A stretch of DNA of 50,867 nucleotides, from assembly GCA_964646925.1 (NCBI GenBank), contig CAZYIC010000002.1, positions 1 to 50,867 on the forward strand, in the 5' to 3' direction. The DNA comes from an uncultured Gammaproteobacteria bacterium (GTDB taxonomy: Bacteria; Patescibacteriota; Microgenomatia; Levybacterales; UBA12049). Below the pieces are notes generated by a model. It had not been told where the DNA came from. It did no database searches and saw nothing but the letters and a program-made list of their open reading frames with translations. Positions 1 through 50,867 of the stretch are shown here, one piece after another; within the stretch, counting starts at the first letter, position 1; each line of letters begins with the position of its first letter. The position numbers and the translations under genes are program-made.

Positions 1-24
1 TCTTTTTTGCTATACTATAGTTTA

Positions 25-159
25 ATGGAGAAATTTGTAACTTTAAAAAAAATAAAAAGGAAAAGAAAGCATGGCTTTCTGGTGCGAATGAGTTCTTATG
101 GCGGAAGAGAAACAATTGCGAGAAGAAGATCAAAAAAACGATCAAAGCTTTCCGCTTAA
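25..159 (+). CDS. rpmH: 50S ribosomal protein L34
   Basis: 44-aa ORF below the ORF-track cutoff (ATG 25, TAA 157-159): [44 protein letters not shown]. Basic L34 signature. Directly upstream of rnpA. TATACT box at 11-16. Confidence 0.85.
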
Positions 160-168
160 ACGCTTAAA

Positions 169-501
169 ATGTTTAAGAAAGAAAATCGTCTTAAGGCAGG
201 AGTAGGGTTTAGTAATTCCAATAATTATTCAGCCCCGCAATTTATTTTAAAAATCAAAAAAAACGGGCTTTTGGTCAACAGATTTGGCATTGTAGTTTCA
301 AAAAAAATTGACAAAAGAGCAGTTGTGAGGAACAGAATTAAAAGAATGCTTAGGGACATATGCGTTAAGTTAAATAAAAATATGGTTGCTGGGCGTGATA
401 TACTTTTTATAGTCAAGAAGGAAATACTCGGCAAAACCAAAGAGGAGAACATGACTATCTCAGAAAGCGTTTTGATAAAAGCAGGACTTATAGGTAAATA
501 A
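169..501 (+). CDS. rnpA: RNase P protein component
   Basis: 110 aa with the basic RnpA motif KKIDKRAVVRNRIKRMLR. rpmH-rnpA synteny. Confidence 0.85.
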   Translation: MFKKENRLKAGVGFSNSNNYSAPQFILKIKKNGLLVNRFGIVVSKKIDKRAVVRNRIKRMLRDICVKLNKNMVAGRDILFIVKKEILGKTKEENMTISESVLIKAGLIGK

Positions 502-506
502 AATTT

Positions 507-698
507 ATGAAAAACTTTTTACTTTTAGCGATCAATCTTTATCAAGGTCTTTTTTCGGCATTTTTTAAAAATATTTTGGGCGTTAACAAAATGTGCAAGT
601 TTTCCCCTACTTGTTCCGAATACGCAAAGCAGATGGTAAAGCAACATGGGTTTTTTGGAATTCTATTGGGGGTAAAAAGAATAGGAGCTTGTAAATGA
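507..698 (+). CDS. yidD: membrane protein insertion efficiency factor YidD
   Basis: 63 aa with the CKFSPTCSEYA motif typical of YidD. Lies between rnpA and yidC. Confidence 0.8.
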   Translation: MKNFLLLAINLYQGLFSAFFKNILGVNKMCKFSPTCSEYAKQMVKQHGFFGILLGVKRIGACK

Positions 699-722
699 CC
701 CGTTCGACTGCGCTCAGGGTCA
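696..722. repeat. short GC-rich palindromic element (TGACCC-N15-GGGTCA)
   Basis: tgacccgttcgactgcgctcagggtca: 6-bp inverted termini, GC-rich in an AT-rich context, overlapping the yidD stop codon. Confidence 0.6.
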
Positions 723-740
723 TATTGAGGTAATCGAAAT

Positions 741-1574
741 ATGAATTTTTTTTCCGCAATCGGCGCGGTATTTGATACTTTTTTTATAGCCCCCATTATT
801 AACGTAATGGTTTTTTTCATCCATGTGTTTGGTTCAATTGGGATTCCGGGATCTTTGGGACTTTCGATTATAGCCCTAACAATTGTTATAAAACTTTTGA
901 TTTGGCCTTTTATGTCTGCGCAGCTGCGCTCTACTAAAAAAATGGCAGATCTTAAGCCTTATTTGGATAAGCTTAAAGAAAAGCATAAGGGAGACAATCA
1001 AAAGATGTCGCAGGCGCAAATGGCGCTTTATAAAGAGCATGGGATAAATCCTGCTGCAGGATGCCTGCCTGCTTTGATTCAAATGCCGGTATTTATAGCA
1101 TTGTACCAGGTAATATTTGCTTTTTTTGATTCTAAATCCGGATTAAACCGCATTAATGAGCTTACTTATTCTTTTATACCGGACTTGCAAAAAATGCCAA
1201 GTCCACAGTTTTTAGGAGTTGACCTTTCGCATAAGCCTTCGGATTTTGGTCAATATGGATGGGCGCTGCTTTTAGTCCCAATTATTACAGCAGCCCTAAC
1301 ATTTGTGCAATCGAAAATGATGGCTCCATCCCCCGTAAAGAAATATCCATCAGATTCTCCTATTGAAAAGAAAGAAAAAGAAGCTAAGGGAGATATGGCA
1401 AGTGCCATGCAAAATCAAATGTTATATCTTATGCCTCTTATGATTGGATTTTTCTCATGGCAATTCCCTGTCGGACTGGCTTTGTATTGGAATACGTTTA
1501 CAGTTTTTGGTATTATACAACAGTATAAAATTGCAGGGCTAGGAGGATTATCAACATGGATAAAAAAGAAATAA
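741..1574 (+). CDS. yidC: membrane protein insertase YidC (short form)
   Basis: 277 aa, multiple TM segments, YidC/Oxa1 core (LIWPFM...QMALYKEHGINPAAGCLPALIQMPVFIALY). Confidence 0.85.
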   Translation: MNFFSAIGAVFDTFFIAPIINVMVFFIHVFGSIGIPGSLGLSIIALTIVIKLLIWPFMSAQLRSTKKMADLKPYLDKLKEKHKGDNQKMSQAQMALYKEHGINPAAGCLPALIQMPVFIALYQVIFAFFDSKSGLNRINELTYSFIPDLQKMPSPQFLGVDLSHKPSDFGQYGWALLLVPIITAALTFVQSKMMAPSPVKKYPSDSPIEKKEKEAKGDMASAMQNQMLYLMPLMIGFFSWQFPVGLALYWNTFTVFGIIQQYKIAGLGGLSTWIKKK

Positions 1575-2035
1575 AAATCATTAAAGACGTAACGGAAAAA
1601 TTATTGAAGCTTTTGGATATCGATGGGGATTTTGAAATTTTGGAAACAAAAAATCCGGAGGCCGAAAGTGTAGACATAGTTTTAAATACAAAAGATACGG
1701 GAGTTGTAATTGGCTATCATGGCGACACTCTTGAGGGGCTACAGCTTATTCTTTCATTGTGTGTTGCCAGGAAGCTTGGGAGATTTGTCAGAATTTCAAT
1801 TGATGTTGGAGATTACAAAAAAAACAGAACAGAGTGGCTTAAAACATTGGCAACGGAAACAAAGGAAAGAGTTCTTGCAGAAAATAAAGAAATGGCGATT
1901 CCGGAATTAAAATCTTGGGAAAGAAGAATCGTTCACTTGTTGTTGGAAAAAGACAAAGAGGTTGTTTCGCAATCGCAAGGTGAAGGCCGCGACAGAGTTC
2001 TGGTTGTATCACCTAAGGATTTCAAAATTCACTGA
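1556..2035 (+). CDS. jag: Jag/KhpB-like RNA-binding protein (KH + R3H domains)
   Basis: 159 aa with a KH-like VVIGYHGDTLEGLQ and a C-terminal R3H-like ERRIVHLLL...GEGRDRVLVV. Follows yidC as in the conserved operon. Confidence 0.7.
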   Translation: MDKKEIKIIKDVTEKLLKLLDIDGDFEILETKNPEAESVDIVLNTKDTGVVIGYHGDTLEGLQLILSLCVARKLGRFVRISIDVGDYKKNRTEWLKTLATETKERVLAENKEMAIPELKSWERRIVHLLLEKDKEVVSQSQGEGRDRVLVVSPKDFKIH

Positions 2036-2151
2036 TCCAATTTTTCCTCGGCATTGCAGCTCAAAGACATGTTTTTCTGAAAACTTTATACGAACAGCCT
2101 GTCTCGACAGCCTTCTTGGCAATTATTCCCTTTCATGATATTATTTTAATA

Positions 2152-2580
2152 ATGACAAATAATCTTAATGTTTTTACAGACGGAGGAGCAAGGGGAAATC
2201 CCGGTCCTGCCGCAATCGGGGTTTATATCGAGAGCGAAATAAATAAAAAGCTTGCGGGATATGGAAAAAGAATTGGAATCACAACTAATAATGTTGCCGA
2301 GTACAAGGCAGTAATAGAAGCACTTGATTGGATCATTGAAAATAAAAAAACTTTTTCTAAAGATACCAAAATTAATTTTTTTCTTGACTCAAAATTAGTT
2401 TGTTCTCAGATAATCGGAGTTTTTAAAGTTAAAGATGCGAATCTTAGAGAGTTAATTTTTTGCGTAAGAGATAGAGAGGCGCAAATAAATTTCCCAATAT
2501 TTTACAAACACATTCCGCGGGAACAAAATACAAAAGCAGACGGATTTGTTAACGACGCGTTAGATCGGGAAACATTATGA
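2152..2580 (+). CDS. rnhA: ribonuclease HI family protein
   Basis: Motifs FTDGGARGNPGPAAIG, NNVAEYKAVIEAL, DSKLV and TKADGFVNDAL. I place the start at ATG 2152 rather than the TTG at 2116 used by the ORF track. Confidence 0.7.
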   Translation: MTNNLNVFTDGGARGNPGPAAIGVYIESEINKKLAGYGKRIGITTNNVAEYKAVIEALDWIIENKKTFSKDTKINFFLDSKLVCSQIIGVFKVKDANLRELIFCVRDREAQINFPIFYKHIPREQNTKADGFVNDALDRETL

Positions 2581-5144
2581 AGCCTGCCTCAATCCTTATA
2601 ATTGACAAGTTAGGAATTATTGCAGAACCTCTTGCTTTAAAACTCCGTAAGGAATTTCCGGTTATATTTGTTAGCGTTCCGTTTCGCAGAAAATTTCCAA
2701 TGATTCCCGATAATAAATATTCTCATATTATAGTTATTGGATCGGACGGATCGGATTTGGAATTTTTGCCTAAATTAATAAAAAAAGCAAAAAGCATTAA
2801 TTCAAATTTAATTTTGGCTCTCTCTCTGTTCTCAAAAGAAAAGCTTTTCCGTAAAGTCTGGAAAGCGTATCAAGGCGCAGAGATGGTTTTATATGGAGAC
2901 ATTTTTGACAACAAACCGATTTCAAGAAATAAAAATTTAGAATCAATTATAAATAAATTTATATATCAAGCGCAAAAATTCGGAAGGATAGATGTTGCCG
3001 GAAACGGTCTGGGAAATACATATCCAGTTTTTATCTCAGACGTAGTGGACGGAATAATAGATATTATATTTGGTCTTCATAAACCCCATTCTCTTTTTTA
3101 TCTTTTTCCAAAACATGGGCCATCCGAACTTGCATTAGCCCACATGATTCAAAAAAATAATCCTGAAATTACCATAGATTTTGTAAGCCATAGTGTAAAT
3201 GCGGCTGTTTCATATCCGGGCAATGGAAAATATTTGCTGGGTGATAAATATGCTCTATCTAAAAAAATTAGGAAAATAAACATTGGAGAGTCGGGTCTTT
3301 CGGAAGACGAACCGAAAAGAGAGCGGCTAAAAAAAATAAAACATTTTCCATTTTTTATTGTTTGGATACTTGTTTTTTTAATATTTTCTCCGCTTATTTT
3401 CACTTTGTTTTTTTCATTTCTTGGTTTAAACACTCTCTATTTCGCAAAAGCAGAAGTAGAAAAAGGAAATTTGACAAACGTCAAAAGAACTCTTCATCTT
3501 TCCAACGCCTTTTTTTATTTGGGAAAAGAAGCGTCAAATATTTTAGCTTTTCAGGGAAGATTTGTTGGCGTAGAATTTAATCTCGGAAGACTTATGGGCG
3601 ATATAGATTCGGGACATAAAATATCTTTGGGCTTGCTTCAGACATTTGACGCCGCTTCTTACTTTGCTAAAGTTTTTGAAGGCATAAGTAGTGATCCGCC
3701 GGGAGATTTTGCCAAAGGAGAGAATAACTTAAAAAATGCAATTGTAAGTTTTCAAAGACTAAAAGCGGAAGGGAAAATTCCTTCATTCGGGAGCTCAGAG
3801 ATTGAAAGCCTGGATTCAGTAATTAAGCTATTATCTAACACAACAGATATAATGTCTGATATTTTCGGACCAAACGAGCAGAGGGTTTATTTGGTGCTTT
3901 TTCAAAACAATATGGAACTTAGGCCGGGAGGAGGAATTATAGATCAGTATGGAATTTTAAAATTAAACGCCGGAAAAATTACGGATTTTTCTATTCACGA
4001 TGTATATGATGCCGACAGAAAGCTTAGGGGACATGCTGAACCTCCCTTTCCCATAAGAAGATACCTCCCTCTTGCTCATTGGTACATGAGGGACAGTAAT
4101 TTTGACGTAGACTTTGTAAAAGGGGCATCCTCTATTTCTAATTTTTTATTTGCCGAAACAGGAGAAAAAGCATCAGGAGTTATCGCAATAGACTTGTCAT
4201 TTGTTAAAAACATTCTGAATGCAATCGGGCCTGTCTATGTTGATAGTTACAAGGAAACCGTAGGGGAAAATAATCTTTTCGAGTTAGGAAAAAAGCATAA
4301 AGAAAAAGATTTCTTACAGTCTTTGTATAGGGCAATGCAGACAAAAATTAGTTCAGGCGATATCCCTTACGTAGCATTTATACGGGCAATTTCCGACTCC
4401 CTTATTCAAAAACATTTAATGTTCGCATTCAATGACAGTTTTCAGAATGTTTTTACAGTTAACGGCTGGTCTTCGGCACTTTGGGACAAAAGAAAGGAAG
4501 ACATAGCGTCTGTTAATGATTTCTTAGGAATTAATGAAGCAAACTTAGGTGCCAATAAAGTTAACTATTATGTTTTCAGAAATATTTCTCAAAAAGTTAT
4601 AATTGGGGACAAGGGGAACATTTCGGAAGAATTGGATATTAGTTATAAAAATTCAAGTATTTCATTGTCAGAAGATGATTATAAAAACTATTTAAGAATC
4701 ATTTTGCCAAAGGATACAAAAATATCATCCATATCGATCAACAATATTTCTCAATCTATTGTAGACGCAATTACTGACCCTAAAATTTATGAAGGAAAAA
4801 ATTTTATTCCTCCAATCGGACTTGAGGTAGAGAAGACAGTTGAGGAAAATAAAACGATTTACGGATTTATATTCAATGTTCCCGCAGGAGACATTTTGAA
4901 TATAAAAATAAAGTACAATCTTGCAAAAAAAATTAATCTGAATCTAAGCTCTTTTTCTTACACGCTTAAGTTATTCAAACAGCCGGGAGTTGATTTCCTG
5001 CCTTATTCTTTGTCTTTAATTTATCCAAATAATTTTAATGTTATTAAGGCTTCGGAAGGAATTGATAGAAGAAACGACAGGATATCTTATTCTGAAAAAG
5101 TTGTTCAGGATGAGGATCTGGTTATAGACTTTGTCAAAAAATAG
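2577..5144 (+). CDS. DUF4012-domain membrane protein
   Basis: 855 aa with a central TM segment followed by LVLFQNNMELRPGGGIIDQYG, the motif I associate with DUF4012. The N-terminal region is Rossmann-like and degenerate. Confidence 0.55.
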   Translation: MKPASILIIDKLGIIAEPLALKLRKEFPVIFVSVPFRRKFPMIPDNKYSHIIVIGSDGSDLEFLPKLIKKAKSINSNLILALSLFSKEKLFRKVWKAYQGAEMVLYGDIFDNKPISRNKNLESIINKFIYQAQKFGRIDVAGNGLGNTYPVFISDVVDGIIDIIFGLHKPHSLFYLFPKHGPSELALAHMIQKNNPEITIDFVSHSVNAAVSYPGNGKYLLGDKYALSKKIRKINIGESGLSEDEPKRERLKKIKHFPFFIVWILVFLIFSPLIFTLFFSFLGLNTLYFAKAEVEKGNLTNVKRTLHLSNAFFYLGKEASNILAFQGRFVGVEFNLGRLMGDIDSGHKISLGLLQTFDAASYFAKVFEGISSDPPGDFAKGENNLKNAIVSFQRLKAEGKIPSFGSSEIESLDSVIKLLSNTTDIMSDIFGPNEQRVYLVLFQNNMELRPGGGIIDQYGILKLNAGKITDFSIHDVYDADRKLRGHAEPPFPIRRYLPLAHWYMRDSNFDVDFVKGASSISNFLFAETGEKASGVIAIDLSFVKNILNAIGPVYVDSYKETVGENNLFELGKKHKEKDFLQSLYRAMQTKISSGDIPYVAFIRAISDSLIQKHLMFAFNDSFQNVFTVNGWSSALWDKRKEDIASVNDFLGINEANLGANKVNYYVFRNISQKVIIGDKGNISEELDISYKNSSISLSEDDYKNYLRIILPKDTKISSISINNISQSIVDAITDPKIYEGKNFIPPIGLEVEKTVEENKTIYGFIFNVPAGDILNIKIKYNLAKKINLNLSSFSYTLKLFKQPGVDFLPYSLSLIYPNNFNVIKASEGIDRRNDRISYSEKVVQDEDLVIDFVKK

Positions 5145-5186
5145 GCTGTTGCTAAAACCGGCGAAAATATCATAAAATAGAGCATT

Positions 5187-6488
5187 ATGGATAATGAAAA
5201 AATCGAGGCGGTTTATCCTATTTCGTTCAGGGAAAATGATGCTGCCAATTTAGGCAAGCATCTCAAAAGCAGGAATTCTGTTGTTCTAATTGGGATGAAA
5301 AGGGTTGGGATTAGTAATTTCTTAAGGTTTTTTCTTAATCATAAAGATATTGTTAAAACATATATCTCAGACGGAAATTCTCATCTTTTTGTTCCTGTTG
5401 ATCTTAATGATTTGGTTGAGCGGGAAGTTTTTCCATTCTGGATACTAACTTTAAAAAGAATATATGATGCTACGGAAAATTCAAACTTGAGTAAACAATC
5501 AAGGAAATATATAGAAGGGTTATTTTTGGACAGCATGCAATCAAAAGACACTTTTTTAACAATAGAAAGTGTTAAGAAAAGCTTAGCAAAAATTACGCAA
5601 GAGAAGGTCTTACCTACGATATTTTTTATAAGATTCGATAGGTTAAAAGAAATTATTACTCCTGAGTTGTTTGGAAATCTTCAGGGGTTAAAAGATGCTG
5701 CTAATCGAAAAGTTTCTTATGTGTTTACCAGCTTTAGGGGACTTACGGATCTTGCGCCAGACGTTTTTACAAAATCATCAATTTCTCTTTTTGCGGAGAA
5801 TCTGTACGTAAGGCCGGCTGAAAAAAAAGACACAAAAATTATTTTCGATACCTATAAAAATCGCTATAAACTTTCTTTATCTTTATCTTTGGAAGATTAT
5901 CTTTTTGATACTGTTGACGGCTATGTGCAGTATCTTCAATTGGCTTTAATTTCTCTTCATGAAGCAGGTGTGAGATTTAAAAACAAAGAAGATTTTTTTG
6001 ATTTTCTGTCAAAAGATGAAAGAATAACCCTTCAGTCCGAAGAGCTTTGGGAAAGTCTGGGGACTAAAGAACAAAATGTTTTGCTGGAGGTAGAAAAAGA
6101 ACAAAAAATAACTTCGGAAGAGAGAAAGGAAGCATCTTATTTATGGGATAGCGGATTTATTGTTCAAAACAAAAATATAGATACAGTCTTTAGTTCTCTT
6201 TTCAGTCATTATCTTAAGCAAAGACAAGTAAATAAGACAAATGGCGGGAGTGTTGAGCTAAGTAAAAAAGAAAATCTGCTTTTTAATTTTTTGAAAAGTA
6301 AGATAAGGGTAATTTGTGAAAGAGAAGAGATTATTCAGGCAGTCTGGCCGGAAGTTGAGGAATTTGGCGTATCCGATTGGGCAATAGATCGCTTAGTTGC
6401 CCGTTTAAGAGTTAAATTAAAGTTGCAAAATGCCAAATTCGAAATCCAAACAGTCAAAACCCGCGGCTATAAGATGGTGGAAATTTAG
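5187..6488 (+). CDS. ATPase-like domain fused to a C-terminal OmpR/PhoB-type winged-helix DNA-binding domain
   Basis: 433 aa. N-terminal VVLIGMKRVGISNF (P-loop-like, degenerate). C-terminal LSKKENLLFNFL...IDRLVARLRVKL...TVKTRGYKM is a typical trans_reg_C winged helix. Confidence 0.5.
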   Translation: MDNEKIEAVYPISFRENDAANLGKHLKSRNSVVLIGMKRVGISNFLRFFLNHKDIVKTYISDGNSHLFVPVDLNDLVEREVFPFWILTLKRIYDATENSNLSKQSRKYIEGLFLDSMQSKDTFLTIESVKKSLAKITQEKVLPTIFFIRFDRLKEIITPELFGNLQGLKDAANRKVSYVFTSFRGLTDLAPDVFTKSSISLFAENLYVRPAEKKDTKIIFDTYKNRYKLSLSLSLEDYLFDTVDGYVQYLQLALISLHEAGVRFKNKEDFFDFLSKDERITLQSEELWESLGTKEQNVLLEVEKEQKITSEERKEASYLWDSGFIVQNKNIDTVFSSLFSHYLKQRQVNKTNGGSVELSKKENLLFNFLKSKIRVICEREEIIQAVWPEVEEFGVSDWAIDRLVARLRVKLKLQNAKFEIQTVKTRGYKMVEI

Positions 6489-6496
6489 GGAATTCT

Positions 6497-6519
6497 TCGT
6501 TAAATCCTCGGGAAAAGAT
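6497..6519. repeat. direct repeat, left copy, flanking the BrnTA cassette
   Basis: TCGTTAAATCCTCGGGAAAAGAT matches 7135-7157 at 22/23 positions (the first 18 are perfect). Confidence 0.85.
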
Positions 6520-6535
6520 TTACAACCAGCTAAGC

Positions 6536-6796
6536 TTAACTGTTTACGAATTTGTGAAGCACAGAGGATATAAGAGTTTGATAGGGAATGCCTTCCTCCG
6601 CAGCCTTAGCCTTAAGTTTGTAAACAACTCTTTCCGAAAGACGAAGATTAATATTTCTAAGTTTGTCAAGAGTATTTCTGGCAATTTCCATAGCTTCTCT
6701 TCTAGCTTTTGCCTGGTCTTTAGCAGGAGTCCACTCTCCTTTTTCAAATTCTTCCAGCAATTCTTTCTCTTCCTTGTCTAATTCATAATATTTCAT
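6536..6796 (-). CDS. brnA: BrnA-type antitoxin (RHH/CopG-like)
   Basis: 86 aa. The C-terminal INLRLSERVVYKLKAKAAEEGIPYQTLISSVLHKFV matches the BrnA family pattern. Overlaps the upstream toxin gene by 4 nt. Confidence 0.7.
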   Translation of the reverse strand: MKYYELDKEEKELLEEFEKGEWTPAKDQAKARREAMEIARNTLDKLRNINLRLSERVVYKLKAKAAEEGIPYQTLISSVLHKFVNS

Positions 6797-7068
6797 TTTT
6801 TTCTCCTTTCAATAAGATGCAATTTAGTCATTTTTCTGCTTGGATAAATTGTTTTAAGAAATTTCTTTTCGTCATCTTCGACGAATGGAACCATATAAGC
6901 ATAATTTCCTACATTTACAACATAAATTTTTTGATTAGTTCTTTTTGGATGTTCTAACGTTACTAATAGTTTGCCCTCGTTAATTGCTGAAATTATATCT
7001 TCGAACCCTATGTCTCTTTCTCCTTTCAGCTTTTGATTTTTCTTTTCATCCCAATCAAAATACTTCAC
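6793..7068 (-). CDS. brnT: BrnT-type ribonuclease toxin (DUF497)
   Basis: 91 aa with N-terminal FDWDEKKNQKLKGERDIGFEDI, typical of BrnT/DUF497. GTG start. Paired with brnA. Confidence 0.65.
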   Translation of the reverse strand: MKYFDWDEKKNQKLKGERDIGFEDIISAINEGKLLVTLEHPKRTNQKIYVVNVGNYAYMVPFVEDDEKKFLKTIYPSRKMTKLHLIERRKK

Positions 7069-7073
7069 GATTT

Positions 7074-7102
7074 ATTCTATGACAAAAGATATACTTTGTC
7101 AA
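7074..7102 (-). promoter_or_regulatory. putative sigma70-type promoter with palindromic operator for brnTA
   Basis: On the minus strand: TTGACA (7097-7102), a 17-nt spacer, then TAGAAT (7074-7079), which lies 5 nt before the GTG start. The spacer is the palindrome TGACAAA-N8-TTTGTCA (7080-7101). Confidence 0.4.
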
Positions 7103-7134
7103 TATATCAATAAACTGACCGTTTCGGTAATAAC

Positions 7135-7157
7135 TCGTTAAATCCTCGGGAATAGAT
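7135..7157. repeat. direct repeat, right copy, flanking the BrnTA cassette
   Basis: TCGTTAAATCCTCGGGAATAGAT; see 6497-6519. Confidence 0.85.
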
Positions 7158-7266
7158 AGATGATTTAAGATTTAAGAAATAAGATTTATGAATAAATTTT
7201 GATCATGATCTGTCTATTCTTAAATCATAAATCGTAAATTTTAAATCTTTATGTTAAAATTAGTTA

Positions 7267-9432
7267 ATGGACAAAGTTTACAATCACAAAGATGTTGAGG
7301 AGAGGATTTATAAAGAATGGGAAGAGAAGGGGTATTTCAAAGCAAATCCAGAATCGAATAGAAAACCATATTCGCTTTTGATGCCGCCGCCAAACCTAAC
7401 GGGAGAATTGCATCTTGGTCACGCTATGCAGCATTCGGTTCTAGATGCTTTGGCTCGCTTTAAAAGAATGCAGGGATTTGATGTGTTGCTTTTGCCCGGA
7501 GTTGATCATGCCGGAATCCAGTTCGAAGCAACATTAAACAGGTTGCTTTCTAAGGAAGGGTTAACCAAGGGAAAACTGGGAAGAGAAAAATGGCTAGAAA
7601 GAGCTTGGCAATTCCGAGACGAAATTTATAAATCTGTCCATAATACATGGAAAATATTCGGGCTTTCTGCAGATTGGTCTAAGGAAGTATTTACGCTAGA
7701 GCCGAAAGTTCAAAAAGCAGTCTTTGGAGAGTTTAAAAGCTTTTGGGATAATGACTTAATTTATAAAGGTGCCTATATTGTTCAGTGGTGTCCCAAAGAT
7801 CAAACAGCAATAGAAGATTTGGAAATGGAGTATCAAGAAAAAAAAGAGAAGCTCTATTATGTTAAATACGAGATATTACAAGAGCCGGGAGAATATATTG
7901 TTATTGCAACCGCCAGACCAGAGACGATATTTGCGGATACTGGTATAGCAACATATTTAAAACATCCTAAATTTTCAAAATATATTGGAATGCAAGCCAT
8001 TAATCCATTAACACAAGGATATGTTAATGTTTTTGAAGATGAACGAGTCGATAAAAATTTTGGTACGGGAGCCTTAAAAATTACACCAGGACATGACATC
8101 TTGGACTATCAAATAGGAAAAGACAAAGGCTTACCGATGATGCATGCAATAGATAAAACAGGTCGAATGACAAATATTGCACAAATAATCTCTGCGAGCG
8201 GAGAATATTCGTTAGATTTAACGGGAATGAAGGTCTCTGAAGCAAGGCAGGCAGCATGTCAGGCATTGGAGAAGTTTGGTTCAATAGAAAGAGTGGAAGA
8301 ATATAGTCATTCGGTTCCCGTATGTGAGAGATGCAAGACTGTTGTTGAGCCCTTAATTTCCGAAGAGTGGTTTGTAAAAATGAGACCATTGGCAGATAAA
8401 GCTCTTAAAAATATTAACAAAATTAAATTTGCGCCTAAAAATTATGAAAAAATTATTGGAGATTGGTTGAAAGAAATTCATGATTGGTCTATTTCAAGAT
8501 CTCTTTGGTGGGGACACAGAATCCCTGTTTGGTATTGCGAGAAATGCAACCCCGCTCATCAGGTGGGGAAAAATAAGGACATGGCGGTATCAATGGAAGC
8601 GCCTAAGCAAAATTGTAAAACATGCAGCGGCAATTTGTGGGCGCAGGAAGAGCAGGTTCTTGATACGTGGTTTTCTTCTGGAATGTGGCCGCTTTCAACT
8701 TTGGGTTGGCCGGACAAAACAAGAGAGCTTGAAAAATATTATCCATGGAATTTCGAAATTACCGCACCCGAAATTAAATTCCTTTGGATTGCAAGAATGA
8801 TAATGTTAGGACTTTGGTTTAATGACAAAATTCCGTTTAAAAATATGTTTTTCCACGGCATGATAAGAGACAAGCAGGGTAGAAAATTCTCCAAATCTCT
8901 CGGGAACGGTATTGACCCCAATGAATTAAGGGATCAGTGGGGAACAGACGCAGTAAGGATGGCATTATATACATATGCCGTTCCGGGGAGAGATGCTCTT
9001 GTCTCAAGACAGTTAATGGATGAGAGATGCAAAAATTTTAGAAATTTTTCTACAAAGCTTAGAAACATCTCGAGATTCATTTTTAAACTAAAGCCGGAAA
9101 AAACAAATGAAAAGTCCGATTATTCACATTCGGAAGACTTGGAGATAATGCGGAAATTGAATAAGGCTATCGAAAAAATGAACAAAGGATTAAATAATTT
9201 CGAGCTGCACCTTGCGGGAGATGAAATATATTCCTTTATTTGGCATGAATTTGCAGATAAATATGTTGAGCAGTCAAAAAAGAGAAGAGCAGCTGCGCAG
9301 CCGGTTTTAGAAAAAGTCTTCAGACAAATTCTTATCATGCTCCATCCGCTTATGCCTTTTACCACAGAGGAGATTTATCAAACTCTGCCAAATCATAAAG
9401 AATCAATCATGATGGAGAAGTGGCCCAAATAA
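7267..9432 (+). CDS. valS: valyl-tRNA synthetase (short form, no C-terminal coiled coil)
   Basis: 721 aa with PPPNLTGELHLGHA (HIGH), PGVDHAGIQ and KFSKSLGN (KMSKS). Confidence 0.85.
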   Translation: MDKVYNHKDVEERIYKEWEEKGYFKANPESNRKPYSLLMPPPNLTGELHLGHAMQHSVLDALARFKRMQGFDVLLLPGVDHAGIQFEATLNRLLSKEGLTKGKLGREKWLERAWQFRDEIYKSVHNTWKIFGLSADWSKEVFTLEPKVQKAVFGEFKSFWDNDLIYKGAYIVQWCPKDQTAIEDLEMEYQEKKEKLYYVKYEILQEPGEYIVIATARPETIFADTGIATYLKHPKFSKYIGMQAINPLTQGYVNVFEDERVDKNFGTGALKITPGHDILDYQIGKDKGLPMMHAIDKTGRMTNIAQIISASGEYSLDLTGMKVSEARQAACQALEKFGSIERVEEYSHSVPVCERCKTVVEPLISEEWFVKMRPLADKALKNINKIKFAPKNYEKIIGDWLKEIHDWSISRSLWWGHRIPVWYCEKCNPAHQVGKNKDMAVSMEAPKQNCKTCSGNLWAQEEQVLDTWFSSGMWPLSTLGWPDKTRELEKYYPWNFEITAPEIKFLWIARMIMLGLWFNDKIPFKNMFFHGMIRDKQGRKFSKSLGNGIDPNELRDQWGTDAVRMALYTYAVPGRDALVSRQLMDERCKNFRNFSTKLRNISRFIFKLKPEKTNEKSDYSHSEDLEIMRKLNKAIEKMNKGLNNFELHLAGDEIYSFIWHEFADKYVEQSKKRRAAAQPVLEKVFRQILIMLHPLMPFTTEEIYQTLPNHKESIMMEKWPK

Positions 9433-9436
9433 ATTC

Positions 9437-9464
9437 AAAATTCAAAATGCAAAGTTCAAAATTA
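9437..9464. repeat. 28-bp AT-rich repeat, copy 1
   Basis: AAAATTCAAAATGCAAAGTTCAAAATTA is identical to 48281-48308. Starts 5 nt after the valS stop. Confidence 0.8.
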
Positions 9465-9512
9465 TCCAACTTAACTTTTCACTTTTCACTTTTAACTTTT
9501 AACTAATTTGAC

Positions 9513-9974
9513 ATGTCCTCAAAACATTATTTTAAAAATATCAAGAAAAATAAGCAGGCCAATAAGAAGAAGGGTGAATCCCCGAGTAATTCCCGAAGTA
9601 TTACCGAAGTTTTCCGTTTTAAATTGCCTAAATTAACCCACGCTAATTTTCTCAAGCTTTATCGGGAAAGTTTGAAGGTTTTTGTTGTTTTTATTTTTAT
9701 AGTTGCGGCTGTTATTGTGGGGTATGATTTTCAAAAAAATCTGCAAATAAAACAAGATATTGATTCTCAGAGAAAAGTTTTAATTCGCGATTTAAATTTC
9801 TGGGAAGATTTTATATCTAAAAATCAAAATTATAGAGATGCTTATTTTCAAGCGTCAATCTTGGAATACAAGCTGGGGGATATGTCTAAAGCGAGAATGT
9901 ATGTCGAGAAAGGTTTATCTTTGGATCCGAATTCAGAAAGCGGTCTAAAAATCGAAAAACTTTTAAATAAGTAA
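9513..9974 (+). CDS. membrane-anchored TPR-like protein
   Basis: 153 aa with a basic N-terminus, one TM segment (VFVVFIFIVAAVIVGY) and a TPR-like C-terminus (AYFQASILEYKLGDMSKARMYVEKGLSLDP). Confidence 0.4.
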   Translation: MSSKHYFKNIKKNKQANKKKGESPSNSRSITEVFRFKLPKLTHANFLKLYRESLKVFVVFIFIVAAVIVGYDFQKNLQIKQDIDSQRKVLIRDLNFWEDFISKNQNYRDAYFQASILEYKLGDMSKARMYVEKGLSLDPNSESGLKIEKLLNK

Positions 9975-10757
9975 TTACTTTTGGGCCTTTTCTGCTGGTT
10001 TGGCCGCTTCGGCTCCCGATTTTGCTGCCGGAGGAGCACCTGCTGTTTCTGGTTTTCCGGCTTGCCCTGAGCTTGCCGAATGGGTTTCCGTTGCTTGCAC
10101 TGGCGCGCCTTCTGCAGGAGTTGTTCCTTCTGCGGTAGGAGCTGCCGCTTTGGCTGCTTCTGCGGCTGCTGCCTCAGCTGCTGCTTGTTCTGCAGCTTCC
10201 TTACTGATTAATGAGCCGATCTTGGCTACGACCTGGGAAGCATCTGTCAAAATAGTTACACCGGTTGGAGCTTTTATTTCACCAACAGTTACCTGCGCAT
10301 CCAACACAGCTAAAGGTTCAACATTTACCTCTATTTTGTCCGGCAAGTCTGTAGGAAGCGCTTCGATTTCAACTTCAGAAAGAGTCTGCATAAGAAGTCC
10401 AAGCTTTTCTGAAACTGCTTTAGGTTCATTAACAGTAACAATTTTGACCATTGTTTTGACTTTTTCTTTAAGATTAACCTGGAAGAAATCTGCATGATAG
10501 AGCGTATGTTTGTAGTAATTTTGCTGGACATTGTGGATTAAGGATGGTCTGATTTCGCCATCAACTTCCACATCAACAATTCCTGTAATGCCTGCTTCTT
10601 TATAAACTTTTTCGAAGTCTTTATAGGGAACTTGCACGGAAAGAGATTTAACACCTTTGCCATAAATATTTGCAGGTAAAAAGCCTTCTTTTCTAAGTTT
10701 TTGTACTTTTTTTCCAACGACTTTTCTTTTCTCAACTGCCAATTTGAATCTTTTCAT
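9975..10757 (-). CDS. rplY: 50S ribosomal protein L25/Ctc with an Ala/Pro-rich C-terminal tail
   Basis: 260 aa. N-terminal KLAVEKRKVVGKKVQKLRKEGFLPANIYGKG is typical of L25/Ctc. The last ~70 aa are low complexity and GC-rich. Confidence 0.8.
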   Translation of the reverse strand: MKRFKLAVEKRKVVGKKVQKLRKEGFLPANIYGKGVKSLSVQVPYKDFEKVYKEAGITGIVDVEVDGEIRPSLIHNVQQNYYKHTLYHADFFQVNLKEKVKTMVKIVTVNEPKAVSEKLGLLMQTLSEVEIEALPTDLPDKIEVNVEPLAVLDAQVTVGEIKAPTGVTILTDASQVVAKIGSLISKEAAEQAAAEAAAAEAAKAAAPTAEGTTPAEGAPVQATETHSASSGQAGKPETAGAPPAAKSGAEAAKPAEKAQK

Positions 10758-10820
10758 AAAGGTTATTGTACCTTATTTACGGGATTAATACAACCGCCGT
10801 GTTATAATAAATCTGATTTT

Positions 10821-11297
10821 ATGAAGATACTCGGAATTGATCCGGGATATGCCAGGGTTGGGTGGGCAACAATAACAAGTAACAATTCACAATTAACAGT
10901 TAACAATTATGGGTGCATAGAAACTTCTAAGAATACAGATTCTCAAGAGCGGTTAGTTGATGTTTATAAGCAAGTTTGCGCATTGATTAAAAAATATAAA
11001 CCTGACGCTTTAGCGATAGAAGAACTTTTTTTTACAAATAATGCCAAAACAGCTTTCAAAGTTGGGGAGGCAAGAGGAGTCATAACTTTGGCCGGAGCTA
11101 TCCAAAAAATCCCTGTTTTTTCATATACGCCTTTGCAGGTAAAAGTTGCAGTTACGGGGTACGGTAACGCAGACAAGACTCAGGTTGGGAGAATGATAAA
11201 GGTAATCCTTAAATTAAAAGAAATGCCAAAGTTAGATGACACAGTTGATGCAATCGCAGTCGCATTAACGCACGCCTTTACAAATAAATTTAAATAA
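10821..11297 (+). CDS. ruvC: crossover junction endodeoxyribonuclease RuvC
   Basis: MKILGIDPGYARVGWA... followed by ALAIEELFF and DAIAVALTHA motifs. I place the start at ATG 10821 rather than the ORF-track start at 10701. Confidence 0.8.
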   Translation: MKILGIDPGYARVGWATITSNNSQLTVNNYGCIETSKNTDSQERLVDVYKQVCALIKKYKPDALAIEELFFTNNAKTAFKVGEARGVITLAGAIQKIPVFSYTPLQVKVAVTGYGNADKTQVGRMIKVILKLKEMPKLDDTVDAIAVALTHAFTNKFK

Positions 11298-11299
11298 TT

Positions 11300-11722
11300 T
11301 TAAATTTCTCCGCGTTCTTTTTTTAAGAGAAAAATATCAGGAGTTACGATTTTTATATTTTTGAAATTTTTTAAATCCAATAAATCTCTGTCGCCGGTTA
11401 TAATGTAATCACATTTACCTTCGAGAGCTGCTTCCAAAACCCGATTATCATCTTTATCTCTAGAGATTGAAAGAGATTTTCTTGGTTTGACTATTTTGAA
11501 TTTCTCTTTAATTTGTCTTTCGATTAAAGTAAAGCTATATGCTAATTTTGGAAACTTTTTACCTATTACATCTTCAAGTTCTGCCAGAAGTATTTGTGAA
11601 GTAATTGCTTCAATTTTGTCATCCAAAATAAGATTTAATATTTCTCTTGGTTTGCCTCCGAAGCCTATACCTGAAATTAGAATGTTGGTATCAAGAATTA
11701 CTTTAATCGGATTTGCGGCCAT
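11300..11722 (-). CDS. PIN-domain toxin (TIGR00305-like)
   Basis: 140 aa with VILDTNILISG ... DDNRVLEAALEGKCDYIITGDRDLL. The C-terminal KKERGEI is encoded by repeat copy A (11300-11326). Confidence 0.7.
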   Translation of the reverse strand: MAANPIKVILDTNILISGIGFGGKPREILNLILDDKIEAITSQILLAELEDVIGKKFPKLAYSFTLIERQIKEKFKIVKPRKSLSISRDKDDNRVLEAALEGKCDYIITGDRDLLDLKNFKNIKIVTPDIFLLKKERGEI

Positions 11723-11960
11723 GTCTATATTTATACACTATTTCATTAACTTCTTCTTCATTTTTGATTCCCATATCCTTCATCGCTTTTTCTCCAGCCT
11801 TAAAAATCTGATTCCATTTCTCCCGCCTATTTAAGTAAATTCTTAGAGCTTCTCGAATAAGCTCAGATCTGTTTCTATATTCTTCTCTGGCCTGTTCATC
11901 TACTTTTTTAACTAGTTCTCTTGGAAGGGAGATGTTGAACGTTTGCGTATTCATATACAA
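11703..11960 (-). CDS. ribbon-helix-helix (CopG/Arc) antitoxin
   Basis: 85 aa with FNISLPRELVKKVDEQAREEYRNRSELIREALRIYL. Overlaps the PIN gene by 20 nt. The start may instead be the third-codon ATG at 11954. Confidence 0.65.
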   Translation of the reverse strand: MYMNTQTFNISLPRELVKKVDEQAREEYRNRSELIREALRIYLNRREKWNQIFKAGEKAMKDMGIKNEEEVNEIVYKYRHGRKSD

Positions 11961-12005
11961 GCATTGTATATATCTTGTATCTCTTTGTCAAGAGGCTAAA
12001 TTTAA

Positions 12006-12095
12006 CTAAATCTCTCCTCGTTCTTTTTTGCGCTGCTTTGGGGTTTCGTCAGGACATCTGTAATCATAGCCGAGCCTAAAGGAGCGAAAAAGCAC
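12006..12095 (-). pseudogene. remnant of the cupin gene 3' end (copy B)
   Basis: The minus strand reads VLFRSFRLGYDYRCPDETPKQRKKERGEI*. The C-terminus of CDS 14426-14866 is YRLEDDYKRPDETPQQRKKERGEI*. No start codon and no upstream cupin body. Confidence 0.7.
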
Positions 12096-12113
12096 AGAAG
12101 ATTTCGAAAAATT

Positions 12114-12902
12114 TTATGTCCCTTTGGGATATAGGATTTTAAAATGTTTTATGCGATCATCAAGCCGGTCGCTAATAAATCCAATTCCTTGTGGGTTTTT
12201 AAGGCCAAACTGATCTTTGTTGGCCATCATGGTGATTCCTCCTACCGTAAATCCAGGCGCCTCTTTTTTCCCCAAAGAGTGTTCCTTATATTTTTCACAA
12301 AATCTAGAGAGAAGTATATCGGCCTCCTGCGCAAATTCTGTCTTAAGCAAGCCTTCAGGAGTCCATTTTTCAGTGTTCCAATAAAAACCAAAGGGATTTC
12401 CCCATCTGCCTGCATGCCTGCGTGTTGGCACACGAAATCTATGGTCAACATCGATCCTTTGCTCATCATTGAGGTAAAAATCCAGGAACTTCACAGTTCT
12501 GATTCCGGGGTGTCCTCTTAAGCTTGGGTAATCCTGTCCTTGCAAAATTACAGAGAGAACCAATCTTGGCGGATGCAGAGTTTTAACATGCGATATTTCA
12601 CGATAGGTGCCCTTATCTGTATGTATTTCCTTGTCATAATAATAAGCTTTTTCTGCGTGAATCATTACTGTTGGGAATATCCTCTCAACCAGTGGAGCTT
12701 TTTCTATTAGAATACCAGCTATAACTAAGCTATTAAGCTCTCTATATTTTTCATCTGCCCTTTGAATTTCGTCTCTTATTTTTCCTTCTTCCTCTTTCTT
12801 GGATTTTAATATTTGTTCCTGTTCTGCTTCGTATAGTTCTACGGACGTTCTTAGTGATTCCGGTTGTTCTTCTTTCATAGTTTGACCTCTTGTCTCAAGC
12901 AT
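12114..12902 (-). CDS. hypothetical protein (coiled-coil N-terminus)
   Basis: 262-aa ORF with no motif I recognise. Divergent from the MerR gene. Confidence 0.4.
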   Translation of the reverse strand: MLETRGQTMKEEQPESLRTSVELYEAEQEQILKSKKEEEGKIRDEIQRADEKYRELNSLVIAGILIEKAPLVERIFPTVMIHAEKAYYYDKEIHTDKGTYREISHVKTLHPPRLVLSVILQGQDYPSLRGHPGIRTVKFLDFYLNDEQRIDVDHRFRVPTRRHAGRWGNPFGFYWNTEKWTPEGLLKTEFAQEADILLSRFCEKYKEHSLGKKEAPGFTVGGITMMANKDQFGLKNPQGIGFISDRLDDRIKHFKILYPKGT

Positions 12903-12905
12903 AAG

Positions 12906-12939
12906 TTGCTTTAGGCTTATAGAAGTAGTATAATATACT
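12906..12939 (+). promoter_or_regulatory. possible MerR-type promoter with 19-bp spacer and palindrome
   Basis: TTGCTT (12906-12911), a 19-nt spacer, then TAATAT (12931-12936). The palindrome AGTATA-A-TATACT (12927-12939) overlaps the -10 box. Confidence 0.3.
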
Positions 12940-12953
12940 TATACGTTACGTAT

Positions 12954-13760
12954 ATGTCAAGTATGTCTTTAACAGTTGCGGAATTTGCGAGAGTATGTCA
13001 GGTTACGCCTCGCACGATCCGCTGGTATCAGCAAAAAGGCCTAATAACTCCTATAAAAGTAGACGAGTGGAATAAATATGCTTATTTTGCCCCGGAGCAG
13101 TCCTTATTGGTTTTTCAAATTAAATTATTACAGCAAGTTGGTCTTCCCTTAAGGGAAATAAGAACTAAATTAAGCAATAGTCAACCATCTCTAGATAAAG
13201 AATTGAAAAGGTTGGATGAATTTATTAAACAGAAGCAGAAAGAAATGGAACTGTTGAAGGAGATTAACTCTATTATTTCTTTAAATAAGTTTAATTTGAG
13301 GGAAGAAACAGCCGGTCCATACAAATTATTTTGCTATCGTATCGAAAAAGGGGATTATTCTAAATTAGATGCATATATTAATGAACTTAGAAGAGTAGCG
13401 GAAAGTGTTAAATTAAAGGTGCTCGATAAAGAAATCACATTTTATCTTGATCCAGAGCTTAAATATAAACCTAAGAATTCTAATTTGGAAGTTGCCTTAA
13501 TAATTTCAGGGCAGCCAAAATTTGGCTTACCTAAGTTGTCCAATAATTATTATTTTAGAGATTTTTTACCAACAAAAGCTTTGACTTTTAATTTTAGAGG
13601 TCCGTCTAATTATCTCTCTTTAGTCTACAATAAGATAGACAAATACGTTAAAGAGAAGGAAATACGAATAAAATCACCTGTTTTTGAAACATATCTTAAG
13701 AATGCTATAAATACTGGTTCTCCTTACGATTACATAACGAAAATAGCCTATCCCATTTGA
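12954..13760 (+). CDS. MerR-family transcriptional regulator with a GyrI-like effector domain
   Basis: 268 aa. N-terminal LTVAEFARVCQVTPRTIRWYQQKGLITP (MerR HTH), then a coiled coil and a ~150-aa C-terminal domain. Confidence 0.7.
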   Translation: MSSMSLTVAEFARVCQVTPRTIRWYQQKGLITPIKVDEWNKYAYFAPEQSLLVFQIKLLQQVGLPLREIRTKLSNSQPSLDKELKRLDEFIKQKQKEMELLKEINSIISLNKFNLREETAGPYKLFCYRIEKGDYSKLDAYINELRRVAESVKLKVLDKEITFYLDPELKYKPKNSNLEVALIISGQPKFGLPKLSNNYYFRDFLPTKALTFNFRGPSNYLSLVYNKIDKYVKEKEIRIKSPVFETYLKNAINTGSPYDYITKIAYPI

Positions 13761-13788
13761 TCCAGAAACAGTTGAAGGTTAGTGCTTT

Positions 13789-13824
13789 CTAAATTTCTCC
13801 ACGGTCTTTTTTATGCTGCTTAGG
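13789..13824 (-). pseudogene. remnant of the cupin gene 3' end (copy C)
   Basis: The minus strand reads PKQHKKDRGEI*. It overlaps the stop codon of the PGI-like gene in another frame. Confidence 0.6.
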
Positions 13825-14422
13825 ATTTTAACTTTTGGGCATATTCTTTTGGAGTAAGCCATTCGGGCTGCGCAGCATATCTATAATTATGGTTTTTAAC
13901 CAATGCCGGTTTCCCGCTTTCTTCAATTAAATAATATGCAAAACCCCTGAGCTTTTTTATTGGTTCGTAATCAGCGTGTCCCGGTAAAGAAACCGGATCA
14001 GCTTCTGCAAAGTTAACGGGTGAATCATCAGACGTAACGAACCAAACTTTGCCAACATTTACAGCCAGATGGCCGGTACCTGAGGGTATAAATACGCTAT
14101 TTCCTGTCTTTACGGTTATAGCATAAAAAGATTCAATTTCATCATCGATCGGATTGCCAGATTGATCTTTTTTCCTATTTTGCAAAAGAATTACTCCTTC
14201 TCCTGCTATTACATGATATGTTTCATCCAAATGACCCACATGATAATGACCATAAGTTTTAATATATTCTCCGCCGACTGTGCCTGTTTCCCAAACTGTA
14301 ATATTAGTTTTGTCAACTCCGCCGCGGATCATGTAATAATGTACTTCAGGACCTTTTGCGTCAGGATACATTAGAACTTCCTTCATTTTTTCATGCGGTC
14401 TGTCTGCAAATGGTCTTAACAT
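13820..14422 (-). CDS. cupin-type glucose-6-phosphate isomerase-like protein
   Basis: 200 aa with TYGHYHVGHLDETYHVIAGEGVILLQ ... IPSGTGHLAVNVG, which resembles archaeal cupin PGI (TKGHFH...EVY..L.G.G). Starts 3 nt after the upstream cupin gene. Confidence 0.5.
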   Translation of the reverse strand: MLRPFADRPHEKMKEVLMYPDAKGPEVHYYMIRGGVDKTNITVWETGTVGGEYIKTYGHYHVGHLDETYHVIAGEGVILLQNRKKDQSGNPIDDEIESFYAITVKTGNSVFIPSGTGHLAVNVGKVWFVTSDDSPVNFAEADPVSLPGHADYEPIKKLRGFAYYLIEESGKPALVKNHNYRYAAQPEWLTPKEYAQKLKS

Positions 14423-14425
14423 AAA

Positions 14426-14866
14426 TTAAATTTCCCCTCTTTCTTTTTTTCTTTGCTGTGGAGTTTCATCAGGGCGTTTGTAGTCATCTTCAAGTCGATA
14501 GGTTGTTCCCATTTCGGGTGTTGAAACTTCAATAATATCGCAATCCGTAATTCCCATAAGCCTGTGTCTTTGGCCGATTTCTGTAGTAAAACCTTGTCCT
14601 TCTTGAAGTTCTGTTTCAATAAGTTCGCCTTTATTATTATCCCAAATTACTTTTGCGTGACCTTTTATAATAAGCCAGCTTTCTTGTTTTTTGTCATGAA
14701 TTTGAAGACTAAGTCTTTTTCCTGCATCGATATGTAAAAGTTTTCCCATGTATGGCTTGTCTTCTTTTACCCAATGAATTTCATAACCCCATGGCTTATC
14801 AATTTTTTTTGCGTAAGAATTGTTACTAAATTTAGTTTTATCAAATTGGTTAGAATCAAAAGCCAT
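14426..14866 (-). CDS. cupin protein, mannose-6-phosphate isomerase type II C-terminal-like
   Basis: 146 aa with KPWGYEIHW...GKLLHIDAGKRLSLQIHDKKQESWLIIKGHAKV. Its 3' end is the source sequence of repeats A-C. Confidence 0.6.
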   Translation of the reverse strand: MAFDSNQFDKTKFSNNSYAKKIDKPWGYEIHWVKEDKPYMGKLLHIDAGKRLSLQIHDKKQESWLIIKGHAKVIWDNNKGELIETELQEGQGFTTEIGQRHRLMGITDCDIIEVSTPEMGTTYRLEDDYKRPDETPQQRKKERGEI

Positions 14867-14932
14867 AAGGATATTTTACCTTATGGCTTTAAACTTGACA
14901 ATCAACTTATAGTATGCTAGTATTTCAGGATT

Positions 14933-15721
14933 ATGGTAATGGAGAGATTGGGTGCCGCAAGAAGGCTTCCTGAAAATCAAGATCCAACAAAACAATTTGC
15001 AATTGAACACGCAGAAAAAATGCTTGTTGATGCTGGCGTAAAAGATCCAGGAACGCTTGTTGCAACTTCCGTTGAAAAACCAACTCCAAAAATTGGAGAG
15101 CAATCACAAGATAAAGTAGGAAAAGTTGTTGTGGAATACAATTCTCAACCTTTGACTCCTGAACTTGTTAATAAAACTTGGCAAACTCTCTGGACAGAAT
15201 GGGGGAAAAGAGTTGGTCAGACATTTGAAATTCCACAGTGTGATCGAACCTCTGAAGAATTAGCTCAACTTAAAAAAGAAAATAAAGCAGTACTTCTTAT
15301 TCCCGACAATGTAGATTTGATTATGCTTGGCAAAATATTTCCCCAAATGCAGAGTCGGGCTGTATCAGAAGGAACAACGGTAACTGAATCAAGCAAAGGT
15401 GGAAGTATTGATACTGAAATGGATCTTGACTCTCCAAATAGAGATACAACTGAATTTCAAGCAAAGGATTTCCTTAAGCAGAATGGAAGAAACGGACAGA
15501 GATTAAGAACTTACATTATTGGCTCACAACTTAGCAAGTTATTAACTGGTCACTATTTTGACGAAAATGCATATTCTCGTTTGCCTGGTTCCCGTAATGA
15601 GGCCCGCATGGTGCTTGCTCACTTCCATTCGGATGGCGGCTTGCATGTCCGCTGGCATCTGGGTCCACTGCATCACGATCCGGACATGGGTTTTCGTTCC
15701 GAGGGAGTTAGAAAAGCTTAA
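14933..15721 (+). CDS. DGR variable (target) protein
   Basis: 262 aa. The C-terminal 40 aa (GSRNEARMVLAHFHSDGGLHVRWHLGPLHHDPDMGFRSE) are encoded by the VR. No obvious signal peptide. Confidence 0.85.
   Translation: MVMERLGAARRLPENQDPTKQFAIEHAEKMLVDAGVKDPGTLVATSVEKPTPKIGEQSQDKVGKVVVEYNSQPLTPELVNKTWQTLWTEWGKRVGQTFEIPQCDRTSEELAQLKKENKAVLLIPDNVDLIMLGKIFPQMQSRAVSEGTTVTESSKGGSIDTEMDLDSPNRDTTEFQAKDFLKQNGRNGQRLRTYIIGSQLSKLLTGHYFDENAYSRLPGSRNEARMVLAHFHSDGGLHVRWHLGPLHHDPDMGFRSEGVRKA
15587..15704 (+). repeat. DGR variable repeat (VR)
   Basis: 118 bp, 101/118 identical to 16020-16137. Every difference corresponds to an A in the other copy. Confidence 0.9.
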
Positions 15722-16019
15722 TCTTTTGATCCTTTGTCCTCTTTTGCATCTTTGAACTTTCCGTTTTTTTCTGATAGAGTAATAATTAAAGTAGGTTTAT
15801 GTTCCCAAGAGTATGCTTTTGAGACACCGAAATTATTGTTTTTCAAACATTTGCCGGAATTTCTATAAACTACGGTTTTAGAAAGAGTTGCAAAAGAAAA
15901 GCAAGATACTCCTTGTCTTTTGCTTGCGAAGGTCTCGCCACAGGCGAGTGCTTCCAAATAAAATACAATGTCTTGAGAAATCAGGCCGTGGTGAAAAAGA
16001 TGGCATAAGACAAAAAATA

Positions 16020-16137
16020 GGTTCCCGTAATGAGGACAACATGGTGAATGCTAACTTCAATTCGGATGGCAACTTGAATGTCAACTGGAATCTGAATCCA
16101 CAGAATCACGATCCGGACATGGGTTTTCGTTCCGAGG
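16020..16137 (+). repeat. DGR template repeat (TR)
   Basis: The non-coding copy. In the target frame it reads as 10 AAY (Asn) codons plus GAC and CAG at the 12 variable positions. The 3' 31 bp are invariant between TR and VR. Confidence 0.9.
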
Positions 16138-16155
16138 TAGAATCTTGCTTTTTCT

Positions 16156-16557
16156 TTATTGTTTTAATGATTTTCTCCATCCTCCAAGCATTCTGCCGAT
16201 TTCTTGGAGGAGTTGAATTAATTGGATATATTTTTTATTATCTAAAGCTTGTATATCTTTTGCAAGTCTTATCAGTATCCGAAGCATATCTAAGGACACT
16301 ATAGATTTTTCAATAAACGGTAATTTTTTCTCCTGGGAGTTCATTCCTGCTGTAATTGTTAGCTCAAAAATCGTGAGAGTAAGCCTGTCTATCTTTTGTC
16401 CTAGACTGTGTTGATCTTTCTTAGGGAAAAGTTTCAGATATTGGTACAATAATTTATAGAAGTCATATAGCTTTTGGAATAGCGGTATGTTAAACTGGTT
16501 ATCTGTTCTGTTCTGTTCTGTTCTGTTCTGTGAGGTGGGATTGTGATTTTGACTCAT
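16156..16557 (-). CDS. avd: Avd-like four-helix-bundle accessory protein
   Basis: Related to the 23S-IVS / four-helix-bundle family (LYDFYKLLYQYLKLFPKKDQHSLGQKIDRLTLTIFELT...RILIRLA). ATG at 16557; the ORF track extends to a TTG at 16572. On the opposite strand to TR and RT. Confidence 0.7.
   Translation of the reverse strand: MSQNHNPTSQNRTEQNRTDNQFNIPLFQKLYDFYKLLYQYLKLFPKKDQHSLGQKIDRLTLTIFELTITAGMNSQEKKLPFIEKSIVSLDMLRILIRLAKDIQALDNKKYIQLIQLLQEIGRMLGGWRKSLKQ
16503..16532. repeat. pentanucleotide repeat (CTGTT)5 plus one CTGTG unit
   Basis: Read directly from the sequence. Lies in avd codons 9-18 (QNRTEQNRT) and ends 1 nt before a GAGGTG Shine-Dalgarno-like box upstream of the RT start at GTG 16543. 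Confidence 0.95.
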
Positions 16558-17547
16558 ACACTCTATTCCCAAATTACCTCAATTGAGCATTTATTGCAAG
16601 CTTTCGATGAATTCAAAAAAGGCAAAAGAAGTAAAAAAGACGTGCAGTTTTTCGAAAGATTTTTAGAGGATAATCTTTTTGATTTGCATAGAAGGTTAGA
16701 AGCAAAAATCTATAAGCATTCTTCCTATACAGCTTTTAATATTTATGATCCTAAATTTCGCCATATTCATAAAGCAAAAGTTGCGGATAGAATAATGCAT
16801 CATGCCATAGTTTCAATAATTGAGCCAATTTTTGATAAAACATTTATCTATGATTCATATTCTTGCCGCAAAGAAAAGGGAACGCATAAAGCAGTTAAGA
16901 GATTATTTTATTTTGTAAGAAAAGTCAGCAGAAATTATACAGGAGATTGCTTTGCTCTGAAGCTTGATATTCGAAAATTCTTTGAAAATGTTGATCATCA
17001 GATTTTACTTAACCAGATAAAAAAGAGGATAGGCGATGATGACTTGCTATGGCTTCTTAAAAATATTTTGCAGAGTTTTTCAAAAGATAAAGGTATGCCT
17101 ATAGGAAATCTGACAAGTCAGGTGTTTGCAAATATTTACCTAAATGAATTGGATCAATTCATGAAACATGATCTAAAGATTAGATACTACCTTAGGTATT
17201 CAGATGACTTTGTTATTTTATCTCAAGACATTAATTATTTGAAAGGACTAATAAGGGGAATAGAAATATTTCTAAAAGAAAATTTGAAGCTATCTTTGCA
17301 TGAAGATAAGATCATAATCCGAAAATATACACAAGGAATTGATTTCTTAGGATATATTGTTCTGCCTCATTATGTTTTGCCGAGAACTAAGACGAAAAAG
17401 AGAATATTTAAGAAATTAAAGGAGAAAGTTGGTTCGGAAAATTTTGATCAGTCCTTGCAGTCATATTTAGGATACTTAGGATATGCGAATGCGTTTAGGC
17501 TTGCAGAGAAACTAAAGAATGAGATTTGGCTATGGAAAAAAGAATGA
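16543..17547 (+). CDS. DGR-type reverse transcriptase
   Basis: 334 aa with motif 4 PIGNLTSQVFANIYLNELD (the SQ signature of DGR RTs), the catalytic box RYSDDFVIL and ALKLDIRKFFENVDH. GTG start. Confidence 0.9.
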   Translation: MILTHTLYSQITSIEHLLQAFDEFKKGKRSKKDVQFFERFLEDNLFDLHRRLEAKIYKHSSYTAFNIYDPKFRHIHKAKVADRIMHHAIVSIIEPIFDKTFIYDSYSCRKEKGTHKAVKRLFYFVRKVSRNYTGDCFALKLDIRKFFENVDHQILLNQIKKRIGDDDLLWLLKNILQSFSKDKGMPIGNLTSQVFANIYLNELDQFMKHDLKIRYYLRYSDDFVILSQDINYLKGLIRGIEIFLKENLKLSLHEDKIIIRKYTQGIDFLGYIVLPHYVLPRTKTKKRIFKKLKEKVGSENFDQSLQSYLGYLGYANAFRLAEKLKNEIWLWKKE

Positions 17548-17573
17548 TATTCTTGTGTTATAATCAAGACGAA

Positions 17574-18149
17574 ATGATAGGGTACTTAAATGGCGTTGTA
17601 TTTTTTAAAGATGGTAATTCTATAATTCTTGATGTTAATGGAGTTGGATACAAAGTTCTGGCTGCGCAGGATGTTTTATCAAAAGCGATTAAGGGCGTTT
17701 CATTGGAGCTTTTCATTTACACTCATGTCAGGGAAGACAATATTTCTCTTTTTGGTTTTCTGGAAGCTGCCGATTTAAAACTTTTCGAAAACCTCATTGG
17801 AGTTTCCGGTATTGGGCCCAAAACTGCAATGAACATTTTTTCAATAGGCGACAGAAATCAAATTGCTTCAGCAATAGTAACGGCTGACACTTCTTTTTTT
17901 AAGGGAGTTCCAAGATTAGGTCAGAAAAATGCGCAGAAAATAATAATTGAGTTAAAAAATAAATTTGGTGCAATTGCCGAGCTTGATTTAAGTGGGGATG
18001 GCATGTCTGGAAGCGAAGATGCGGTATCTGCGTTAAGAAGCTTTGGTTTTACAAGCAAAGAAATTCACGATGCAATAAGAGCTATTAAAAAAGACGGACA
18101 AGAAACAACAGAAACAATTAAATTAGCGCTAAAATACCTTGGAAAATAA
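17574..18149 (+). CDS. ruvA: Holliday junction helicase subunit RuvA
   Basis: MIGYLNGVV... followed by LIGVSGIGPKTAMNI (HhH). I place the start at ATG 17574 rather than the ORF-track start at 17526. Confidence 0.8.
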   Translation: MIGYLNGVVFFKDGNSIILDVNGVGYKVLAAQDVLSKAIKGVSLELFIYTHVREDNISLFGFLEAADLKLFENLIGVSGIGPKTAMNIFSIGDRNQIASAIVTADTSFFKGVPRLGQKNAQKIIIELKNKFGAIAELDLSGDGMSGSEDAVSALRSFGFTSKEIHDAIRAIKKDGQETTETIKLALKYLGK

Positions 18150-18252
18150 TTTTCAATTTGAAATTTAAAATTTGAAATGAAATCTAAATGTTTAAAAATT
18201 TAAGCTTGAAAATTCAATGAAAATTAAAAATTGAAAATTTCAAATTAAAGCT

Positions 18253-19302
18253 ATGATAGATAAAAAAGTAAAAAATAAAAAAGACGTACTTGAAAGCACA
18301 AGTCCTGAGGAGGAAATGTTGTTTACTTCTCTTCGCGTAAAAGAGTGGAGTCAATTTCATGGGCAGAAAGATATTAAAGAATCTTTGAAAATTACAATTG
18401 CTGCGTCTAAAAAGAGAAAAGAAGCAATAGAACATGTTCTTCTGTATGGGCCACCGGGACTTGGTAAAACGACATTGTCTCATTTGATTGCCAAAGAAAT
18501 GGACGCGAATATCAGAATTACTTCCGGTCCTGCAATTGAAAGAGCTGGGGATCTAGCATCAATTTTAACCAATCTTGAAAAGGGAGATATTCTTTTCATA
18601 GACGAAATTCATAGGCTCAATAAAGTGGTTGAAGAGACTTTGTATCCCGCGATGGAGGATTATTGCCTGGATGTAATTTTGGGAAAAGGACCATCTGCAA
18701 AAAGTCTCAGACTTGATCTTCCTCAGTTTACAATAATTGGCGCGACAACAAGGATAGGGTTAATGTCAGCGCCATTAAGAGACAGATTTGGATTGGTTCA
18801 TAGGCTTAATTTTTATACTCCGGTTGAACTTGAAACAATAGTTGTCAATGCTGCAAAAAAATTAAAAGTGAAAGTCGATAAAGAAGCTATCTCGGAAATT
18901 GCCAAAAGAGCAAGGGGAACTCCGAGAATTGCCTTAAAATTATTAAAAAGGGCAAGGGATTACGCGCAAGTAAAAGCAGGCGGAGATATAGATAAAGTAA
19001 ATATTGCGCAAGCTTTGGATTTATTAGGCGTTGATCCGTTTGGACTGGATGGTTTGGACAGAAGATATTTAAAAAATATTATAGAAAAGCATGGTGGAGG
19101 ACCGGTTGGCATAGAAACTATTGCCGCATCAATATCTGAAGACATAGGGACGGTTGAAGAAGTTGTAGAGCCTTATTTATTGCAACTCGGATTTATAAAA
19201 AGAACTAAATCAGGACGAGTCGCAACCAAATCCGCCTTTGAGCATTTGGGCAAAAAATTTAATCCGTCATCTGGCGGAAAAAACCAGCAAAAACTTCTTT
19301 AA
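18253..19302 (+). CDS. ruvB: Holliday junction helicase subunit RuvB
   Basis: 349 aa with [19 protein letters not shown] and GATTR. Confidence 0.9.
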
Positions 19303-21665
19303 AGTCCAAGTCTAAAGATGTTTTGGAAGAAGGGGTTAAAGGTTATTATTGCCTGAAGAATAAGGGTAATAATTGCCCCAATAACAAGAAACTTGTTTAA
19401 TCTAAAAATTGATTTTCCTCTGACTATAAATGCCAATATCATGTGGGATACGATTAAAAGATTAAATACTACTGTTCGGGCAAGCATTTCCGAGCTGCTT
19501 AGTTTGAGCGTTGCATTAAAGACAAAAATAAAAAGAACAGAAAGTGAAATTCCGGAAGTCAAAATAAATATCAATCTATGATTGCTAAGAATCGGGGCAT
19601 TTGGGTTTCTTGGTTTTTTACTCAAAATATCAGGATCTTTATTGTCGGAGGCAAGAGCCAAGGCAGGCAAGCCATCCGTAACCAGATTTATCCATAGAAT
19701 CTGGGTAGGGAATAATGGATTTGGTAATCCAAATACCATAGCCAGGAAAACAAACAATATCTCGGATAAATTACCTGAAAGAAGATAGGTAATGGATTTT
19801 AAAATATTATTATAAATTGTTCTTCCTTCTTCAACTGCAGAAACAATAGTTGAAAAATTATCATCTGTCAGAATAATATCACTTGCCTCTTTTGCAACAT
19901 CCGTTCCGGATTCTCCCATTGCTAAGCCTACGTCTGCCCGTTTTAGAGCAAGAGCATCATTGACACCGTCTCCTGTTACACCGACCACGTAGCCCATTTT
20001 TTTGAGAATTGTTACGAGTCTTAGTTTGTCTTCCGGTTTTGTGCGGGCAAAAATTCTGGTTTTAAGAATTATTCCTTGCAGTTGTTCATCGGTGAGTTTT
20101 GCTATTTCTTCTCCCGTTGTGATATCATCGCCACTTTCCAAAAGTCCAATCTCCCGGGCGATTGTTGTTGCGGTTAGCGTATTATCTCCTGTTACCATTA
20201 TGGTATGAATTCCTGCTTTTTTTGATTCCTCAACTGCTTTTTTTGCTTCAAGACGGGGTGGATCATAAATCCCGACAATACCTAAAAAAGTCAGGTCTTT
20301 TTCAGCATCTTTTCTTTCAATGTCTCCATTATGCGTTGAAGTTCTTGTTCCAAATCCGATAACTCTAAGCCCTTCTTTTGCGTACTCTTCATAAATTGTA
20401 TTGATTTCTTCTTTTTCTTTTTGGGAAAGTTTGCTTTTAGATATAATTGTTTCCGGAGCTCCTCTTACAAAAATGTGTTTTGCTTTGTTGTTTTCAAGAA
20501 TAGTTGTAATTGTTACATTTTGTGAATCAATAGCATACTCTTCAAGAATCTTATCCTTCCTTACCAAGTCTTTTATATTTTGCATTTTTTCATATGCCCA
20601 AATAAGTAGAGCTCCATCGGTTTTATCTCCGACAATATCAAACGAGTTTTTCTCTTTTTTTTCAATAAGAGACGCTGTATTTCCCAAAACACAAGCTTTT
20701 ACAAGAGAGTCAACATGATCACTTTTAGGTGTCCAAAACTTTTTGACCCGCATTATATTCTGAGTTAAGGTTCCGGTTTTATCGGTTATTATTATTTGTA
20801 CTGCTCCCAATGTCTCAACAGCCTGCATTCGTCTGACAATTGCTTTTCTTTTTGCCATTTTTGAAGTTCCAATTGCTAAGGAAATGGTAACTACAGCAGG
20901 TAGTCCTTCGGGAATTGCCGCAATTCCGATGCTTACAGCGATAAGCAAAAGGGGCACAAATTCTTTTTCCTGGAAAATTCCAAGAGGAATAATGAAAGCA
21001 GCTACAAGGAGAATAATAATTGATAAAGTTTTTGCAAGGCCGTCCAGACGTTTTTGAAGTGGCGTTTTGTCCGGGGTAACTTGGGACAGCGTCTGAGCTA
21101 TCTGTCCAAGCCGGGTATCTTTTCCTATTTTTTCTACACTAAATTTAGAATTGCCTTTTGTTACGAGGGTGCCGGAATAAATTGAATCATTTGCATTTTT
21201 AATAACAGACAAAGACTCTCCCGTCAAAATTGATTCATCTATTTCTAAAAATTTATTTGAGATAATTTTTCCATCTGCGGGTATTCTGTCTCCTTCAGAA
21301 ACTAAGATAATATCTCCCGGGACTATTTCGGCTGCTTCAAGCTGAATCATCTTTCCGTCGCGAATCGCGCGGACAGTAGATTTTACGTAAGTTTTAAGTT
21401 TGTCCAAGGACTTTTCTGCCCGATATTCTTGTATAAAGCCAAAAAATGCATTTAAAAACAAAATAATTAAAATAAATATTCCGTCTACGATGCTTTGGGT
21501 TAAAAAAGAAATAACTGCGGCGGCAATAAGGATGACGTTGATAAAGGTAGGAAATTGTGAGGTAAAAAGCGAAAGGGTGGAAATCCTTTCTTGTGTGGTG
21601 ATTTCATTTTTTCCAAAAAACTCCTGTTTTCTTTTTGCCTCAAATGTTGTTAATCCCCTTTCCAT
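19299..21665 (-). CDS. cation-transporting P-type ATPase (P2, Ca2+/Mg2+-like)
   Basis: 788 aa with [36 protein letters not shown] and about 8-10 TM segments. Confidence 0.85.
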
Positions 21666-21667
21666 AT

Positions 21668-23212
21668 CTATATATTATCATTTCGCGGTCTGTATTGAAG
21701 AGCTTCTGCAACATGTACTGAGTTTATTTCTTTTAGTCCTTCCAGGTCAGCAATGGTTCTGGCTAATTTAATAGTCCGATTATATGATCGCGCAGACAAA
21801 TTCATTCTTACAACTGCCAGTCGCAAAAGTTTAACGCAGTTTTCATCCAAAATGCAGAATTCCTTTATCTCCTTATTGCCCATTTCGGAATTGGAGCTGA
21901 TTTTTTTATGCTTGAATCTTTTGGTTTGAATATCGCGGGCTTTTTGCACTCGCTTCCTGATTTTAGGGGATCCTTCCCCTTCGCTTTGCTCAGGGTCAGG
22001 ATGATTCTGCTGAGTCAGTTTTTCTACTTTTACAGCCGGCACATCCAGATGAATGTCAATTCTGTCCAACATCGGACCCGAGACGCGTCTTTGGTAACGG
22101 ATTATTTGATTTAAATTGCACTTGCAATTTTTTGTAGGATTTCCAAAAAATCCGCAGGGACAGGGATTTTGTGCGGCAATCAACATAAATTTTGCCGGAA
22201 AATTTACGCGTCCCTGGGATCTGGAAATTGTAACAGTCCCATCTTCCACAGGCTGTCTTAAAGCTTCAAGAACATGACGTGGAAATTCAGGAAATTCATC
22301 CAAAAAAAGAACTCCGCGATGAGCCAGGGAAATTTCTCCGGGCCGCGGAGTTGTTCCTCCGCCGATTAAACCGATATGGGAGGTAGTGTGATGAGGAGAC
22401 CGGAATGGTCTTGATACAATTAACGCTCTTTTGTCCAATAGTCCGGATATGCTGTAGATTTTTGTTACCTCAAGCGCTTCCTGTAAAGTAAGAGTTGGAA
22501 GAATCGAGGGGAGTGTGCGAGCAAGAAGTGTTTTTCCGGCGCCCGGAGGACCTTTCAATAAAATATTGTGATTTCCTGCTGCAGCAATCTCCAAAGCTCT
22601 TTTTGCTCCTTCCTGTCCTTTGACATCCCTCATGTCAAATTCAAAAATCTCATTATTAAAATGGTCTTTTAGATTCAAATGCTTCAGGGGATTTATCGGT
22701 TTTTGATTTTTTAAATGAAAGAAAAGTTGGGATAAGGTATTGATGGGATAAATTTTTATACCCTTCAAAATTGCCGCTTCTTTTGCATTTATTTGTGGAA
22801 GAAAAATCCTTTTTAGCTTTTTACTTTGCGCAAGAAGGGCCTGGGGCAGAACACCGTTTGTGTGCCTTAATCTGCCATCCAAAGATAACTCTCCCATGAA
22901 TATTGCGTCGTTTATGTCCGCTTCGATTTGTCCTGACGCTATCAAAATTCCCAGAGCAATTGGTAAATCGTATGATGGTCCTTCTTTTGGCAGATCCGCA
23001 GGCGCAAGGTTTACGGTAATTCGATGATCGGGAAATGCAGCATTGGAATTAAGAATAGCAGATCTGACGCGCTCTCTTGCCTCATCAACTGCTTTGTCAG
23101 GCAAGCCAACAATTGTAAAACTTGGCAAACCCCGTGAGGAAATATCCACTTCAACTTCAACAGGAACCGCATCAAGTCCAACCACCGCAGAAGAATTCAC
23201 TTTCGAGAGCAT
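21668..23212 (-). CDS. comM: YifB/ComM family Mg-chelatase-like AAA ATPase
   Basis: 514 aa with an N-terminal Lon-protease-like fold (GLPSFTIVGLPD), GPPGAGKT, LFLDEFPEF and a C4-like CPCG...CKC. Confidence 0.85.
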   Translation of the reverse strand: MLSKVNSSAVVGLDAVPVEVEVDISSRGLPSFTIVGLPDKAVDEARERVRSAILNSNAAFPDHRITVNLAPADLPKEGPSYDLPIALGILIASGQIEADINDAIFMGELSLDGRLRHTNGVLPQALLAQSKKLKRIFLPQINAKEAAILKGIKIYPINTLSQLFFHLKNQKPINPLKHLNLKDHFNNEIFEFDMRDVKGQEGAKRALEIAAAGNHNILLKGPPGAGKTLLARTLPSILPTLTLQEALEVTKIYSISGLLDKRALIVSRPFRSPHHTTSHIGLIGGGTTPRPGEISLAHRGVLFLDEFPEFPRHVLEALRQPVEDGTVTISRSQGRVNFPAKFMLIAAQNPCPCGFFGNPTKNCKCNLNQIIRYQRRVSGPMLDRIDIHLDVPAVKVEKLTQQNHPDPEQSEGEGSPKIRKRVQKARDIQTKRFKHKKISSNSEMGNKEIKEFCILDENCVKLLRLAVVRMNLSARSYNRTIKLARTIADLEGLKEINSVHVAEALQYRPRNDNI

Positions 23213-23280
23213 ATGGCAATGATAGCATTTTTTAGATTTTTAGGTTGACATTGGATTCGGATTTGGGATACATTTAAGAT

Positions 23281-23958
23281 ATGGAACAAAAACCCAAATC
23301 TTTTTATCTTAAGTTAGCTGTAGGCGTTGTTGGTCTCTTATTTTTTTTTAATCTTCTTTTTTTAGATTTAACTATTTTTAAAAATCAAAAAGAAGGCTTA
23401 AAAATTACGCTCCCGCAAGTTTCCTTACCGCAGGAGCAAAATAAAGTTTGTCCTGCAACATGCGTTTCGCAAATCTACGAAGCAACGCGCTCCTCAAAAC
23501 TTTTATCCGTCCCAACTCCGACTATTTTGCCTCAAGCTATTGCAGAATCTACTCCGGCCAATACCCCAATTCCTACCCAATCCCAATCGTCTTTTGTAAA
23601 AGAATTTTTTGTTCCTTTCGGGTTCGGATCCAGTACTGCGGATGATTGGAAGGATGTGGGCGGACTTAAAGCAACAATAGACTCTACGAATTATGGAGAT
23701 ATCAAAACTGTAACTTTTGAGGCTTCTATTCGTATTCCTACGGGAAATGAAGCTGCCTATGTCCGCTTATATAATGTTACAGATAAACATCCTGTCTGGT
23801 ATTCGGACTTGTTGCTGGAGGGGGGGACTCCTTCGCTTCTTGTTTCAAAGCCTATAACATTGGACAGCGGAAATAAAACTTACCAGGTACAAATGAAAAC
23901 AAGCCTTAAATATGAAGCATTTCTGGATCAGGCAAGACTTCATATTGTCACTTTTTAA
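23281..23958 (+). CDS. hypothetical membrane-anchored / secreted protein
   Basis: 225 aa with an N-terminal TM segment (LAVGVVGLLFFFNLLFL), a Pro/Thr linker and a beta-rich C-terminus. Confidence 0.4.
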   Translation: MEQKPKSFYLKLAVGVVGLLFFFNLLFLDLTIFKNQKEGLKITLPQVSLPQEQNKVCPATCVSQIYEATRSSKLLSVPTPTILPQAIAESTPANTPIPTQSQSSFVKEFFVPFGFGSSTADDWKDVGGLKATIDSTNYGDIKTVTFEASIRIPTGNEAAYVRLYNVTDKHPVWYSDLLLEGGTPSLLVSKPITLDSGNKTYQVQMKTSLKYEAFLDQARLHIVTF

Positions 23959-24077
23959 CTCTCTTAATTTTTATCTTAAGTAATAAAGATCACAGTAATT
24001 TAGTAATTGGGTTTACTGATGTTTCTAGGTTTGTAATATATTTTAAAACAATCCTGCTTTGAAATAATTAAATCTGT

Positions 24078-24713
24078 ATGATATTTAAAAATCGAATTTT
24101 ACTTATAATTTCCGCATTAATTATCATCTTTCTAATTTCGGGCGCTTATGCATTTGGAATTTTATGCATAGGAGATATTTGTGTGAATAAAGGCGCGGTA
24201 GAGATCAATAAGCTGGTTTCAAATCCTAAGACTTTGAAAATGGTAGATAATCTAGGCGTAGATGATCCTAAATATCATTTAAATGCAATTGTTAATTTTC
24301 AATTACGAATAAAGAATCCTACAAATTCAAAAATATCCGGCGTAACTGTTAAAGATATTTTTCCGCAATATGTAGATTTTGATGAAGGCGCAGGCAGTTT
24401 TGATCCCAAGACCAAAATTCTAGCATTTGACATTAAAAATCTCACAGCTGGGGAAGAAAGAGTGCTTAATTTCTCAGGAAGAATCGCAAAAGAGATTCCA
24501 GCTTCTCAAAAGTCATTATGCGTATCAAATCAAGTCAGCGCAGTTGTTAAAAGCGGAAAGAGCACTTCTGATACCTCGAAGTTTTGCATAGCAACTTTAA
24601 CTTCATCTCCCGCAACAGGAACAAAAAGTCTTGCGCTTTTGCTTCTTGCCCCCGCAGGGATTATCGGTTGGACTTTAAGAAGATATCCAGTAAGAGGGAG
24701 GCTAATTGATTAA
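24078..24713 (+). CDS. surface protein with DUF11-like repeat and sortase-type C-terminal signal (SPATG)
   Basis: 211 aa with an N-terminal TM/signal. The C-terminus SSPATGTKSLALLLLAPAGIIGWTLRRYP is a motif plus hydrophobic stretch plus basic tail. Confidence 0.45.
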   Translation: MIFKNRILLIISALIIIFLISGAYAFGILCIGDICVNKGAVEINKLVSNPKTLKMVDNLGVDDPKYHLNAIVNFQLRIKNPTNSKISGVTVKDIFPQYVDFDEGAGSFDPKTKILAFDIKNLTAGEERVLNFSGRIAKEIPASQKSLCVSNQVSAVVKSGKSTSDTSKFCIATLTSSPATGTKSLALLLLAPAGIIGWTLRRYPVRGRLID

Positions 24714-24714
24714 T

Positions 24715-25491
24715 ATGAAATCCCTAAAAAGGTTGAATAAAGTATTCTTTACGCTTTACATAGCTCTACAAGTAGGCTTAGTAATTTTCCTTTCTAATTT
24801 ATTTATCTTTACTCGTTTGACATATGCATGGCAGACATCTCAATCGGCAGAGGCAGTATGCGTGTCTACTTCAGACGGAAGCGATATTTTCGTCAAAATT
24901 AGAGTTCATTTCATAAATAAAGAAGATATAAAATCAGTAAATGTAACCGCAGTAGACAACCAGACAGGAAGATCAATAGAATTTCCCACCCTTCGACCGG
25001 GAGAAGTGCATACGCGTTCCATACAAACCAGAGAAAAAAGCATAAACGATGGTACAGTTACCTTACATTTATCAAGACCCGATGGTAGCGAAACAGATCA
25101 AAGAAGAGTAAATTATACAAGTATTAATTGTCCTCAGTCCACTGTTACTCCAAGTCCAACGCCACGTACCCCAACTCCCACTCCGACAAGGCCGCCTCGG
25201 CCAACCAGAGTGCCAACACCTACAACGGTTTTAACAACAACTCCGACTCCAACTTCAGTCCCAAGTTTTAGTTCTGTAACTTCTACATCCACTTCTACGT
25301 CTGAGTCCACAGCAAACGTAAATGTAATTCAGCAGCCTCCCAGTCCTCCTGCCCAAACTGCGGTATTAGCCGCAAAAACAGTTACAGAACTGCCGAAAAC
25401 AGGAGCTTCAGATTTAATCCTACTTAATTTTCTCTCTTTACTTCCAATAGGAATGTTTCTAAGAGGTAAAGCTAAGAAACTTCTTCACTAG
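24715..25491 (+). CDS. LPXTG-anchored surface protein with a Pro/Thr-rich stalk
   Basis: ELPKTGASDLILLNFLSLLPIGMFLRGKAKK at the C-terminus and the linker TPSPTPRTPTPTPTRPPRPTRVPTPT. Start taken as ATG 24715 (the ORF track uses TTG 24706). Confidence 0.6.
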   Translation: MKSLKRLNKVFFTLYIALQVGLVIFLSNLFIFTRLTYAWQTSQSAEAVCVSTSDGSDIFVKIRVHFINKEDIKSVNVTAVDNQTGRSIEFPTLRPGEVHTRSIQTREKSINDGTVTLHLSRPDGSETDQRRVNYTSINCPQSTVTPSPTPRTPTPTPTRPPRPTRVPTPTTVLTTTPTPTSVPSFSSVTSTSTSTSESTANVNVIQQPPSPPAQTAVLAAKTVTELPKTGASDLILLNFLSLLPIGMFLRGKAKKLLH

Positions 25492-25541
25492 TTCTAAACG
25501 GTTTGTGCGCTATTGATTTTAGTGATATCATTATTATTGAA

Positions 25542-25970
25542 ATGAATAATGATAATAAAACACTAAATCAAACTCAGAATCAGGTTTTGCCTCAAGCTGT
25601 AATTCAGCCGGTTCAATCTGTTGCACCAGTTGGATCAGTCAATAAAGAGGTGGGGCCAATCGTTGCTCCCGTATCTGAATTTATTAAGCCAACAGAAACG
25701 GAACCACAGATTAGTCAGGAGCTTAAAGACATGGGGGTTGTGGAAAGAAAAGATGCTCTTATCTTGGACAATTCTCACAAGAGTATAGGCATTCAACATT
25801 CAGGAACGTCGACTCCTATACAAACAGCGCCTACGGGTAAGATTACGCTGCCAATGTCAGAAGATGAAGTTGCAGACAAACTTAAGTCAGGACAGGATGA
25901 TGATTCAGGTAAGTGGCTCGCGGCATTGATAAAAAAAATAATAGCTGTAATGAAGCTCAAAATTAGTTAA
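25542..25970 (+). CDS. hypothetical protein
   Basis: About 142 aa from ATG 25542 with no recognisable motif. Immediately upstream of the ATPase gene. Confidence 0.35.
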   Translation: MNNDNKTLNQTQNQVLPQAVIQPVQSVAPVGSVNKEVGPIVAPVSEFIKPTETEPQISQELKDMGVVERKDALILDNSHKSIGIQHSGTSTPIQTAPTGKITLPMSEDEVADKLKSGQDDDSGKWLAALIKKIIAVMKLKIS

Positions 25971-25976
25971 TAATTT

Positions 25977-28340
25977 ATGCAAAATTTTTTAATTGAAGAT
26001 TTTACGTCATTTGTTACAAGTTTGGCATTGCTCGCTGTTTTTCTAGCCATTCTGGGCGTAGGATCATTTTTTTTGGGAAAACTTTTAATAATCTGGTACA
26101 AAAATAGAGGAAGAGAAAAAACTTCACTCGAATCAGTTTTATTGCAAGTGGCTCTTCCGCGGGACAATGAAATAAAGATAGATACCGCAGAACAATTATT
26201 TTCAAGCTTATCAGCCATTGGTAAGGGAGGACTATTTAAACTTGCGCCCCATCTTTCTTTTGAAATTGTAGGAATGCCGGCAGATATCCGTTTTTATGTT
26301 CACGCCCCAAAAAACTTAAAAGATTTGATTGAAAAACAAATTAATGGCGCATATCCTGATGCGGAAATACAAATTGTAAGTACGAATAGCATTAAAAAAG
26401 AAGGTATGATAATAGGAAATGAATACAATATTTTTTCACGAGAGGGAAAAGTTGCTTTTACATCTCTTAGGCTTAAATCCGAGGATTACAAACCAATAAA
26501 AGTTTACAAAGATTTGCCTACGGATTCTCTTTCTTCTATTACATCTGTCTTGGCAAAAATGACAGAAGGAGAGGGAGCTGTTATTCAAGTATTGATTACT
26601 CCTGCCAATTCCTCTTGGAAGAAATACGGGAGAGCTTTTCTTGCTAAAACCAAAAAACTGGAGTCCAATCCTGAAACAGCTAAATATTCTGCGGATGCCA
26701 AGGAGCTGGAAGGAATTGAGAATAAAATTAGTAAGCCAGGGTTTGAAACCGTAATAAGAATTGTCGTATCTTCAACTTCCAAGGAATCTGCAGAAGCGCA
26801 TTTAGGCAATATTATGAGCGTATTCAGCCAATTCGAGAGTATCAATTCATTCAAGAAAAACAAGCACAGGCTTAAAGGCATGTTTATGAACGACTTTATT
26901 TACAGATATTTGCCGATGACAGGCAAATCATCGGTTTTAACCAGTGAAGAATTGGCAACTTTGTTCCATTTTCCGAATAAATCGGTTACAACACCGAACA
27001 TATTTTGGATAAATGCAAAAAGAGCTCCTGCTCCGGCAACTATTCCAACAGCCGGTCTCTATCTTGGAAAAAGCACTTACAGGGGATTGGCAAAACCTGT
27101 TTATATGGATTTGGATGATCGAAGAAGGCATATGTACATAATTGGTAAAACCGGTACCGGTAAATCAGAGTTCCTAAAGGATATGATCATGCAGGATGTA
27201 AAGTCAGGACAGGGATTGGCGGTAATTGATCCTCATGGAGATTTAATTGATGATATTTTACCTCTAATTCCGCCAAAAAGAGCAGAAGATGTTATTCTTT
27301 TTGATCCATCTGACACAGCTCGGCCAATGGGATTTAACATGTTAGAAGCTGAGACTGAAGAGCAGAAGCATTATGTTGTTTCATCTATTATTGGCCTTAT
27401 GTACAAGCTTTTTGATCCGAACAAAACAGGTATTATCGGACCTAGATTCGAACACGCAATCCGTAATGCAATGTTAACAGTTATGTATGAAAAAGGAAGT
27501 ACTTTTGTTGAAGTGGTACGTGTTTTGACAGATGCAAATTATGTGCAAGAACTTTTGCCAAAAGTCCAGGACCCGATCATCAGGCGTTACTGGACAGATC
27601 AGATTGCTCAGACTTCGGATTTCCATAAATCAGAAGTTTTGGATTATATTGTTTCCAAGTTCGGCAGGTTTGTTACCAATAAAATGATCAGAAATATTAT
27701 TGGTCAATCAGATAGCGCGTTTAATTTCAGAAAGGTAATGGACGAGCAAAAGATCTTACTTATCAATTTAGCGAAAGGAAAAATTGGAGAAGAAAATTCA
27801 CAATTCTTGGGTTTAATTTTAGTTCCAAAAATACTTGTTGCTGCAATGAGCAGACAAGATATGGCAAAGGATTTAAGAAAAGACTTCTTCTTGTACGTTG
27901 ATGAGTTCCAGAATTTTGCAACGCCTGACTTTGCCCAAATTCTGTCCGAAGCCCGAAAGTATAAGTTAAATTTAATAGTTGCGAATCAGTTTATTGGTCA
28001 AATGGAGGAAGAAGTTAAGAATGCTATCTTTGGAAACGTAGGAAGCCTTGTCTCATTTAGAGTAGGAGTTACGGATGCCAATTATTTACAGCACGAATTC
28101 CAGCCTGTATTTACCGAGGCAGATTTAATCAATGTGGAAAGATACAATACTTATGTTAAGACTATTGTCGGCGGAGAACCTGTTACTCCATTCTCTATGG
28201 ATTTAACCCGGGACTTGAACCGGGAAAAAGCATTGGCAAATCCTCGGGTGGCAGAATTGGTACGCGAATTATCACGTCTCAAGTTTGGAAGAGATGCAGC
28301 AGCAATAGAAGCAGTAATCGCCCAACGCGCTCGTTTGTAG
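25977..28340 (+). CDS. membrane-anchored VirD4/TraD-like (TrwB_AAD_bind-type) P-loop ATPase
   Basis: 787 aa with an N-terminal TM segment, Walker A IIGKTGTGKSEF, VIDPHGDL, Walker B FFLYVDEFQNFA and LIVANQ. Confidence 0.55.
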   Translation: MQNFLIEDFTSFVTSLALLAVFLAILGVGSFFLGKLLIIWYKNRGREKTSLESVLLQVALPRDNEIKIDTAEQLFSSLSAIGKGGLFKLAPHLSFEIVGMPADIRFYVHAPKNLKDLIEKQINGAYPDAEIQIVSTNSIKKEGMIIGNEYNIFSREGKVAFTSLRLKSEDYKPIKVYKDLPTDSLSSITSVLAKMTEGEGAVIQVLITPANSSWKKYGRAFLAKTKKLESNPETAKYSADAKELEGIENKISKPGFETVIRIVVSSTSKESAEAHLGNIMSVFSQFESINSFKKNKHRLKGMFMNDFIYRYLPMTGKSSVLTSEELATLFHFPNKSVTTPNIFWINAKRAPAPATIPTAGLYLGKSTYRGLAKPVYMDLDDRRRHMYIIGKTGTGKSEFLKDMIMQDVKSGQGLAVIDPHGDLIDDILPLIPPKRAEDVILFDPSDTARPMGFNMLEAETEEQKHYVVSSIIGLMYKLFDPNKTGIIGPRFEHAIRNAMLTVMYEKGSTFVEVVRVLTDANYVQELLPKVQDPIIRRYWTDQIAQTSDFHKSEVLDYIVSKFGRFVTNKMIRNIIGQSDSAFNFRKVMDEQKILLINLAKGKIGEENSQFLGLILVPKILVAAMSRQDMAKDLRKDFFLYVDEFQNFATPDFAQILSEARKYKLNLIVANQFIGQMEEEVKNAIFGNVGSLVSFRVGVTDANYLQHEFQPVFTEADLINVERYNTYVKTIVGGEPVTPFSMDLTRDLNREKALANPRVAELVRELSRLKFGRDAAAIEAVIAQRARL

Positions 28341-28387
28341 GAGTATCACGGGGAGAAAAAGGTATCACGGGTACCACAGGGAGAAGA
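28339..28387. repeat. left arm of the inverted repeat bracketing the four-helix-bundle gene
   Basis: Three GTAYCACRGGG units (gtatcacgggg, gtatcacgggt, gtaccacaggg), mirrored at 28760-28803. Confidence 0.75.
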
Positions 28388-28393
28388 GATTAA

Positions 28394-28759
28394 ATGTTTG
28401 ATAAAAGCAATAAGGGCTACCATAAATTAATTCTTTGGCAAAAATTAAGAGAACTGTTGAGCCTAACTTATAAACTTACTAAAAAACTTCCTAGATCAGA
28501 GGAATTTGCTTTAATTCCACAAATGCGCAGAGCCATGGTTTCTGTAATTTCAAATTTTGTTGAGGGATATCTAAAAAGGAGTATTAAGGATAAAAATCGT
28601 TTCATGGAAATTGCTGAAACTTCTTTGATGGAGCTAGAAGCGCAAAGTGAAGTTTGTTTGATGTTGGAATATTGGACTAATTATGATTATGAAGTCTTTG
28701 ATAAGAAAAGATCCGGAGTTGGTTATTTCCTTTATCGTTACAAACTTAGTCTGAAGTAA
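28394..28759 (+). CDS. four-helix-bundle protein (23S rRNA intervening-sequence protein family)
   Basis: 121 aa with YHKLILWQKLRELLSLTYKLTKKLPRSEEFALIPQMRRAMVSVISNFVEGY. Confidence 0.75.
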   Translation: MFDKSNKGYHKLILWQKLRELLSLTYKLTKKLPRSEEFALIPQMRRAMVSVISNFVEGYLKRSIKDKNRFMEIAETSLMELEAQSEVCLMLEYWTNYDYEVFDKKRSGVGYFLYRYKLSLK

Positions 28760-28803
28760 CTCCTCGTGACACCCGTGGTACTCTTTTGCCCTGTGGTACT
28801 TCC
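28760..28803. repeat. right arm of the inverted repeat bracketing the four-helix-bundle gene
   Basis: cctcgtgac, cccgtggtac and ccctgtggtac are reverse complements of the left-arm units. Confidence 0.75.
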
Positions 28804-28808
28804 TTCAT

Positions 28809-28986
28809 TGGTAGGCCCAGGGGGAATCGAACCCGCATCAGGTGTGCACCTACCCGCCGCGCCTGTGCGTCCGCTTGGATTTGGACCAAGGACATCTACT
28901 TTATAAGAGTAGCGCTCTACCACTGAGCTACGGACGCGCTTTGGCAGGCGGGTAAGACACCCGCTTTACCATTAAGCTATGGGTCT
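28809..28986 (-). tRNA. interrupted tRNA (possible anticodon UAC) whose two halves flank another tRNA
   Basis: 5' half: AGACCCA-TA-GCTT-AATGGTA-AAGC-G-GGTGT-CTTAC... 3' half: ...ACACC-TGAT-GCGGG-TTCGATT-CCCCC-TGGGCCT-A-CCA. The D and anticodon stems are perfect. The acceptor stem pairs at 6/7 and the T stem at 4/5. Confidence 0.4.
28866..28937 (-). tRNA. tRNA-Ile(UAU)-like
   Basis: 72-nt cloverleaf: GCGTCCG-TA-GCTC-AGTGGTA-GAGC-G-CTACT-CTTATAA-AGTAG-ATGTC-CTTGG-TCCAAAT-CCAAG-CGGACGC-A. All stems are perfect. The T-loop has C at position 55. No encoded CCA. Confidence 0.7.
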
Positions 28987-29063
28987 TCAAGCATCAATTT
29001 TAACAGAAGGTGGAGAAAGAGACAAGTTAAAAAGAGATTTTGGTTTTTGATATAATCTATCCA

Positions 29064-29765
29064 ATGAAAAACAAAGTTATCCTTGCTGTTGGGGCGCATC
29101 CGGATGACATGGATTTCGGAGTGTCGGGAAGTATTGCCAAATGGGTCAAAGAGGGTGCAACAGCATATTATTTAATTTGTACAGACGGAAGCAGGGGTTC
29201 TGAAGACCCTAAAATGACGCACAAGCGTTTGGCGGAAATAAGAAAAAAAGAGCAGATTGATGCGGCAAAAGTTTTGGGAGTTAAAAAAGTTTTCTTTTTA
29301 AATCACACCGACACACAGCTTGTTTGCGATCTTACCCTGAAAGAAGAAATAGTAAGAATTATTCGAACAGTAAAACCGAACATTGTTGTCACAATGGATC
29401 CGACTTTTTATTTTTCAAAGGATCGGGGTTTTGTCAATCATACGGATCACCGGGCTGCAGCATTAGCAGCCATGGATGCTGTATTTCCTTTGTCCCGGGA
29501 CAGGCTGACTTTTCCGGAGCATGAAAAACAAGGACTAAAGCCGCATAAAGTTGAAGAACTTTTATTTATTTCTTTTTACAAAAAAGATTTTATTGTGGAT
29601 ATTTCAGAGACTTTCGACAAAAAGATTAAAGCTTTGGCAATGCACGCAAGCCAATTCGCAGATTTTCCCGCAGTTGAAAAAAGAGTAAGGGCAAGAGCAA
29701 AGAATTTAGGAAGATCTAGGGGTTATAAATTCGCGGAAAACTTCGTGAGAATAAAGCTCGTCTAG
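29064..29765 (+). CDS. PIG-L/LmbE family deacetylase
   Basis: VILAVGAHPDDMDFG and HTDHRAAA motifs. Start taken as ATG 29064. Confidence 0.75.
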   Translation: MKNKVILAVGAHPDDMDFGVSGSIAKWVKEGATAYYLICTDGSRGSEDPKMTHKRLAEIRKKEQIDAAKVLGVKKVFFLNHTDTQLVCDLTLKEEIVRIIRTVKPNIVVTMDPTFYFSKDRGFVNHTDHRAAALAAMDAVFPLSRDRLTFPEHEKQGLKPHKVEELLFISFYKKDFIVDISETFDKKIKALAMHASQFADFPAVEKRVRARAKNLGRSRGYKFAENFVRIKLV

Positions 29766-30637
29766 AGTTCGGTGAGGATGCCGTTTTCTTTGGCTCTTTC
29801 TTTTACGTATTCCAAATATCTTTCGGTTGTGGAAAGTCTTTTGTGCCCTAAAACCTTAGAAATAATTGTAAGCGATAGGCCATGCTTTAGGTGATGGGCA
29901 ACAAAGGTATGGCGAAGGTCATTGACTTTTGCATTTTTTATTTCAGCGAGTCTAAAATATCTTTCAACTGCAGTTCTAATATTCCTTATTAAAAATGGTT
30001 TTCCCGATTTTGTTATAAATAAGTGTTCCGAATTTCCGCCAGCTGGCTGATGATTAGGTCTTACCTTCAAGTAGCTGTTCAGAGCTTCCTGAGCTCTTTT
30101 ATTTAAGGGAACTATTCTTTCTGCGTGTTTTTCCTGTGCAGCTATATGCAGTCCTTCCTTTTGGATGTCTGAGATTTTAAGATTTGCCAATTCTCCAATT
30201 CTAATTCCTGTCTGAAGTAAAAGTTCGATAATGGCAAACATTCTCATATCATTCCTTGCTGCGTCCCTTAAAGCTCGATACTCCGTAGGAGTCAAAATTC
30301 GAGGAGCTGCCAGTTGATATCTCGGATGCGCAACCAGAAGAGACGGATCATCCGTAATATATTCATTTATTTTCAAAAATCTATAAAAAGTTCGCGTAGA
30401 ATTAAGCTTTCTTGAGATTGATTTTGGAGTATATCCGTTTTTGGACATTTTTGCCAAGAAAGACTCCAAATCATTCTTTGTTGCATCGTGAATGTGATTT
30501 TTGGACAAATCTTCCAAAAATTTAACTAACTGTTCGATATCTTTACTGTATGCTACAATAGTTGAAGCCGAATGCCTATTTTCACTTAAATATTTTTTAA
30601 ATTCCCGATGCGCATCCCTGATATTTATTGCTTTCAT
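29762..30637 (-). CDS. tyrosine site-specific recombinase, XerC/XerD-like
   Basis: 291 aa with an N-terminal SAM-like domain and a C-terminal RHTFVAHHL...LGHKRLSTTERYLEY (the catalytic R..H..R..Y pattern). Confidence 0.8.
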   Translation of the reverse strand: MKAINIRDAHREFKKYLSENRHSASTIVAYSKDIEQLVKFLEDLSKNHIHDATKNDLESFLAKMSKNGYTPKSISRKLNSTRTFYRFLKINEYITDDPSLLVAHPRYQLAAPRILTPTEYRALRDAARNDMRMFAIIELLLQTGIRIGELANLKISDIQKEGLHIAAQEKHAERIVPLNKRAQEALNSYLKVRPNHQPAGGNSEHLFITKSGKPFLIRNIRTAVERYFRLAEIKNAKVNDLRHTFVAHHLKHGLSLTIISKVLGHKRLSTTERYLEYVKERAKENGILTEL

Positions 30638-30655
30638 ATTTCGATTTCACTCAAT

Positions 30656-30682
30656 ATGATCCTGAGTTTATCGAAGGATCAT
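30656..30682. repeat. short palindromic element (ATGATCCT-N11-AGGATCAT)
   Basis: atgatcctgagtttatcgaaggatcat, located between the xer and ftsB-like genes. Confidence 0.6.
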
Positions 30683-30741
30683 AGTCTCTGATTTAAATTT
30701 TAGATAGCCTATAATATCAACTATATTGATATAAGTCAAGA

Positions 30742-31074
30742 ATGAGAAAAATTTTATTTGTCGTAATTGTAGTCATACTTCTTGTCATTATCAATGATCT
30801 TGCGCGTTCGATATATGATATTTGGCAGAAAAAAGATTTTGTAACTCAAGCAGAGAAAGAACTGAGTTTGCAAAAAGAGAAGAATAACAAGTTGAAATCA
30901 GAACTTTCTTATGTACAAACCACAGAATTTATAGAAAAAGAGGCCCGTGACAAACTTTTCATGGTTAAAAAAGGTGAGCAAAAGGTCCTGATCCCGAAGG
31001 AATTTGAAAATGCTTCAGGGATAAAAAAGGATAGTGATCCGAATTGGAGGCAATGGTGGAATCTATTTTTCTAG
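30742..31074 (+). CDS. ftsB: septum formation initiator (FtsB/DivIC-like)
   Basis: 110 aa with an N-terminal TM segment, a coiled coil and IEKEARDKLFMVKKGE. Confidence 0.6.
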   Translation: MRKILFVVIVVILLVIINDLARSIYDIWQKKDFVTQAEKELSLQKEKNNKLKSELSYVQTTEFIEKEARDKLFMVKKGEQKVLIPKEFENASGIKKDSDPNWRQWWNLFF

Positions 31075-31323
31075 AAAATCTTTTAACATCATTCGAAGAG
31101 TAGTTTTACCTTTTGTAGTCTTGAAGTATTTCTCCCTTCTTTTTGCATCTTTCTCACTTCTGTAAGCTTCATAAAATATTAGATCAAGCGGAGCATAAGC
31201 TTTTGTTGAGAGTTCTTCACGATTATTATGTTCGAAAAATCTTTTTTTAAGATTATGGGTAAAACCCACGTAGATAAAGTTCTTTGGTTTGCTCTGGAGG
31301 ACATAAACGTAGAAGAATTGCAT
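31063..31323 (-). CDS. GIY-YIG nuclease family protein
   Basis: 86 aa with FYVYVLQSKPKNFIYVGFTHNLKKRFFEHN. Confidence 0.75.
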   Translation of the reverse strand: MQFFYVYVLQSKPKNFIYVGFTHNLKKRFFEHNNREELSTKAYAPLDLIFYEAYRSEKDAKRREKYFKTTKGKTTLRMMLKDFLEK

Positions 31324-31430
31324 GAATAAAAATATTTGGGACGCACCAGTCGGTGCATCCCTGCCTCACACTCGCTACTTTTAAAATTGCTGCGCAGCGA
31401 TGAACCCGAGCGTAGCGAGTGGTTCGTTGT

Positions 31431-31497
31431 TGCGGGGTCGGGAGTTGCGCCCGACCTGTGAGATTATGAGCCTCACGTGCACTGTACACTACCCCGC
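31431..31497 (-). tRNA. tRNA-like element with CAU anticodon loop and non-canonical D and T arms
   Basis: GCGGGGT-A-GTG-TACAGTG-CAC-G-TGAGG-CTCATAA-TCTCA-CAGGT-CGGG-CGCAACT-CCCG-ACCCCGC-A. The acceptor (7 bp) and anticodon stems are good. The D arm has only 3 bp and lacks GG. The T-loop lacks TTC. Confidence 0.35.
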
Positions 31498-31612
31498 GCG
31501 TGAAACTATACTAACAAAACAAGATCAATTAGTCAACAAAAATTAGATGTTGACAAATTAATAAAACCTACAGTATAGTATTAGTACTATACTATATTGC
31601 TAGTTCATTTTT

Positions 31613-32296
31613 ATGGCAAAATCTTTACTTAGATTAGAAGCTCGCAAATTGCGTAAAAAAGGAGTAAGCGTTAAAAAAATAGCACAATACCTAAAAGTTG
31701 CAAAAAGTTCAGCGAGCATTTGGACAAGAGATATTATTTTAACTGTAGAGCAATTGGAAAACCTGAGAAAATCTAGCTTAGAGGGCTCAGCGCGTGGACG
31801 TTTTAAAAATGCCTTACTTCAAAAAGAAAAGTGGATAAAAAAAATGGAAGAATTTAAAAAATTAGGAATTGCCAGCATGGGCAAATTAACTGATAGAGAA
31901 TTCTTAATTGCAGGACTTGCGCTGTATTGGGGTGAAGGATATAAGAAAGGAAGAAGGTTGCAGTTTTGCAACTCAGATCCAAAAATGATTAAATTTTTGT
32001 TACTTTGGCTGCAAAAATGTTTTGATATCAGCAGTTTAGATATACGATGTCGAATAGGAATAAATTACATACATGCCAAGCGAGAAAATATAGTTAGGGA
32101 ATATTGGGTAGAAATTACAAGAATTCCACTGTGTCAATTCACGAGGACAAGCTTTAAGAAAATAGAAAACAAGAAGATATACGCTAATTTCAACAATTAT
32201 TATGGTACTTTATCTGTGGAAGTTTCGCGGCCTTCGCGCTTTTATGGTAAAATCATAGGGCTTATTGATGGATTATCCGTAAGTATGCCAACGTAG
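31613..32296 (+). CDS. HTH plus LAGLIDADG-like endonuclease-family protein
   Basis: 227 aa with an N-terminal HTH (VSVKKIAQYLKVAKSSASIWTRD) and the single motif FLIAGLALYWGEGYK, which resembles LAGLIDADG. Its 3' end overlaps the tRNA by 10 nt. Confidence 0.4.
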   Translation: MAKSLLRLEARKLRKKGVSVKKIAQYLKVAKSSASIWTRDIILTVEQLENLRKSSLEGSARGRFKNALLQKEKWIKKMEEFKKLGIASMGKLTDREFLIAGLALYWGEGYKKGRRLQFCNSDPKMIKFLLLWLQKCFDISSLDIRCRIGINYIHAKRENIVREYWVEITRIPLCQFTRTSFKKIENKKIYANFNNYYGTLSVEVSRPSRFYGKIIGLIDGLSVSMPT

Positions 32297-32358
32297 CTCA
32301 GTGGTAGAGCAATCGTTTCATAAGCGATCGATCGTCGGTTCGAATCCGACCGTTGGTA
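32287..32358 (+). tRNA. tRNA with CAU anticodon (Met, or Ile2 if lysidinylated)
   Basis: GCCAACG-TA-GCTC-AGTGGTA-GAGC-A-ATCGT-TTCATAA-GCGAT-CGATC-GTCGG-TTCGAAT-CCGAC-CGTTGGT-A. Canonical cloverleaf with a G1-U72 wobble. Confidence 0.85.
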
Positions 32359-32364
32359 CTTTTT

Positions 32365-33627
32365 ATGAAATTTATTTTTAAAGGGTACGATTCCAATCTT
32401 GAAAAAGGTGAGGTTCTTTTTCACTTTGGCTTCAGGGGTGAGAAAAACATAGATTTTACGGAGAAAGTTTCTTTTCCTCCGGTTGCGAATCAAATTCCGC
32501 AAGCTCTTCTTAAATCTTTGCTGGACAATCTTATGCTTATTTTGGGAATTTCGTATTGGAAGCTATATTGTCCAAAGGAAATTGTGATTGAAAATAATTT
32601 TTTAAATAAAGAGCAGGCTGAATTTTGGAATACTGTTTACACAAAGGGATTAGGAGAGTTTTTTTACAAAAATAAAATTGATTTTAGAGAACTAATTAAT
32701 TTTCCTTACGTTGAGGGTTTAAAAGCTAAGTCAATTGATTCTCCAAGATCAAATCGTTCTCTTTTGGGAATTGGGGGAGGAAAAGATTCAATTGTTGTCG
32801 CGGAAATTCTAAAAGAAGCCAACAGGGAATTTGATATGTTTACCTTGAGTTTTCCCCTGCAAGTCGAAGTTGCAAGAGTAATTGGTGGCAAAGTTATAAA
32901 TATAAAAAGAGAGATAGACTCAAAACTTTTGGAATTAAATAAACAAAAAGGCACTTACAATGGTCATATTCCTGTCTCTGTTATCTATGCATTCTTAGGT
33001 TTAATGTCTGCAATTTTTTATGCTTACAATTCTGTTATTGTTGGAAATGAGAAAAGTGCAAATTATGGAAATGTTGAATACTTGGGTGAGATCATTAATC
33101 ATCAATGGAGCAAATCCGAAGAGTTTGAAAAACTTTTCAACGAATACGTTAGAAGATTTATAACGCCAGATATCGCATATTCATCGCCTTTAAGAAATAT
33201 GACAGAGTTGCAAGTTGTAAAAAAATTTGTTAATTATCCAAAATATTTTAGAGCGTTTTCGAGCTGCAATAAAAATTTTAAGATTGGAAAATCACACCTC
33301 GGAGGAGTCGTCAAGCGCCACCTCCGAGGTGACCGGATGGGCTCCTCGGAGGTGTTGGGGAAATGGTGCGGGGAGTGTCCGAAATGTTTGTTTGTTTTTA
33401 TCTGCCTGGCAGCTTTTTTGCCAAAAAAAGAAGTTTTGGATATTTTTGGTAAGAATTTACTTGAAGATGAAAGCTTAATTCCTCTTTTTGAAGAATTAAT
33501 TGGAGTAAGGAATTTCAAACCTTTCGAATGTGTTGGAACACCGCAAGAAGTCAGAGAGGCGCTAGTATTAATTAATAAGAGAGGAGAGTTTAAAGATTCT
33601 ATTTTAACGAAACATTATGAAGATTGA
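32365..33627 (+). CDS. PP-loop (GGGKDS) ATP-pyrophosphatase-superfamily protein, possibly MurL-like
   Basis: 420 aa from ATG 32365 with LLGIGGGKDSIV at about residue 140 and a C-terminal WCGECPKC. Overlaps the murD start by 11 nt. Confidence 0.35.
   Translation: MKFIFKGYDSNLEKGEVLFHFGFRGEKNIDFTEKVSFPPVANQIPQALLKSLLDNLMLILGISYWKLYCPKEIVIENNFLNKEQAEFWNTVYTKGLGEFFYKNKIDFRELINFPYVEGLKAKSIDSPRSNRSLLGIGGGKDSIVVAEILKEANREFDMFTLSFPLQVEVARVIGGKVINIKREIDSKLLELNKQKGTYNGHIPVSVIYAFLGLMSAIFYAYNSVIVGNEKSANYGNVEYLGEIINHQWSKSEEFEKLFNEYVRRFITPDIAYSSPLRNMTELQVVKKFVNYPKYFRAFSSCNKNFKIGKSHLGGVVKRHLRGDRMGSSEVLGKWCGECPKCLFVFICLAAFLPKKEVLDIFGKNLLEDESLIPLFEELIGVRNFKPFECVGTPQEVREALVLINKRGEFKDSILTKHYED
33295..33354. 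repeat. in-frame triple repeat CACCTCGGAGG / CCTCCGAGGTG / TCCTCGGAGGTG
   Basis: Direct, inverted and direct copies at 33295-33305, 33321-33331 and 33343-33354. GC-rich. Encodes HLGGVVKRHLRGDRMGSSEV. Confidence 0.7.
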
Positions 33628-34951
33628 TGAACTAAAAAATAAAAAAATATTAATTGTAGGTAAAGGGATAGAAGGTAGAGCCGTATTTGCGTATTTGAGG
33701 CAACACCTTCCAGGTGTCAGGCTAGATATTGTTGATCAGAAAGATGGAGAGGATTATTTAGACCAACAAAAAAATTATGACATTGCAGTAAGGTCTCCGG
33801 GAGTAAAACCTGAGCTTTTAACAATTCCATATACAACCACAACAAATATTTTTTTGTCTAACGCCAAAGGCAAAGTAATTGGAATAACCGGAACAAAAGG
33901 AAAAAGCACTACCGCAACTCTTATTTATAAAATGTTAAAAGCTCAGGGTTTGGACGCATTTCTTGGTGGAAATATCGGACAATCACCTTTGGACTTTATA
34001 GATAGCCTAAATGATAATTCGTGGACAGTTTTGGAAATGTCATCCTATCAATTAAATGATTTGAAAATAAGCCCCGCCCGCCATGCAAGCCTGCAAGGCG
34101 TTGCGGGCGGGCCGCATATTGCCGTTATCCTAATGATAACTTCGGAACATTTGGATTATCACAAGACTCAGGAATCTTATATTGATGCGAAAAGAAATAT
34201 CCTTAGATTTCAAAAAACTTCGGATTTTGCAGTTATAAATAAAGATTATCCGGCAAGCCATGAATCGGATATTCATACGGTTGGTCAAGTTTTCAGAATA
34301 AGTCGCGAAAGAGAAGTTGGAGATGGGTGTTTCACAATTGGCGAAACAATTGAATTAAAAATTAAAAATGAAAAATTAAAAATTATTGATACTAATAAAA
34401 TTAAGCTTTTAGGTAAACATAATCTTGAGAATGTCTGCGCTGCATGCATGGCGGCTTATTTAGCGGGAGTTTCTATAAAAAATATTGTGAAAATTTTGGA
34501 AGAGTTTGGAGGACTTGAGCACAGACTGGAATATGTTGGAGAAAAAAATGGTGTCACTTTTTATAATGATTCTTTGGCAACAGTTCCTCAGGCTGCAATT
34601 GAGGCAATGGAGGCTTTGCCGGATGCGGAAACTTTAATTGCGGGGGGACATGATAGAGGATTGGATTATTCTATTCTTGGACAATATTTTAATAAGGGGC
34701 AAATTAAAACATTGATTTTGTTTTCCCCAACAGGAGAGCGGATTTGGAAAGCAATTTGTGATGCAACATCAGAAAGCTCAAGACCTGAGAAATTTGATGT
34801 AAAAAATATGGAACAAGCAGTAAGAATTGCGGCAGCGGAAACAACTCCCGGAAAAATCTGTTTGTTGTCTCCGGCGTCCGCATCTTTTGGCACGTTTAAA
34901 GACTACAAAGACCGCGGAGATCAATTTAAAAAGGAAGTAAGCAAATTATAA
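33617..34951 (+). CDS. murD: UDP-N-acetylmuramoylalanine--glutamate ligase (MurD family)
   Basis: 444 aa with GITGTKGKSTT, EMSSYQL, SEHLDYH and GKHNLEN. Confidence 0.85.
   Translation: MKIDELKNKKILIVGKGIEGRAVFAYLRQHLPGVRLDIVDQKDGEDYLDQQKNYDIAVRSPGVKPELLTIPYTTTTNIFLSNAKGKVIGITGTKGKSTTATLIYKMLKAQGLDAFLGGNIGQSPLDFIDSLNDNSWTVLEMSSYQLNDLKISPARHASLQGVAGGPHIAVILMITSEHLDYHKTQESYIDAKRNILRFQKTSDFAVINKDYPASHESDIHTVGQVFRISREREVGDGCFTIGETIELKIKNEKLKIIDTNKIKLLGKHNLENVCAACMAAYLAGVSIKNIVKILEEFGGLEHRLEYVGEKNGVTFYNDSLATVPQAAIEAMEALPDAETLIAGGHDRGLDYSILGQYFNKGQIKTLILFSPTGERIWKAICDATSESSRPEKFDVKNMEQAVRIAAAETTPGKICLLSPASASFGTFKDYKDRGDQFKKEVSKL
34071..34113. repeat. GC-rich palindromic element inserted in frame in murD
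   Basis: gccccgcccgccatgcaagcctgcaaggcgttgcgggcgggcc. Arms cccgcccgc / gcgggcggg. Encodes ARHASLQGVAGGP between SSYQL and the SEHLD motif. Confidence 0.75.
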
Positions 34952-34956
34952 ACTCC

Positions 34957-35679
34957 ATGGTTAAAAAGCAACAAATTGCAAAAATGTTTGATAGTATTGC
35001 CGGAAGTTATGATTTCCTCAATCATTTTCTTTCCCTGGGAATAGATATCTATTGGCGTAAAAAAGCAATTGGGGTTTTGAGTTTCCACCTTAGAGGTGGA
35101 AGAATTAAGATTAGAGGTGGAAGAATTAAGATTTTGGATGTGGCGACGGGAACTGCAGATTTTGCAATTGAGGCAGCAAAACTTAACCCCGAAAAAATTA
35201 TTGGCATAGATATTTCCAGAAAAATGTTGAATATCGGGAGAGAAAAAGTAAAAAAATCGGGTTTGGAAAATAAAATAGAATTGATTCTTGGAGACAGCGA
35301 AAAATTGCCATTTAAAGAAAATTCATTCGATGCGATAACAGTTGGTTTTGGAGTTAGAAATTTTGAAAACCTTGAAAAGGGATTAAGAGAAATGCATAGG
35401 GTCTTAAAAAACACGGGAATTGTTGTTATTTTAGAATTTTCAAAACCACAAGCTTTTCTAATAAAAAGTATTTTTAATTTTTATTTTAAAAATATTTTAC
35501 CCTTTGTTGGTAAATTAGTTTCAAAAGATAAAACAGCGTATACTTATCTTCCACAATCCGTACAAAAATTTCCGGATGGAAAAGATTTTTTAACGATTTT
35601 AGAGAAAACAGGTTTTTATGATGTGAGGCAAACAGAATTAACATTTGGGGTAGCTTCTATTTATGTTGGGAAAAAATGA
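34957..35679 (+). CDS. ubiE: UbiE/MenG-family SAM-dependent methyltransferase
   Basis: 240 aa with MFDSIAGSYDFLNHFLSLGIDIYWRK, ILDVATGTADFA and GFGVRNF. Confidence 0.75.
   Translation: MVKKQQIAKMFDSIAGSYDFLNHFLSLGIDIYWRKKAIGVLSFHLRGGRIKIRGGRIKILDVATGTADFAIEAAKLNPEKIIGIDISRKMLNIGREKVKKSGLENKIELILGDSEKLPFKENSFDAITVGFGVRNFENLEKGLREMHRVLKNTGIVVILEFSKPQAFLIKSIFNFYFKNILPFVGKLVSKDKTAYTYLPQSVQKFPDGKDFLTILEKTGFYDVRQTELTFGVASIYVGKK
35092..35133. repeat. perfect 2 x 21-bp tandem duplication inside ubiE
   Basis: agaggtggaagaattaagatt occurs twice and encodes RGGRIKI twice, just before the SAM-binding motif. The preceding ttccacct can pair with aggtggaa. Confidence 0.9.
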
Positions 35680-36929
35680 ATAAAGATTTCAAGTTTAAAA
35701 TTTTAAAAAAAGACAACAAGTCTCAAGCTAGGGTAGGGGAAATTACAACTGCGCATGGAATAATTAAAACTCCTGCTTTTGTGCCGGTTGGCACAAAAGC
35801 AACTGTGAAAGGATTAACTCCGCAAGATCTGAAAGAATGTGGAGTTCAGATCCTGTTTGGTAACACTTATCATTTGCATTTAAGACCGGGTGAGGATTTG
35901 ATACGGGAGATGGGTGGACTTGCTAGGTTTATGAGTTGGGATGGGACTGCCCGCAACGCCTCGTCTAGCTCGGCTAGCGTTGCAGGCGGGCCAACTATTA
36001 CCGATTCAGGAGGATTTCAGGTTTTTTCATTGGGACAAGTAAAAATAAAATTAACAGAAGAAGGAGAGGGAACAGAGGTAAATGTTGTCAGCATAAAAGA
36101 TGACGGGGTAATGTTTAGGTCTCATATTGACGGATCAAAACATTTATTTACTCCTGAAGTTTCAATTGAAATCCAAAAGAAATTGGGAGCAGATCTGATA
36201 CTTTCTTTTGATGAATGCGCCCCTCATCCTTCAACGCATAAATATACAAAGGAGGCAATGGAAAGAACCCACAAGTGGGCCATTCGAAGTTTAAAAGCTT
36301 TTAAAGAAAAAAATTTTCATCCGTGGCAACAGGCATTGTATGGAATTATTCAGGGAGGAGTTTATAAGGATTTAAGAGAAGAATCAGCAAAATTTATTTC
36401 TAATCTTACCCTGAGCGGAGCCGAAGGGTTTGACGGAATTGCAATCGGAGGAGTGGCGGTTGGTGAAAGTAAAAAAGAGATGGAAAATGTTTTGGAATGG
36501 ACAGCACCTTTTTTGCCGGAAGATAAACCAAGACACTTATTGGGAATAGGAGAAATAGATGATATTTTTACAGCCATTGAGAACGGAATGGATACTTTTG
36601 ATTGCGTTATTCCAACCCGTTTCGGAAGATATGGAGTAGTTTTCGTTTTTCCGCCCGAGGGAAATATTAAGAATAAGTTCAGAATTGATATTAACAAAAC
36701 TATTTTCGCCAAAGACCAAAGACCATTGTCCAAAGACTGCTCATGTTATGTATGTGAAACATTTACTAGGGCATATATTCATCATCTTTTCCGCGCGCAG
36801 GAATTACTTGCCTATCGTTTAGCCAGCTATCACAACATGTTTTTCATTAATAATTTGGTTAAAAAAATCAGAGAAGCAATTTTAGATGAAAAGCTGGGAG
36901 AGATGAAAAGGAAGTGGTTGGGCATTTAA
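35676..36929 (+). CDS. tgt: queuine tRNA-ribosyltransferase
   Basis: 417 aa with TPAFVPVGT, TDSGGFQVFSL and the Zn motif CSCYVC...H. Confidence 0.9.
   Translation: MNKDFKFKILKKDNKSQARVGEITTAHGIIKTPAFVPVGTKATVKGLTPQDLKECGVQILFGNTYHLHLRPGEDLIREMGGLARFMSWDGTARNASSSSASVAGGPTITDSGGFQVFSLGQVKIKLTEEGEGTEVNVVSIKDDGVMFRSHIDGSKHLFTPEVSIEIQKKLGADLILSFDECAPHPSTHKYTKEAMERTHKWAIRSLKAFKEKNFHPWQQALYGIIQGGVYKDLREESAKFISNLTLSGAEGFDGIAIGGVAVGESKKEMENVLEWTAPFLPEDKPRHLLGIGEIDDIFTAIENGMDTFDCVIPTRFGRYGVVFVFPPEGNIKNKFRIDINKTIFAKDQRPLSKDCSCYVCETFTRAYIHHLFRAQELLAYRLASYHNMFFINNLVKKIREAILDEKLGEMKRKWLGI
35947..35992. repeat. GC-rich palindromic element inserted in frame in tgt (same family as in murD)
   Basis: ctgcccgcaacgcctcgtctagctcggctagcgttgcaggcgggcc. 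The 3' 16 nt match the murD copy at 15/16. Encodes TARNASSSSASVAGG between W-D-G and P-T-I-TDSGGFQ. Confidence 0.8.
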
Positions 36930-37005
36930 TTTCGTCCCACGGCCGTGAAGTAAAATTAAATTAGCATTTTCATTTTGCTTATTAACGTAAGCTATCCAAC
37001 GGTTT

Positions 37006-37485
37006 ATGATCCAAAATCACATGAGCGCAACAGTAGCGTCAACAACAATTAGAAGAACAACGAGAGCAAGAAAGACTTCTGTTTCTCCGGACATAATTTC
37101 TGCAGTAAAGACAGATTCTTTAATAAAAAGTCTTAAAACTTACGAAGAGTCTTTTGTAAATCTTTTTAATGAGATTAACGCTTCAAAAGAAGAGTTTTCC
37201 TCTCTTCAAAAAGAAATTGCGGATATAAAAGAGTTGTGGATCAAAGAACAAAAAGATCACGAAGTCGCAATTGCGGAAAGGAATCAGCAGGAAGATATTG
37301 CAAGAAAACGCGAGAAAGAAACTTACGATTACGAAACAATTTTGGCTAGAAAAAAGGAGGAGGATGAGATTGCGGTTTTCAAAAAAGCATTGGAAGAAGC
37401 AACGGCACAGTTAAAAGATGTAGCGGTAAAAGTTATCGAATCGTCCGGCAACAAGCCTCAAGCTAACCCCGCCCAGGAGTCTTAA
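37006..37485 (+). CDS. hypothetical coiled-coil protein
   Basis: 159-aa ORF, charged and heptad-like (KEEFSSLQKEIADIKELWIKEQKDHE). Confidence 0.35.
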   Translation: MIQNHMSATVASTTIRRTTRARKTSVSPDIISAVKTDSLIKSLKTYEESFVNLFNEINASKEEFSSLQKEIADIKELWIKEQKDHEVAIAERNQQEDIARKREKETYDYETILARKKEEDEIAVFKKALEEATAQLKDVAVKVIESSGNKPQANPAQES

Positions 37486-37886
37486 TTTTTCCGGGAGGAC
37501 AGTTTTGCAAGTTTTTTGTCAAGAGTAAAAAGTGGGATATTTAGTTTTTCTGCAAGATAAATGTACGAAGCATCGTAAATAGTAAGAAAATGTTTTTGTG
37601 CGATTAAGGAAATATTCATAAAATTAACTTCCTGAAGTTGGATAGAAATTTTCATAAATTGCTCTTGTAGTTTTTTAGCAAGCTTGGGCGTAATTCTCTT
37701 TCTAACTATTGCCGTTTGTATTCCATTAAAAACTTCAAAGGGCAAAATACATGGAGCAAAAAGTATAATCGGCTCATTTTTTAAACGATCGAAAACATCT
37801 TGTACTCTTTGAGATTTTTCGTCCGGCATAAGATGAGCGAGGATAAACGAAGAATCAATAATGTATGAATCAATATTCTCTTCCAT
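37482..37886 (-). CDS. vapC: PIN-domain toxin (VapC-like)
   Basis: 134 aa with YIIDSSFILAHLMPDE and an acidic PIN pattern. Overlaps the antitoxin gene. Confidence 0.65.
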   Translation of the reverse strand: MEENIDSYIIDSSFILAHLMPDEKSQRVQDVFDRLKNEPIILFAPCILPFEVFNGIQTAIVRKRITPKLAKKLQEQFMKISIQLQEVNFMNISLIAQKHFLTIYDASYIYLAEKLNIPLFTLDKKLAKLSSRKN

Positions 37887-38112
37887 AATTTATCATTTCT
37901 TTATAATCTAATTTTCCTTTGAAATGAGGTCTTATTCTTTCGATTTCTTCAATAGCTTTTCGTCTTTTTTCCAGATCTTCGGTTTTTAGATAGGCTTCTT
38001 TTACAGCCTGCCTTACCAAACTGCTGATAGAAGTTTTTTTGGTTTTGGATAGATGATGAAGTGTTTTCCAAATATTTTCATCAAATAATATTTGCGCTCT
38101 AATGTTTAACAT
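37870..38112 (-). CDS. VapB-like antitoxin
   Basis: MLNIRAQILFDENIWKTLHHLSKTKKTSISSLVRQAVKEAYL (RHH-like). I use ATG 38112. The ORF-track extension MCMLMCMC is an (ACAT)-type microsatellite. Confidence 0.55.
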   Translation of the reverse strand: MLNIRAQILFDENIWKTLHHLSKTKKTSISSLVRQAVKEAYLKTEDLEKRRKAIEEIERIRPHFKGKLDYKEMINYGREY

Positions 38113-38167
38113 ACACATACACATTAACATACACATGAATGGTTGTCAAGAGGTTTTAGTTTGGTGC

Positions 38168-38196
38168 TTGACAACTCCTCTTAGTATCATTATACT
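38168..38196 (+). promoter_or_regulatory. putative promoter of the trpR-like gene, overlapping an inverted repeat
   Basis: TTGACA (38168-38173), a 17-nt spacer, then TATACT (38191-38196). The 9-bp inverted repeat GTTGTCAAG (38142-38150) / CTTGACAAC (38167-38175) also provides a TTGACA box for the divergent antitoxin gene. Confidence 0.4.
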
Positions 38197-38214
38197 AGTA
38201 TGATGAAGTAAGAT

Positions 38215-38463
38215 ATGGGTAAAAAATTAGAAGAATTAGTAGAAAAGCTTTTGGAGATAAGAACAAAGAAAGAAATGCGGGATTTTCTACAAGGGATTTT
38301 GACGCCAAAAGAACTTTTTGAATTGCCCAACAGATTGCAAATTGTTAAAATGCTCAAAAAAGGGATTTCCCAGCATGAAATAGCAGAAAAATTAGGTGTT
38401 GGAGTGGCAACAGTAACCAGGGGATCAAGGGAAATTAAGAAAGGAAGATTTAAAAATGTGTAA
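38215..38463 (+). CDS. TrpR-related YerC/YecD-family DNA-binding protein
   Basis: 82 aa with LLEIRTKKEMRDFLQGILTPKELFELPNRLQIVKML and GISQHEIAEKLGVGVATVTRGSRE. Confidence 0.7.
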   Translation: MGKKLEELVEKLLEIRTKKEMRDFLQGILTPKELFELPNRLQIVKMLKKGISQHEIAEKLGVGVATVTRGSREIKKGRFKNV

Positions 38464-38473
38464 GAATAGGAAC

Positions 38474-38500
38474 GAGATCCTGAAACAAGTTCAGGATGAC
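38474..38500. repeat. hairpin element GAGATCCTGAAACAAGTTCAGGATGAC
   Basis: 8-bp inverted repeat ATCCTGAA / TTCAGGAT. The same family as the termini of the guaA insertion at 47223-47326. Confidence 0.7.
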
Positions 38501-38577
38501 AATAAAAATAATGCATGCGGCGGCCTATTTTGGGGGCTTGTCTTTGCATGGAATAAGACACAATTCTATTCAAACAC

Positions 38578-38604
38578 AAACCTCCAAATTCAGGGGGTTT
38601 TTTT
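38578..38604 (+). terminator. intrinsic-terminator-like hairpin 12 nt upstream of the trpE start (possible attenuator)
   Basis: aaacctcc-aaattca-ggggg followed by ttttttt. The upstream segment attttggggg (38527-38536) can pair alternatively with cctccaaa. Confidence 0.4.
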
Positions 38605-38615
38605 ATGAAAAAGTT

Positions 38616-40232
38616 ATGAGCAGAGAATTCGAACCGGTAACAATAGAAAGACGTGAGACGCCAAGGAGATGCTCGTTGAGTCTTGAGCAGGTTAGGAGAT
38701 TGGCCAAGGAAAAGAAAGGCGTAGTGATTCCCGTAGCTCTTACTTTACCTGCGGATTTAGATACGCCTTTTTCGGTTTACCTTAAAGCTAGAGGAATGGA
38801 AAAAAAGGAAGATGCCGAGACTGGTCCTTTTACTCCTTCTGTGCTTTTGGAAAGTGTAATCGGTGGAGAAAGCGTTGGAAGATATAGCTATATTTGTACT
38901 GACCCAAAAGAAACTATTAGTGTAACAGCCAATGAAATCTCAATCACAGATCGAGATGGAACAGCAACAACTCAAAGCGGAGAGAGGATAGACCCCTTAA
39001 AAGCAATAGAAGATAAAGTCTCAAAAACTGTTATTAAAACCCCCGGTCTACCTCAATTTTCCGGTGGTTTTGTAGGATATTTGGGATATGAAGTTTCAGC
39101 TGCTTTTGAAAAAAGTATTCCAAAATTAGATCCTAATACAAATCAACCAAAACCAGATGTTCTAGGACTTCCTGAAGCCATGCTGTTTGATTTCGACACG
39201 GTAATTGCTTATGACCATGCTCAAAATGAAATAAAGATCATAGGCAATATAGATGTCGGAAAAAATAATGATGTTGATAGGCAATATGGAGAAGTAACCT
39301 CCAGAATAAATGCTATTGCAGATAAAATAGAAAATACTCCAATAGTAGCTAAAAGAAAGGCGGGAGGAGAAGAAGTTCCTTCCGGCACAACGCAGTCTAA
39401 CTTTAACGAAGACGAATATACGGGTATAATAGAAGAATTAAAAGAGAAACACATAAAAGCAGGAAACATAATCCAAGTTGTACTTTCCCGAAGATTAACA
39501 AAGAAAACAAACGCCAATCCTCTTCATATTTATAGGCAGCTAAGAAGTGGAAATCCTTCGCCTTTTATGGTTTATATGGATATGGTTAACAAAAAGACGA
39601 AAGTGCAAATCATTGGGGCTTCTCCTGAGCTTCTTGTTAAAGTTGAGGACCGAAGAGTAACCACATGGCCTATTGCGGGAACCAGACCAAAAGGTCAAAC
39701 TCCGGAGGAAGATGAACGATTGATAGAAGAACTTAAAAAGGATCCTAAAGAGAATGCAGAGCATGTAATGCTTGTAGATCTGGGAAGGAATGATGTGGGT
39801 AGGATCTCAAAGCCAGGCACGGTTAAGGTGCCGGAGCTAATGCAGATTCAGATACTTCCTACGATACGTCATTTAAAGTCTGAGGTTACAGGGGAACTTG
39901 GGGATGAATACACTTCTTTGGATGCTTTGCGTTCGATTTTTCCGGCCGGCACCGTAAGCGGAGCGCCTAAAATACAGGCTCAAAAAACTATTTTTCAGTA
40001 TGAAAAAGAGCAAAGGGGTCCTTATGCTGGTGCGGTAGGCTATATTGGTTACAGTGGCAATCTGGAAGAAGCCATAACAATAAGAACAATAGTTGTTGTT
40101 GATGGTACTGCTTACCTTCAAGCTGGAGGAGGAATTGTATATGATAGCGATCCTAAAATGGAGTGGAAGGAGACTGAGGCTAAATTGAGAGGATCACTTG
40201 GGGCGCTCGAAAGGGCAGAGCGGGAGTCTTAA
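38616..40232 (+). CDS. trpE: anthranilate synthase component I
   Basis: 538 aa from ATG 38616 with SVLLESVIGGESVGRYSYI (the Trp-feedback LLES motif) and FPAGTVSGAPKIQA...GPYAGAVGY...GGGIVYDSDP. Confidence 0.8.
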   Translation: MSREFEPVTIERRETPRRCSLSLEQVRRLAKEKKGVVIPVALTLPADLDTPFSVYLKARGMEKKEDAETGPFTPSVLLESVIGGESVGRYSYICTDPKETISVTANEISITDRDGTATTQSGERIDPLKAIEDKVSKTVIKTPGLPQFSGGFVGYLGYEVSAAFEKSIPKLDPNTNQPKPDVLGLPEAMLFDFDTVIAYDHAQNEIKIIGNIDVGKNNDVDRQYGEVTSRINAIADKIENTPIVAKRKAGGEEVPSGTTQSNFNEDEYTGIIEELKEKHIKAGNIIQVVLSRRLTKKTNANPLHIYRQLRSGNPSPFMVYMDMVNKKTKVQIIGASPELLVKVEDRRVTTWPIAGTRPKGQTPEEDERLIEELKKDPKENAEHVMLVDLGRNDVGRISKPGTVKVPELMQIQILPTIRHLKSEVTGELGDEYTSLDALRSIFPAGTVSGAPKIQAQKTIFQYEKEQRGPYAGAVGYIGYSGNLEEAITIRTIVVVDGTAYLQAGGGIVYDSDPKMEWKETEAKLRGSLGALERAERES

Positions 40233-40250
40233 TTGTGTTAAAATAGAGAA

Positions 40251-40463
40251 ATGAAATCTATTCGGCATGATTCGGCAGGCTCATCACAAGGAGCTCAGGG
40301 CAAGCGAGTTTATTCGGACACTCAAAAAAAGAAACAAGAAGAAGAGGATTATTTTGATGATTGCTATGTTTGCCAGCAGACTAAAAAAGCGGAAGAAGAG
40401 GGGAAGAATTTAAGCGTTGAGGAATTGAAAGAGATTTTTCGAAAGGCAAATGAAAGAAACTAA
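40251..40463 (+). CDS. hypothetical small protein
   Basis: 70-aa ORF, charged, with a CYVC motif. Weak support. Confidence 0.25.
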   Translation: MKSIRHDSAGSSQGAQGKRVYSDTQKKKQEEEDYFDDCYVCQQTKKAEEEGKNLSVEELKEIFRKANERN

Positions 40464-40479
40464 TTAGGAAGCTTAATTT

Positions 40480-41478
40480 ATGAAACGTGTATACTCTGGC
40501 ATACGTGCTACCGGAAGGTTGCACCTGGGAAATTATTTTGGGGCAGTCAAGGGAATGCTTGCTTTGCAAGAAACTTACGACTGCATATTCTCTGTGGTTG
40601 ATCTGCATACAATCACAGTTCCGTATCAGCCTGACACCCTTCAGGTGTCCGTACGAAATATAATATTGGATTACTTGGCAGCAGGATTAGATCCAGAAAA
40701 ATGCAAGATCGAAATTCAATCAAAAATTCCTCAGCATACGGAGCTTGCCTATTTATTATCAACTATTTATCAAGTTTCACGACTTGAGGATTTGCCAACC
40801 TACAAAGAGAAAAAAGCCCAGTACCCGAAGTATGTGAATATGGGGCTTTTGTATTATCCGGTTCTGATGGCTGCGGACGTATTGCTTTACAAAGGAGAGT
40901 TAGTGCCGGTTGGCATAGATCAGGAGCCGCATTTGGAAGTCATGCGGGAAATCGCCAGAAAGTTTAACTCAATGTTTGGTCAAACATTTCCAGAGCCTCA
41001 ACGGTTTAAAACCGAAGGCCTGCCTGCCGGCAGGCAGGGCGAATATGTTCCGTCTTTGGCAGGAGCAGGAAAGATGAGCAAATCAATTGATGGGAGCTTT
41101 ATTAATCTAACAGATGATTTGGAAACTATAAAAAAGCGTTTGGCAGGAACACCAACAGACTCCGGAACAACTGGCGGAGAATTGCCAAAAACAGGTGGAA
41201 TTGCTAATCTATTTACTCTGTTAAAGCTGTTTAAATTGGATAAAGAGTACACTAAATTTGAACAAGATTATAAGGATAAAAAAATCAGATATTCAGAGCT
41301 AAAAGAAGTTTTAGCGCAGGGTATTTTTAAAGAACTCCAACCTTTTCAAGAAAGAAGAAGGGAATTTGAGGAAAATCAAAGTCTCGTAGATAATATTATT
41401 GAAGAGGGAAGGGTAAAATGTACTCATATGGCAGAAGAAACCATGAAAGAAGTCCGCTCCAAAATGGGCCTCGTCTAA
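40480..41478 (+). CDS. trpS: tryptophanyl-tRNA synthetase
   Basis: 332 aa with TGRLHLGNYFGA (HIGH-like) and KMSKS. Confidence 0.9.
   Translation: MKRVYSGIRATGRLHLGNYFGAVKGMLALQETYDCIFSVVDLHTITVPYQPDTLQVSVRNIILDYLAAGLDPEKCKIEIQSKIPQHTELAYLLSTIYQVSRLEDLPTYKEKKAQYPKYVNMGLLYYPVLMAADVLLYKGELVPVGIDQEPHLEVMREIARKFNSMFGQTFPEPQRFKTEGLPAGRQGEYVPSLAGAGKMSKSIDGSFINLTDDLETIKKRLAGTPTDSGTTGGELPKTGGIANLFTLLKLFKLDKEYTKFEQDYKDKKIRYSELKEVLAQGIFKELQPFQERRREFEENQSLVDNIIEEGRVKCTHMAEETMKEVRSKMGLV
41019..41038. repeat. perfect 20-bp GC-rich palindrome in frame in trpS
   Basis: cctgcctgccggcaggcagg encodes LPAGRQG just upstream of the KMSKS loop. Confidence 0.9.
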
Positions 41479-41534
41479 TCCGATTAGCTATCTGATTTGA
41501 TTTTGGATTAATTTTTCTTTGGCCTTGTGTAGCC

Positions 41535-41563
41535 TTGGCTAAGAGAGGGATTTGTGGTATACT
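41535..41563 (+). promoter_or_regulatory. putative ftsH promoter (leaderless geometry)
   Basis: TTGGCT, a 17-nt spacer, then TATACT (41558-41563), followed by 7 nt to ATG 41571. Confidence 0.4.
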
Positions 41564-41570
41564 CACCTCG

Positions 41571-44500
41571 ATGGCAACGAACGGCAGCAAAAATCATCAG
41601 CCTATCGCCCGCCTGCCGGCAGGGCAGGGCAGGCAAGGCAAAAATGGCAAGAAACAAAAAATTATCAAAGTAAAGATAAATACCTCGTGGAAAAATATTT
41701 TGGTTTATGGGTCTCTGTTCCTTTTTGCAATGTTTCTTTTCATGGGGTTTAGCCAACAGTCATTTGAGGACATTAAAACAGTTCCTCTTTCCCAGGTAGT
41801 TTCGGATGTAAAAACGGGAAAAGTTACGGAAATTGAAGTTTTGGAAAATAAGCTTGTTGTAAAAGAAGGAAAAGAGACTTTTCAGAGCTTCAAGGAGCAA
41901 GGCGCAAACGTTTATCAGATATTCAAGGATGCGGGAGTACAGCTTAATAAAACAAAAGTCGTCATAAAAGATCAGACAGGGTTTAATAATTGGCTGGGTA
42001 TTATTTCATCTGTCCTGCCAATATTATTAATGGTGGCATTTTTCTTTTTTATATTTCGTCAGGCAAAAGGAGCGCAAGAAAATATTTTCTCTTTTGGCAA
42101 GTCTTCGGCTAAACTTTTCAGCAAAGATACCCCAAGGATCAGTTTTGCAAATGTTGCAGGAGTAGATGAAGCAAAACAGGAGCTGACAGAAATCGTAGAT
42201 TTTCTTAAAAACCCGGGAAAATACAAAGCAATGGGAGCGCGTACGCCAAAAGGAGTATTGATGATTGGCCCAAGCGGAACAGGAAAAACCCTCTTGGCAA
42301 GAGCAACGGCCGGAGAAGCAAATGTGCCTTTCTTCTCAATGGCAGGATCTGAATTTATGGAAATGTTGGTAGGTGTTGGAGCTTCGCGCGTGAGAGATTT
42401 ATTTAATACTGCCAAAAAATCCCAGCCTGCAATCATTTTTATAGATGAAATAGATGCGATTGGACGGCAGAGGGGAACAGGATTAATGGGAGGACATGAT
42501 GAAAGGGAGCAGACCTTAAATCAAATTCTGGTGGAGATGGATGGATTTGCCCCAACAGAGCAGTTAGTGGTTATGGCGGCAAGTGTAACAGGAGATACTC
42601 CAATCATGATTAAAAAAGACAAAGATATAAAAATTATTCCTATTGCTAAATTTGTAGATAGATATTATCAAAAAGATGAAGGAAGTACAGAGAAGAATAT
42701 TGAAGACATTGAAACCTTGGGATTTAATCAGGCAGAAGCGATAGATATTCTAAAATTTAATAATCCCGCATTTAAAAAAGTAAGAGGTGTTTTTAGACAT
42801 AAGGTTAAAGAGATTTATGAAATTAAATATGTAGGAGGTAAAGTCAAGGCTACAGGTAATCATTCGGTATTTGTTCGAGATAATCAGGGCATTCTCGCTA
42901 AACCGGTAACAGCACTTAGTAGAGGCGATGTGCTAGTTGATTTTCCGTATAAATTTTTGTACGAAGACACAAGATCAAGCAATTATCAGATAAAAAATCA
43001 AGATAAAGGCAGCAATGCATTTAACCTGAAATTGCCTATTTTTATTGATACTGATTTGCAAAAACAAGGAACGGAAAAATATATATATGTAATGGAGCAG
43101 AGTGGGTTATTTTCACAGGAAAAGATTGCTCAAAATATTGGAGTATCTCAGCTTACGGTAAGTCATTGGCAAAGAAACGATAGATTGCCCCGGTCTATTT
43201 CCAGAGCTTATTTCAAGCATGAATTACCCGATGAAGTTGAATTTACGCCCGGACTCGCAAGGCTTATGGGATATTATGCGGCAGAGGGATATGCCAGGAA
43301 GGAAATCGATTTTTGTTTCAACAAAAAAGAAGAGAACTTAATAGAAGACGTTATCAATTTAATGCAGGAGATTTTTAATCTTAAACCTCATAAGGTAAGA
43401 ATAACAGGAAATGCGGCTAATGTAATTTATCAGTCCCGTCCTTTAGCAGATTTCTTTATATTTCATTGTGGAAAAGGTGCGCTTAACAAACACACGCCAA
43501 CAATTCTGTTTGAAGCGCCAAAAGAGTACTTTTTGGAATTTTTAAGAGGTGTATTTGATGGTGATGGTTATCAGGATAAAAAAGGAAAAGGAGAAATAAC
43601 TTCGATAAGTAAACAATTAATAATGGAGCTGAATTGGCTTTGCCGTATGCGCGGAATAAAGACATACATGCATTCGTTTACGGCAAAAGAGGGAAGGATT
43701 ATAAATGGAGGCAGGCCATTGAAAGCGGTTGTCGCATATCGTTTGGGATGGGGTAAGATGGCAAATCCATTCTTGCCAACTTCTAAAAACTTTGCAAAGT
43801 TACCTCGAATAATCAGTATCAGAAAGTTGCCTTTTGATGATTATGTCTATGATCTTTGCGGAGTGGAGAATGAAGCTTTTTTTGGCGGAGAAAGTCCAGT
43901 TCTTCTTCATAATACGAACAGGCCTGACGTCCTTGATCCGGCGCTGGTTCGGCCGGGAAGATTTGACAGGAGAGTAGCTTTGGATATGCCGGATGTGGTA
44001 GGACGCGAGGCAATTCTGGCAATCCACGCCAAAGGCAAACCGTTTGTTACAGGGGTTGACTGGAAAAAAGTTGCCAAAAGAACAGTCGGATTTTCCGGAG
44101 CGGATTTGGAAAATATGCTCAACGAAGCAGCTATTTTGGCTGCGCGCTTAGGGAAGAAAGCCATTGACATGAAGGATTTGGAAGAAGCAGCGACAAAAGT
44201 CAAATTAGGTCCTGAGAAAAAAAGATTGCAATCGGAAGAGGATAGAAAGATGACCGCGTATCATGAAGCAGGACACGCGATTGTTAGTTGGGAAATGCCG
44301 CACATGGATCCAATTCACAGAATTTCCATTGTCAGTCGGGGAATGAGTCTGGGACATACCATGATGGAGCCAACAGAGCATATTCATGAAACAAAGACAA
44401 GGCTTATTGAGCAGATTGCTGTAATGTTGGGAGGAAGAGCGGCAGAAAATATGATTTTCAAAGAGATGACAACCGGAGCATCTGACGACATTGCAAAAGC

Positions 44501-44807
44501 AACTCAAGTTGCAAGAATGATGGTGGTGGAATACGGGATGAGTGATCTTGGGCCAATCAACTTAGACAATGAACAGAGAACTATATATGATCAGAAAACT
44601 ATTTCGCCGATTATGGCAGGGAAAATCGATGACCAGATTAAGAAAATTACAGATACTGCTTATAAATCAGCAGCTGCAATTTTGATGCGGTTAGAAGGCA
44701 AGCTGGATATTTTGGCTGAAGAGCTTTTGAAAAAAGAAACCATTGACGCGGATGACTTTATCAAGCTCCTCGGTCCCAAAAAATCCCTAGCGGTAGCAAA
44801 AGCCTAG
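41571..44807 (+). CDS. ftsH: ATP-dependent zinc metalloprotease FtsH, interrupted by an intein
   Basis: Walker A GPSGTGKT, Walker [32 protein letters not shown] and the Zn site HEAGHAI. About 634 aa remain after removing the intein. Confidence 0.9.
41607..41630. repeat. GC-rich palindromic element in the ftsH N-terminal tail
   Basis: gcccgcctgccggcagggcagggc with core palindrome cctgccggcagg (41612-41623). Encodes [10 protein letters not shown]; compare LPAGRQG in trpS. Confidence 0.7.
42582..43913 (+). mobile_element. intein (444 aa) with a LAGLIDADG homing-endonuclease domain
   Basis: Starts SVTGDTPIM (block A), has TGNHSVFV (block B), [11 protein letters not shown] and [12 protein letters not shown] (LAGLIDADG x2) and [13 protein letters not shown] (block F), and ends VLLHN followed by Thr. 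The exteins rejoin as VVMAA|TNRPDVLD. Confidence 0.9.
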
Positions 44808-44817
44808 ATTACAGTCT

Positions 44818-45426
44818 TTAGATAATCATTTCTTCAGTTGCTTTCATATTTTCCCAGATTAATCTATCTTTTTTTGCATGATCACTTCTCATTTCAACCG
44901 GCAGCTTACTTCTTAAGCGGTGGCTGATTAATAGAAATGGAAGTTCGTTTGTTAATCTTAAATCAACGCTAGCTTTAAATCCTTTTTCTCTTAAGAATCC
45001 AGTAAATTTGGCAACACAATCCTTTGCGTGGAATCCACCTACAATTACCTGGGCGTTGTTTTGCAAATTTAGCCCTTCTAATATCTTGGGTAGGCCTCTT
45101 CTGTAAAATTGCTCCCAATCTTTTCCCCACGAATGAAAGGTTTCCCATCGTATTATGTCTTGGAATTGACCTTGGGGGTAAAAATAACTGAAAGTATCGG
45201 GTTGCGTATCTCCATAAACAACTGCCATTGTCTTGAATCCCTGGTTTCGATAACGGGTAAGAATCCTGCCAGTAGTTTCTCTAAAATCTTGATACAGAGT
45301 AGGAATATATGGTGATTCTGGTTTAGATCCTCCTGTTGTTCTTTGGTCTGGAAAAAGAACGACAACAGCTCTACTTATCGGAGTATTTATCTCCTTAATT
45401 TTTCCCAAATCTATTTGTTCAACCAT
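44818..45426 (-). CDS. hypothetical protein
   Basis: 202-aa ORF. VIVGGFHAKDCVAKF is faintly cysteine-hydrolase-like, but no firm assignment is possible. Confidence 0.35.
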   Translation of the reverse strand: MVEQIDLGKIKEINTPISRAVVVLFPDQRTTGGSKPESPYIPTLYQDFRETTGRILTRYRNQGFKTMAVVYGDTQPDTFSYFYPQGQFQDIIRWETFHSWGKDWEQFYRRGLPKILEGLNLQNNAQVIVGGFHAKDCVAKFTGFLREKGFKASVDLRLTNELPFLLISHRLRSKLPVEMRSDHAKKDRLIWENMKATEEMII

Positions 45427-45469
45427 AAGAGTGTATTTTAGGCCTAAATTGCAGTTTTTTCAAATTATC

Positions 45470-45498
45470 TTGACAAAATGAGGTAAACCATGTAAAGT
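45470..45498 (+). promoter_or_regulatory. putative guaB promoter (leaderless geometry)
   Basis: TTGACA (45470-45475), a 17-nt spacer, then TAAAGT (45493-45498), followed by 5 nt to ATG 45504. Confidence 0.4.
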
Positions 45499-45503
45499 AA
45501 ATT

Positions 45504-46655
45504 ATGGAGCCTGCAAAACTTTCTTCCCATTTCGGATTAACTTTTGATGATGTTCTTCTTATTCCGGGCTATTCGGACTTTACCCGTTCCGACATAAACC
45601 TTTCTACCCAACTTACAAAAAAGATTAAACTTTCAATCCCTTTTGTTTCAGCCCCAATGGATACGGTTACGGAAAGTGCTTTGGCAATTGCGCTTGGGAC
45701 TCTTGGCGGAATTGGAATTATTCACAGAAATTTGACCATAGAAGATCAGATAAGAGAGGTAAAAAAAGTCAAGAATAAGAAATTGCTGGTTGGGGCTGCA
45801 ATAGCCGGGAAAAATTATGAGGAAAGACTAAGAGCTTTGGTTAAAGCTCATGTTGATGTGGTAGTAATTGATTCGGCGCATGGCTTTACAAAGACAATTA
45901 TTGCGGCAATAAAATTTATCAAAAAGACCTATCCGGCTCTTGAAGTAATTGCGGGAAATATTGCAACTGCGGATGGAGCAAGAGGGCTCATCGCAGCCGG
46001 AGCAGACGGGTTAAGAGTCGGAATGGGGCCCGGGGCAATTTGCACAACCAGAATTATTTCCGGGATGGGAGTGCCGCAGATTACGGCAATAATGGAAACT
46101 GCAAAAGCTGCTCATAAAGCAAAAATTCCTGTTATTGCTGATGGAGGGATAAAATATTCAGGAGACATGGTTAAGGCTTTGGCTGCCGGCGCGTCAACTG
46201 TTATGATGGGAGGATTTTTCGCCGCGTCAATGGAAGCGCCCGGAAAAACAGTAAAGCTTAATGTAAAAGAAGTTCCGCATAGATTCAGAAATATCTTTAA
46301 CGGCAAGAATAAAAAAGAATTTTATGTTTTTAAAGAATATCGCGGCATGGGATCGGAGGCGGCAATGGAAAAAGGAGCGAAAATAAAATCCGAAGAAGAA
46401 TTTCACGGTAAAGATTATAAAGACAGGGTATTGGTTGCTGAGGGAGTTGAGGGGCTGGTGCCGATAAAGGGCACTGTTCAGGAGCTTGTCGATCAGGCAG
46501 TTGGAGGAATAAGATCCGGAATGTGTTATGTCGGAGCGCGCAGTATAAAAGAACTTTGGGGAAAAGCGCAGTTTATTCAGATAACTCAGGCATCCTTAAC
46601 CGAAAGCCATCCTCATGATGTTTTAATTACCAATCCGGGAGAAAATTATAAATGA
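45504..46655 (+). CDS. guaB: IMP dehydrogenase, short form lacking the CBS (Bateman) subdomain
   Basis: 383 aa with [23 protein letters not shown] and [39 protein letters not shown] joins the two barrel halves directly. Confidence 0.85.
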
Positions 46656-48271
46656 TTTTAATCGTTGACTTCGGATCACAAACGACCCATTTAATTGGAA
46701 GAAGAATTAAAGAATTGGGGGCTGGAGTAAAAATTGTTTCTCCTGAAAATGTCGACCTCGCATGTCGACAGCCTCCCGACCTGCGAGGTCGGGGAGTGAA
46801 AGGGATAATCTTATCAGGAGGTCCTGCTTCTGTTTATGAAAAGAATGCTCCAACTATTGATAAGAAAATTTTTTCTTTAGGAATTCCGATTTTGGGCATT
46901 TGTTACGGTCTGCAATTGTGTTCCCGCCTGGAAGGTGGGAAGGTAATTCCTGGGAAAAAAGAGTACGGACCTGCGCAATTGAAAATTGAAAATTTAAAAT
47001 TAAAAATTACACAAAACTTGTCCGAAAGTTTTGTGGTTTGGATGTCGCATGGCGACGAAGTAATTAAGTTACCGAATGGATTTGAAGTTTTTGGCTCAAC
47101 AGAACATGTGCCGTTTGCTTTTGTCGGGGATTTGAAAAGAAATATTTACGGGGTTCAATTTCACCCGGAAGTAGAACACACGGAGTTTGGTCTACAAGTA
47201 CTCAAAAATTTTCTTTCCGTTTGTCATCCTGAATTTATTTCAGGATCTAAACATCGGAATAAAAACGAGATGCTGAAATCCTCCAGGAGGACTTTCCTCA
47301 GCGGAGGTGGCGCAGTTCAGCATGACACGGATAAGATTACAGAGAACGTTAGGAGTATTGTTGGGGAAAGAGATTGTGTGATTGGGGCGGTGTCCGGAGG
47401 GGTAGATTCAACAGTTGCTTCTGTTTTGACTGCCAAAGCAATAGGGAAGAGATTTATTCCTATTTACGTTGATAATGGACTTATGAGAAAAGGAACAGAA
47501 GAACATGTGGTTAAAATATTTAAGCGAATCGGCATTAAACCTATAGTTGTTAATGCGGCAGGGGAGATGTTAAAGCGTCTGCAAAAAATTACGGATAGTG
47601 AGCAAAAAAGAAAAATTATCGGCAATTTTTACATCGAAATTTTTGAGCGGGAAATGAAAAAATTATTGGCAAAAAAGATTTCTGTTAAGTTTTTGTTGCA
47701 GGGCACGATTTATTCGGATGTGATTGAAAGTCAGGGCACCAAGTATGCAGCCAAAATCAAAAGCCATCATAATGTTGGAGGTCTTCCTAAAAAAATGAAA
47801 TTAAAACTTTTGGAACCGGTAAGAAATTTTTATAAAGATGAAGTTAGAGAAATCGGAAGGAAGTTAGGATTGCCGGAAGAATTTGTTAACAAACAGCCTT
47901 TTCCCGGGCCAGGATATGCAGTTCGAATTAGAGGAGAAGTTACTAAAAAAAGACTGGCAATGGAGAAAAAAGCGGATGAGATCGTGTTATTTGAGCTTGG
48001 AAAAGCGGGAATTCTGCCGAATGTTTTTCTGTCTTTTCCGGTTATGACTGATGCTTATTCAACAGCAGTCAAGGGAGACGGACGGCAGTTTGGGGAAGTT
48101 GTAGCTCTTCGTATCATAGAATCCAAAGACATCATGACTTCTACTTGGAGTAAGATACCATACGGCATCTTACAAAAAATTTCCTCAAGAATTGTTAATG
48201 AAATTCCCGGAGTTTCCCGCGTTGTCTACGACATCACCACCAAACCCCCCGCGACAATGGAATGGGAATAA
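46652..48271 (+). CDS. guaA: GMP synthase (glutamine-hydrolysing)
   Basis: 539 aa with a GATase domain (GICYGLQL, WMSHGD, QFHPE), the PP-loop AVSGGVDS and a C-terminal dimerisation domain ending TMEWE. Confidence 0.9.
   Translation: MILIVDFGSQTTHLIGRRIKELGAGVKIVSPENVDLACRQPPDLRGRGVKGIILSGGPASVYEKNAPTIDKKIFSLGIPILGICYGLQLCSRLEGGKVIPGKKEYGPAQLKIENLKLKITQNLSESFVVWMSHGDEVIKLPNGFEVFGSTEHVPFAFVGDLKRNIYGVQFHPEVEHTEFGLQVLKNFLSVCHPEFISGSKHRNKNEMLKSSRRTFLSGGGAVQHDTDKITENVRSIVGERDCVIGAVSGGVDSTVASVLTAKAIGKRFIPIYVDNGLMRKGTEEHVVKIFKRIGIKPIVVNAAGEMLKRLQKITDSEQKRKIIGNFYIEIFEREMKKLLAKKISVKFLLQGTIYSDVIESQGTKYAAKIKSHHNVGGLPKKMKLKLLEPVRNFYKDEVREIGRKLGLPEEFVNKQPFPGPGYAVRIRGEVTKKRLAMEKKADEIVLFELGKAGILPNVFLSFPVMTDAYSTAVKGDGRQFGEVVALRIIESKDIMTSTWSKIPYGILQKISSRIVNEIPGVSRVVYDITTKPPATMEWE
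46751..46794. repeat. GC-rich palindromic element in frame in guaA (GATase domain)
   Basis: CGACCTCGCA (46753-46762) pairs with TGCGAGGTCG (46782-46791). There is also a nested hairpin cccgacct-gcg-aggtcggg (46775-46793). Encodes DLACRQPPDLRGRG. Confidence 0.75.
47223..47326. repeat. ~104-nt MITE-like element in frame between the guaA domains
   Basis: Termini GTCATCCTGAA / TTCAGCATGAC match at 10/11 as inverted repeats. Internal hairpin atcctgaa-tttatt-tcaggat. Encodes CHPEFISGSKHRNKNEMLKSSRRTFLSGGGAVQHD. Confidence 0.7.
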
Positions 48272-48280
48272 ACGAAATTA

Positions 48281-48308
48281 AAAATTCAAAATGCAAAGTT
48301 CAAAATTA
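48281..48308. repeat. 28-bp AT-rich repeat, copy 2
   Basis: Identical to 9437-9464. Starts 10 nt after the guaA stop. Confidence 0.8.
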
Positions 48309-48417
48309 ACGAAGGTTAAGAGAGGCGGATTTAAAGACAATATTTTTGGTTTTAGTTTAAGTTTAGTGGTCGGTAGGGTGCGGTTGCTGTAAATAAATAA
48401 GTCGTCAATCTTTACAG

Positions 48418-49356
48418 TTACGTTAGGTGCCTTTTTATCGTCTCTTCAATATTTTTGTTTTCCCCGGCTTTAAATTTCTTTCCTGTTATTTTTTCATAGA
48501 TAGCAATGTATCTTTTGCTGACTTTGTTAATAAAACTTTTTGGCATTTTGGGAGGTTTGCCGTCGCCTTTGTATCCTTTTTTGGCAAACCAAATACGCAT
48601 GAATTCTTTATCGAAATTTTCCGGTTCCTCTCCGGAGGAGAATCTCTTTTTATATGTTTTTTTAATCCAGAAACGAGATGAATCCGGCGTGTGAATTTCA
48701 TCAATTAAAATTAATTGTTTTTTTTCATCAAGCCCGAATTCATATTTTGTGTCAACCAAAATAATTCCGGCTTTGGCGCAAATTTTTGTCCCTCTTTCAA
48801 AAAGTCCAAGGGCTGCTTTTTTCATTTGCTTCCATATTTTTTCAGAAACAATTTTTTTCTTGATGATTTCTTTTTCGGTTAGTCTTTGGTCATGTCCGCT
48901 TGAAGCTTTTGTCGTAGGTGTGATAATTGGTTTCGGAAGTTTTTGATTTTTTTGCAAACCATCTTGAAATTTTAATCCATAAATTATTCTTTCTCCTTTT
49001 TCATAAGAGCCCCAGATAGATGTTCCGGTTACTCCTGTCATATATCCTCTGACAACCATTTCAATTGGAATTAATTTTGCATTTTTTACAACCATAGTAT
49101 TTGGATGGGGAGAAGACAGGAAATGATTTCTTACAATATCTTTTGTTTTTTCAAACCAAAAAATAGATAATAAATTTAACACTTGTCCTTTGTAAGGAAT
49201 GAAGTCTAATACTTTGTCGAATGCGGAAATTCTGTCAGTGGAAATAATAATTCTTTTACTGTTTTTAATATAAAAGTCCCGGGTTTTGCCCTGATATTTT
49301 TTTCCAAGACCTTTGAGATTAACGGTTTTTAAAACATTCATAAATATTTTTTCCAT
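48418..49356 (-). CDS. purC: phosphoribosylaminoimidazole-succinocarboxamide (SAICAR) synthase
   Basis: 312 aa with GKTRDFY, STDRISAFD and LVDTKYEFG. Confidence 0.85.
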   Translation of the reverse strand: MEKIFMNVLKTVNLKGLGKKYQGKTRDFYIKNSKRIIISTDRISAFDKVLDFIPYKGQVLNLLSIFWFEKTKDIVRNHFLSSPHPNTMVVKNAKLIPIEMVVRGYMTGVTGTSIWGSYEKGERIIYGLKFQDGLQKNQKLPKPIITPTTKASSGHDQRLTEKEIIKKKIVSEKIWKQMKKAALGLFERGTKICAKAGIILVDTKYEFGLDEKKQLILIDEIHTPDSSRFWIKKTYKKRFSSGEEPENFDKEFMRIWFAKKGYKGDGKPPKMPKSFINKVSKRYIAIYEKITGKKFKAGENKNIEETIKRHLT

Positions 49357-49847
49357 CCGACCTTTTCAAGCTTATCCGCTTTCTTTTTTACATTAAGACT
49401 TAAAGAATTTTTATATTCTATTAATTTCCTTTCTAGTTTTTTGTCGGATACCGCAAGAATTTGAACAGCTAAAAGACCTGCGTTTTTGGCGTTGTCAATT
49501 CCGACTGTTGCCACCGGAATTCCCGGGGGCATTTGTACTGTGGAATACAAAGAGTCAACGCCGTTTAATGCCCCGCCTTTTAGAGGAACACCGATAACAG
49601 GAAGGGAAAAATGGGAAGCAATTACTCCTGCCAAATGAGCTGCAAGACCTGCTCCCGCAATAATTATTTTGACTCCTAATTTCTGAAATTTTTGAATATT
49701 ATTAAAAGTTAACTGGGGGGAACGGTGCGCTGAGGAAACGGTAATTTTATAGGGGACATTAAATTCTTCCAAAACTTCACAAGCTTTGGACATTACGGGC
49801 AGATCGGAATCGGATCCAAGAAAAATACCTACCAATATTTTCTTCAT
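49338..49847 (-). CDS. purE: PurE (AIR carboxylase / N5-CAIR mutase family)
   Basis: 169 aa with GSDSDLPVM, SAHRSP and AGLAAHLAGVIAS..LPVIGVP. Confidence 0.85.
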   Translation of the reverse strand: MKKILVGIFLGSDSDLPVMSKACEVLEEFNVPYKITVSSAHRSPQLTFNNIQKFQKLGVKIIIAGAGLAAHLAGVIASHFSLPVIGVPLKGGALNGVDSLYSTVQMPPGIPVATVGIDNAKNAGLLAVQILAVSDKKLERKLIEYKNSLSLNVKKKADKLEKVGWKKYL

Positions 49848-50867
49848 TTCTTTTTAAGTTTTTTTAAAAACTTTTCAGTCCGTTCTCTGGCAATGCCAAT
49901 ATGATCTTTTGGATTAAATAATTTACGGATATTTTCTTTTGAGATATATTTTAGCACCATTTTGTCAGAAGACAAGAGGTCAATTAAGGGATTTTTTTTG
50001 CCTTTGGTAATCTGGGTCCATGCTTGCATGGAATATTCTCTAATTAATTCATGTATTTCCTGACGGTTTGCGCCCTTTCTTACAAGTTCCATCATTAGGC
50101 TTTCCGTGCAGGAAAAAATTCCGTATTTCTGCAAATTTTCTCCGATTACATCTTCAAAAACAACAAGGTCTTTGATTAAATTATTTGTTGTATCCAGACA
50201 TTCATCTATTGCTAAAAATCCATCAGGTAAAAAAAGTCTTCTGTTGGCAGAATCATCCAAAGTTCTTTCCAAAAGAGAAAACGCCGGATTGCCCCAGCTG
50301 ACATTTGAGAGAGATGAAACATAACGGCATAAAGAGCAAACTTTTTCCGCTTTGTCAGGATTTTTTTTAAAAGGCATTGCGGAGGAACCGACTCTTTTGG
50401 CGCTTCTTGGCTCCGACCATTCGCCGAAATTAGGAGACTGCATTACTCTTAAATCAAAATTAAATTTATGCAAAGATTGAGCAATATTGGCAAGAGCAAT
50501 CATTACAAGCCAGTCGATTTTTCGAGGATATGTCTGTCCGGAAATATCAACGGGATCAAGGTCTAAATTTTTCATTATCTCTTTTTCCAGCTCAAAGGGA
50601 GAAACATAACTGGCAGATGTTCCGACCGCTCCCTTAATTCCTTTGCCTTTTATAAAAAATTGTATTTTTTCAATAAATTCCAGATCCCAAAGCAGGTCTT
50701 GCGCGTACAAAGAAAGTCTGTATCCTAAGGTCGTTGGTTCAGCAGGCTGAAGATGGGTATAGCCCATGCAAATGACATCTCTATTCTTTTTTATTTGTTG
50801 TGCAAAATTGCTCAGAAGATTTTTTAATTTATTTTTAATTAAATCCAGAGCTTCTTTAATCTGGATA
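49844..50867 (-). CDS. purB: adenylosuccinate lyase (5' end lies beyond the window)
   Basis: GYTHLQPAEPTTLG and the signature SSAMPFKKNP. The reading frame stays open to the window edge. Confidence 0.85.
   Translation of the reverse strand, partial: IQIKEALDLIKNKLKNLLSNFAQQIKKNRDVICMGYTHLQPAEPTTLGYRLSLYAQDLLWDLEFIEKIQFFIKGKGIKGAVGTSASYVSPFELEKEIMKNLDLDPVDISGQTYPRKIDWLVMIALANIAQSLHKFNFDLRVMQSPNFGEWSEPRSAKRVGSSAMPFKKNPDKAEKVCSLCRYVSSLSNVSWGNPAFSLLERTLDDSANRRLFLPDGFLAIDECLDTTNNLIKDLVVFEDVIGENLQKYGIFSCTESLMMELVRKGANRQEIHELIREYSMQAWTQITKGKKNPLIDLLSSDKMVLKYISKENIRKLFNPKDHIGIARERTEKFLKKLKKK

Follow-up and report, generated by a model that had tools for sequence, protein, structure and literature searches.

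Gene content of the cupin-ruvC interval

The window analysed here, a stretch of 50,867 nucleotides, comes from a Levybacteria-like bacterium of the candidate phyla radiation and contains a cupin gene and a convergent ruvC gene separated by three small gene units. The cupin gene (14426..14866, minus strand) is full length and intact and encodes a 146-aa protein of the mannose-6-phosphate-isomerase C-terminal type (PF01050, E = 1.6e-11). The family is highly conserved throughout the candidate phyla radiation, with RPDETPxQRKKERGEx* as its usual, highly conserved C-terminus; 3534 homologues were found, and the best 120 of these 3534 show 71-90% identity. The current functional 3' end of the gene, termed copy D (14426-14515, minus strand), ends in YRLEDDYKRPDETPQQRKKERGEI*, and three further copies of this end (C, B and A) lie downstream on the same strand.

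The unit nearest to the cupin gene consists of a single gene for a PGI-like cupin of 200 aa (13820..14422, minus strand, PF06560), whose start codon lies 3 nt past the cupin stop (TAAtttATG). Its stop codon overlaps copy C (13789-13824, minus strand, 36 nt, reading PKQHKKDRGEI*) and forms the upstream edge of this copy. The second unit comprises two divergently transcribed genes: a regulator of the MerR family that carries a GyrI-like effector domain (12954..13760, plus strand, PF13411 and PF06445) and an orphan protein of 262 aa, called unk262 (12114..12902, minus strand), which has no match in Pfam or NCBIfam and no recombinase signature. Only three relatives of unk262 were found among 1.84 billion cluster representatives, and its AlphaFold2 model (pLDDT 66) has no PDB match at E <= 0.001. 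Copy B (12006-12095, minus strand, about 76-90 nt) reads FRLGYDYRCPDETPKQRKKERGEI*; it is non-coding, without a start codon and out of frame with unk262, shares at most 70% identity with any functional cupin end, and is a decaying pseudogene fragment.

Copy B directly adjoins, on the upstream side, the promoter and operator (approximately 11961-12005) of the third unit. This unit encodes an RHH antitoxin (11703..11960, minus strand, PF01402; 89% identical to that of locus L010 and 74% to that of L152) and a PIN_3 toxin (11300..11722, minus strand, PF13470). These adjacent small genes overlap at their ends (11703-11722), as in type II toxin-antitoxin systems, and form a predicted VapBC-like pair. 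Native PIN homologues terminate in ..TPDxFLxxx*, and residues of a cupin end were found at the terminus only in the window, P0126 and P0129. Copy A (11300-11326, minus strand), a 27-nt remnant, supplies the last 8 PIN codons and the stop, as the earlier note had recognised, and has replaced the native C-terminus of the toxin. Finally, copy A adjoins the stop codon of ruvC (10818..11297, plus strand, PF02075, E = 9e-48), the downstream neighbour that bounds the region and is syntenic with relatives.

The four copies are real and lie where they had been placed. A 23-nt core, AAAAAAGAACGAGGAGAAATTTA, has four matches in the 50,867 bases, all on the minus strand and with one or two mismatches each (14427-14449 in copy D; one mismatch in A, two in C), and no match occurred in any of 100 dinucleotide-preserving shuffles. 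Copies D and B are 72% identical across 86 nt, and copies C and B 83% across 36 nt, the latter two sharing the rare AAGCAGC (PKQ). Copy B also matches a profile built from 88 functional cupin 3' ends (nhmmer, 12007-12082, E = 3e-11). All copies have one orientation and are truncated at the upstream side only, with lengths that differ between cassettes (about 27 to 90 nt; upstream limits -27 to -90). The core consists largely of purines, its complexity is low, and loose patterns derived from it match many unrelated sequences, which would be in favour of a chance resemblance between A/T-rich gene ends; however, the shuffles, the profile match and the clear positional homology with relatives refute this explanation, which retains practically no probability. 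The division into three delimited units (PGI-like cupin; MerR plus the 262-aa protein; RHH plus PIN_3) also holds.

The same junction in related genomes

The backbone of the locus is ruvB-ruvA followed by the cupin gene, which converges on ruvC. Among 29 syntenic loci, 14 have an empty site (cupin-ruvC gap of at most 30 nt), in which the stop codons of the two genes abut or overlap; therefore, only insertions sparing both gene ends survive. The window retains this arrangement at its far end, where copy A adjoins the ruvC stop as in empty sites and the junction ..AAAAAAGAACGCGGAGAAATTTAA|AATTATTTAAA.. equals the empty-site junction of L086; longer equivalents of copy A exist in L152 (42 nt) and L120 (at least 48 nt). 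In other relatives the gap holds purD, RHH-PIN, PGI, ORF161, ORF110, Fic or other genes. Five cassette types, in at least eight genomes, are flanked by cupin-end remnants. Besides the window, a displaced cupin end accompanies ORF161 (L108), Fic (L288) and RHH-PIN (L120, L152, L285, L010 and L288).

In several genomes the functional cupin end and the cassette to its right go together: TAG-TTTAATTT always precedes RHH-PIN, and TAG-AAA(A/G)CAC always precedes MerR-unk262. Copy B and the adjoining RHH-PIN align collinearly with a functional cupin end followed by RHH-PIN in L081, L152 and L285. Likewise, the segment C-MerR-unk262-B has a collinear counterpart in the contig L163, which comes from a different sample (83% identity over 1793 nt); copy C corresponds to the left end of this contig. 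The two ends of L163 share an overlap of 22 nt, which seems to fit a 38-nt exact repeat flanking the cassette better than a circle. A more distant version of the MerR-unk262 pair is found in L290, in an unrelated context.

The PGI gene is phylogenetically foreign and at odds with the backbone phylogeny. The cupin-PGI junction recurs in L006 and L032, and the PGI protein of the window is 85% identical to theirs (88% between L006 and L032), against 61-77% for backbone proteins (78-93% between L006 and L032); no PGI gene was found in any clade-I relative examined. The PGI cassette is a fragment of a cupin-PGI operon, gained by horizontal transfer. The 3' ends nearest to copy D, the same strain (L082) aside, are those of the PGI-bearing L006 and L094 (86% over 90 nt). 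The cupin gene of the window shows clade-I states as far as nt 342 and, at nt 409, that of clade II; only a single informative site supports a breakpoint within its last 100 nt. Copy D was probably brought in jointly with the PGI gene. At the joint on the PGI stop (AAAATCC|TAAGCAGC), compared with L138, the possible microhomology amounts to only 2-5 nt.

L108 has a new end, ERGEI*, and a displaced end, ERRKTT*, which share exactly only a 13-nt block, CAAAAAAGAACGC. L288 contains a 36-nt remnant of the 3' end of ruvC, a gene unrelated to the cupin (97% identical, 35/36). The cupin gene of L152 and L010 disagrees with the backbone phylogeny.

Serial insertion, with replacement of the cupin end and outward displacement of the old one, had been proposed in the earlier note. 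This part of its interpretation is upheld by the 14 empty sites, the collinear B and C segments and the linkage between ends and cassettes, and is further supported by the recurrence of five cassette types in at least eight genomes together with the collinear junctions.

Search for a recombinase and for recombination sites

No recombinase is present among the six proteins encoded in the array, which confirms that it contains no integrase, nor elsewhere between 10.8 and 15.2 kb. No integrase or integrase fragment was found in the cupin-ruvC gap of about 35 related loci, and no tyrosine or serine recombinase appears in the gene tables or among the Pfam annotations of L081 and L285-L289. The sole tyrosine recombinase of the window, located 15 kb from the array (29762-30637), is of the XerC/D type and is, as previously noted, the only candidate there. 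A phmmer search with this protein against ORFs within 4 kb downstream of the cupin gene in about 160 loci returned none similar (best E = 0.63). It scores 69 bits against the integron-integrase model TIGR02249 (cut-off 265 bits) and scores best as XerD/XerC.

At the DNA level, none of the four copies forms a hairpin in DNA folds of both strands (z-scores -1.1 to +1.7), and inspection by eye shows neither an obvious dyad symmetry nor an 11-6-11 dyad in the core. GC skew is positive at both sides of the array without a switch of sign, so the array is not at the replication terminus. The cassettes have their own promoters and are of mixed orientation. Two known kinds of system were rejected on these grounds: integrons, as no IntI adjoins the array and attC hairpins are absent, and elements exploiting Xer/dif (IMEX, pdif), given a core without visible dyad and a GC skew positive on both sides.

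The att-site or integron-like nature that the earlier note ascribed to the copies is therefore not established; the absence of integrase, hairpins and dyad, the variable remnants and the ruvC-end remnant all speak against it. Of the features of a site-specific array, direct repeats containing the target 3' end, with restoration of the gene, and empty sites in relatives are observed, while the gene tables and Pfam annotations of L081 and L285-L289, and for tyrosine recombinases also the XerC/D-type query, revealed no recombinase in the elements. One feature of minimal mobile elements, a variable cassette region between flanking genes conserved in close relatives, is present.

Proposed history and alternative explanations

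We suggest that the convergent cupin/ruvC junction of Levybacteria-like bacteria acts as a hot spot for insertion and that three modules were added serially by homology-guided recombination without a cassette-encoded integrase, a reading to which we give an even chance. In this reading, foreign modules entered the cupin gene within its terminal 30-90 nt, in the order RHH-PIN, MerR plus unk262, and PGI-like cupin. Every arriving DNA brought along a cupin 3' end, which became the new functional end, and the resident end was pushed downstream and now decays; copy A is the original end, B the next displaced and C the last. The donor, from related bacteria, could be a chromosomal segment or an excised circle with one end copy that pairs with the resident end. 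Fixation could follow either from one homologous crossover combined with one illegitimate or short-homology joint, or from a Campbell-type single crossover.

Judged from these comparisons, recombination guided by homology in the exceptionally conserved cupin 3' end would be the most likely mechanism. It is favoured by the lack of integrase in any gap, the variable remnant lengths and the lack of hairpins in the copies, the operon-like cupin-PGI junction with a horizontally acquired PGI, the discordant cupin phylogeny of L152 and L010, and the remnant of the 3' end of ruvC, an unrelated gene, in L288. However, at least five unrelated cassettes occupy the same few dozen bases, as with a site-specific system. 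The recent-looking duplications are short (38 nt exact in L163, 35/36 in L288, 13 nt in L108), at or below the range efficient for RecA-type recombination, and neither a donor nor a circular intermediate was seen in this sequence comparison. Moreover, the duplication needs a joint inside the anchoring homology, which is not textbook homology-facilitated illegitimate recombination. A site-specific recombinase acting in trans and encoded beyond the 50-kb window is a serious rival.

Site-specific accretion, which we regard as possible although rather unlikely, supposes that the cupin 3' end is an attB and that the cassettes derive from elements carrying an attP copy and served by a tyrosine or serine recombinase. 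The gene for the enzyme would lie in another part of the genome, or would once have lain in elements now decayed to cis-mobilizable remnants, and successive integrations at the gene-proximal site would build the array. In favour of this, every cassette lies between direct repeats of the target 3' end, with restoration of the gene, a single site is used by these unrelated cassettes, empty sites exist, the 13-nt block exact in both ends of L108 resembles a crossover core, and L163 could be read as an excised form; the pattern also matches published CIME and IME accretion (PMC5704250) and tycheposon islands with partial tRNAs (10.1101/2020.12.28.424599). Against this, the gap of some 35 related loci is free of integrase or fragments, the core lacks an obvious dyad and the copies lack hairpins, and the upstream limits of the remnants differ among cassettes. 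In addition, the native-operon-like spacing of 3 nt between cupin stop and PGI start leaves no space for arm sites, an equivalent remnant comes from the end of ruvC, an unrelated gene, and the 22-nt overlap in L163 is not the k-1 of a circular contig (inferred from a k = 31 assembly).

An integron-like array or Xer-dependent modules, in which the end copies would play the part of attC- or dif-like sites for an integron integrase or for the XerC/D-like protein of 29762-30637, would account for small integrase-free cassettes that each precede a copy of one sequence, and for the Xer-type gene in the window. This is improbable, since the copies do not fold on either strand, the recombinase falls far below the integron-integrase cut-off and scores best as XerD/XerC, the cassettes have promoters and mixed orientation, the GC skew has one sign on both sides of the array, so that the site is not at a replication terminus, and no 11-6-11 dyad is visible by eye. 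Still less probable are remnants of local duplication, whereby tandem cupin paralogues or a duplicated segment would have suffered deletions leaving the last 30-90 nt, with no insertion. The shared orientation and the truncation on the upstream side only agree with it, but there are 14 relatives with an empty site, and in none of those examined are tandem cupins present at the locus; furthermore, the cassettes are mutually unrelated and patchily distributed, PGI is foreign, the MerR-unk262 pair stands in an unrelated context in L290, and ends are linked to the right-hand cassette in several genomes.

The pattern is of a kind already known, although no integrase was found. In tandem accretion, integrative elements and CIMEs accumulate at the 3' terminus of a tRNA or protein-coding gene, as ICESt1/ICESt3 do at fda of Streptococcus thermophilus and as streptococcal IMEs do (PMC5704250). 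There, too, the elements lie between direct repeats of the target 3' end, the gene is made whole again by the DNA that arrives, earlier elements and displaced ends are moved away from the gene, and integrase-less members persist, toxin-antitoxin modules among them. Here, in contrast, no integrase is present in any member or in the roughly 35 loci of relatives; each cassette comprises only one or two genes (0.6-1.8 kb), one of the cassettes is a native operon fragment, the remnants differ in length, the end of a second, unrelated gene, ruvC, bears the same scar, and the host is a candidate-phyla-radiation bacterium, for which no conjugation system is known. The tycheposon-built islands of Prochlorococcus (Hackl et al., bioRxiv 10.1101/2020.12.28.424599) share a streamlined genome, directional growth beside a conserved target, partial target copies separating successive integrations, and cargo mostly without mobility genes; they differ in using tRNA targets and tyrosine recombinases, instead of a protein-coding gene end without a detected recombinase. 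Integron arrays resemble this locus in their ordered small cassettes without integrase, each followed by a recombination-site-like copy, beside a fixed entry point, whereas here IntI and attC hairpins are lacking, promoters and mixed orientation occur, and the repeat is a piece of coding sequence.

In Neisseria, minimal mobile elements (Saunders and Snyder 2002, cited after PMC3787668) also comprise a variable region between two conserved genes, with differing whole-gene cassettes in close relatives; their exchange, without mobility genes, is presumed to follow DNA uptake and to rely on homologous recombination in the flanking genes; serial duplicated 3' ends of a flanking gene are not described for them. 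In homology-facilitated illegitimate recombination (defined in PMC3240628), one end is anchored by homology, here in cupin or ruvC, and the other is joined without long homology, which explains the gain of donor chromosomal segments without an integrase. Its outcomes, however, are mainly insertions that delete recipient DNA, so a short duplication at the anchored end is non-standard, and it occurs during natural transformation, which is putative for the present host.

Under homology-guided insertion, a cassette flanked by end copies could be lost through recombination between the repeats, and cassettes could reach relatives via the conserved flanks. The scars left at the cupin/ruvC junction record the order in which the cassettes were inserted.

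The four copies and the nature of the repeat

The array extends from a cupin gene (PF01050; 14866-14426, minus strand), whose current functional 3' end is copy D, to the stop codon of ruvC at 11297. Between them lie the PGI-like cupin gene (PF06560; 14422-13820, minus), copy C of the cupin 3' end (13824-13789, minus), a MerR/GyrI-like regulator (12954-13760, plus), the gene of an unannotatable 262-aa protein, unk262 (12902-12114, minus), copy B (12095-12006, minus) and the toxin-antitoxin genes RHH (11960-11703, minus) and PIN (11722-11300, minus). PIN is convergent with ruvC, ends 2 nt from it, and has copy A as its final 8 codons.

The four copies reported in the earlier note are present where it placed them and are similar far above the chance level of A/T-rich gene ends. 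Indeed, their 23-nt core, AAAAAAGAACGAGGAGAAATTTA, has exactly four matches with 1-2 mismatches in the 50.9-kb window, all on the minus strand (4/4), and none in 100 dinucleotide-preserving shuffles; D and B are 72% identical across 86 nt, and a profile of 88 functional cupin 3' ends recovers copy B at E = 3e-11. The cupin family spans the candidate phyla radiation (3534 homologues), and nearly all of the best 120 of these 3534, which are 71-90% identical, terminate in RPDETPxQRKKERGEx, which indicates that the array repeat is the normal, very conserved end of the cupin gene. By the source names of its cupin homologues, the window belongs to Levybacteria (Microgenomates).

This target gene seems itself to have been exchanged between lineages, since the cupin of locus L152 (1253-1693) is only 61-69% identical to all others, against 79-97% identity of its RuvA, RuvB, RuvC and L25 to the window's relatives (clade I), and that of L010 (8001-8420) is nearer clade II, at odds with the backbone phylogeny. 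A test for a mosaic cupin found too few informative sites in the last 100 nt (one clade-II state and one clade-I state).

Gene content of the cupin-ruvC gap in relatives

The comparison set comprised 80 genome loci, 80 metagenome loci and several Logan/ENA contigs. Their syntenic backbone is ruvB-ruvA, then the cupin gene and ruvC converging on the gap, then L25 and ValRS. Alleles with zero or more cassettes, as sought after the earlier note, do occur: cupin and ruvC are 2-30 nt apart (empty site) in 14 of the 29 loci having both genes, and the remaining ones contain purD alone, RHH-PIN and purD, PGI alone, PGI with RHH-PIN and purD, or orphan ORFs of small size, which makes the gap a hot spot where gene content varies. 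At several empty sites (L001, 3525-3545; L089, L091, L118 and L129), the two convergent coding regions overlap or are 0-2 nt apart, so that any insertion between them must rebuild a gene end.

In many relatives (for instance L081, L010, L152, L032 and L083), purD (GARS, minus strand) separates the cassette zone from ruvC; it is absent from the window, where copy A directly adjoins ruvC (11297-11300). Some Levybacteria have a ruvA-ruvC interval without cupin (L286, 3808-7019; L288, 1735-8267), which holds genes for a bacterial-type PGI (bact-PGI_C), HAD hydrolase, RHH-PIN, peptidase S51, NYN or Fic, and the whole interval appears to be a swap zone for sugar isomerases and toxin-antitoxin systems. 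On the other side of the cupin gene, between it and ruvA, the window contains a complete diversity-generating retroelement (DGR; 14933-17547), composed of a target gene (14933-15721; variable region about 15588-15705), a template region (about 16018-16137), the accessory gene bAvd (16156-16572, minus) and a reverse transcriptase (16543-17547); template and variable region differ at about 20 positions, every one of them a template adenine. As cupin and ruvA are only about 10-100 nt apart in most relatives, both cupin flanks are insertion hot spots.

Scans for extra cupin ends by peptide regular expression and position-weight matrix (noisy, the core being purine-rich) covered 162 loci and were upheld only in L120, L152, the same-strain contigs L082 and L164, L163, L288 and, weakly, L108 and L010. 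Viral contigs gave no match to a 24-nt end pattern; a 19-nt pattern gave at least 120, which were discarded as low-complexity chance.

Order of the three acquisitions

Comparison with these loci argues for a single order of events, in which RHH-PIN arrived first (displacing A), then MerR-unk262 (displacing B) and finally PGI (displacing C), D being the current end. The junction of copy A with ruvC (..AAAAAAGAACGCGGAGAAATTTAA followed by AATTATTTAAA..) agrees base for base in layout with the empty-site junction of L086, and A is thus the original cupin end. Native PIN homologues terminate in ..TPDxFLxxx. Behind PIN, a second cupin end is found as at least 48 nt located 3' of the PIN stop codon in L120, as 42 nt fused in frame to PIN in L152 (..TFLDETPEQRKKERGEN), as a 24-27-nt fusion in the window and in the homologue P0126, as a decayed core in L010 and perhaps as 9 nt in L032; L078 and L081 have none. 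These graded ends go back to a single old RHH-PIN insertion, which each lineage has since eroded in its own way, starting upstream. The closest relative with a fused PIN end, L285 (P0126, ..LEKESGEV), has a 145-aa orphan ORF (740-1177, minus strand) between its A-like remnant and ruvC; neither a cupin nor a ruvC remnant could be detected next to this ORF.

Copy B, the RHH promoter and RHH-PIN are collinear with the functional cupin end and RHH-PIN of L081 (70% over 737 nt), L152 (78% over 747 nt) and L285 (78% over 731 nt), which identifies B as the functional cupin end following the RHH-PIN insertion. An attempt to assign donors to B, C and A by affinity was given up, as decay has left B with 70% identity or less to every functional cupin end.

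The second cassette was found again in L163, a 1805-nt contig from a different sample, which is collinear with window 13812-12024 (83% over 1793 nt) from inside C via MerR and unk262 into B. It carries the closest (81%) of only three unk262 relatives among 1.84 billion cluster representatives. L163 starts with ..TPEQRKKERGEA and ends with ..EDDYKRPDETPEQRKK, and both ends overlap by 22 nt, which we infer to be the expected product of a 38-nt exact flanking repeat at assembly k = 31. A 45%-identical pair of MerR and unk271 occurs in L290 in an unrelated context without cupin ends, so that elsewhere such pairs are ordinary chromosomal genes. The unk262 protein is an extreme orphan, always divergently paired with the MerR/GyrI-like regulator; the 51-nt region between them (12903-12953) combines a TTGACA box with a palindrome-rich stretch, as is typical of MerR-type promoters. 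The protein matches no family and no PDB fold, its AlphaFold2 model (a long helix and a beta sheet) being mediocre (pLDDT 66); as regards a hidden recombinase, this result is uninformative rather than negative.

Adjacent cupin-PGI pairs are common in the candidate phyla radiation, and the operon-like junction TAA/TAG-ttt-ATG is shared by the window and in the clade-II loci L006 and L032. The window PGI is 85% identical to those of L006 and L032 (88% between the two), out of line with the backbone proteins (61-77% between the window and clade II, 78-93% within clade II), and PGI is absent from the clade-I relatives examined (L081, L086, L087, L010, L152 and L108); it was therefore gained horizontally. 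Copy D has PQQ in common with the L006 and L032 ends, and, leaving aside L082 from the same strain, it is closest to the 3' ends of L006 and L094 (86%). Copy C starts exactly at the PGI stop codon and is 83% identical to B over 36 nt, both having the rare PKQ (AAGCAGC), which fits C as the end that was functional before PGI arrived.

Each element was proposed to bring its own replacement end, and this is borne out by fixed sequences after the cupin stop: TAG-TTTAATTT always precedes RHH-PIN cassettes (window B, L120, L152 and L285), and TAG-AAA(A/G)CAC precedes MerR cassettes (window C and L163). Likewise, in L108, which carries an ORF161 cassette, the new cupin end reads ERGEI, and the displaced remnant adjoining ruvC reads ..KKERRKTT, resembling ..ETT or ..KTT at the empty sites L001 and L115. 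The window contains a real, well-resolved insertion array, and its logic of serial displacement is the one proposed in the earlier note; that the scars are att-like is unproven and on balance not favoured.

Route of insertion and significance

No integrase lies inside the array, as first noticed, and none was found in the gap in the gene tables of about 35 related loci, nor any Xer-type-like ORF within 4 kb downstream of the cupin in about 160 loci. The window's sole tyrosine recombinase, 15 kb off, scores best as XerD/XerC and far under the integron-integrase cut-off. The four copies form no hairpins, attC-like ones included, no dyad symmetry was seen by eye in the 23-nt core, and the constant sign of the GC skew across the array rules out a terminus or dif site. 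The array is neither an integron nor an Xer/dif module. Because a DGR reverse transcriptase is its neighbour, duplication of the target site by a transposase or through reverse transcription was also considered. It was rejected, as cassettes differ in the length duplicated, an indel distinguishes the new from the old end in L108 and the MerR-unk262 cassette contains divergent promoters.

Rather than a site-specific system, we favour recombination for which homology within the conserved gene ends provides the anchor. Besides the missing recombinase, the lack of hairpins and dyad symmetry and the unchanged skew, this reading draws on three observations. The upstream limits of the remnants vary by cassette, from -27 to about -90. 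Only 3 nt separate the cupin stop from the PGI start codon, the mark of a piece of a donor operon rather than of an element with arm sites. Finally, and most tellingly, L288, in whose 12 kb of retrieved sequence no intact cupin gene occurs, retains two pieces of the cupin end, one decayed and following PIN, the other 70 nt long and adjoining ruvC, and also a 36-nt copy of the ruvC 3' end (VALTHAFTKKF; 7077-7122, minus, versus 8422-8460; 35/36 identical) between unk177 and Fic, Fic and the 70-nt remnant parting it from the functional ruvC. This copy mirrors the cupin scars at the opposite edge of the hot spot; scars of this type are thus also made of a sequence unrelated to the cupin end. Incoming DNA, either a donor chromosomal segment or an excised circle, would pair at the conserved end, the second joint being illegitimate or on short homology, and only insertions carrying a complete replacement end would be viable, because the convergent genes abut or overlap. 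Two observations argue for a dedicated enzyme working in trans, namely the short, seemingly recent duplications (38 nt in L163, 36 nt in L288 and an exact block of 13 nt in L108) and the fact that at least five cassettes went into one stretch of a few dozen bases; we consider such an enzyme the less likely reading, but a serious rival.

The pattern matches what has been published on integrative and cis-mobilizable elements that accrete in tandem at the 3' ends of genes (PMC5704250) and is like that of tycheposon islands separated by partial tRNAs (bioRxiv 10.1101/2020.12.28.424599), but the array lacks the recombinase that defines both. The locus corresponds to the definition of a minimal mobile element (PMC3787668), and the favoured route resembles homology-facilitated illegitimate recombination (PMC3240628); another precedent is duplication driven by transformation, in which repeats pair in alternative ways (PMC3784515).

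The locus records, dated and in order, how one site acquired three modules, and every intermediate state is seen in relatives. For annotation, the PIN toxin ending in KKERGEI illustrates that orphan gene-end fragments and odd C-terminal extensions can be insertion footprints. To our knowledge, little is known of mobile elements and gene-gain routes in candidate-phyla-radiation bacteria, whose genomes are tiny and contain few integrases that can be recognised. More speculatively, and in our opinion improbably, very conserved gene ends may be portable recombination sites in these bacteria: a cassette with a short end copy could be excised and passed on to other lineages, there to enter the same gene again, via host recombination only or a trans-acting recombinase, giving integron-like ordered cargo without a cassette-encoded integrase, the scars recording the order of acquisition. 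If an enzyme acting in trans is at work, its substrate is defined by the 23-nt core and the cassette set; if there is no dedicated integrase, streamlined, probably naturally transformable bacteria would build small islands by using conserved gene ends as landing pads.

Follow-up and report, generated by a model that had tools for sequence, protein, structure and literature searches.

The stretch of 50,867 nucleotides that was analysed, hereafter the window, carries a complete and apparently intact diversity-generating retroelement (DGR). All four parts of such an element are present and intact, and their order is target gene with the variable repeat (VR), template repeat (TR), avd on the opposite strand, and reverse transcriptase (RT) gene (Table 1). 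The TR sits in a 434-bp stretch bounded by the stop codon of the target gene and that of avd, and the 5′ ends of avd and the RT gene, with their start codons on opposite strands, overlap by 15 nt. A promoter-like site lies upstream of the target gene; according to a consensus scan, the count of such sites in the region is no higher than the shuffled expectation.

Table 1. Features of the retroelement, in coordinates of the window
Feature	Position	Strand	Description
Promoter-like site TTGACA-17-TAGTAT with TG	14895..14923	+	just upstream of target gene; consensus 10/12; candidate only
Target (variable protein) gene	14933..15721	+	262 aa; no Pfam match; VR at 3′ end
Variable repeat (VR)	15587..15704	+	codons 219-257 of target; 118 bp, 17 mismatches to TR
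IMH-like 3′ segment of VR	15672..15704	+	33 bp, same as TR end; partly GC-rich (CCGGACATGGG)
Template repeat (TR)	16020..16137	+	33 adenines; 11 AAY codons in target frame
TAGAATCTTGC short motif	16138..16148	+	directly 3′ of TR, before avd stop codon; conserved in six related cassettes
avd	16156..16557	-	133 aa and a stop codon; runs antisense to both TR and RT
Perfect (TCTGT)6 repeat	16502..16531	.	TRF score 60, 100% matches
DGR reverse transcriptase (RT)	16543..17547	+	334 aa; GTG start after GAGGTGG; PF00078

When the two 118-bp repeats were compared without gaps, 101 positions were identical and 17 differed, exactly the figures that an earlier note on this DNA had obtained by eye, and every substitution that it listed was right. 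A TR adenine lies under all 17 mismatches, replaced by C at nine sites, by G at six and by T at two, and no mismatch falls on any other base in the 118 bp. With 33 adenines among the 118 nt of the TR, the probability that 17 randomly placed mismatches would all be on A is 8.4 × 10^-12 (hypergeometric). In the frame of the target gene, every one of the 17 is at codon position 1 or 2, and together they change 12 codons (residues 224, 225, 228, 230, 232, 236, 238, 240, 242, 244, 246 and 247). The 12 diversifiable residues of the earlier note are these currently changed codons, but the number that adenine recoding could reach is larger, because 21 TR codons, the AAY codons included, have A at position 1 or 2. 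Recoding of the 11 AAY codons alone would give about 10^13 variants and that of the full set of 21 about 10^18.7; none of these changes can create a stop codon. Both strands of the whole window were scanned for further VRs, tolerating changes at TR adenines, and none was found.

The last mismatch is at position 15671. The following 33 bp, where the earlier note gave an invariant end of 31 bp, are identical, and six TR adenine positions within them are unsubstituted. Homology stops at 15704 in the VR and 16137 in the TR, immediately after GAGG, where the next base is G in the VR and T in the TR. The experimentally characterised prototype of DGRs is that of Bordetella phage BPP-1 (mtd-avd-TR-brt), and modelled on its IMH we infer that the 33-bp end of the VR is a putative IMH. 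IMH and IMH* would then differ solely downstream of this segment, a case that was also described by Wu et al. 2018 (PMC5758913). No GC-rich inverted repeat is present within about 100 nt past 15704; this feature is reported in 34% of DGRs and is not universal.

On the 3′ side of the TR, positions 40-41 and 44-48 of the stretch around the TAGAATCTTGC motif were invariant in the alignment of related cassettes, and RT and Avd may recognise the motif as part of their RNA. The RNA structure of the TR with 160 nt downstream was not above background (MFE z = 0.27). A 14-nt inverted repeat at 16180-16211 was considered as an RNA structure and rejected, because it is not kept in one related cassette (L001) and is located inside conserved avd coding sequence.

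The RT has Brt of BPP-1 as its best solved relative (8ub7_A, the chain confirmed as Brt; E = 3 × 10^-44), whereas the best match to a group II intron RT in the PDB search had an E-value of 3 × 10^-20. The identity with Brt is 33% over 311 aa, and in the alignment IGNLTSQVFANIY pairs with IGSLTSQLFANVY and YSDD with YMDD. Its IGNLTSQ and YSDD motifs correspond to the [I/L/V]GxxxSQ motif 4 and the YxDD box by which DGR enzymes are defined. In addition, the protein matches phrog_1423 with an E-value of 1.5 × 10^-109, and homologs of 334 aa span 100% of the query. The assignment of the enzyme to the DGR type, made earlier from motifs, is supported by these matches. Avd scored above the cut-off of the NCBIfam equivalog NF033474 (82.1 bits, cut-off 80), and the protein matched PF22296 (E = 1.6 × 10^-20), phrog_3206 ("Avd protein of DGR") and Bbp7/Avd of BPP-1 (31% identity, E = 3 × 10^-7); an avd product of 133 aa is on record for the contig. 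The Avd gene had thus been recognised correctly, but it does not stand in line with its neighbours; its place is on the minus strand, in the interval that separates TR from RT.

A quite different reading holds that the TR is no more than a copy of the target's 3′ end now undergoing decay, and that the RT beside it is an unrelated enzyme of the group II intron or retron type. Matches of the RT to retron and DRT models and to the model for group II intron RTs (147.6 bits, cut-off 300) do exist, all below threshold. Nevertheless, mismatches confined to adenines are hardly expected from random placement, Brt is ahead of the other solved relatives by 24 orders of magnitude in E-value, the Rfam search of the region returned neither a group II intron nor any other Rfam RNA, an Avd gene is present, and the four-part cassette is found at at least nine other loci. 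We consider this reading extremely improbable, and for practical purposes it is refuted by the VR/TR pattern, the match to Brt and the recurring cassettes.

Searches of Pfam, NCBIfam, PDB sequences, PHROGs and PADLOC with the target protein returned nothing significant. Its family comprises 69 homologs by a word-indexed search and 547 representatives by a profile search, was found at one locus in the genome scan and at five in the metagenome scan, and also has non-diversified relatives within longer proteins. Pfam scans of the target and of 56 family members one by one found no C-type-lectin or FGE match. DUF7359 was seen below threshold in 10 of 56 family members (12-14 bits in those inspected, best E = 0.0026, cut-off 27.5) and was set aside as uninformative. 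No transmembrane segment was detected, the maximum 19-residue hydropathy being 1.35. The AF2 models are confident, with a pLDDT of 91.4 at full length and of 94.7 for residues 95-262, and Foldseek gave no match at E < 0.25 for the full-length model against PDB and BFVD or for residues 95-262 against PDB. The best weak structural match was the C-terminal domain of Bd2740 (8oks_A, E = 0.25, fold class unchecked), and others with moderate TM-scores included a mannose-receptor CRD, the TSG-6 Link module, Mtd and EgtB; most of these weak matches are C-type-lectin-like. Comparison of the target with Mtd by hhalign was negative, and no significant link of its fold to the C-type-lectin scaffold emerged from these searches.

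The trace of diversification is also seen across the family. Among the 56 members, column entropy exceeded 3 bits at positions 222, 228, 230, 232, 236, 238, 240, 242, 244, 246, 247, 249 and 251, and each of these columns is a codon with A at position 1 or 2 in the TR of the window. The scaffold residues interspersed among them, A229, F231, G235, L237, V239 and L243, stayed below 1.4 bits. In the predicted structure the recoded positions form one face of a β-hairpin and the loop that follows it at the C-terminus, and this face of a small, cytoplasmic-looking protein is presumably a ligand-binding surface. Small targets without recognisable domains or membrane segments are typical of CPR DGRs (Roux et al. 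2021, PMC8144416), so the points left open by the earlier note, namely the small size, the lack of a signal peptide and the unassignable N-terminus, correspond to the reported norm for CPR targets. The family offers a defined test case for the question of what such small, domain-less and apparently non-membrane CPR targets bind, raised by the same work (Roux et al. 2021, PMC8144416).

Comparison with BPP-1 shows the same four parts and the RT motifs IGxLTSQxFAN and YxDD in common. In both elements a VR of about 120-134 bp is located at the target gene's 3′ end, with differences confined to adenines and with AAY-rich codons, and in both the 3′ end is invariant, that of the window being IMH-like. 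The position of avd differs, since in BPP-1 it precedes the TR and shares its strand, whereas in the window it follows the TR on the opposite strand, so that the 405-nt interval between TR and RT is almost entirely antisense avd and, unlike in BPP-1, holds no dedicated spacer. Unlike the phage element, that of the window is in a cellular, non-phage context and is followed by ruvA and ruvB, its target has no detectable sequence similarity to Mtd, and its VR has no GC-rich inverted repeat behind it.

DGRs of CPR and DPANN genomes were reportedly first surveyed by Paul et al. in 2017. Architecture B3, to which 90% of the DGRs in CPR genomes belong according to Wu et al. 2018 (PMC5758913), has the core TR-(avd)-RT in which avd runs opposite to the other two, and the TR, avd and RT of the window fit it in position and strand; the element therefore belongs to a type already known from CPR bacteria. 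In order and orientation these three parts agree fully with CPR/DPANN DGRs (B3, PMC5758913; clade 2 among the DGRs of Roux et al. 2021, PMC8144416), and in basic anatomy no difference was found. The closest named relatives of both RT and Avd are in Daviesbacteria, Levybacteria, Woesebacteria and "Microgenomates group" genomes. It is highly probable that the region is a chromosomal DGR of a CPR/Patescibacteria clade, probably of the Microgenomates group, with a mechanism like that of BPP-1. As a DGR, it adds one more well-preserved case to a class catalogued in thousands for CPR and changes little.

The sequence itself shows the anatomy, the adenine-specific pattern, the families to which RT and Avd belong and the repeated occurrence of the cassette. 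The mechanism is taken over by homology with BPP-1; that the element is active now, that it works through RNA and cDNA and that its target has a binding role are all inferred. The plus strand would be transcribed into an RNA that contains the TR and also runs antisense through avd. A complex of RT and Avd would reverse-transcribe the TR RNA with misincorporation opposite template adenines, and the cDNA would take the place of the VR, its 3′ boundary set by the invariant IMH-like end. Up to 21 codons of the target could be recoded as the outcome.

The same layout was found in nine of the related loci (L001, L005, L014, L017, L019 and L021-L024), whose VR/TR pairs of about 120 bp have 12-21 mismatches at adenine sites and 0-2 others. 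Some relatives point to decay, and the element of the window might likewise be a relic or recently silenced DGR, in which the adenine pattern records past activity and the target is no longer diversified. Relatives of the target family include one that has lost the RT and shows 12 non-adenine mismatches between VR and TR (L015), where the window has none, others that keep only a 28-aa RT fragment (L003) or a 21-aa avd fragment (L006, L010), and two without a cassette (L004, L012); loss is therefore common in the lineage. A near-identical strain (L016) does not differ from the window in the residue encoded by any of the 12 diversified codons. The sole difference in its VR is an A-to-G change at the TR-adenine site 15684, inside the 33-bp IMH-like segment, and the VR is therefore stable at the consensus level between the two samples. 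This single change and the hypervariability of adenine codons across the family are the indirect signs of ongoing mutagenic retrohoming. This contig crosses to the TR end of another element at about 16085 and is probably chimeric for that reason; taken as an activity test, the comparison showed no re-diversification and was set aside. Against a relic, the RT and avd of the window are full-length with catalytic and family motifs kept, the repeat in avd described below is in the in-frame state, and non-adenine mismatches are absent over the 118 bp. We regard a relic as unlikely and keep the reading of an intact DGR.

The one new point at this locus is a frameshift-prone repeat in avd, which appears to be undescribed; neither of the two surveys consulted, Wu et al. 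2018 (PMC5758913) and Roux et al. 2021 (PMC8144416), mentions it. On the minus strand, (TCTGT)6 encodes QNRTEQNRT between the avd ATG and the body of Avd, and on the plus strand it is directly upstream of GAGGTGG, the ribosome-binding site of the RT gene. It is the only tetra- or pentanucleotide repeat of the window with at least four perfect copies. The copy in the window is in frame with the Avd body. The ATG is the only canonical start of avd, with none between the repeat and the Avd body, and addition or removal of one or two TCTGT units in silico shrank avd to a 62-aa ORF.

A repeat occupies the same place in avd in all six close related cassettes and in one of four more distant cassettes of the same layout, with units of 1, 2, 4 or 5 nt and never 3 or 6. 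According to the consensus assemblies, the window, L017 and L019 are in frame, and L001, L005 and L023 are out of frame by one unit; in these three, one extra unit restores full-length Avd, and the remainder of avd and the RT are intact. In a further consensus assembly (P0193), the Avd body is 96% identical to that of the window and the repeat is 15 nt (three units) shorter. Logan contigs L020 and L101 are broken inside the repeat, where a k-mer assembler would stop with or without length variation, and L101, beginning inside the repeat, gives no copy number. In about 70 IMG/VR loci with avd on the same strand (L026-L100), no repeat was found near the RT start.

This pattern resembles known contingency loci, such as the pentanucleotide CTCTT repeats in the leader-peptide coding regions of Neisseria opa genes and the tetranucleotide repeats of Haemophilus influenzae. 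In these loci, as in avd, a perfect non-triplet repeat is placed in the 5′ coding region after the start codon, one unit shifts the frame, and related alleles occur in both in-frame and out-of-frame states. Known contingency loci mostly concern surface structures or restriction-modification systems of host-adapted pathogens, whereas here an environmental CPR bacterium would gate a targeted mutator by way of its accessory factor. The in-frame and out-of-frame repeats, judged from sequence, suggest phase-variable control of mutagenesis. Slipped-strand mispairing at the repeat would toggle translation of Avd in a reversible and heritable manner. We give an even chance to the proposal that avd is a contingency locus in this DGR clade of CPR (Microgenomates-group) bacteria, in which slippage of the repeat switches Avd, and with it adenine mutagenesis, on and off, the copy in the window being ON.

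A somewhat less probable, though serious, alternative is that the repeat is a neutral, slippage-prone sequence in a dispensable N-terminal leader without regulatory role, the out-of-frame states being errors of sequencing or assembly, or Avd being made there from a non-canonical start or through slippage in transcription or on the ribosome. In L021, L022 and L024, three of the four more distant relatives that share the layout, the leader is about 16-20 aa long and free of repeats; short leaders lacking a repeat also occur in many Avd homologs, and short-read assemblies are prone to errors at homopolymers (G13, G11) and dinucleotide tracts. A neutral origin is less easily reconciled with repeats at the same exact place in six of six independent close cassettes, when the background density is 0.049 repeats per kb. 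Unit lengths that are never 3 or 6 nt are as expected if selection acts on frameshifting and not on the peptide. Moreover, none of the six close cassettes has a canonical start between the repeat and the Avd body, and the rescue of full-length Avd by one added unit in the three out-of-frame cassettes, with the rest of avd and the RT intact, also argues against neutrality.

Little is known about the ways in which cells hold DGR mutagenesis back or set its timing. If the proposed contingency locus is real, the repeat in avd would be a stochastic switch governing a targeted mutator, and, for this clade, a frame switch worked by single units within the essential accessory gene would explain in a simple and testable way how DGR mutagenesis is held back or timed.

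Base-by-base comparison of VR and TR confirmed the coordinates, mismatch counts and substitution list of the earlier note. The two repeats share 101 of 118 bp, and all 17 mismatches lie at adenines of TR (A to C nine times, A to G six times and A to T twice) with none elsewhere, as its adenine-only claim had it. Given the 33 adenines in TR, 17 randomly placed mismatches would all fall at adenines with P = 8.4 × 10^-12. All are at codon position 1 or 2 of the target ORF, and 12 codons are altered (224, 225, 228, 230, 232, 236, 238, 240, 242, 244, 246 and 247). After the last mismatch, 33 bp are shared without change before the homology ends, where the next base is G after VR and T after TR. No additional copy of VR or TR was found in the window by a scan of both strands tolerating changes at TR adenines. 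The coding capacity of TR is approximately 10^18.7 sequences (approximately 10^12.9 for the 11 AAY codons alone), and a stop codon is never reachable by adenine changes. Directly 3' of TR, in the short non-coding stretch that separates it from the avd stop codon, is an 11-nt motif, TAGAATCTTGC, conserved in six cassettes (the window and the related contigs L001, L005, L014, L015 and L016), and an extra stem-loop is inserted right after it in L001, L015 and L016. A 138-codon ORF with a TTG start runs across TR in the frame of the target because TR copies the target's end; it has no family match and is probably not a gene, though automatic annotation could call one.

The neighbouring genes, which had been read as a DGR-type RT and an Avd-like gene, were assigned likewise by database comparison. 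The best solved relative of the RT was 8ub7_A (E = 3 × 10^-44), which a search with Brt from AY029185 confirmed to be Brt, the RT of Bordetella phage BPP-1, followed by group II intron RTs (3 × 10^-20). Direct comparison with Brt gave 33% identity over 311 residues, and the IGNLTSQ-type motif IGNLTSQVFANIY and YSDD were aligned with IGSLTSQLFANVY and YMDD of Brt. The score with the NCBIfam group II intron RT model (147.6) was well below its cut-off of 300, and neither an intron nor another known RNA was found with Rfam. Avd passed the NCBIfam DGR-Avd equivalog (82.1 versus a cut-off of 80), was also matched by Pfam bAvd and the PHROG "Avd protein of DGR", and shows 31% identity to Bbp7, the Avd of BPP-1. 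The avd stop codon and the end of TR are 18 nt apart, and there is a 15-nt overlap between the ATG end of avd and the start of RT.

This TR-(avd)-RT layout is already known as architecture B3, defined by Wu et al. 2018 (PMC5758913). Among 80 IMG/VR loci retrieved with the RT as query, avd layout follows RT similarity: avd is antisense and abuts RT in L021-L024 (RT identity 47-54%), antisense and approximately 2 kb downstream of the RT fragment in L025 (52% over a contig-truncated RT), and upstream on the same strand at 36-43% identity. The nearest named homologs of RT and Avd belong to bins of Daviesbacteria, Levybacteria, Woesebacteria and the "Microgenomates group", the GC content of the window is low (approximately 37%), and the DNA past the cassette continues into ruvA and ruvB. 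From these we infer a chromosomal element of a Microgenomates-group CPR bacterium. The DGR is real, and the earlier note interpreted it correctly: a complete element of known CPR type, of modest interest by itself.

L021-L024 and five cassettes reached via target homologs (L001, L005, L014, L017 and L019) share the four parts and their order, with VR and TR of approximately 120 bp each. In other relatives, RT is lost, with 12 non-adenine TR mismatches (L015), or reduced to a 28-aa remnant (L003), avd is reduced to a 21-aa remnant (L006 and L010), or the target stands alone without a cassette (L004 and L012). Loss of the DGR from the target family appears frequent. Unlike these decayed relatives, the window cassette, with intact genes and no non-adenine mismatch, looks functional. 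In L016, a contig from a related run that is 99% identical to the window, all 12 diversified codons encode the same residues, and the sole VR difference is A to G at a TR-adenine position (15684) within the end that had been called invariant. This weakly supports a stable consensus VR and, just as weakly, the occurrence of adenine-site change. L016 also switches, inside TR, to the TR 3' end and avd of a related element, and probably represents a chimeric assembly across the repeat. VR, TR or the avd repeat is also where several other contigs end.

Coordinates of features in the window and related contigs, with VR/TR mismatches of the related cassettes
Feature	Sequence	Coordinates	Strand	Detail
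Promoter-like site	window	14895-14933 region		TTGACA-17-TAGTAT with TG
Target gene	window	14933-15721	+	
VR	window	15587-15704		118 bp
ORF across TR	window	15888-16304	+	TTG start
TR	window	16020-16137		118 bp
TAGAATCTTGC motif	window	16138-16148		
avd	window	16557-16156	-	between TR and RT
RT gene	window	16543-17547	+	GTG start preceded by GAGGTGG; PF00078
avd repeat	window	16502-16531		(TCTGT)6
avd repeat	L001/L002	L001 7746-7758		G13
avd repeat	L005	1729-1742		(TG)7
avd repeat	L014	6395-6419		(TCCTG)5
avd repeat	L017/L018	L017 2685-2720		(TCTG)9
avd repeat	L019/L020	L019 2927-2971		(CCTGT)9
avd repeat	L023 (more distant)	2441-2451		G11
VR/TR mismatches	L001			16 adenine-site, 0 others
VR/TR mismatches	L005			16 adenine-site, 1 other
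VR/TR mismatches	L014			21 adenine-site, 0 others
VR/TR mismatches	L017			16 adenine-site, 1 other
VR/TR mismatches	L019			19 adenine-site, 1 other
VR/TR mismatches	L021-L024			12-18 adenine-site, 0-2 others
Decayed cassette	L015	1461-1814		
RT remnant	L003	5128-5211		28 aa
avd remnant	L006	4599-4661		21 aa
avd remnant	L010	2267-2329		21 aa
Switch inside TR	L016	2577-2757		versus window 16085-16148
tRNA-Ile	window	28865-28937	-	anticodon TAT (ARAGORN)
7-nt-period repeats	window	7162-7247, 9431-9504, 10868-10909, 18155-18249, 34353-34385, 46977-47008, 48275-48307		at least three (around 9431-9504, 18155-18249 and 48275-48307) between long ORFs

The 262-aa target had no match in Pfam, NCBIfam, PDB sequences, PHROGs or PADLOC, and contains no hydrophobic segment. 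As recognisable domains, including membrane ones, are typically absent from CPR DGR targets (Roux et al. 2021, PMC8144416), the features that the earlier note called open are typical of the clade. Only 9 nt separate the end of the best promoter-like site from the target ATG, so that the target mRNA would have little or no leader; in the database, the gene is called from 14939, two codons past 14933. The family comprises 69 word-indexed matches and 547 profile matches among 50%-identity representatives, mostly of 210-290 aa. Alignment of 56 members gave the C-terminal consensus SRLPGSRxxGxxVxAxFxSxGxLxVxxxLxxxxxxPxLGGRSEGVKKA, and column entropy exceeded 3 bits at residues 222, 228, 230, 232, 236, 238, 240, 242, 244, 246, 247, 249 and 251, being below 1.4 bits at the residues interleaved with them. 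The hypervariable columns correspond to window TR codons with adenine at position 1 or 2, mostly AAY, which is evidence for DGR-driven variation across the family.

The AlphaFold2 models were confident (pLDDT 91.4 for the full-length protein and 94.7 for residues 95-262). Helices at the N-terminus are followed by a disordered linker (41-54), a further pair of helices and an alpha/beta domain. Along strands 225-231 and 237-240 and in the next loop, variable positions alternate and thus lie on one face. Foldseek searches of the target models against PDB and BFVD gave nothing significant. The best weak match was the C-terminal domain of Bdellovibrio Bd2740 (8oks_A, E = 0.25, probability 0.75), and others with moderate TM-scores included mannose-receptor CRD-4, the TSG-6 Link module, Mtd (the BPP-1 target) and FGE-like EgtB. 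Many unrelated proteins (TRAP1/Hsp90 and PARP) rank alongside these weak matches, with low TM-scores, and the matches are a hint, not a demonstration, of a very divergent C-type-lectin-like scaffold. The scaffold is also found at the N-terminus of some proteins of 440-733 aa (P0372, P0382 and P0436), which look high-GC from their amino-acid composition. Their VR-equivalent loop is longer, has no diversified look and is followed by a conserved C-terminal domain of approximately 230 aa; P0436 has an alpha/beta hydrolase domain N-terminal to the scaffold. These may be non-DGR relatives, and the DGR may therefore have captured a scaffold that already existed.

Elsewhere, ARAGORN predicts a tRNA-Ile with a TAT anticodon in the window, which is uncommon in bacteria, where AUA is usually decoded by a modified CAT anticodon. 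AT-rich tandem repeats with a 7-nt period (such as AAATTCA, TTAACTT and AATTGAA; 4-6 copies) occur at seven sites.

Among the perfect short-unit repeats of the window, (TCTGT)6 is the strongest. Read on the plus strand, it directly precedes the RT ribosome-binding site; read on the minus strand, it is inside avd, where it encodes QNRTEQNRT between the sole canonical start (ATG 16557, or TTG 16572) and the part matching the Avd profile. A simple repeat was present at the same place, with differing units, in all six independent close cassettes covering the avd/RT junction. Given 29 such repeats in approximately 598 kb of fetched DNA (0.049 per kb), the probability of repeats in 6/6 within approximately 100 nt is on the order of 10^-14. 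None of the approximately 70 same-strand-avd loci had the repeat, nor did the antisense L021, L022 and L024. Unit length is 1, 2, 4 or 5 nt, and no unit of 3 or 6 nt occurs. In the assemblies, the window, L017 and L019 have a full-length avd; in L001, L005 and L023 the gene lacks an in-frame start, one additional unit restores an Avd of 125-133 aa in each, and the remainder of avd and RT are intact. It is quite possible, at somewhat under an even chance, that the repeat is a neutral slippage-prone leader, that the homopolymer and dinucleotide cases are assembly errors, or that the frame is rescued by transcriptional or ribosomal slippage.

Of the 120 top-ranked Avd homologs, 33 carry a repeat-encoded leader ((HT)2-4 in 20, GQDRT/QTDR/QNRT repeats in 7 and PPP+ in 6), 14 carry remnants and 37 none. 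The gene calls of 32 are truncated and start inside helix 1 (MYQYLKLFPKK...), as a gene caller would report an out-of-frame allele, although some may be contig ends. In P0193, the Avd body is 96% identical to that of the window, with three pentamer units fewer. The repeat is unmentioned in Wu et al. 2018 (PMC5758913) and Roux et al. 2021 (PMC8144416), and full-text searches combining DGR with phase variation or simple-sequence repeats gave nothing relevant, Paul et al. 2017 lying outside the comparison. The recurrent, putatively frame-switching repeat in avd is the part for specialist follow-up, and public reads allow a direct test. From the repeat pattern we infer, with about an even chance of being right, that avd is phase-variable in this clade, in which case DGR mutagenesis would be stochastically switchable.

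Follow-up and report, generated by a model that had tools for sequence, protein, structure and literature searches.

A tRNA-Ile(UAU) gene nested within the anticodon loop of a second tRNA-Ile(UAU) gene in a Levybacterial genome

Described interruptions of structural RNA genes

To our knowledge bacterial tRNA genes are interrupted by group I introns only, and searches of the literature returned no description of one tRNA lying whole within the anticodon loop of another that has the same anticodon. Such an arrangement is present on the minus strand of the 50,867-nucleotide stretch of DNA analysed here (the window) at 28986-28809, where a 104-nt insert carrying an entire tRNA-Ile(UAU) lies within a resident tRNA-Ile(UAU) gene. 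We propose that at this locus a small tRNA cassette, borne on a hairpin, has probably replaced a tRNA gene in situ, and that the outer tRNA halves would be a relic.

Like the group I introns of cyanobacterial tRNA-Leu(UAA) and tRNA-fMet, the insert is located in a bacterial anticodon loop, is sporadic among close relatives in a manner suggesting mobility, and would be driven by the promoter of its host. Unlike those introns it contains no ribozyme, its site at 35/36 follows an A rather than a U paired to G, and function is here most likely rescued by a spare gene and not by splicing. The features sought were a catalytic core (P3-P9, typically >200 nt) and a 5′ exon ending in a U that makes a U.G pair with the internal guide sequence. 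The insert is indeed too short for a group I intron, as a preliminary description of this DNA had stated, with 72 nt folding as tRNA; no Rfam group I family is matched at E<=10 in 28000-33000, and the 5′ exon ends in A35, which has U as its partner in the window and lies opposite C in the second allele described below.

Protein-spliced tRNA introns of archaea and eukaryotes are marked by a bulge-helix-bulge, in which two 3-nt bulges are separated by a 4-bp helix and the splice sites lie in both bulges (PMC4090602). An archaeal tRNA-Trp intron that nests a box C/D RNA (PMC4090602) likewise places a functional small RNA in the intervening sequence of a tRNA. In archaeal introns and in the split tRNAs of Nanoarchaeum a helix extends the anticodon stem, as it does here, and after removal of the inner RNA the present halves would also be held together by a GC-rich helix. 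By contrast with the archaeal introns, however, the host is bacterial, the site is 35/36 and not 37/38, and the nested RNA is a full tRNA of the same anticodon. Only the 3′ bulge (U36 N37 C38) is found, with the 3′ junction of the insert at its edge and not inside it, while the 5′ junction (A35|CCC) pairs with GGG and U. Split tRNAs have halves encoded as separate transcription units, which pair by a complementary leader and trailer; the present halves are contiguous within 178 nt behind one promoter-like site. The analogy with Nanoarchaeum that had been drawn for this locus thus fails on three counts: a single contiguous unit, no bulge-helix-bulge and a bacterial host. Among the scanned open reading frames of the window there is no splicing endonuclease (EndA/Sen) or ligase domain, and the gene content is all bacterial (rnpA, YidC, MurD, DivIC, RuvABC).

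Three further systems are comparable. The intervening sequences of 23S rRNA, which are excised by RNase III with no re-ligation, are also sporadic hairpin insertions in a loop of a structural RNA, and here too removal is probably performed by ordinary processing enzymes rather than by splicing. Fragmented 23S rRNA works, but a tRNA cut through its anticodon cannot decode, and hence there would be a need for the nested spare tRNA. Integrative elements that target tRNA genes similarly supply what their insertion destroys, but they are kilobases in length, encode an integrase, duplicate just the 3′ part and restore the same tRNA, whereas this insert of 104 nt supplies a whole different tRNA and the resident gene stays broken. 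Integrase-mediated integration with a crossover in the anticodon loop would yield hybrid tRNAs and not a nested pair. Lastly, the Rickettsia palindromic elements and MITE- or REP-like repeats (PMC10969869) are short, have conserved ends and several copies, are insertion-polymorphic, and are tolerated in frame inside housekeeping proteins. A family of this kind is present in the window (see below), differing in that one copy, itself located in a tRNA gene, bears a tRNA at its tip.

Structure of the nested unit and state of the outer tRNA

The unit begins with a 34-nt outer 5′ half (28986-28953; all features of the unit are on the minus strand) corresponding to nucleotides 1-35 of the resident tRNA-Ile(UAU), which we term type A. 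This half contains the 5′ strand of the acceptor stem, the D arm, the 5′ strand of the anticodon stem and C32, U33, U34 and A35. The insert comprises a 15-nt 5′ arm (CCCGCCTGCCAAAGC, 28952-28938), a complete 72-nt cloverleaf that is a type C-like tRNA-Ile(UAU) (28937-28866), and a 17-nt 3′ arm (CAGGCGCGGCGGGTAGG, 28865-28849) with which the 5′ arm pairs. The outer 3′ half (37 nt, 28848-28812) supplies nucleotides 36-73, that is U36, G37, C38, the 3′ strand of the anticodon stem, the variable loop, the T arm, the acceptor 3′ strand and the discriminator A, and is followed by an encoded CCA (28811-28809). The insert lies exactly between anticodon nucleotides 35 and 36 (CTTA|insert|TAC); its junction sequences are GGGTGTCTTACCCGCC and GGCGGG[CT]AGGT[AG]CACACC, and comparison with uninterrupted relatives reveals no target duplication at the site. 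The same insert occupies the same site in a different species, in the second nested allele L021 (Ga0213870_1004205, 2972-3149).

The existence of a complete tRNA in the anticodon loop of a second tRNA, as first proposed from the window, is corroborated by the ARAGORN and Rfam calls of the inner tRNA and by the uninterrupted outer gene of relatives. Every outer pairing that had been listed was found: GGTGT with ACACC, the D stem, six of seven acceptor pairs with an A3.C70 mismatch, and four of five in the T stem, where the mismatch (C50.C64) is native and present in all relatives. The separation of the anticodon-stem strands, which had been put at ~115 nt, is 111 nt (7 of loop and 104 of insert).

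The outer gene is a resident tRNA-Ile(UAU), so that the same isoacceptor is nested within itself. The preliminary description had taken it for a tRNA-Val(UAC), but relatives have a tRNA-Ile(UAU) that is here split between nucleotides 35 and 36, and the supposed anticodon TAC consists of two nucleotides of the native UAU, U34 and A35, and the C with which the insert begins. Uninterrupted, mutually identical type A tRNA-Ile(TAT) genes stand at the syntenic place in five relatives (L001, L004, L005, L018 and L020), and the outer halves match them at 69/71 positions, so the outer fold cannot be due to chance. Aside from the 104-nt insert, the window differs from the uninterrupted gene by just two substitutions, which occur in neither the five uninterrupted copies nor L021. 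One, G3 to A at 28984, is the sole change in the outer 5′ half and breaks the 3:70 acceptor pair; the other puts G37 at 28847 in place of the native A37. A37 carries t6A in tRNAs that read ANN codons, and both substitutions fall on functional positions. With the G3:C70 pair and A37 lost, the suggestion that the outer gene may be a disrupted pseudogene has become the best reading. In L021 the outer halves are intact, nucleotide for nucleotide.

When the outer halves are joined with any 7-nt loop a tRNA is called by ARAGORN at default settings, and the uninterrupted type A gene of L001 scores 66.4 bits against the Rfam tRNA family (RF00005). The interrupted outer gene itself is called neither by Rfam nor by the intron mode of ARAGORN; the intron options applied to the native sequence, lowered thresholds included, reported the inner tRNA only.

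An encoded outer CCA is confined to the two nested alleles. The other 20 tRNA genes compared from the window and related loci, which include the five uninterrupted type A genes, have C followed by A or T at 74-75, and the flanks of the nested alleles read like the un-inserted flank with CA replaced by CCA. The outer 3′ end could still matter, and the CCA signature might reflect an insertion event that passed through RNA. A CCA-tailed type A tRNA would have been cut in the anticodon loop, a hairpin-flanked tRNA precursor ligated in, and the product reverse-transcribed and copied back. We consider this origin quite improbable. It would suit the exactness of the insertion in an anticodon loop without target duplication, and the genome encodes an active-looking reverse transcriptase of a diversity-generating retroelement. 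Yet insertion of a single C accounts equally well for each CCA, shared ancestry of both alleles would make the CCA one event, the arm-flanked donor was never seen free, and the mechanism has no precedent. It concerns how the allele arose, and is compatible with replacement as the present function.

The inner tRNA is called by ARAGORN as Ile(tat), and scores 72.5 bits (E 5e-14) against the Rfam tRNA model, above the RF00005 gathering threshold of 29 bits; the L021 copy scores 76.7 bits. Its anticodon loop is CTTATAA with A37 present, and it has no encoded CCA. The cloverleaf is perfect in its pairing, as had been noted, but the T loop (TCCAAAT) has C at 28884, at the normally invariant U55. L021 has the usual T at this position, and the sole tRNA-Ile(UAU) at the corresponding locus of L022 likewise has C55. 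A match to Rfam 'Plastid-ycf2' at 28865-28937 on the plus strand is the antisense of the inner tRNA and below threshold.

The inner tRNA is unrelated to the type A tRNA that it interrupts. It is identical at 56/72 positions to a free-standing 'type C' tRNA in L023, with four compensatory base-pair changes, and so belongs to a real tRNA lineage. A scan of genome contigs with a pattern requiring the T loop of the window (GGTCCAAATCC) gave 12 matches, none in Levybacteria and only one in a called tRNA gene, a tRNA-Ile(UAU) of Bacillota; these are irrelevant because the required T loop is the private U55C variant, to which the scan was confined. Nothing relevant was found in viral contigs scanned for either of the two tRNAs, for the arm junction and for the consensus of the palindromes, a single 18-mer match in a GC-rich contig being due to chance. 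BLAST of the insert against phage and plasmid collections returned generic tRNA similarity only, and no free copy of an arm-flanked donor was seen.

A promoter-like site lies upstream of the outer tRNA gene at 28997..29025 (minus strand), with the -35 element TTGTCT at 29025-29020 and a TG-extended -10 element TAAAAT at 29002-28997, a spacer of 17 nt, and its end 11 nt before the start of the outer tRNA. The promoter block CTTGTCTC...TGTTAAAAT is also found upstream of the tRNA in L021 and L001, and a scan covering the insert gave no promoter-like match inside it. The inner tRNA would depend on the resident promoter, and the outer halves might have been co-opted as a scaffold, non-decoding but constrained and not decaying. 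On this view the inner tRNA would need their promoter, their stalk and the fold of their acceptor and T arm in order to be transcribed, to fold, or to be processed in an orderly way by RNase P and at its 3′ end. The intact outer halves of L021, the highly conserved arms and the CCA present on nested outer alleles alone would agree with this, which we nevertheless think unlikely: the inner-type tRNA of L023 stands free with no 5′ half or 5′ arm, so a scaffold is dispensable; the acceptor pair is broken in the window copy; and conservation of the outer halves, which vary in no relative, is uninformative.

In the minimum-free-energy fold of the window copy the ends of the insert pair with each other, as had been predicted. 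GGCG and GGCGGG of the 3′ arm pair with the 5′ arm, and the last four nucleotides of the insert (TAGG) pair with C32-A35 of the outer loop, leaving U36-N37-C38 as a 3-nt bulge. In L021 the insert ends in CAGG, giving an A35.C mismatch. The inner cloverleaf sits atop a GC-rich stalk of ~14 bp that prolongs the outer anticodon stem beyond the bulge; folding of the L021 copy yields the double cloverleaf in full.

This geometry bears on whether both tRNA-Ile(UAU) species might mature from one gene, with the insert behaving as an intron and the outer halves being cut at 35/36 and re-ligated, for example by an endonuclease and an RtcB-type ligase, either once the inner tRNA has been released or in place of that release. 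The prolonged anticodon stem and the 3-nt bulge beside a 4-bp helix (nucleotides 32-35 with the 3′ end of the insert) form half of a bulge-helix-bulge, which counts in favour of splicing and against replacement. The intact outer tRNA of L021, the CCA encoded in both nested alleles unlike all other tRNA genes compared, and the arms conserved at 31/32 positions between distant species point the same way. Splicing of the outer tRNA is nonetheless unlikely, because there is neither a group I core nor a bulge-helix-bulge motif. A ribozyme is impossible where so much of the insert is tRNA, just one of the required pair of bulges is seen, with complete pairing at the 5′ junction of the window copy, and protein-dependent tRNA splicing is not known in Bacteria (PMC4090602). 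Moreover the window copy has neither A37 nor the G3:C70 pair, two tRNAs of the same anticodon would be redundant, and a single uninterrupted gene of any of three types suffices in relatives. Were the outer tRNA spliced, it would provide the first case in Bacteria of tRNA splicing that depends on protein or otherwise dispenses with a ribozyme.

The locus in related Levybacteria and the fate of the outer halves

The tRNA-Ile(UAU) gene lies between a gene for a T4SS-coupling protein and one for a tyrosine recombinase, and the locus is variable among Levybacteria. Comparison across relatives, which had been recommended, yielded the five uninterrupted type A genes and one further nested allele. The nested units of the window and L021 differ at 4/178 positions; the inserts are identical at 102/104, and the arms at 31/32. 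The adjacent T4SS-coupling gene has 79.2% nucleotide identity between the two, falling to 53.6% at third codon positions, their proteins are 88% and 86% identical, and they are the most distant pair among the nine loci compared. So few differences in the arms would arise with a probability of 0.005 under the overall divergence, and of 6e-8 under that of third positions. A neighbour-joining tree places the two nested alleles in different clades, each adjoining un-inserted loci. Near-identical inserts in distant species, absent from closer relatives, suggest that the insert either spreads horizontally or is strongly constrained. The locus P0150, which is beside the window in the tree of T4SS-coupling proteins, has a gap of 120 nt that is too short for a nested unit.

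The insert shows no sign of having brought flanking DNA with it. In their 3′ flanks the window and L021 have only CCA in common, and over the upstream 42 nt these two match at 32 positions, with either matching L001 at 33. Site-specific insertion might carry the insert between species, as might recombination by way of the two tRNA halves, which do not vary from species to species.

Each of the two sequences derives from a metagenome assembly, and both tRNAs have the loop sequence CTTATA, which might raise the prospect of an assembly artefact or chimeric contig. This is extremely improbable, given that two species, assembled independently, have the same 104-nt insert at an identical nucleotide position but differ in flanks, gene neighbours and orientation, and that the junctions lie in the unique arms and not in sequence common to both tRNAs.

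The tRNA at this locus has turned over repeatedly, types A, B and C each occurring as a single uninterrupted gene in relatives. An unrelated tRNA-Ile(TAT), 'type B', is found in L022, L024 and L026. Behind the type C tRNA of L023, which is of the inner type, come a 14/16 match to the insert's 3′ arm (3/2000 shuffles were as good) and a collinear remnant of the type A T arm, GTCCGATTCC, a marginal 10-nt match (71/2000 shuffles). The 5′ flank of this tRNA contains no significant remnant of the outer 5′ half (363/2000 shuffles as good).

These data are consistent with the replacement that we favour. A resident type A gene would have received the insert between nucleotides 35 and 36, and the whole unit would be transcribed from the resident promoter. 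RNase P and an RNase Z-type 3′ endonuclease, followed by CCA addition, would free the inner tRNA, which would now decode AUA; rnpA is present in the window. A decoder is needed, since AUA accounts for 27.6% of Ile codons and occurs at 23.4 per 1000 codons. The insertion would have been survivable because the insert carries the same anticodon as the gene that it broke. The outer halves, which presumably cannot decode because the anticodon is severed and there is no splicing signal, would persist as a base-paired by-product and decay. Successive stages of decay may be represented by the window, which has lost G3:C70 and A37, and by L023, which keeps the 3′ arm and a faint remnant of the 3′ half. 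If this is correct, the locus shows an essential tRNA gene being displaced by a foreign equivalent, with the stages before, during and after surviving in different species.

Several observations count against replacement. Decay of the outer halves is visible in one of the two nested alleles only, L021 being intact, and four substitutions, scattered through the window unit (outer halves, arm and inner tRNA), do not allow relaxed and maintained constraint to be told apart statistically. A nearly universal position is also altered in the window's inner tRNA (U55C), and the proposed relic in L023 depends on a 16-nt arm match and the marginal 10-nt match. A second tRNA-Ile(UAU), a tilS with tRNA-Ile2 or an RNA ligase may lie beyond the visible ~50 kb.

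Relationship of the insert to a family of palindromic elements

The termini of the insert had been suggested to resemble palindromes in murD and tgt, and the relationship is upheld by a common 9-mer, CCCGCCYGC. This has five exact occurrences against 0.13 expected, each at the end of a palindromic element, and the 5′ arm of the tRNA insert begins with it. The tRNA-bearing insert and the short palindromes therefore have ends in common; the former might be the master form of the family, as had been suggested, or might equally derive from the latter. Replacement would be tied to small GC-rich palindromes scattered in the housekeeping proteins of a lineage of the candidate phyla radiation. As in families of the MITE/REP/RPE kind, the arms are paired, the ends conserved and several copies present per genome. 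The elements are insertion-polymorphic among relatives, and the tRNA site is filled in the window and L021 and empty in L001, L004, L005, L018 and L020. No transposase domain was found among the scanned open reading frames of the window.

A self-compensating, selfish hairpin element of ~100 nt is possible, though we hold it rather doubtful. On this view the tRNA-Ile(UAU) gene is essential and present once, and the element would enter its anticodon either site-specifically or by recombination through the invariant halves, would be harmless only through its own tRNA-Ile(UAU), could not be lost once fixed, and would move between species of Levybacteria. If so, DNA would have a further way to inhabit an essential gene beside self-splicing introns, inteins and RNase III-excised sequences, and the repeated replacement of tRNA genes at the locus would have a concrete mechanism.

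The other elements are of ~45 nt and GC-rich in a genome of 37% GC, with in-frame copies tolerated by murD, tgt, a Trp/Tyr-tRNA synthetase and ftsH. That in murD (34071..34116, plus strand) is GC-rich and makes an in-frame insertion of 12 aa relative to solved MurD. The GC-rich element in tgt (35950..35993, plus strand) inserts 15 aa in frame, flanked by a duplicated Gly-Pro that is possibly part of the palindrome; an insert is present at this site in 7/120 TGT homologues of Levybacteria, and the closest homologues are without it. A further palindrome is found at 41004-41049 in the window. At the 5′ end of the ftsH open reading frame there is a GC-rich imperfect palindrome, CCCGCCTGCCGGCAGGGCAGGGCAGGC (41592..41647, plus strand), which agrees with the 5′ arm of the tRNA insert at every one of its first 10 nt.

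The nested unit and the identity of its outer tRNA

The unit lies on the minus strand at 28986-28809, where 111 nt separate the two halves of an outer tRNA gene. Between them is a complete tRNA-Ile(TAT) of 72 nt (28937-28866, minus strand; 72.5 bits in Rfam), which has A37 and a discriminator A, and for which CCA is not encoded. The nested tRNA is real, in agreement with the preliminary description; every stem listed there is present, and the inner gene is found by both ARAGORN and Rfam. The interrupted outer gene is missed by Rfam and by the intron mode of ARAGORN, but when its halves are joined by any 7-nt loop a tRNA is called by ARAGORN at default settings. In the predicted fold (z = -2.85) the inner cloverleaf sits on top of a stalk comprising the outer anticodon stem, a 3-nt bulge, CUUACCCGCC/GGCGGGUAGG and then UGCC/GGCG, with a small internal loop between the stalk and the inner-tRNA acceptor stem. 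A sub-threshold Rfam match to 'Plastid-ycf2 5'UTR' (28865-28937, plus strand; 38.7 bits against a threshold of 65.7 bits) was rejected, as it is only the inner tRNA read in antisense.

The source is a candidate-phyla-radiation bacterium of the Levybacteria, with a GC content of about 37%. Homologues of two neighbouring proteins, the PIG-L deacetylase and the T4SS-coupling protein, were used to retrieve syntenic loci. In five relatives (L001, L004, L005, L018 and L020) the syntenic place is occupied by an uninterrupted tRNA-Ile(TAT) of the same sequence in all five (AGGCCCATAGCTTAATGGTAAAGCGGGTGTCTTATACACACCTGATGCGGGTTCGATTCCCCCTGGGCCTA; 66.4 bits). Alignment to these shows that A35 and U36 are cleanly separated by a 104-nt insertion (CTTA/.../TAC), which is unambiguously placed and has no target duplication. 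On this match the outer halves are the resident tRNA-Ile(UAU) gene of the relatives, and not the tRNA-Val(UAC) that had been proposed. Since the insertion falls between A35 and U36, the 'anticodon TAC' of that reading is made up of U34 and A35 followed by the insert's own first base. The arrangement is one tRNA-Ile(UAU) inside the anticodon of another, different one; the inner and outer tRNAs have no stem sequences in common. A full-text literature search returned no description of one tRNA nested within another, nor of a non-group-I interruption of bacterial tRNA genes, both absences applying to the literature searched and not constituting proof.

The T-stem mismatch C50.C64 is native to the outer gene. 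Compared with all relatives, the outer halves in the window carry two private substitutions, i.e. G3A (28984), which disrupts the 3:70 pair, and A37G (28847), with loss of adenine 37. This adenine is the carrier of t6A in tRNAs that read ANN codons.

Possible splicing, and proposed expression and release

Splicing of the outer tRNA would accord with two properties of the nested outer alleles, namely the intact gene in a second allele (L021) and the encoded CCA. It is nevertheless unlikely, because none of the three known routes fits. A group I intron is contradicted by the small size of the insert and its lack of a core, by a 5' exon that ends in A and not in a U.G pair, and by the absence of any match to the group I families in Rfam even at E<=10. 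A bulge-helix-bulge (as defined in PMC4090602) is rejected since neither junction lies within a bulge and the 5' one is paired; half of the geometry is present, in which a 4-bp helix (nucleotides 32-35 with the insert end) lies beside the 3-nt bulge U36-N37-C38. No protein-dependent tRNA splicing is known in Bacteria (PMC4090602). A split tRNA fails because the halves are not encoded as separate transcription units.

We note that a viral-collection contig, L028 (IMGVR_UViG_3300045988_089961, 2155-2267), contains a tRNA-Ile(TAT) with a 41-nt anticodon-loop insertion, placed at 33/34 by ARAGORN. The Rfam tRNA match spans 113 nt (52.4 bits), and the insertion is below the size of a group I intron.

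The outer tRNA is preceded, at a distance of 11 nt, by a promoter-like site (TTGTCT, 17 nt, TG-TAAAAT) that is conserved in both L021 and L001. A scan of 28600-29200 gave no promoter match within the insert, so the inner tRNA probably relies on the resident promoter. It would be released by RNase P and an RNase Z-type 3' endonuclease, followed by CCA addition; the window includes an RNase P protein gene. The released tRNA would decode AUA, which has a frequency of 23.4 per 1000 codons, while the outer halves, with one arm apiece, would stay paired without an anticodon loop. That cargo and target have the same anticodon is probably best explained by selection, because breaking a needed single-copy decoder would be survivable only if the insert supplied one. 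The evidence covers two nested alleles and about 50 kb of one genome.

A second nested allele and turnover at the locus

Metagenome contigs were scanned for the two invariant outer segments spaced 94-124 nt apart, giving one further nested locus, L021 (Ga0213870_1004205, 2972-3149). Its insert is that of the window, placed at the same nucleotide, and there are four differences over the whole 178-nt unit. The outer halves of L021 have the exact native sequence, with both G3 and A37 intact. The inner T loop is a normal TTCAAAT, compared with C55 in the window, and the insert ends 3' in CAGG rather than TAGG. The minimum-free-energy structure of L021 is the full double cloverleaf.

The two alleles come from different species. 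The adjacent T4SS-coupling proteins are 88% identical and the recombinases 86%; the T4SS gene (1980 nt) has 79.2% nucleotide and 53.6% third-position identity, the lowest among all pairs of nine loci. The tRNA orientation and neighbouring genes are not the same, and the flanks have nothing in common past the three bases CCA. Despite this divergence the inserts are identical at 102/104 positions and the non-tRNA arms at 31/32. The chance that the arms would differ this little is 0.005 if the overall divergence applies, and about 6e-8 if that of third positions applies. The insert has therefore either moved horizontally in the recent past, or its arms are strongly constrained and it has been precisely lost several times. 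We consider horizontal spread the more likely. Neighbour-joining trees place the window among un-inserted type A loci (i.e. those with the tRNA of the five relatives) and L021 among loci of another tRNA type; the tree is star-like, and this difference in placement is suggestive only. Horizontal spread could have occurred by site-specific insertion or by homologous recombination through the tRNA halves (34 and 37 nt), which are identical across species; either would give the same product.

Encoded CCA is found only on the two nested outer alleles (window 28809-28811; L021 3147-3149) in the window and the related loci L001, L004, L005, L018, L020-L024 and L026. All 20 of the other tRNA genes there, five uninterrupted type A genes among them, have C74 followed by A or T, never CCA. 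Each nested flank resembles its un-inserted counterpart except that CA has become CCA. The CCA could reflect common ancestry of the unit as far as that point, selection favouring an encoded CCA after nesting, or reverse transcription of a CCA-tailed RNA intermediate. The window contains a diversity-generating retroelement (14933-17547), with a reverse transcriptase (RVT_1) ORF at 16543-17547, a 121-nt template repeat at 16020-16140 and a variable repeat at 15587-15707, in the C-terminus of the ORF 14933-15721. The repeats are 85% identical over 121 nt, and 17/18 differences are at template adenines. As support for RNA passage of the nested allele the retroelement is circumstantial only. A separate IVS/Avd-like protein (PF05635, weak bAvd match; 28394-28759) adjoins the nested tRNA.

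At all eleven loci with readable sequence a tRNA-Ile(TAT) adjoins the T4SS-coupling gene, a recombinase gene, or both. The tRNA is type A in L001, L004, L005, L018 and L020, an unrelated type B (GGGCTCGTAGTTCA...) in L022, L024 and L026, type C in L023, and type A with a nested C-like tRNA in the window and L021; Rfam scores are 59-77 bits. The locus is a turnover hot spot for tRNA-Ile(UAU). The type C tRNA of L023 is identical to the inner tRNA at 56/72 positions with four compensatory pair changes, so the two are working members of one tRNA lineage. Directly 3' of it, CAGGAGCGGCGGACAG matches the insert 3' arm at 14/16 positions with the same offset (3/2000 shuffles as good), and at the expected spacing beyond, GTCCGATTCC matches the type A T arm at 9/10 (71/2000 shuffles; marginal). 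No remnant of the outer 5' half is detectable at L023. With moderate confidence, L023 may represent a later stage of the same replacement process; the argument for decay draws on one allele, with its two substitutions, and on this single, partly marginal relic.

Between the T4SS-coupling and tyrosine-recombinase genes the interval is hypervariable (L001, L004, L005, L018, L020-L024 and L026), with the tRNA in either orientation and of three unrelated types. Variable companion genes encode an IVS/Avd-like protein, PIG-L, a PIN/Phd pair, a UPF0259-like protein, and DUF5678 with an aspartic protease. T loops are unusual in the tRNA-Ile(UAU) of this clade, with C55 in the inner tRNA of the window (28884) and in the type B tRNA of L022 (4908-4980, GGTCCGACTCC), and ATCGTCC in L023 (4627-4699), resembling a swap of T54/A58 to A54/T58. 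A 70-nt 'tRNA-Met(CAT)' at 31429-31498 (minus strand), called by ARAGORN and below the Rfam threshold, has a short D region and an unusual T loop, GCGCAAC. It is conserved beside a canonical CAT tRNA, with equivalents in L001, L005, L021 and L022, and is a candidate for an atypical initiator or for tRNA-Ile2.

The insert arms and GC-rich palindromes

GC-rich palindromes of about 45 nt lie within housekeeping ORFs of this 37% GC genome, in murD (34071-34116), tgt (35950-35993) and a Trp/Tyr-tRNA synthetase ORF (41004-41049), and at the start of the ftsH ORF (41592-41647). Compared with solved structures, the murD copy adds 12 residues in frame and the tgt copy 15. An insert at the exact TGT site of the window (GPARNAS...VAG, with Gly-Pro repeated on the flanks) is present in 7/120 Levybacteria homologues and absent from the closest ones (80-81% identity), so the palindromes are insertion-polymorphic, translated elements in this candidate-phyla-radiation lineage. 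Other TGT sites have other short, lineage-specific inserts. The palindromic elements of Rickettsia are comparable, as insertion-polymorphic translated palindromes (PMC10969869).

The tRNA insert starts with CCCGCCTGC. Written as CCCGCCYGC, this 9-mer occurs exactly five times in the window (0.13 expected), each at the end of a palindromic element, supporting the kinship with the murD and tgt palindromes that was suggested at the outset. The insert 3' arm also has CAGGCG..GGG, as in the palindromic elements. The tRNA-bearing copy may be the 'master', or else have arisen when a palindrome picked up a tRNA. The ftsH gene (41535-44807) additionally contains an intein with a LAGLIDADG homing-endonuclease domain (Pfam Intein_splicing, LAGLIDADG_3).
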